In this document: one piece after another, positions 1-64,000 of the stretch | How positions within the stretch are numbered: the first letter of the stretch is position 1 | How the letters are laid out: each line of letters opens with the position of its first letter | Source of the DNA: Paraspadella gotoi | Taxonomy: Eukaryota; Animalia; Chaetognatha | DNA: 64,000 nucleotides | Assembly: GCA_051294375.1 (NCBI GenBank) | Contig: CM119264.1 | Coordinates: 24,096,002-24,160,001 of the forward strand | Direction: 5' to 3' | Program-made: the position numbers and the translations under genes | Notes under the pieces: model-generated | Database searches by the model: none | The model's input: only the letters and a program-made list of their open reading frames with translations | What the model was told of the DNA's origin: nothing

Positions 1-285
<285 letters not shown>

Positions 286-1006
286 TTATGTTCTTTAGAA
301 AATGTGAAATTCGGGTGTGCGAGTCATTAAACATGGACAACAAATCATAGTTATGTATGTACTTAAAAACAATCTACCATTCAAAAACGTTTGTAGATTT
401 TAACACTAAAAAAAATTTCTTAGCCAAAACTTACGTACACGTTTTATGTAGAAATATCATATCATTCGGTTCAATTTTTCTCTGACAGTGAGGCGGAAAA
501 GATGGAGTGGAATATTACACTTTTTAAATGGGTTTTTTTTCTTTCATTTTTAGTACCATTTAAAATAAATTTTATTTGAGAAGTAGTAATGACATTTATA
601 TCAGGGCTCTCTTTTGGCACCATTATTAATATAAATTACTTAAATTATTATAGCAAAGCCGAGCCATGAACTCCGACCTTCTTAATCAGAAATAAAGAGA
701 AATTTAGCTTCCGAAGTTTAAATTCATCCTTCTTCAATCATTACGAAGGCAAAACATAATTGAACAGTATGAAATTTATACAGAAAAAACGTGAATGTTT
801 TAGCCATTTAAAAATCTCTACGCGTTTTCGATTGGCAAATTCTTTTTAGCGGTGGGTTTTAAATTGTCACCATGTACATCGTACGCGCTAATAAATTAAA
901 GTGCGAGGACAAAATAAAATTCAAGAATTTTATATTTTTTGGCAAACGATTGATTTGAAAATGGGAATAACGATGAATTGCAAACAATGTCACATAACAT
1001 GATGGC

Positions 1007-2792
1007 TTAAGAGGCGTCGCCGTTGTCGCTGACTCCACCGCTGCCGCTAACTGCGTCACCAACGGGAAGTGAACTAGTGAGTCGCGCGAGTTGCTCATCA
1101 AAGGATCGCATTTGCTCTGCGGTGTCGCAAGATTCACTAGAAATCAAAATAAATTTTAACAAAGCAATACTATTGTCACTTGTGAAAACTAAAGTTTACG
1201 GTCAACTATCAGTCCATCCATTTCACCTTCCATCGCGCGGGTCGCCGATTCCGGTATGCAACTGATTCAAGGCGGCGGCAAGATTTGCCATCTCCCGCTG
1301 CAGCGTAGCGGCGGCGTCTCGCTGCGCGGCCTCCAACTCAAGCGCCTCTCGCCGCAGCTCGGCGAATTCCGTCTTGATCGTTTGGAGACTTTCCGCCATG
1401 CGAACGGGGTTAGGAGGCGTGCCGCTCTGGAAAATAAATCGTGTATATAGACTGACTGACTTTCCCTGTTTACCATTCAACCAAATCATCTTTCGTCATA
1501 AACCAACTCCGATCTCATGAAATTGGTATACGTGGCGTATCATAAATTCGTCTCCCGTATAGCTTAGTGAAACTCAGCATGTCCTTTTGGCTTGGACAGC
1601 TAAGCACTCGTTCACCCACCGTGAGTTCCGGGTTCAATCCCCTCAGGGTCACGATGGTAAAGTGTGATGGTGGCGGCATAAACACACCAGTGACACTGAG
1701 CGCCAGCTGTCGGGGAGATGCCTCACACCCCGGGCATCATACATGTCTCCCCGTTGTCATATATAGTCAATATAAAATCATCCATTCATTCACTAAATAT
1801 TAAATAAGCCACCTTGTCGTCCTTGCCCCTGGCTTTGGACATTAAGACCTCCATCCCGTTTACAAGATAGCAGGACCCTGCAAGCTTTTAATCAATCTAC
1901 TTTATTCACCCTTTGTCTTACCTATTAAGGAAATGATACAATGTTTTAAAAAAGTTTCAAATGTATAAAAAGACCACCCCCTTTAGTAGAGCCAAACTTC
2001 GTCAATGGGGTGGGTCAGAAGTTTGATTTGGGAACCTTTCCAAATGAAACTTCATACATTTCTGAGAAAACTTTCAATGGAGCAAAATTTTCTAAAATGG
2101 CAAGAAGCATTAGTAATTAATTTTTTAATATTTATTTATAGATAGGAAATGCCAAAAATTTTTTTTAGAATTTTTTATTTTTAAAAGCAGATTCAAATAG
2201 CTTATGAAAAGTTATCTACACAAAGTATAATTCTTTTTTCAATATTTTGATGATAAGTGGGTTAAAATTGAGAAAAACCTTAAAAAATCATCATCATCAT
2301 CATCATCATCCGATGATTTTAGCAGTTTTTACTAATTTTTAGTAATAAAACATCAAAATTTTAAAAAGTTGTAATTATATTTTTTGCTTAACTTTTTAAG
2401 CTCTATCAGAATCAATTAAAAAAACTTAAAATATCCAAAAAAAATTTTTAACATTATATAGCAATATAATAATATTAATTAGCGAATTACTCATGGTTCG
2501 GAACATTTTTGCAAAAAAATATTTTAACACAATAATTAATACCAATAATGAATTAGTTTAATGCTGTTCCCATTAAAATTTGAATTTGGTCGGCTACCGC
2601 TACCTTTAGTAGTCTTTTATTATTTAGCCGAAACTTTTCTCAGCTACGCTCATACAACGACCCTCGTCTTCTTTCCACCTTCTCGTCTTCGGTGATCCTC
2701 CCATATTCGTCGTCCAACTTTCTCAGGGCGAAGTTGAGATCCGATTCCGTCTTTTTAAACATGGCTTCCACCGTCGCGATCTTTGACTCCAT
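1007..2792 (-). CDS. SKA2: Spindle and kinetochore-associated protein 2 (SKA2)-like; exons ~2792-2679, ~1427-1228, 1136-1007
   Basis: MESKIATVEAMFKKTESDLNF...NPVRMAESLQTIKTEF matches the SKA2 pattern (LELMFQKAESDLDY...NPVTLLKELSVIK). GT-AG splice sites give an open frame ending ...DNGDAS*. Confidence 0.82.
1552..1760 (+). mobile_element. tRNA-derived SINE-like dispersed repeat (second, internally deleted copy at ~27233-27360)
   Basis: A-box-like TAGCTTAGTG and B-box-like GGTTCAATCCC. The segments gtatagctt..gtgaaactcagc..ggcttggacagctaa..ctcgttcacc and gcctcacacc..ggcatca.acatgtctcc recur at 27233-27360. Confidence 0.6.
1775..1895. repeat. Dispersed repeat family (core 'cttgcccctg.ctttggaca..cttaa'); further copies at ~32100-32210, ~32295-32515, ~40300-40365, ~43700-43880
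   Basis: The same motif occurs in both orientations at five intronic sites, e.g. ccttaaaccaccaaagcctgtccaaagtca.gggc.agatagctta and its reverse complement at 43760-43800. Confidence 0.7.
2130..2450. repeat. AT-rich dispersed repeat; inverted copy at ~15220-15600
   Basis: cagattca..aaaagttatctacacaaagtataattctttt and the (cat)n segment are reverse-complemented at 15385-15530 (aaaagaattatactttgtgtagacaacttttt..tgaatctg). Confidence 0.6.
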
Positions 2793-4325
2793 TATTCCAA
2801 TTTTCTTTATGTCTCTTGATGACCAACTACTTTTCAAGTCATTGGTAAAAGTCCGCAAACTTTCGCACAACTAAAATTACGACGGTTCCGCTGTCGATTT
2901 CTATGAAAGTTACAGGATTACTTGTTTTACAATATCTTTAAAGAAAATTTTTTTAAATATGAGAAAACATAGTTAAGATTTCATGAAAGTAATAATTTCT
3001 GATAAAGAAAAAACATTTATAACTTAGTACAATATATTTTAAGATTGTAATAATAACATATATTGTAATATAATTTACTTTTAGCATATTTGTGAATATT
3101 TTCGGGGTGAGGGAGGTTATATAGAGGTAGGAAGTCACTTATTGAAAATCAAAATATCTAAAAATCTAAAAAGAAAGGAGGTGGAAAGTACATTTGTTTT
3201 GGGATCAAAGTAAGATATGATAGTTGGCTGTCCTAAGCGAAAAAAAAAGACTACTAGGTAAAATCGTGTTAGCTATGTAATAACATTAATTTGGGTGCTG
3301 TAATAAATTATTTTTTAAAAATAAAAAAGACAGCAATTTCAATACGAAGTCAAATTCGAAAATGCAGAAGTTGAGATGATGTAATACCTCACAAGATAAA
3401 CAAAAGGAAATAGAAAAGGTAGACATTAGGTATTTAACATTTTATATTTAACTCCAACGATTTTCTCTCAAGTGCCGCGTGAATTGTTGTTACTGTCTCC
3501 ATAGGACCGTCTCCCACTTTATGTCCACGAGCGGCGTTTACCCACCAACGGGCGGCGACATCGATGTCCCTGACTCGCAGAAATAGCCTCCGATTGGTTG
3601 GTTCCAGATCGAGCGAGAGTGAGAGCGAGACGATTGAGACTTAAAGCGGGCGCAAAATTACAAAAGGTAGAAAAAAGCATTAGATGTAAAGTTGACAGTC
3701 GACAAGGGTAGTGCGCATGAAAAAAAGTATTGTTAAATCTTTTTTATTAAAACTTTTCCCATAGTTTAACCTGAAAAAAGGGCAAACTTTCAAAAATTCA
3801 TACATTAGCTTAGGAAGAAATTCAGAAATGAATAAAATTTCGAATCAAATTTTTCGATCGAAATCAAAAATTTTTTTCAAGTTTAATTAAACTTCTAGTA
3901 AAATATTTGGATACATATTACTACTAGGTTACGGTTTACTTCTTTCAAATCAAAATCGTAAGCTTCATGCGTCGGTTTATGAAATTGGTATAACCAATAT
4001 AATGGTAGAATAATTCGAAATATAAAAAAATATTGAATACTCAAAAATGCTTTCGTAGGCTAAGTAAAGTAAGTGAACAAAATTGCACTCGGATATTTTG
4101 AAAAAAGGTTGACAAAGACTAATAGTAATAAAGTTATAAACATCACAGAAGACAATCGCGAAGTCGCGTCGCGTCGGGGGGAAAAACGCAAAAAACAAAA
4201 CTACGTCCGAAAATCAAGTGGCTAACTGCGGTTTAGAAACTAGAGCTGAGTACGAATTAGAAACGATAAGAGAGAGGGAGAAATATAGCGATTTTATAGA
4301 TGAAGAGTAAGAACGAAAGAGCTAA

Positions 4326-7300
4326 TCAAAGTTTGAACGGCACGGATACCCGATAACACCCGTTATGCGTCCGGACAGCGTCGGAATCTGATCCCGTGGC
4401 AGACTCTGGGCGATTTCGCCGAAAGTAATGTGCTGTGCGAGATTCATCTTCAACGTCGGAGCATGTGGCCAACGCCGAATCTGGCCGTCGGTCTCGCATA
4501 GCGACGCTGATCGCTGGATTGACGGCAGGCTGGAGCTCGGCTAGGTAAAACTCAGTAGGGGAGACGGGGGTAAAATCTCCTGTTAACAGACGCGCTCTTC
4601 TGCCATCATCATGAGATGAACGTAATGCGGGAGACGGACCTTCCTCGTAGCACTCCTCCTCCGCGGCAAAGTCTTCGGCGACGACTCCGCTGTCGTCCGT
4701 CGACTTGGCGAGAATAGTCTTCACCTCTCTGACGTCATCTTCGTCGATTAGGACGACGTCGTTATCTCCGACCAGATCCACCTCTTGAACGCCGTCGTCC
4801 GGAGAAGCATCGACAACAAGGTCACTGCGGCGCTCTTCCCGCGCCAAGGCCATTCCGAGAGGCTCCACTACCTCGAAAGAGCCGGCCCCATCCCGCAGAA
4901 ACGCGAGCTGGCTTCGAGCGGTCGTCGCGCAGCTGTGGCTATGAACGGTTTCCCTCGCTTCGTTATCTTCCTCGTCTGTCTCCATCTCTATTTCGACGGT
5001 TTCTGCGATGACGTCATCCGAGACTCCGAAATTGTCTTTGAGGCAAATTAAAAATTTTTTTTAGATACTGTAAAGTAGTAACAGAAACTACAGTCGATTG
5101 TCTTTACCTTGCGAACGGAATTCGTGCGTGATGTCCGCGGTGACTGCTACGTTGGAAGAGCCGACGTCGGTGCCCGTTGCGGGGTCGGCTTCGCCCTGGC
5201 AAAAGATATCTTGGTCGCCGGGGAGGATGGGACTGCAAGAGGGAGACCGGAGACGGGGAGCCCGCCCACACATCTCCTCGGCCGCTATTCCTTCGTCGTT
5301 GTCACAACCTTCTCCTTTCAGGCTTCCACGATTGCAATGCGAATCCCCTTCGCCGTCCGAGATTTCGTCCGAATGGTACATCGAATCATCGTCCGAGCTA
5401 AAGAGGAGAGTGGGGGAATTAATTCAGAATCAAGTTGAACAGAGAAAATGATATCACAAAACCTTCCATAAGAAAAAACGACAGTCTCTCCCCACCCCAA
5501 CCATTTTCGCCTGTGTTGCGGGTTCGTGGCCCCGTGCGTTCCCTCGGGCGTTCCTTCCGGCGTCGAAGTGTCTGGCATCGAGCGTCGAACGAGACTCGTC
5601 TCCACTCGACGGTTCTTGTCGCGATCGTGAATTCGAAGCAATTCGCGATGACAGGCGATCAAATCCGTTTCGCTTGAGGAAAAATGGAATGATCACCAAA
5701 GCAGATGATGGAAGCCATTTGAAATAGAAAATTACCTGAAGTTCTTGATAGCTTGCAAAGATTGAGGAAACGCCGGTACCATGTCAAGGCAAGCCCGGGA
5801 GGCGGAGACGGTGGCTGCGGCGACGGTGGAGGGCGTGTAGTCGTGAAAATTGTGGAACTGGAGACACACGGACATGAAATAGCGGGCGTAGTTTCGCAGC
5901 GCGTCGAACTGGCGGCGCCAAGCGACCACAGAGCCATCGCCGTTTAAAATAACGGCGTCCTGATCACGCTCTGGACACCCCAGATTTACGTAGAAGTTGA
6001 TAAAGTGGGCGGGGGTAACGAGCCCCACCTCCCAATCGAAGAACTTGAGCAACATCAACTCCATCTGCAGGAAGTCGGCGGGAGCATAGGCACCGCCGCA
6101 GTACTCGCTTTGAGGACGTTGGCAGGGATAGGAGAAGTATTTTAATAGACAGAAGTCTATGATTTACACTTAATATCACGCTATACGAAAAATAATAAAA
6201 GGTAGTTTTTAGTTTATAAAATGAGTAAAACCAATACAAACAACAACAACACGCAACCTCGGTTGAAATTGACTTTATTAACCTTACCCCTGATTGCTTG
6301 CCCTCTCTTTATGGTCAACGTTGACCTTGTAAATAAATACCCATTGTTATAGACTTAGCATCTGAGCCTTTTGACTTATCGTTTTTAACCATATTGAAGA
6401 ATAAACCATTCTTAATCTGAAAATTGTTGAGTCCACACCAGGTTATTATAAAAATTAATCAAATCAGTCCGGTGTAGTATTTCGCAACTTAATTTGACAA
6501 TCTATAAATCGATCACCCCGAACAGTACAGTAAAAATTATACTATGCTAATAAAATTAAACTATATATACTTATATGAACTATTTACTAACTACTTAGAA
6601 CATAAAAACGAAAATGAGCATTAAAAATAATTTCGTTTCCGAACTTCACTGAGGTGAATGTATTTCGACAAAGCAGAAGTGAGAAACTACCTCAATATGA
6701 TCTGTTTGGGGATGTCCTCCTCTTTTTCTTCAAACTTGGTGGCGACCGAGAGACATCCCATTGCAAGCAGATTTAATTGACTCCTTGATACATCAAAATT
6801 GTCCATGAAGTGATCAAGGAGGTAGACCGAGAGGTGTAAGCTAAGAGTGAGGAAAGACAAATATTAAAAGCATAAGGATAGTCGCAATCGCATAAAAAAA
6901 AAAAATTTGACCCATACCAAACTTTCCTCCCCACACACAAAATTTTATTCCAATCCATCCATCTAATCACGAGTAATTTGAGTTTTTTGCCGGGACGGAC
7001 GGACAGACGGACTTTTTTTTTTTGCTTAATATATCATACTTTGATGTTCTGACATGATTTAAGTTAATGCCCGACAAAATTGAGGGGGCAGACCGAAGTA
7101 AATTATATAGTCGGAATCTGCGATAAACAGATCCGACTAAAAAGCAGTGAATAACTTAATAAAATTCTCAGCACCATCGCATAAGGACAATATATCATTG
7201 ACCTTTTATCCTCTCCCGTAATAGCTACCTGGTAAGTCCGAGTTTGTGTCTTTCTGCTATAGATGTTATCCAGTCTACAAGCTGGCGTCGGTAAGTGAGT

Positions 7301-8223
7301 TGAGGGGATCGGGCTAATGAACGAACAAAGGGAGAGGTCGACGTTTAAAAGTAACAAAACAATTTCAATGTGCCGCGTCGAAATGACTAATGTGTGCAGT
7401 ATGCACACTTTCTAGATAACGAGATTACTTAAGTGTGTAACATGTGCATAATGACTAATTTGATCATTTATTTATAAAGTGTTAACTAATTCGACCAAAT
7501 ATTAAACTATTAATGAAATCACGTGACCGCATTTCTACTTAGTGTTGTCACGACACGACACTGTCGTGACTAAACTGACAAATATAAAATTTAAAATTTT
7601 ATAGGGTGAAGTGAAAGTTTGGAATCAAAATTTAGCAGTTAAATATAGTAGCTCAGTAAGCTTATTTTGTATATAGTACTACCCTTATATAATATTAAAA
7701 TTTTAAAATATTTTTTTTAAATTCAGATTTTTTGCAAGGAATACAAATCCGATCATAAAATTTAAAAATTTGCATTTTTAAACTTTAGCTTATTGTATAC
7801 TTTTTACTATATATAAATATAGTTCACTGGTGCAGAGGAACGGGGCGCTTAACCCGCCTGTAACATGGTGTTACAGCCTGATCCGAAGCTCAGGACTGCT
7901 TGCTTATATTGAACGGTCCTGTGATTAACTCATAACAATAATTACTGTCTCTTAAATCTCGTCTAAGAATTTTTTGAAATTATGCTTAATAAAACGTAAA
8001 AAAAATTATTTTAGGCTCATGTGATCATATTTTTAGGAGATCCGGTGACTGAAAAAATCTGCACATTAGGCATATCATGATTCAATCTTCCATGCACGTA
8101 TACACTTACACTTATACATTTATCACCTTGATAATTCCTTTTCCCTTTGATCTCGCGTTGAACAAGACAGGTGTGAACATCGGCGGCGGCATCGCTGCAC
8201 CACCAATTGCTCACCAACTCCAT
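4326..8223 (-). CDS. CCNJ: Cyclin J-like protein with long acidic, disordered C-terminal extension; ~7 exons
   Basis: Exons encode [49 protein letters not shown]...[16 protein letters not shown] and [21 protein letters not shown], all cyclin J-type cyclin-box motifs. Acidic exons follow to the stop at 4326. Confidence 0.9.
7833..7918 (+). repeat. 3' body fragment of the SINE-like element at 29150-29312
   Basis: cgcttaacccgcctgtaaca..agcctgatccgaagctcagg.actgctt..tattgaacg is the reverse complement of 29150-29230. Confidence 0.7.
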
Positions 8224-9037
8224 CTGGTTTATGGAAACTTTCGATTTGTATAAATCTAATGATAATTTATATCAATTTTCGGGAATAGGGCAGAGTATTC
8301 GATCTAAGGTAAGAAAAGTCTAATTTGAAGAACGAACTATCGAACTCTCGTTTTTTTTCTACTGTGACTTAGTCGGCGGAAGATTTAAATTTACGAAAAT
8401 GAGAATGCTTACTCTAGTTTATATCATTTACTTAAAGATAATCATAAAAAACCTGAAATAACAAAAAAACATGCGGTCTATATTGCCAAAAAATGGTTGA
8501 AAATGAATAGAAACGATGAAAATCAAATAGGTGGTTACGCACTCGTCTCCACCGAAAAGGTAAAAAGAGAATTAGATAAATGTCACGGGGAGCGCAAAAA
8601 CGAAAACAAGCGAAAAATTTATTTGCAGAAATTTGTATAAGCCGTAAAATTCAAATCACAGAAAATGTAAAAGGACGTAGAAAATTTTTTATTGCCTCTG
8701 AATTGCTTTTTTTTAAGTCTAAAAAGTTTGATTAGCCAAAGGAAAAATTCTCTAAAAGTGCGACAGAAGACAGTTACCAAAATATTAACAAAGAACGAGT
8801 ATTTTTTCGAAAAGATTGTTTACTACGTATAAAGATTAAAGATTTTACTCTTTACAGTTCAACCAAATTGGTTGTATTGATTTTTGTCACATTCAACAGA
8901 AAAAAAAGTGATGCAAAAAATCGATTTTCATCAGGTTTTTCGTTTTCGATTTCTCGCGGGACCCCCAAATAGTGGCGATATAAAATATTTCTAAAAATTC
9001 TGGAAATCAAATAAGCTCTCGCCTCTCTAGTAACTTG

Positions 9038-12000
9038 TCACAGTATTAGGCATTTTCCGCTGAAGCAGTCATTGTCCCGGACGACCAATTCCTTGACGTC
9101 GGCGTCGCCGCCGTAGAGAGCGAAGAGGACACGGAAGGCCGCTTCCAACTCCAACTTCAGCTTCCAGTTTTTCGGTGGGAGGAGTCGTTTGACGCCGCTT
9201 AGATCGGAGAAGGCGTCGGCAGCTTCAGCGGTGTCTCCACTGGAGCCCTCGCCTTTTTCGCCATTGAATCCAAAGGTAACCAAAAACTTGACGCTGAAAT
9301 TCTCTCTAGGGGAAGATGAAAAAAAAATCAAGCGGCTTTAATATTGATATTTTTTACATTGAAGTCGAAATTCGCAACTAGTTTTCATATTTACGTACGT
9401 TGTACCAACAAAGTATATATAAAATTGTGATTATCATGGTTAATGGTTAGACAATATTTACCTTCTCTTGTTTTCATTGACAAGCTATTTTATCAGTTAA
9501 CGAATAATACCTGGCGAAAAGAGCCTTGACATTCTTTTCCTTCGTGTCGACGGGCTGATTCTTAAGTGCTGTTTGAATAACGAAGACAAGGGGGGCGGCG
9601 AATTCGGAAGTGACACCCTCTAGCGCCAAAAGTTGCTCGTCGGCCATCTCGTCCATCGCCTGAAAGAGGCTCCAGACTGCGCCGAAGGAGGGAGACTTGG
9701 CGACGGGAAATCGGACGAGGGACTCGTCGAACCGGAATTCGGCCAGGCGGAGCAAAATGCGCCAGCCGTTGTCGTCGGGCGACAATTGCAAGTGGTCCTA
9801 AAAAAGAAGAAAAATAAACATCAGGCAAAATTTTGCAATGTCCACCGTCTAATTGTACCTCTAAATCCTTGAGGTCGACTGTCTCGTCGTTGGCGCCACG
9901 TTGCAAAGCATAGTGGGCATGGCGCATGGTCGACAAAAGTTTTGGAATGCACGCAGGATGCGAGGATATCTGTCAAATAAACATTCTAATATATAACTGA
10001 TCAAAATATACATCTTGCTAAATAAATGAATATCGCATTTCATTTCCACCTGTAGCACGGCGTGATGGAAGTCCTTTTTCTCGGATCCCTCAAGAGCGAT
10101 GAGCGGACTAAAGAGTTCCGCTGGGGGCGTGTCGAGGCTCATCGAGGCTTTGGACTCTTCCTTCGAGTCCTCCAAAGAAACAAAGCGACCCTCCTCTCCG
10201 TCGAGAAGCACAAGTTTCACGCCACCGTCGGGATAGACCAACAGTTCACGTACAGAGTAAGCAATCGCAGTGCCTGAAAAACGGAGAATAATTTAGTATT
10301 TGTACATTGCCAAAATGTAATGATTTTTCTCTCCTTCTCTCTCTCTCTTTCACCATTTCAAATTTACTCAATCTCTCTCCTTCCCTGCCCTTACCTTCAC
10401 CTGCCCTCACATCTGACCCCTATCCTTCTCTCAAATCTTTGTTGGAAACTCTCTCTCTCTCACAAACTTAATGTTTGAAAGATTTGAAAGCTTATTGATA
10501 CAAATGCTGATGAAGACTCGAACTTTAATGAGTCGAAACATGTCCGATTTTAAAAACAAAATCATTCTTGATTAGTCATACATTGATACGATGATAGTCA
10601 TTCATTGATGCGATGAAGTAATTCATAGTAAATAAAAACAAACAAATGCGTGTATGAGTGAGAGAGAGAGAGGGAAAGAAAAAAAAAAATAAGAGAAGCT
10701 GGACAAACCGCTGCAGAGCGAACTCGTTTTTAGACGAATCAGACGAAGCTGCGACGGAAAAAAAGAGAGAGAGCGCGACATATAATTAAAATAGAGAGAA
10801 AAAGAAAAAACTGGACAGCCGCTGCAGAGCTGAACTGGTCTATATACATAAAAATGAGTGAAGTGTAGCGGTAGTATTTCATACCCCGCTACTCGTCCGA
10901 GAATCAGCAGCACCTATGGCGCCGGAGGTAGCAAGAGCTCCTCCCAACCCAAAGGACTCGGGTAACATAACGGGAAACAAAACAATTTTAAACAAAATTT
11001 TCTATATTAAATTAATGTTCTTTAGTACATGAACAACTATTCGAATTTTAATCTGCAACTTTCACTACGCCTTAATGATTACTACTTACAACGCACTTTC
11101 CCCATACCTTTCGGCAAGGTTATCTTATTTGTGGAAGCATCGTCAATGTTCCCCTCGGGATGAACGACGGGCGGGACGTCAACGGCCGCATTGCCGCCCG
11201 CCTCCTTGTGCGAGGAGAGTACGGCGTCCTTGGTGACGACGGCGGAGGCGAGGACGACGCATAGGCACTTGCGGCAATCCCGCCGAGTCTCCTCCACTAG
11301 GTCGTGACTAAGGTTAATGTGTCGAGCCTGAAGTATAAATCAACAGGTACATCAATAGGGAATTCTGGCAAAACGTCATCAATAATGACTGATTAAGGCC
11401 AGTTGTTATTATCAGACGTCCCTAGTAGGTCCCGGGATTGGTGACATCTTATACATTAAGTACGTACGTAACAGGTGGAGACCAATAGTTTAATATGATA
11501 ACAAAAGACAAAAAACTTTCATGGAATAACCTTGAGACGTACTTTATTACCTAAGCATAATCGAAAACCACTACTACACTCATATTCCCCTCAGCACCTG
11601 CAGGGCGTCGGATATGTCGTCCTCCTCGCTTTCCACCTTGTCCACTTTACCCAAATCCGCCTCAACCTCGACGAGGTCGTTGCCGGAGACTTCGACGTCC
11701 ACGAGCTCCTTGGCGATTTTGACTCCGAGTCGCCCCGAGGCCGAGAACTTGGAGCTTCGGGAATACGCCAGCAGCTCGTGGCTGGAAGTCTTCACACCGA
11801 GATCTTTTAACAAGAAAATAACGAATGAAAGTAGTCGGCGTGTCTGCATCATAAGTTGGTTAACAGGAAGTCATCACGACTTTTAAAGCTTTACAGACTC
11901 GGTATCGTGATGTTGAGGTACTTTTTGTGACAAGTATTAAGTTTGTAAGTCTGTTAAATTTTAACTGTAGAACTACAAATTCTCTCCCCTTCACTCACCT

Positions 12001-12197
12001 TTTTCAGGCTCGGCGAGTATCTCCTGCAAAGAAAAGCTGGTAGGCTGGTATTTGGGCGTCTGCCAGACCCAATAGGGTTTTTTCTTGACGACAACGTGAA
12101 GCGGAAGACAATTGTCGGCCGTATCGATGGAGGAAATGGGGAGGAGAGTCTCGCTGCCGATGGCTTTGACGAAAGATTCGGACGCCGCTTCGAACAT
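9038..12197 (-). CDS. Gasdermin (GSDME/pejvakin-type invertebrate gasdermin), ~504 aa; exons 12197-11999, 11803-11598, 11327-11108, 10273-10050, 9969-9859, 9797-9511, 9305-9038
   Basis: The N-terminus MFEAASESFVKAIG...LPLHVVVKKKPYWVWQTPKYQPTSFSLQEIL and ITLPKGTAIAYSVREL are typical of the gasdermin pore-forming domain. All six introns are GT-AG with compatible phases. The exons sum to 1515 nt with an uninterrupted frame. Confidence 0.92.
10501..10550 (+). ncRNA. Minimal type I hammerhead ribozyme motif (Penelope-like), possibly degenerate, in gasdermin intron 3 (antisense to the gene)
   Basis: CTGATGA-A-GACTC-loop-GAGTC-GAAA-CATGTC: both core boxes, a 5-bp stem II, palindromic ACATGT stem III and a GUC site. 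Stem I is imperfect. Confidence 0.6.
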
Positions 12198-14119
12198 TGT
12201 GCTGATTCACGTGAGCTTCGCACGGATGATTTGCGAAGGTGAGAAGAAGAATCGGCGCCAAAGAGATGACGAAAATATTTTTTCCCAGTCAGAATTCCCC
12301 TGTCGATTATAAATACGGTTTTTAAAACCAGCAGCTTTACCGAGTGGCATGAAACATTTTTGTTTACATTAGCGGTTCAAAATTTGAGGATTGTTCTCTT
12401 TAAACGGCCACCGTTCAGACGGGAAAAAAAGACCACGACGGAAATGCTCGATGCTGGGATCAACTTTGCTGGAGGAACTCACCGATTTAGATTACAGCTT
12501 AGGCTTGGCTTTGATCCTTTGAATGAAGCCCAAAAAGAATAAATTGAATAAGTTGAATCTTTTTAATGCAATCCATCGCGTGGCCTGCCGGACCTGGCGT
12601 GATTTCTTAAAGGAAGCACAGTCATAACATAACTTATGTCATAAGCACAGTCATAATGAATTACGGATTTCGCCCCAGACGCATTTTTAGCGGATGAATC
12701 ATAACATAAGCTTGTACAATTTGAGCTCAATTCCCGTTGCAGAGTGAAGGAGCTAAAATAAACAAAAGGGAATCGCCTCACAATTTACCAAAAGAAACAA
12801 AGATCTAATGTAATATTTATATTACTTATTAATAATAAGTAATATATATTTGTTAAAAACTTTTTTTTTGTAAAGGAAAAGAGAAAAACAATAAGAATAG
12901 AAAATTCGAATCATTGGCAGTTATTAAAAACTATCACCAATTCAATATTTGTAAACCAAAAATTTTATTAAATCAAATCGCTGACACCCCGTGACCCAAA
13001 TCCGATGATACAAAAGAAAAATTAATTATAAGTAAACTGTATGCCAATAATAAAAATTTATAATACCATTTAAAAAGTTCAAAACATTGCTTAAAAACGC
13101 TTTAAAACATTCTAAAAATACTATCGAAACCAGTAACAAAAAAAATTATTCTTCGACTTCATGGAGCAAAAAAACCTTGTCCAAAAGCAGCTCTAATTTT
13201 ATTACCATTACAAATGTTGAATGCTGATAACCACTTTGGTTTCTGCTGTCAAACCTTTCTAGTTATAAATTATCACAAGAAAAAAATCAGATTTTACAAT
13301 TTACAGGTTAGAACCTCACGATAGCTACGGAATATCCCCCCTTCTCAAGCTGATCTTTCGGTAAAAATTTTGGTAACAAACTTTTATGCAGCCGATGCTG
13401 TGATGCACTGGTCCCTAACAAGCTTAAACCACCATTTTTTCAAATTGTCTTGCCCTAAGCCATTCTTGTTTTTTCAGTTTTTCAAGGGAGGGCAAACTAA
13501 TTATAGGCAGTGAATACCCATCTTCGTCTTGCCAATAATCAACTTATCACAGAAAAGCAGTCTTGGAAATTGCTTAGTCAGCCAGCTAGAATTGTTTGAA
13601 TAAAGGCTGGAGTATCATTCTCCCAGGCACCATAAGGTTTATGGACTTAGTAATGGGCAAAAAAGCCCCAATATATCTGTACCAGGGTCATAAAAACTTA
13701 ATACAAAATTGTACTTGATTTTTAACAAATACGATTCGCCGACAATTTGGCGATTTTAGCATTTTCATGAGAAAATAGATTTAAAGTTGTTAATGATAAT
13801 GGATTTAAACAAAATTTATACATAAAAAACGTCAAAGAGTTATTTATCATTTAAAAAAATATGAGTATATCAACTCAGTAAAGTATGGCAATAGTTTTTT
13901 TTGTATCATTTTCTGCTGTCCACCATATTGAAGATCCTTATTTCCCCCTGGGTCCTGGTAGGGTTTCTTCAATAGAGCCAAAATAGGATACTTGCCCCCC
14001 AAAATCATAATTAGTTGTCCTAACATACTTTAGTAGCTTTTAAAGCCTCGATCAAAGTACCTTTTAGTTTTTATAATCTTTAAATAATGTGTTTTATCTT
14101 TCTTTTCGTTGTGTTTGGT

Positions 14120-14238
14120 GATTAAGCAAAAGGTGTTTTTATAGTCAACAACGATTTTATTTGATTTTGTACATGTTTCGGCTTGAATGCAAATCAAATA
14201 AAATCGTTGTTGACAATAAAAACTCCCTTTGCTTAATC
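14120..14238. repeat. ~120-bp palindrome (MITE/Penelope-remnant-like)
   Basis: gattaagcaaa..gtcaacaacgattttatttgattt pairs with aaatcaaataaaatcgttgttgac..tttgcttaatc. The loop contains acatgtttcg, the reverse complement of the hammerhead segment cGAAACATGT. Confidence 0.7.
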
Positions 14239-16438
14239 TTTAAATAGAAAAACAACTCGCTTTCAGTGATCAAATTTCGTACTACAGGTCATATTTGCAA
14301 GTACTCTGGTGTTCTTAAAGTAAAAGTCAAAACGACTTTAAATGCCATTGACAATGGTAAATGAAAAGAAATACTTCTTGATCCACCCTTTTGTTCCTCT
14401 TGAGTTGAGGCCTTCGTCACAAAGTCGACAGACGCCGCCCAAACTCGGCCAAACAAAGATCCAGAAAAAGTCAAATTTTCGAGATCCAAACCAGTAACAT
14501 TATTTCAGTTTTTCCATTTTTAATCTTACTCGATTACTCGGCGCTGTTGTAAACTAATCGAGAAACCTTTCTCAAGACTTTAATGACTTCAAACTTTTAC
14601 GACTCTTTATTTCGTAATAAATATAGATTTCTATTTTTAAACACACAATTAATTAAGAAGCGTAATAAATTTCTTTACAAGTTTCTTATTATCCCGTGCC
14701 AGCTGCGTGCTTTGCTCTCGAGGCACATTTGATGCCACGCGGCGATCACGTGAAGAGTCTAGGATTTCGTTCGATTCCATTTAGTCTGAGAAAAGCGAAC
14801 ACGTGAACGGGTCGTGGTCCACGGAGCTCTCTCTCTGTCACAACACCTGATTCGTCGGGAATAAAACTCGAAAACATTTCCTCAAAAGACGAAATTTGCT
14901 CAAACGCGTTGGCGTTTAAAATCTGCTGTGTGTCTATTATCTCATAAAATAAATTTTCTTGTCTCTATACAACAAACTTACGATTGCACTACCCTTTGAT
15001 TCGCAAGAATATTTAAATTGTTGTCTTACTTCTCTTTCATTAAAAAAAACAACAAAACGCCAAAACGCCAAATCGTCATAGCCGCTAAAATTTAAATGCT
15101 AATGTATACAGTGTTAAAATAATCTATCATGAGCATAGATTATGACATTTTTTTGTCAAAAATGCTTTCTTCTGAAGGTACTATCATATCTAAAATTATT
15201 ATCTGACAATATAGAGAAAAAATTTTGAAATCTTAAAATTTTTTGACGGATTCTGATAGAGCAAAAAAAATTTAACAAGAAATAATAATAAAAATAATTA
15301 AATAAATAAATTAGTAAATTAAATAAATAAATACAGCTTTTAAAAATTCTTACATTTTCTTAATGAAAATATTAAAATCATCAAACGGTGATGATGATGA
15401 TAATTATTTTTAGATTTTCTTATTTTTGACTTATCAGATTAGCAAAGTTTTTCGAATTTTACCTATCATAAAAATATTTAAAAAGAATTATACTTTGTGT
15501 AGACAACTTTTTATGACATATGTGAATCTGGTCTTAAAATTTAAAAATTCTCAATTTTTTTGGCCTTTCCTATCTATAAATATATATTAAAAAAATAATT
15601 ACAAGGGTATAGACCCATGTACTCGCTGTAAATTTTTGACTCGCCCAATTGAGTATAAACCAACAGTTTTTTTCGTTAGAAGTCAACTAAATTTTTTTCT
15701 TAAGGTAAAAAAATCGTTTTGAGAAAAACAAACCAAAAACATTTTCAGTGCACCTGTCCTCGTTATCTTAATAAATATTTGCCTAATGCCTACTTAGTTT
15801 CAGCTTTCAATCATGATTGCTTTTCATTTTTTTACAGTCTGTGAGAATTAAATTTAATGTCAAATCGTTCGCTAAATTGTGAATCTAAAATGTTTGCGAT
15901 TTTTTGATATTTTTGTTATTTTATATCAGTTAAATAAATTAAATAAATAAATTAGTTAAATTAATAATAGTTTTCAACCGAAATCGGTGTTAAATAGCCT
16001 ATGGATGATGCCGGGCTTCACTTGTAGAAAAGATAGCTTTTACTTGATCTTTTTACTGAGTATCGCTATTTTCCTTATTTGCTTAAAAGCATTTTTTTAT
16101 AAATTCGTTAACCGCCAGTTAAATGATTGAATAAGATTTGGATGCATCGAATAACTCACAAACTGAGTCTATGCGCTTCGCCTCACCTGATTCACCCCTC
16201 AATGAATAGCTCGTTAGAAGCGGCGTTACGCGTTCTCGCACTCGAAATTTGGAAGTCAAGAGAAAATTAAACTCGAAAGAAATCTCCAAACCCAATCGAC
16301 AGGTCACCACAACGACCATCGGGAGGATCCCTTACTTATATAACTCCCTGAAACGCGCTTCAAGATCAGTAAAGGTCACAAAAACAATTTTTCGCATGTT
16401 GTATATCGCGTTACATTTATGCCCTCTTTCGCCTTCAG

Positions 16439-18922
16439 ATGTCGCAAATACGCCGACGATTGGGTTCTATGTCCCTGACGAAGATGGAATCGTTTGACCA
16501 GACCGCCACCCAATACACTCCCCTGCCCGGAGTTCCAGATCGCGGCGCTCGTATCAGGGTGAGTGGATGGTTTTATCTCCGGGTCATCCTGATCCAAGTA
16601 AATGTGTCTTTACGCCACGCCAGGTGATGTACGCCGGCGCCTGCTATCGCACTCGATACCTAAACAATCGCTCGGACTTTCGTGTGCATGCCCCGGGTTA
16701 CGAGATCTCCGGCGTCATCGACGAACTTGGGTCAGAGGTCGATCCTGTTACTTGTCGCCTCCAGGTCAACGATCGAGTGGTCATCTATCCCTTCGAGAAG
16801 GAAGGAAACTCTGCCTTGGCGGATTCGGGGTAAAACCATATTTTTGAAGGACGAATAAGTTTTTTTTACATTAAGTGGATAAAAGATAAAAATTCTACTC
16901 GCTTATCACAGATATCCGGAATTCATTGCTATCCCTGACTTGCATTGCGTGGTCAAAATTCCTGATGATCTGGACATGGAGGTGGCCGCCATGTTGCCCT
17001 GTGGCGGCCTGCGCGCATTCAATGCCGTTTGCCGTGCGCGACAGCACATTGACCTCAAGCTGCGCACCAACGGTTCTTGTACCCTCGTCATCGTCAGCGC
17101 CGGCGGTCTGGGGCTCTGGGCTCTACGGTGCACGCAGTTCTTTTATGGAAATGAAAAGAATCTCAAGTGAGTCGTCGAAGATGTCATTAAAAAATTGAAT
17201 TTTATCCTGTTGGCGACCATAATTCTTTTGGCACCATTACTGTGTAATAAGCAGGATCGACGAGCGAATTAGTCATCGTATACTTTCCTATACTTTTCGA
17301 GCCAAGTGATTTGAACACACGTTCAAAACCCACAAATGTCGCTGTTTCCAGTATCGTCATGACGGACAACAAATCTGAGAAGTTGTTTCACGCTTTGGAC
17401 GAAGGGGCGGACGACGTGATTCACTGGGCCGAGTCGGAGCACGAAGGTTACCTCTACGAACGAACGCGCGACGTTTGTCAAGAAGGCGTGGATGTTGCCA
17501 TCGACTTCGTCAGGTTCGCTTGGACGCTTTCATTTTTAAGTTAGAACAATAACCTTCATTTGTTCGCGATGTTTTGAACCTTTTACATTCACTCTTTCAG
17601 CTCACCGAGGACCCTGAAGAGACTCCTGAGCGTTTTAAATTTCGAGGGTTTGTGTGTCGTCGCGGGAAACTCCGGACACGAGGCTTACGTGTCATTACAG
17701 GTGCTAACGTGGTGGGGTGTGGTGCGCCGAGTTATTTGGGGATAAATAATTAAGGAATTAAAATCTAAAAACCATTATTATTATACCATACAGACTTTGG
17801 CGATCAACGAGCAGTCGTTGGTGGGTACTCAAAGAGGAACGATCGAAATGTTGCAGCAACTAGTCGGTCTTGTCGCTGAGAAAAAGGTGTATTTTTATGA
17901 CTTTAGCTCTCAGCATGACTGTGGCGCTTAATTACCATCTTAGAAAATGAATAAGTCGCCAAAAACATGCCGAACCTTTGATCCCTTCGACTCCTTTAGT
18001 ATTGAAATCGCGGGAAAAAAATATATCTGTAAAATTTTACTTTTTATGATTCGAATGAGTTATAGTTCGGTAAAATGCGATTAAAAACACTGGTGCGTGA
18101 GGATGTCAACGAAAATCTGGCTTTCTCAATTTTTATGATAATTTCACGAAAATAATCATTTGTCGCATTATAATAATATTTTTTGGATAATGGATATATT
18201 ACTATACCTAATATAACTTTCGGGGGTTTTTTGGTATGCGCATCATTTGATTTTAATATTAATCTACATTATATCAATAAACATTTACTTACACAGAAAA
18301 AAAATAATTTTAACGTTATTTTAGTGCGAAGCACTTTTCTTTTATTCATCACTAGATGGCAACAGCCGGGTTGCCTGTGATTCCCATTGGGATGGGGCAT
18401 CTCACTGTTGGTCTTGGGGGCTTTCGACCCTCAGTGACGCCTCCTGTCACTGGCGCGGTTAGTAACCGCGCCGCGGTTACCCTAGGATCGTCTCGCTTTG
18501 CCAACGCAGAGGGAAGTCGTTAGGATTGTGAAGGTGATGGTGCGTTCCCCCTCAATGGGTCAATGGGATCGGCTGAACGATGGTGGACAACTCTAGTATT
18601 TCTAATCATATTACGCTCAAAATAGGTTCATTAAAAATAAAATCAGAAAAAGCTTATTTTCATATATATATATACATTATTTTTTAGATTTTTAAATTAA
18701 AAACTTCAAAAGTTACCGAAAGTTGGCGACTTATTCATTTTCTAAGATGGTATATTTAAAATAATAATAGATTATAATTTGCTTTTCGTTTTCGTTCTAT
18801 TATAGATTCATCCGCCTGCTTATCAGATTTATCCCGTGTCTGAAGCTGATAAAGCGTTCAAAGAGGTCTCTCTTGCGAAAGTCAAAGGACGGGCTATACT
18901 GAAGGTGAACCAGAAAGATTAA
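16439..18922 (+). CDS. Medium-chain dehydrogenase/reductase (zinc alcohol dehydrogenase fold), divergent; ~7 exons
   Basis: Spliced exons give VMYAGACY, PGYEISGVIDELGSEV, LQVNDRVVIYP, AAMLPCGGLRAFNAV, SAGGLGLWAL, GVDVAIDFV and KVKGRAILKV, the MDR GroES-like plus Rossmann motifs. Confidence 0.85.
18358..18590. repeat. GC-rich structured dispersed repeat; second copy at ~30451-30670
   Basis: gcaacag.cgggttgcctgtg, gaccctcagtgac..gtcactggcgcggtta, ccctagga..gtctcgctttgccaacgca.agggaagtcgttagga and gatggtgcgt occur in the same order at both sites. Confidence 0.75.
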
Positions 18923-19801
18923 ATTTTGGAAGCCGAGGTAATGTTTAATTTTTGATTTTTTTAAAGGTTTGTTTGCCTGAAATGGAGGAATCAGAGCAAT
19001 AATACTACTCCGCAAAAATATTCCTACGGTCAATTCTCAGTATTATTTCTCTTTTGTTTAATTCTACCATTTTTGTGATTGGTTCATAATATACCTATTT
19101 TTCTCTACCCCACCCTTTTTGTGCTATTTTATGAAAAGCTCAATCAAGTTTTGGTCCAAAAAGTTTTTTTTTTCATCTGCTTATGTTTTTTTTTTTAGAT
19201 TCTGACCCGATCAACGTTTTGCGTAGACCTAGTCTTATTGTTTCGTATCGAGGTGTTAAAATGAAAATCCTTTTGTCCTGTTTTTGTTACTTAATGCTTA
19301 TTTAGTTATTACAATATAAGATGGAAAAACGAAATTAGTTTTGTCCCGTGACAATTTACGAATCTAATATCTAGACCAATAACTTAATAAAACCTGTGCT
19401 ACGGTTAGATGGCTATATTTTATTTTTCGAGAGGTGCATTTAACGTATGAGTCTATGCTGATAAATTCGAAATAAACTGAGTAATTTAAATAATTCTCAA
19501 GAGTTATTTTTTCCTTCGTTACCAGCACTTTTAGTCAGTCGACACTTCAAGATAGCAAAAGGTAAAAAGGCTACTCTTTTCTATTGCGCACTTTGACAGC
19601 GAATTTTCTGTGTGAATCACTAAATAGAAATTAAGATCAATCTTATTTTCCTATTAATGTACGTAAAATTACGAGTTCAAGAAAAGGGGGAATTTTTTTT
19701 TTTTTTAGTTTATTTGCAGTCCAAAGTTAGCTTGCCACAACAGGAGAAAAAAACAGGCGCAAATGAAAACTTAAAAAAAAAGTTATTCAAACAAAAAAAC
19801 A

Positions 19802-20673
19802 TCAAGAAATTTCAATCATAGATCGAACTCTGGGCCGTTGCTTCCGTTTCTTCTTTCCCTTGTACGGGTTGTATGGTTCGCTAGTTTTCGAATCGCTCAA
19901 ACCCGAGTCTTCGGAGCAGCACACCGCCGCGCCTACCGTCTCCGGAGCCGAGTCTTGCCGGGATGCCGTCGGCCTTGACTCAGGAAATCTGTCCGTCACC
20001 TCCCCTTTGTCCGCCTCCTCCAATAGGTCGCCCCACGCGGCGTTCGGAGGAGCGAGGGAGGTTGGGTGAGTAACGACACCTCCCTTGTAGGTCTCCACGT
20101 CGTCGCTGATCCCGTCGTCGGTTAAGGTGTAGCCCTTATCGGTCATTTCGGCGTCTACTGTGTCGATCAAGTCGGTGTCTCCCTCGTCCGTCCTCTCCGC
20201 GCTTCGTAAATCCTCCACCTCGCTCTCAACCAATGGGCTTTCGTTTTGCTCCGCCTCTGCCGGAGACTTAGGCTCGTTGCTCGGTAAAAAGGAAATCGAA
20301 TCTTCGACCCTCTTTTCTTTGTCTGCGACACCAGTTTCCGCAGACGACTCCGGGGAGCTCCTGCGCCTCTGGACTATCGATCGCAAACGGCGCTCCAAGT
20401 CGAGTCCCAAGCTCTTGTAACTCTCCTTGACTGCTCGGAACCGCTGGCTCTGGTCGGCGCTGTGGTTCTGGATGGCATCTAGGCGCGCCTCCATGCGGTC
20501 CGAGGTCACGCCCATCCGCTGCATCTCCTCCATGCTCATGAAGATGTCGCGCTCGAACTCTTCGAACATTTTGTCGTAGTTGGTCTTAACTGCCTTGTAG
20601 TCGTCGTCTCGTTGGGCTCTGAAATGTGGAGATGGATGAATTGTTTGACCCATTGACCCAAGTAAAGGTTTGT

Positions 20674-20757
<84 letters not shown>

Positions 20758-23700
20758 CTCCTCTCTCTCTCTCTCTCCCTCTCTCTCTGCTCTCTCGCAC
20801 AATAAATCAAAAGGCAAACCTGTCTGCGCGGACATCGGATCCCCCTTTGCTCTCGTTCGATCTCTTCCTCCTTTGATTTGGCCAATCTTTCCGCCTCAGC
20901 CTTTTCCTCGTCCATCTTCATGATTTCCGCAATGAGTTCGTCGATGTCTTCAGTCGAATCGTCGACCGACTTTTTCCCCTTCTGCTTCTTCTTATTCTTC
21001 TTATCTTTGCTCAAACTCGGCGTCCGGCTCCGCGTCGACTTCTCCGCTTTCGATCTCTCGCTCTTTCCCGAGGTTTCCGTCGTTTTTTCCGTTGCCGATT
21101 GCGTCTCGGGTTGAGAGTCTCTCCCTTCGCTATCGACCGGGGTTTCCGTCGTTTCCAGATTCGTCGGTTCTATTAGATGATGCTCTTTAATCTTGGCCTC
21201 TTCTTCTCTTATTTCAGATGATTTTTCGCCGCCTCCTTCCTCCTCTGAAAGTCGCGCCACGAAATTTTCCTGTAGGGTCTTGGATTTCGCCGACCCATGC
21301 GGCTGAGCGATGTGGATGTCTTGTTGCACCTTGACCCCTTTAGTCCTGGACGCCAAGCAGAACTGCAAGATCCTCCAAGCGACGCCTGCTTTTTCTTTGT
21401 CAGTCAAATTCGAATCTTCAGAGTCACTTCTCTTGACCAGCAAATCTGCCATCCTGGCGTCCATCTCTTGTTGCGTCTGCTTTGGCTCCTCTCCCTTTTT
21501 CTCTTCCTCCTTTTCAACTTCCTTCTTCTCTTTATCATCCCGAGTAAGGTTTTCTGTCGAGTCTTTTCCGCTTTTTTGCGGTTTCACCTCCGCGTTTTGA
21601 TTCTGTTTCGTTCTCGCCCGCGGCGTTTTGCTTTTTCTGTTTTCGTTCTGCTTCGTTTTATCGATTTTCTTTCCTTGATTTTCGATCTTATCCTTTCCTT
21701 TAGGCGTCGATCTCTCATTAGCAGTTTTTTCCTTCGGAGAGATTTCCGATTTAACTTGATCCTTCCGTACAGATGCTGTCGCCTGTACATCGATGTCTTT
21801 TGTTTTTGTATCAACTTGCGAAGAAGCGTTTTTCCTTAAATCGGGCTGAGACGGCTTTTCCACGCCCTTCGTCTGAGGAGACGGCGTTTGAGAGTTTGTC
21901 CCTGTCTCAATTAGATCCGTGGGCGCCTTAGGCGGTGACGCTGTTGCTTGGTTGGTCTTTGCCGGAGTTACTGCAGCGGATTGTGCCGTGGAAGCATCGA
22001 CAATCGTAGAGGATACCTTAGTTGTAGTGGTTGGAGCGGATGTCCCCGTGGCAGGGGGATTCGGAGCAGATGATGACGTGGAAACTGCGGCAGCTAACGT
22101 TGGTGTCTGTGCTGATGTCGGGACGGCTTTGGCGACGATTCTCGCCCAGGACATTTGCTTTGCTCCGGGAGGAAGAGGCGTCGGTTTGATGGGAACGATG
22201 GGTTTTTCCTTGGCAGGAATTTCTACGGCTTTGTGACTTGCCGACTGAGAGTGAACTCGCTCGGTTTGCGGATTTTTTTCCGTTTTGTTTTCTGTTTTTT
22301 TGACGACGTTTTTCGCTTTTGATTCCATATGGTCTGAAGGAGTTACTGTGGTTAGTACAGTAGTTGTTACTGTAGTTTTTTCTGTCGTGACTGCAGTTAT
22401 CTTCTCGTTACTCTTCTCCTCTGCTTCCTTTTGCATCTCCCCCGCCTTCTCCGAATCACCGGCGTTCGAGCTCGAGGAGATGACCTCTATCGATTCGCTG
22501 GAGACGGTCTCGTCTTGGACGGGGCAGGATCGGGACGGGATGTCCGTGACGGGATCCATAATCGCCGCCTTTTCCTCTTTCGTTTTCTCCTCGTTCGACG
22601 CCTTTTCTCCGCCCGAGGGCGCAGCCTCCCTCATCTCCTCTTTCTTCAACAAAAGATCTCCCGATTGCCTTCTCTCCTTCTTCTTCTTCTTCTTGTTCCT
22701 CAATTTGCTCTTCTCCGCTTCGTAGGACGAGATTCTCACCTCGCTCCCTTCGGAGGTGATGGACTCGCACTCGTCGTTGGAGCGCAGCCGCACCGTCGCC
22801 GGTAGCGGCAGCGGCTTTCCCTTCTTGCCGCGGCGGCGCTGGACGGGCTTCTCGTCGAGAAAATCGTCGGACGAGGAAATCTCCGCCTCGGACAACTTGC
22901 TGGGTATGCCTTCGAGAATCTTGCGCAAGGGGACGCTCGACTGGGCTGACGGCGGCTTGGCCAGGTCGTTGGGTATCTCAAGAGATGGGTGGTCTCCGTC
23001 GTTGGAGAGACTCGAAGTGTCTTCCTCGCCCGCATGGGCGAGATGATGATGGTGATGACCGCCCGTCAGCAGATCGGGCATCTCCAGTTCATACTGCAGC
23101 TCTTGCATCCGTTTCCACTGCGGGTGCTGCCTGGAGAAGACCTTTGACATCTCCTTGAGGGCGTTGGTGATAATTTCGAGTCCCGCGTCGCGATTTCCCT
23201 CCTGCGCGGATCGCTTCGCCTCGCATTCGCTCTTGTAGGCCCTGACGAGCGTGGCGAAGGCGCTACGTTCGCCTCTACCGCGATTGACGGCCTCCAACAG
23301 ATCGTCAAGAGTATCGATCGCCTCCGAGTGCAGGCCCATCTTCTGTTGCGACGCAGCCGTCGCCAGGTAAAATTCTGTGAAGAAAGTCTTTAGACTCGAC
23401 AGCAGCGGGTGTGCCAGTGTCCGCGTTAACAGCTGCCCGTAGTTGGCCATCATTTCAATGAGGTGCTCGAGCCGACGATCGATGTCGACGGGATCATCCT
23501 CGGTCAGGGAGATCGGCAGCACCGTGTAGGCACAGGTGAAAATCTTGATGATGGTTTTGAGGCTGAGTCTGTTGGCATAGAAAAAGACTTGATCCTGCTT
23601 CAACATGAGGGCGTGGCAGCGATCGAGACAGTCCTTGTACTCTTCCCGCTCCATGAGTCGCGCGATTTTCTCGTGCTCGATCAACGACTCGACCACGATC

Positions 23701-24728
23701 TGTTTAACGAGCGTCTTCTCGTCGTCGCCGAGCCGATAACCGCACTGTTCGCAGGGCATGAAGCCCGCTGACCCTCCGGGCTGGACCAGGCCCTCGCACT
23801 CCGGGCAGCGGCCGAGAAAGCTGAGGTCGTCCTCGTTGCACCATTGACAGTCGCAGTCGAAGAGGTACTTCTTCTTCAGTTTCTCTTTTCGCTTCTTCGT
23901 CGACGCGAGCTGGAGAAGATCGACGACGGAGTAGGTCGTCCGGATGCGACTTAAGTTCTTTTTGGGTCCTAAGTCCAGGAAGGACTTAGGGATGGGCTCG
24001 AGGGCCCGTATGTGGGCAGAGGTGCCGTGGAAGCTGGTGACGGCGTTGGGCTTGCAGGAGTGGTCGAGGCGGGAGGCGTCGAGGTAGATGGCGGTGCCGA
24101 TGTCCGAGGATCCCAAGTCGTCGGTGACGCCATAAGAGTTGACGGCGATGCGACCGAAGACGTGGAGGAAGAAGGCGTCGTCGTACTTGACGAGGACGAG
24201 AGGATCCGGTACGCGGAGGAAATACTTGAGCGCCTCCGTGATGATGTTGAGACGCTGCATCCGCTCCGGCTGTTGACGCATCTCCTCCACGTGGGGCTCG
24301 AGGTCGTCAAAGCAGCGCTTGTAGACGGCCGACTTGACGCTGACGTTCTCGCCCCGGGCGTCGCGGTCCACGATCCTCGCCATAAGACGCACCATGGCGT
24401 TGGCGAGCTTCTCGCGGAGATTTTCGGGCAAAGAGAGGATTCGCTTGCATTCAGTCTTGTGGAAGGGCCAGTCACCCTTCTGGCAATCCTTGGAGCAATA
24501 ATGGACGAACTTGCACTTGGCGCAAGCGCCCAGCGGACCGACGAGTGATTTTTCCGGACAGCGGAAGCAAAAGTCGCAGCGCTTCCCGCGCTCCTCGTCG
24601 TTGATCACGGCCACGTAGGCGCTGTCTTCGAAGATGATGTCGCCCGGTTGGAACATCTCTGGGGGCTGCGTCGCGGCGGCGGCGGAAGCGGCGCGGGCGC
24701 CATCGCCCGCTGCGGGAAGAACGCTCAT
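19802..24728 (-). CDS. SET and MYND domain protein (SMYD3-like lysine methyltransferase) with >1000-aa low-complexity/charged tail; exons 24728-20820 and 20618-19802, with an apparent +1 frameshift near 20870
   Basis: MYND finger (CDFC...CAKC...YCSKDCQKGDWPFHKTEC), SET motif DHSCKPNA, post-SET YLFDCDCQWC, a helical TPR-like region, then K/E/S/T-rich sequence. A GT-AG intron contains the (GA)n tract. Confidence 0.88.
20677..20795. repeat. (GA/TC)n microsatellite, representative of many tracts (e.g. 25160, 25390, 26040, 26220, 29704, 33530, 40850, 42655, 42940, 44140, 47670, 50835, 51540, 56800)
   Basis: Directly visible dinucleotide runs of 40-140 bp. They generate the spurious RERERE/SLSLSL ORFs. 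Confidence 0.97.
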
Positions 24729-25154
24729 CCCTTGTTGAAGGAGAAAAAAGTTAAAGATCAGTTTCAGCGGTTAATACAGTTTTTCGTAAAATTATTTCGC
24801 GTTTGTGGAACAAAATATTTTTTTTAAAACACCTTTTCCATTCTTCGGTAGAGGAAGTAGGTTAATCTGATTAGAGTAATGTGTTCATCCAGGATTTAAG
24901 TATACCCTTTAATTGTGATAAATTCATAATTTCCGAAGAAAAGAGTTCAAAATCAAAATACTACTTATATCATTCTACTAGGATATTATCACTGAACTTT
25001 ATTCAGTTAAAATGTCATCTGAACGACGTTTTTCATTGAGAGGAGTATTTTTTTAAAAAAAATGAGAATTAGAGAAATGATAAAATTTGAGGTTTTCCTC
25101 GTTTTCGACGAAGCGGTAGAAGTGGTCAACGATGAGCGATTTCATTTCAATTCT

Positions 25155-25275
<121 letters not shown>

Positions 25276-25384
25276 ACCCAGTAAGATAGCCCTTTGATTA
25301 TTCTCGATTGAAGGGAAAATCTAAAGAACGCCCTCCGCGCGCAGGTAAAAAGCAAAAGAAGAGGGAGCAAATGAGAGAGAACGA

Positions 25385-25485
<101 letters not shown>

Positions 25486-64000: not shown

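What the first reader, a model, noticed from the sequence alone, without database searches (positions are those of the whole stretch)
9038..9075. Gasdermin ending in a Ras/Rho-like CaaX prenylation signal (…DCFSGKCLIL*)
Seen: the last exon of the intact ~504-aa gasdermin ends TGC CTA ATA CTG TGA (C-L-I-L-stop), preceded by Lys and a second Cys five residues upstream. Established: CaaX with X=Leu is the GGTase-I geranylgeranylation signal (compare RhoA CLVL), and upstream Cys residues are palmitoylated in H-/N-Ras. The gasdermin lipidation I know of is S-acylation, not C-terminal prenylation. Inference: the autoinhibitory C-domain may be lipid-anchored, pre-docking the full-length pore former on a chosen membrane, or keeping the inhibitor on the membrane after cleavage. 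This could make the protein sensitive to isoprenoid depletion or to bacterial proteases that clip prenylated tails (YopT-like), i.e. a prenylated gasdermin guard/decoy.
Basis: partly seen in the sequence, partly recalled or inferred. Interest (0 to 1): 0.88.

Follow-up and report, generated by a model that had tools for sequence, protein, structure and literature searches.

The report
Gasdermin with a conserved prenylation tail
This spliced animal gene encodes a gasdermin, a cell-bursting pore protein normally kept soluble until cut, that ends in a lipid-attachment signal kept in its close relatives and found again in two distant lineages, so these gasdermins likely wait pre-docked on a membrane, which no experiment has yet tested.

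Summary
Observation confirmed. A 7-exon, 504-aa GSDME/pejvakin-type gasdermin (minus strand, 12197-9038) ends DCFSGKCLIL-stop. One public run shows all six introns spliced and the last exon read through the stop into a 3' UTR of at least 566 nt. All 3 of 3 full-length close relatives (67-72% identical) end K-C-x-I-L with a Cys five residues upstream. Position x differs in all four, as GGTase-I substrates allow. Two distant gasdermin lineages also end in CaaX boxes (CCIL, CNIL; CCLF). The tail is a 9-23-residue extension beyond the helix where other gasdermins stop, and its end is predicted flexible. In a published 8,000-motif yeast screen, CLIL and five of the six other motifs fall in the 137-member class read as canonically geranylgeranylated; CCLF does not. 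Prenylation is likely (about 0.85) but not shown. Best mechanism (0.55): the self-inhibited protein is lipid-tethered through its inhibitory domain, and the pore domain is released at that membrane. The guard/decoy idea has no support. New variant of a known kind.

The parts
11999..12197 (-). Coding exon 1: start codon, helix alpha1 and the basic/aromatic beta1-beta2 segment of the pore domain
   Evidence: Pfam PF04598 E 2.8e-13; joint skipping 195 nt
11598..11803 (-). Coding exon 2 (pore domain)
   Evidence: joints skipping 195 and 270 nt; tblastn 77-86% to relatives
11108..11327 (-). Coding exon 3 (pore domain)
   Evidence: joints skipping 270 and 834 nt
10050..10273 (-). Coding exon 4: end of pore domain, short interdomain linker (about residues 240-257, about 10181-10128; no DxxD motif), start of inhibitory domain
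9859..9969 (-). Coding exon 5 (inhibitory domain)
9511..9797 (-). Coding exon 6 (inhibitory domain)
9038..9305 (-). Last coding exon: final helix of the inhibitory domain, the tail extension and the stop, all in one exon
9041..9109 (-). 23-residue tail extension (residues 482-504) beyond the point where other gasdermins end; net charge -2, no polybasic patch
   Evidence: in the model of relative P0004 a short extra helix, then pLDDT under 50 for the last 10 residues
9065..9067 (-). Cys496, candidate S-acylation (second signal) site; Cys in 4 of 4, with a second adjacent Cys in the three relatives
9041..9052 (-). CaaX box CLIL (Cys501-Leu504), predicted GGTase-I substrate
8472..9037 (-). 3' UTR as far as the RNA contig reaches (566 nt)
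12198..12681 (-). 5' UTR with a 183-nt intron (12299-12481); upstream end approximate
   Evidence: (joint 12298-12482)

Best explanation
This is an expressed, intact two-domain gasdermin whose inhibitory domain ends in a conserved CaaX box that is likely geranylgeranylated, which would tether the self-inhibited protein to a cell membrane so that a cut in the linker would release the pore domain right at that membrane. Shown: gene structure, transcript, motif, conservation, and the tail as an extension beyond the family's usual end. From established CaaX biology: GGTase-I adds geranylgeranyl to the -4 Cys when X is Leu, the last three residues are then trimmed and the Cys methylated, and a second signal (here an upstream Cys, since the tail is acidic) fixes the protein at Golgi, endosome or plasma membrane. 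Inferred: the lipid stays with the inhibitory domain after cleavage; the gain is choice of target membrane and closeness to a membrane-bound activating protease; the protease of this clade is probably not a standard caspase-3, since the linker lacks DxxD in 3 of 4 members.
For: Transcript ends in the motif. C, I, L, K and upstream C invariant in 4 of 4 while position -3 holds four different residues, matching GGTase-I's reliance on the last two positions (PMC11304957, title and passages). Yeast screen 37 C scores: CLIL 0.014, CVIL 0, CAIL 0.066, CSIL 0.014, CNIL 0.024, CCIL 0, like Rho1's CVLL 0.010 and unlike the control CASQ 0.985; scores under 0.2 mark 137 of 8,000 motifs. CAIL and CVIL are the motifs of yeast Cdc42 and Rho5; CVIL is 98.6% modified by human GGTase-I on a reporter. 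In a panel of 24 aligned gasdermins, all 7 with a tail of 9 or more residues end in CaaX and none of the 17 with 0-7 residues does (I chose the panel). The data reject one clade of all CaaX gasdermins (AU p 0.001), so the trait arose more than once or was lost many times. Tail end predicted flexible. The last helix helps cover the membrane-binding elements in solved gasdermins (PMC12547243 passage). Prenyl plus acyl anchoring is the H-/N-Ras route (PMC10940682 passages).
Against: No lipid, localisation, cleavage or pore was measured. The yeast read-out is indirect (depletion read as full modification) and on a reporter protein. CVIL is also 100% modified by human FTase, so the lipid type is not certain. 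CCLF scores 0.50 and is outside the canonical class. The tail as a whole is not more conserved than the protein (11 of the last 24 positions invariant against 299 of 504 overall). A CaaX box alone was not enough to place an OAS1 variant at the Golgi (PMC8357416 passage). The close relatives are only three, unnamed and related. The structure model is of relative P0004, not of the window's protein, and I could not measure distances on it.
Confidence: 0.55

Rival explanations
1. The tail is prenylated, but its job is to brake rather than prime: the anchor holds the full-length protein away from its activator, or keeps the cut inhibitory domain on the membrane where it recaptures the pore domain.
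For: Same motif evidence as the best explanation; the lipid would sit on the inhibitory half; the window clade lacks DxxD in 3 of 4 members while 15 of 20 other panel members have it.
Against: The CaaX-bearing P0017, P0018 and P0156 keep DxxD sites. In a synthetic circuit, CAAX tails on a protease and its executioner (caspase-3, not a gasdermin) raised killing (PMC11127782 passage).
Confidence: 0.15
2. The protein is prenylated for a non-lytic organelle role (secretion, organelle turnover as reported for pejvakin), and is rarely or never cut.
For: Short, well-conserved linker without a standard caspase-3 site; gene sits head-to-tail with cell-cycle and housekeeping genes at similar contig depth; NCBI names several invertebrate relatives pejvakin-like.
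Against: The pore domain is complete and the best-conserved part, its best PDB sequence matches are GSDME pore domains (E about 1e-26), and the inhibitory domain is full-size, unlike pejvakin's. Contig depth is a poor measure of expression.
Confidence: 0.12
3. Guard or decoy: the lipid is part of the lock, so loss of prenylation or clipping of the tail by a bacterial protease triggers the pore.
For: The tail follows directly on the helix that covers the membrane-binding elements; a lipid helps hold bacterial gasdermins inhibited (PMC12547243 passage); the tail reads like a Ras/Rho tail.
Against: The tail is outside the folded inhibitory domain and most relatives are inhibited without it, so its loss should leave the lock shut. 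In mammals such clipping is sensed indirectly, through Rho inactivation and pyrin (PMC8888934 passage). No sequence feature points to a lipid pocket; none was tested.
Confidence: 0.08
4. The tail is not prenylated: its cysteines serve S-acylation only, a disulfide or metal binding, or the motif is a neutral leftover of stop-codon loss.
For: The window clade has two or three Cys in the last nine residues; bare Cys at -4 is only weakly enriched (P 0.027-0.29); no direct lipid evidence.
Against: Invariant I-L after the Cys with a free position between, exact -4 spacing in three lineages, a single Cys in P0018, 0 of 112 shorter sequences matching the strict pattern, and the screen data.
Confidence: 0.1

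Closest known systems
GSDME/pejvakin-type animal gasdermins (human GSDME, PDB 9vlz, 9h5m, 9pe0; Trichoplax gasdermin 8jyv; invertebrate GSDMin of PMC9355259; Hydra HyGSDME, PMC10361584; amphioxus BbGSDME, PMC10155998)
   Same: Pfam PF04598 pore domain, PDB sequence matches at E 1e-17 to 1e-27, two-domain fold matching full-length GSDMD and GSDMA3 (Foldseek E 2e-16, 7e-15), final helix aligned with named invertebrate members.
   Different: A 22-23-residue tail ending in CaaX, absent from all 14 named invertebrate proteins in the tree set; no DxxD in the linker in 3 of 4 clade members; resting gasdermins are described as soluble and cytosolic (PMC12547243 passage).
S-palmitoylated gasdermins (GSDMD Cys191; GSDME Cys45/168/180 and C-domain Cys407/408; bacterial gasdermins)
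   Same: A lipid on a cysteine regulates a gasdermin; GSDME also carries lipid on its C-domain (PMC13534543 passages; PMC12547243).
   Different: Those are reversible thioesters at internal cysteines, mostly on the pore domain and tied to activation. Here the signal is for an irreversible thioether at the C-terminus of the inhibitory domain, expected to be added right after synthesis (established CaaX biology).
Prenylated immune effectors: OAS1 p46 (CTIL, geranylgeranylated; PMC8357416 passages) and GBP1/2/5 (search listings; details recalled)
   Same: A CaaX tail with X = Leu added to an immune effector to place it on endomembranes; OAS1 also exists with and without the tail.
   Different: Unrelated folds. 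In OAS1 the tail comes from a splice-acceptor shift; here it is an extension inside the last exon, and the lipid would be on the part that is cut away.
H-Ras, N-Ras and K-Ras4A tails (PMC10940682 passages)
   Same: CaaX plus upstream cysteine, no polybasic patch.
   Different: Resemblance of signal only; no homology to small GTPases was tested or claimed.

Membership tests
Gasdermin family (GSDME/pejvakin type) | N-terminal pore-forming domain (Pfam PF04598) | tested here: met
   Exon 1 E 2.8e-13; relatives E 4e-33 to 8e-32 over 238 of 240 profile positions; Atlas top hit gasdermin-E cluster, score 0.97
Gasdermin family (GSDME/pejvakin type) | Helical C-terminal inhibitory domain | tested here: met
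   Model of P0004 (pLDDT 80, pTM 0.78) matches full-length GSDMD/GSDMA3 and isolated GSDMD-C chains (6kmv_D, TM 0.68 by target, E 5e-4). Pfam Gasdermin_C did not hit any of 6 full-length proteins at E 0.05, so this rests on the fold.
Gasdermin family (GSDME/pejvakin type) | Caspase-3 site (DxxD) in the linker | tested here: not met
   Absent in the window protein, P0003 and P0006; one DxxD in P0004; present in 15 of 20 other panel members. Typical of the subfamily, not required for the family. Two other Asp residues (245 and 256-257 region) are kept in 4 of 4.
Gasdermin family (GSDME/pejvakin type) | Released N-domain forms membrane pores | not testable with these tools
   Bench assay needed
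CaaX protein, GGTase-I substrate | Cys four residues from the true C-terminus | tested here: met
CaaX protein, GGTase-I substrate | a2 = V/I/L and X = L/F/I/M/V | tested here: met
   I and L in 4 of 4; consensus from PMC11304957; CLIL score 0.014, class of 137 of 8,000
CaaX protein, GGTase-I substrate | Motif on an exposed, flexible, cytosolic tail | tested here: met
   pLDDT under 50 for residues 489-498 of P0004; prediction only, on a relative
CaaX protein, GGTase-I substrate | Second membrane signal (upstream acylated Cys or polybasic patch) | tested here: inconclusive
   Upstream Cys in 4 of 4; no polybasic patch, net charge -2 to -4; acylation itself untested; P0018 has neither
CaaX protein, GGTase-I substrate | Covalent geranylgeranyl group on the protein | not testable with these tools
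   Bench assay needed
Guard/decoy sensor of effector proteases | Effector action on the bait relieves inhibition | not testable with these tools
   Tail lies outside the folded inhibitory domain, which argues against but does not test it

The most novel reading that the evidence does not exclude
Several invertebrate lineages independently turned a soluble gasdermin into a Ras-style, doubly lipidated membrane protein by extending its last exon. These prenylated gasdermins sit on a chosen organelle or the cell surface, so that the inhibitory domain, not the pore domain, decides which membrane is perforated; in the window's clade the anchor goes with a switch away from caspase-3 to a local, membrane-bound trigger.
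Probability: 0.4. Interest if true: 0.85.

Novelty: new variant of a known kind. Interest (0 to 1): 0.72.

Why it matters
How a gasdermin picks its target membrane and reaches it quickly is an open question, so far answered with pore-domain lipid binding and S-palmitoylation. A natural gasdermin anchored through its inhibitory domain would be a different solution and would break the rule that resting gasdermins are soluble. It would also link lytic death directly to isoprenoid supply. It gives a one-residue test (Cys501Ser) and natural with/without pairs among invertebrate relatives. The recurrence in distant lineages suggests the design is useful rather than accidental.

Tried and rejected
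No whole genome is held, so paralogues and the prenylation enzymes of this animal could not be checked; within the window tblastn shows one copy. A homologue search with the last exon alone found nothing; an alignment search found only the same four relatives. Metagenome scans: none with the full alignment; one locus with the last-exon alignment, rejected as a chance match in 67% GC DNA with no other gasdermin exon (L001). Runs X2 and X3 had nothing laid (no proof of absence). The first fold (3 sequences) failed, pLDDT 39. The VIA-align comparison never ran because the machine was busy, so the match of the last helix to alpha12 rests on alignment and Foldseek. An Atlas search with the C-domain of P0017 gave no usable hit. 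Alignments in the supplement of PMC9355259 (parts 1-3 of 15 read) did not reach C-termini in the parts read, and CCIL, CCLF, CNIL had 0 hits in the file. Rows dropped: P0023 and P0056 (repetitive partial matches; P0056 ends CLAC) from trees and the full-length count; P0005, P0007 and P0008 lack the C-terminal region and are uninformative. The idea that the organism is a sponge was dropped after the tree. No spliced-leader sequence was seen in the loose ends shown. Complex prediction was not used. The scan's index gave no gasdermin CaaX note.

Full report
1. The observation. The finding lies on the minus strand. The frame 9304-9038 ends DCFSGKCLIL-stop. A model of seven GT-AG exons from 12197 to 9038 gives 504 codons without an internal stop. 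Exon 1 matches Pfam Gasdermin at E 2.8e-13 and exon 3 weakly (E 0.024); the other 5 of 7 exons have no gasdermin hit on their own. One of three listed runs holds the stretch (X1, 0.57 of words; kind only guessed as RNA). Its contigs skip exactly the six modelled introns plus a 183-nt intron in the 5' UTR, the bin inside intron 6 has no cover, and one 1680-nt contig runs from exon 3 through the stop to 8472 with no other letters (repeated at higher stringency). So the motif is the C-terminus of the main transcript. This is one study, possibly the window's own source, and not all joints were shown.

2. Conservation in close relatives. Exon 1 found five proteins at 82-88% identity. Three are full length (P0003, P0004, P0006; 67.5-71.5% identical to the window model). 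They end ECCNSKCAIL, DCCKGKCVIL and DCCKTKCSIL. Counting from the end, positions -1 (L), -2 (I), -4 (C), -5 (K) and -9 (C) are invariant in 4 of 4, -3 holds L, A, V and S, and -6 and -7 vary. The tail is not more conserved than the protein overall (11 of the last 24 against 299 of 504), but what is kept is what a prenyltransferase reads. P0005 and P0007 lack this region. All five are unnamed (JGI, ENA, Logan).

3. Recurrence elsewhere. The exhaustive search with exon 1 gave 152 proteins, 150 listed. Of the 44 proteins of 400 aa or more then held, 7 have Cys at -4: the three above, P0017 (CCIL), P0018 (CNIL), P0156 (CCLF) and P0056, a repetitive partial match that I dropped. Of 37 full-length-like representatives, 4 end C-x-[VIL]-[LF] against 0.10 expected from the same proteins' last 100 residues (P 3e-6). 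Without the window clade it is 3 of 36 (P 1e-4), and with P0017 and P0018 counted once 2 of 35 (P 0.004). None of 112 shorter sequences match. The pattern was set after seeing the tails; a broader one gives P 1e-4, 0.002, 0.025, and bare Cys at -4 gives 0.027, 0.099, 0.29. In a 24-sequence panel that I chose, gasdermins without the motif stop 0-7 residues after the final helix (17 of 17), and all 7 with a 9-23-residue extension end in CaaX. The helix and the tail share one exon, so the tail most simply arose by extending the reading frame (inference).

4. Tree. With tail columns removed (27 rows, LG+G4, careful), the window clade is 100/100 and sister to named lophotrochozoan proteins (91/95, not starred). 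P0017 and P0018 fall among Lingula, Owenia, nemertean and mollusc proteins, and P0156 with Montipora and Nematostella (100/99, long branch). The label needs three changes (names). One clade of all seven CaaX proteins is rejected (AU p 0.001); the window clade plus P0017/P0018 is not rejected (p 0.10). A quick mixture-model tree of 48 rows also needed three changes but left the window clade unplaced among invertebrates. So there were at least two origins, or one old origin with many losses; the trees cannot tell gain from loss. The organism is an invertebrate animal of undetermined phylum.

5. Would the motif be prenylated? PMC11304957 (passages and supplement rows read) screened all 8,000 CXXX motifs for yeast GGTase-I. 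Canonically modified motifs were depleted, and scores under 0.2 at 37 C define 137 motifs with consensus Cx[V/I/L][L/F/I/M/V]. CLIL scores 0.014, CVIL 0, CAIL 0.066, CSIL 0.014, CNIL 0.024, CCIL 0; Rho1's CVLL scores 0.010, the control CASQ 0.985, and CCLF 0.50. So 6 of 7 gasdermin motifs are in that class. CAIL and CVIL are the yeast Cdc42 and Rho5 motifs. On a reporter, CVIL is 98.6% modified by human GGTase-I and 100% by human FTase (PMC11152559 supplement row), so the lipid type is likely but not certainly geranylgeranyl. The tail is acidic (net -2 to -4), so the second signal would be the upstream Cys, as in H-/N-Ras (PMC10940682 passages).

6. Structure. A model of P0004 from 39 sequences (pLDDT 80, pTM 0.78) shows the two-domain layout, a low-confidence linker (248-256), the final helix (458-475), a short extra helix (479-485) and a low-confidence end (489-498). 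Foldseek's best hits are full-length GSDMD and GSDMA3, then GSDME and Trichoplax pores, with isolated C-domains also matched. By sequence the best PDB matches are GSDME. The linker is short and lacks DxxD in the window protein, P0003 and P0006, while 15 of 20 other panel members have it, including the three distant CaaX proteins.

7. How it most likely works. Shown: gene, transcript, motif, conservation, extension. Established biology: CaaX with X = Leu is geranylgeranylated and directs proteins to the cytosolic face of membranes (PMC8357416 passages). Inferred: the full-length, inhibited protein is membrane-tethered by its C-domain; a cut in the linker frees the pore domain at that membrane and leaves the lipid on the inhibitor (0.55). 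Rivals: the anchor brakes (0.15); a non-lytic organelle role (0.12); no prenylation (0.10); guard/decoy (0.08). The guard idea is weak because the tail lies beyond the folded inhibitory domain and most relatives do without it.

8. What is known. Resting gasdermins are described as soluble and cytosolic, and their known lipid is S-palmitate (PMC12547243 passages, 0 hits for 'prenyl'; PMC13534543 passages, which include C-domain palmitoylation of GSDME at Cys407/408; its one 'prenyl' hit was not among the 12 of 14 passages shown). Five full-text searches on gasdermin lipidation (gasdermin with prenylation, 140 papers, 20 listed; with CaaX, 62, 25 listed; with geranylgeranylated and invertebrate, 4; with isoprenylation, C-terminal and membrane anchor, 141, 15 listed; with chaetognath, 2) showed no natural prenylated gasdermin in the listings. 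The amphioxus and Hydra papers have 0 hits for 'prenyl' or 'CaaX' (PMC10155998, PMC10361584), and PMC11508797 has 0 for 'prenyl'. In PMC11127782 the CAAX tails are on caspase-3 and TEV protease, not on a gasdermin. I saw only listings for most hits; subscription journals are largely outside the library, and unread supplements could hold such sequences without comment.

9. Verdict. A real, conserved and recurrent feature: a gasdermin family member with a lipid-anchor signal of a type not found described for this family. New variant of a known kind. Interest 0.72; 0.85 if membrane targeting through the inhibitory domain is shown.

Noticed in passing
window 64-12700, minus strand: Operon-like run of four head-to-tail genes: gasdermin, a cyclin (Pfam Cyclin_N and Cyclin_C; cyclin J-like by recall), SKA2-like (PF16740, below cut-off) and RPB8. 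The gasdermin RNA contig stops at 8472 and the cyclin contig starts at 8454; the 19 nt between are a pyrimidine tract and splice acceptor with no donor seen. Contig depths are 336, 336/330 and 328. This suggests trans-splicing, but no leader was seen and depth is a weak measure.
   Followed up: partly
window gasdermin clade (tree): The clade falls as sister to named lophotrochozoan gasdermins (support 91/95, not starred; unresolved in the mixture-model quick tree) and has no named member. With the operon-like layout this would fit an early-branching spiralian such as an arrow worm, a phylum listed as lacking GSDME in PMC11508797 (that list also names Nemertea, which contradict). A guess, about 0.4.
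   Followed up: partly
P0156, P0158-P0161: A divergent cnidarian-type gasdermin (groups with Montipora and Nematostella, 100/99; long branch) with a 9-residue tail ending CCLF in 5 of 5 cluster members.
   Followed up: partly
P0017, P0018: Two unnamed lophotrochozoan-type gasdermins, 41% identical to each other, with acidic 15-17-residue tails ending CCIL and CNIL and intact DxxD linker sites.
   Followed up: partly
P0005: Leaves homology exactly at the window's intron 1 position, as if read from genomic DNA with the same intron.
   Followed up: no
window 10338-11100: Intron 3 holds repeated sequence hit by many contigs (summed depth up to about 9,000). A low-depth contig (4.5) retains intron 2.
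   Followed up: no
window 20586-24770, minus strand: 1394-codon open frame starting with a MYND-finger/SET-like region (SMYD-like, by recall) followed by a long low-complexity charged region.
   Followed up: no
window 16210-18964, plus strand: Multi-exon gene with at least eight spliced GT-AG introns in X1; looks like a zinc alcohol dehydrogenase by recall.
   Followed up: no
window 28568-28864 and 34028-34354, plus strand: Two similar exons, suggesting a tandem duplicate of a leucine-rich-repeat/F-box-like gene (name by recall).
   Followed up: no
window 52477-54140 (minus) and 55952-58660 (plus): Tektin-like exons and a gene with several EGF-like repeats (names by recall).
   Followed up: no
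window 29238-29311 (minus), 37122-37195 (plus): tRNA-Trp(CCA) and tRNA-Thr(TGT).
   Followed up: no
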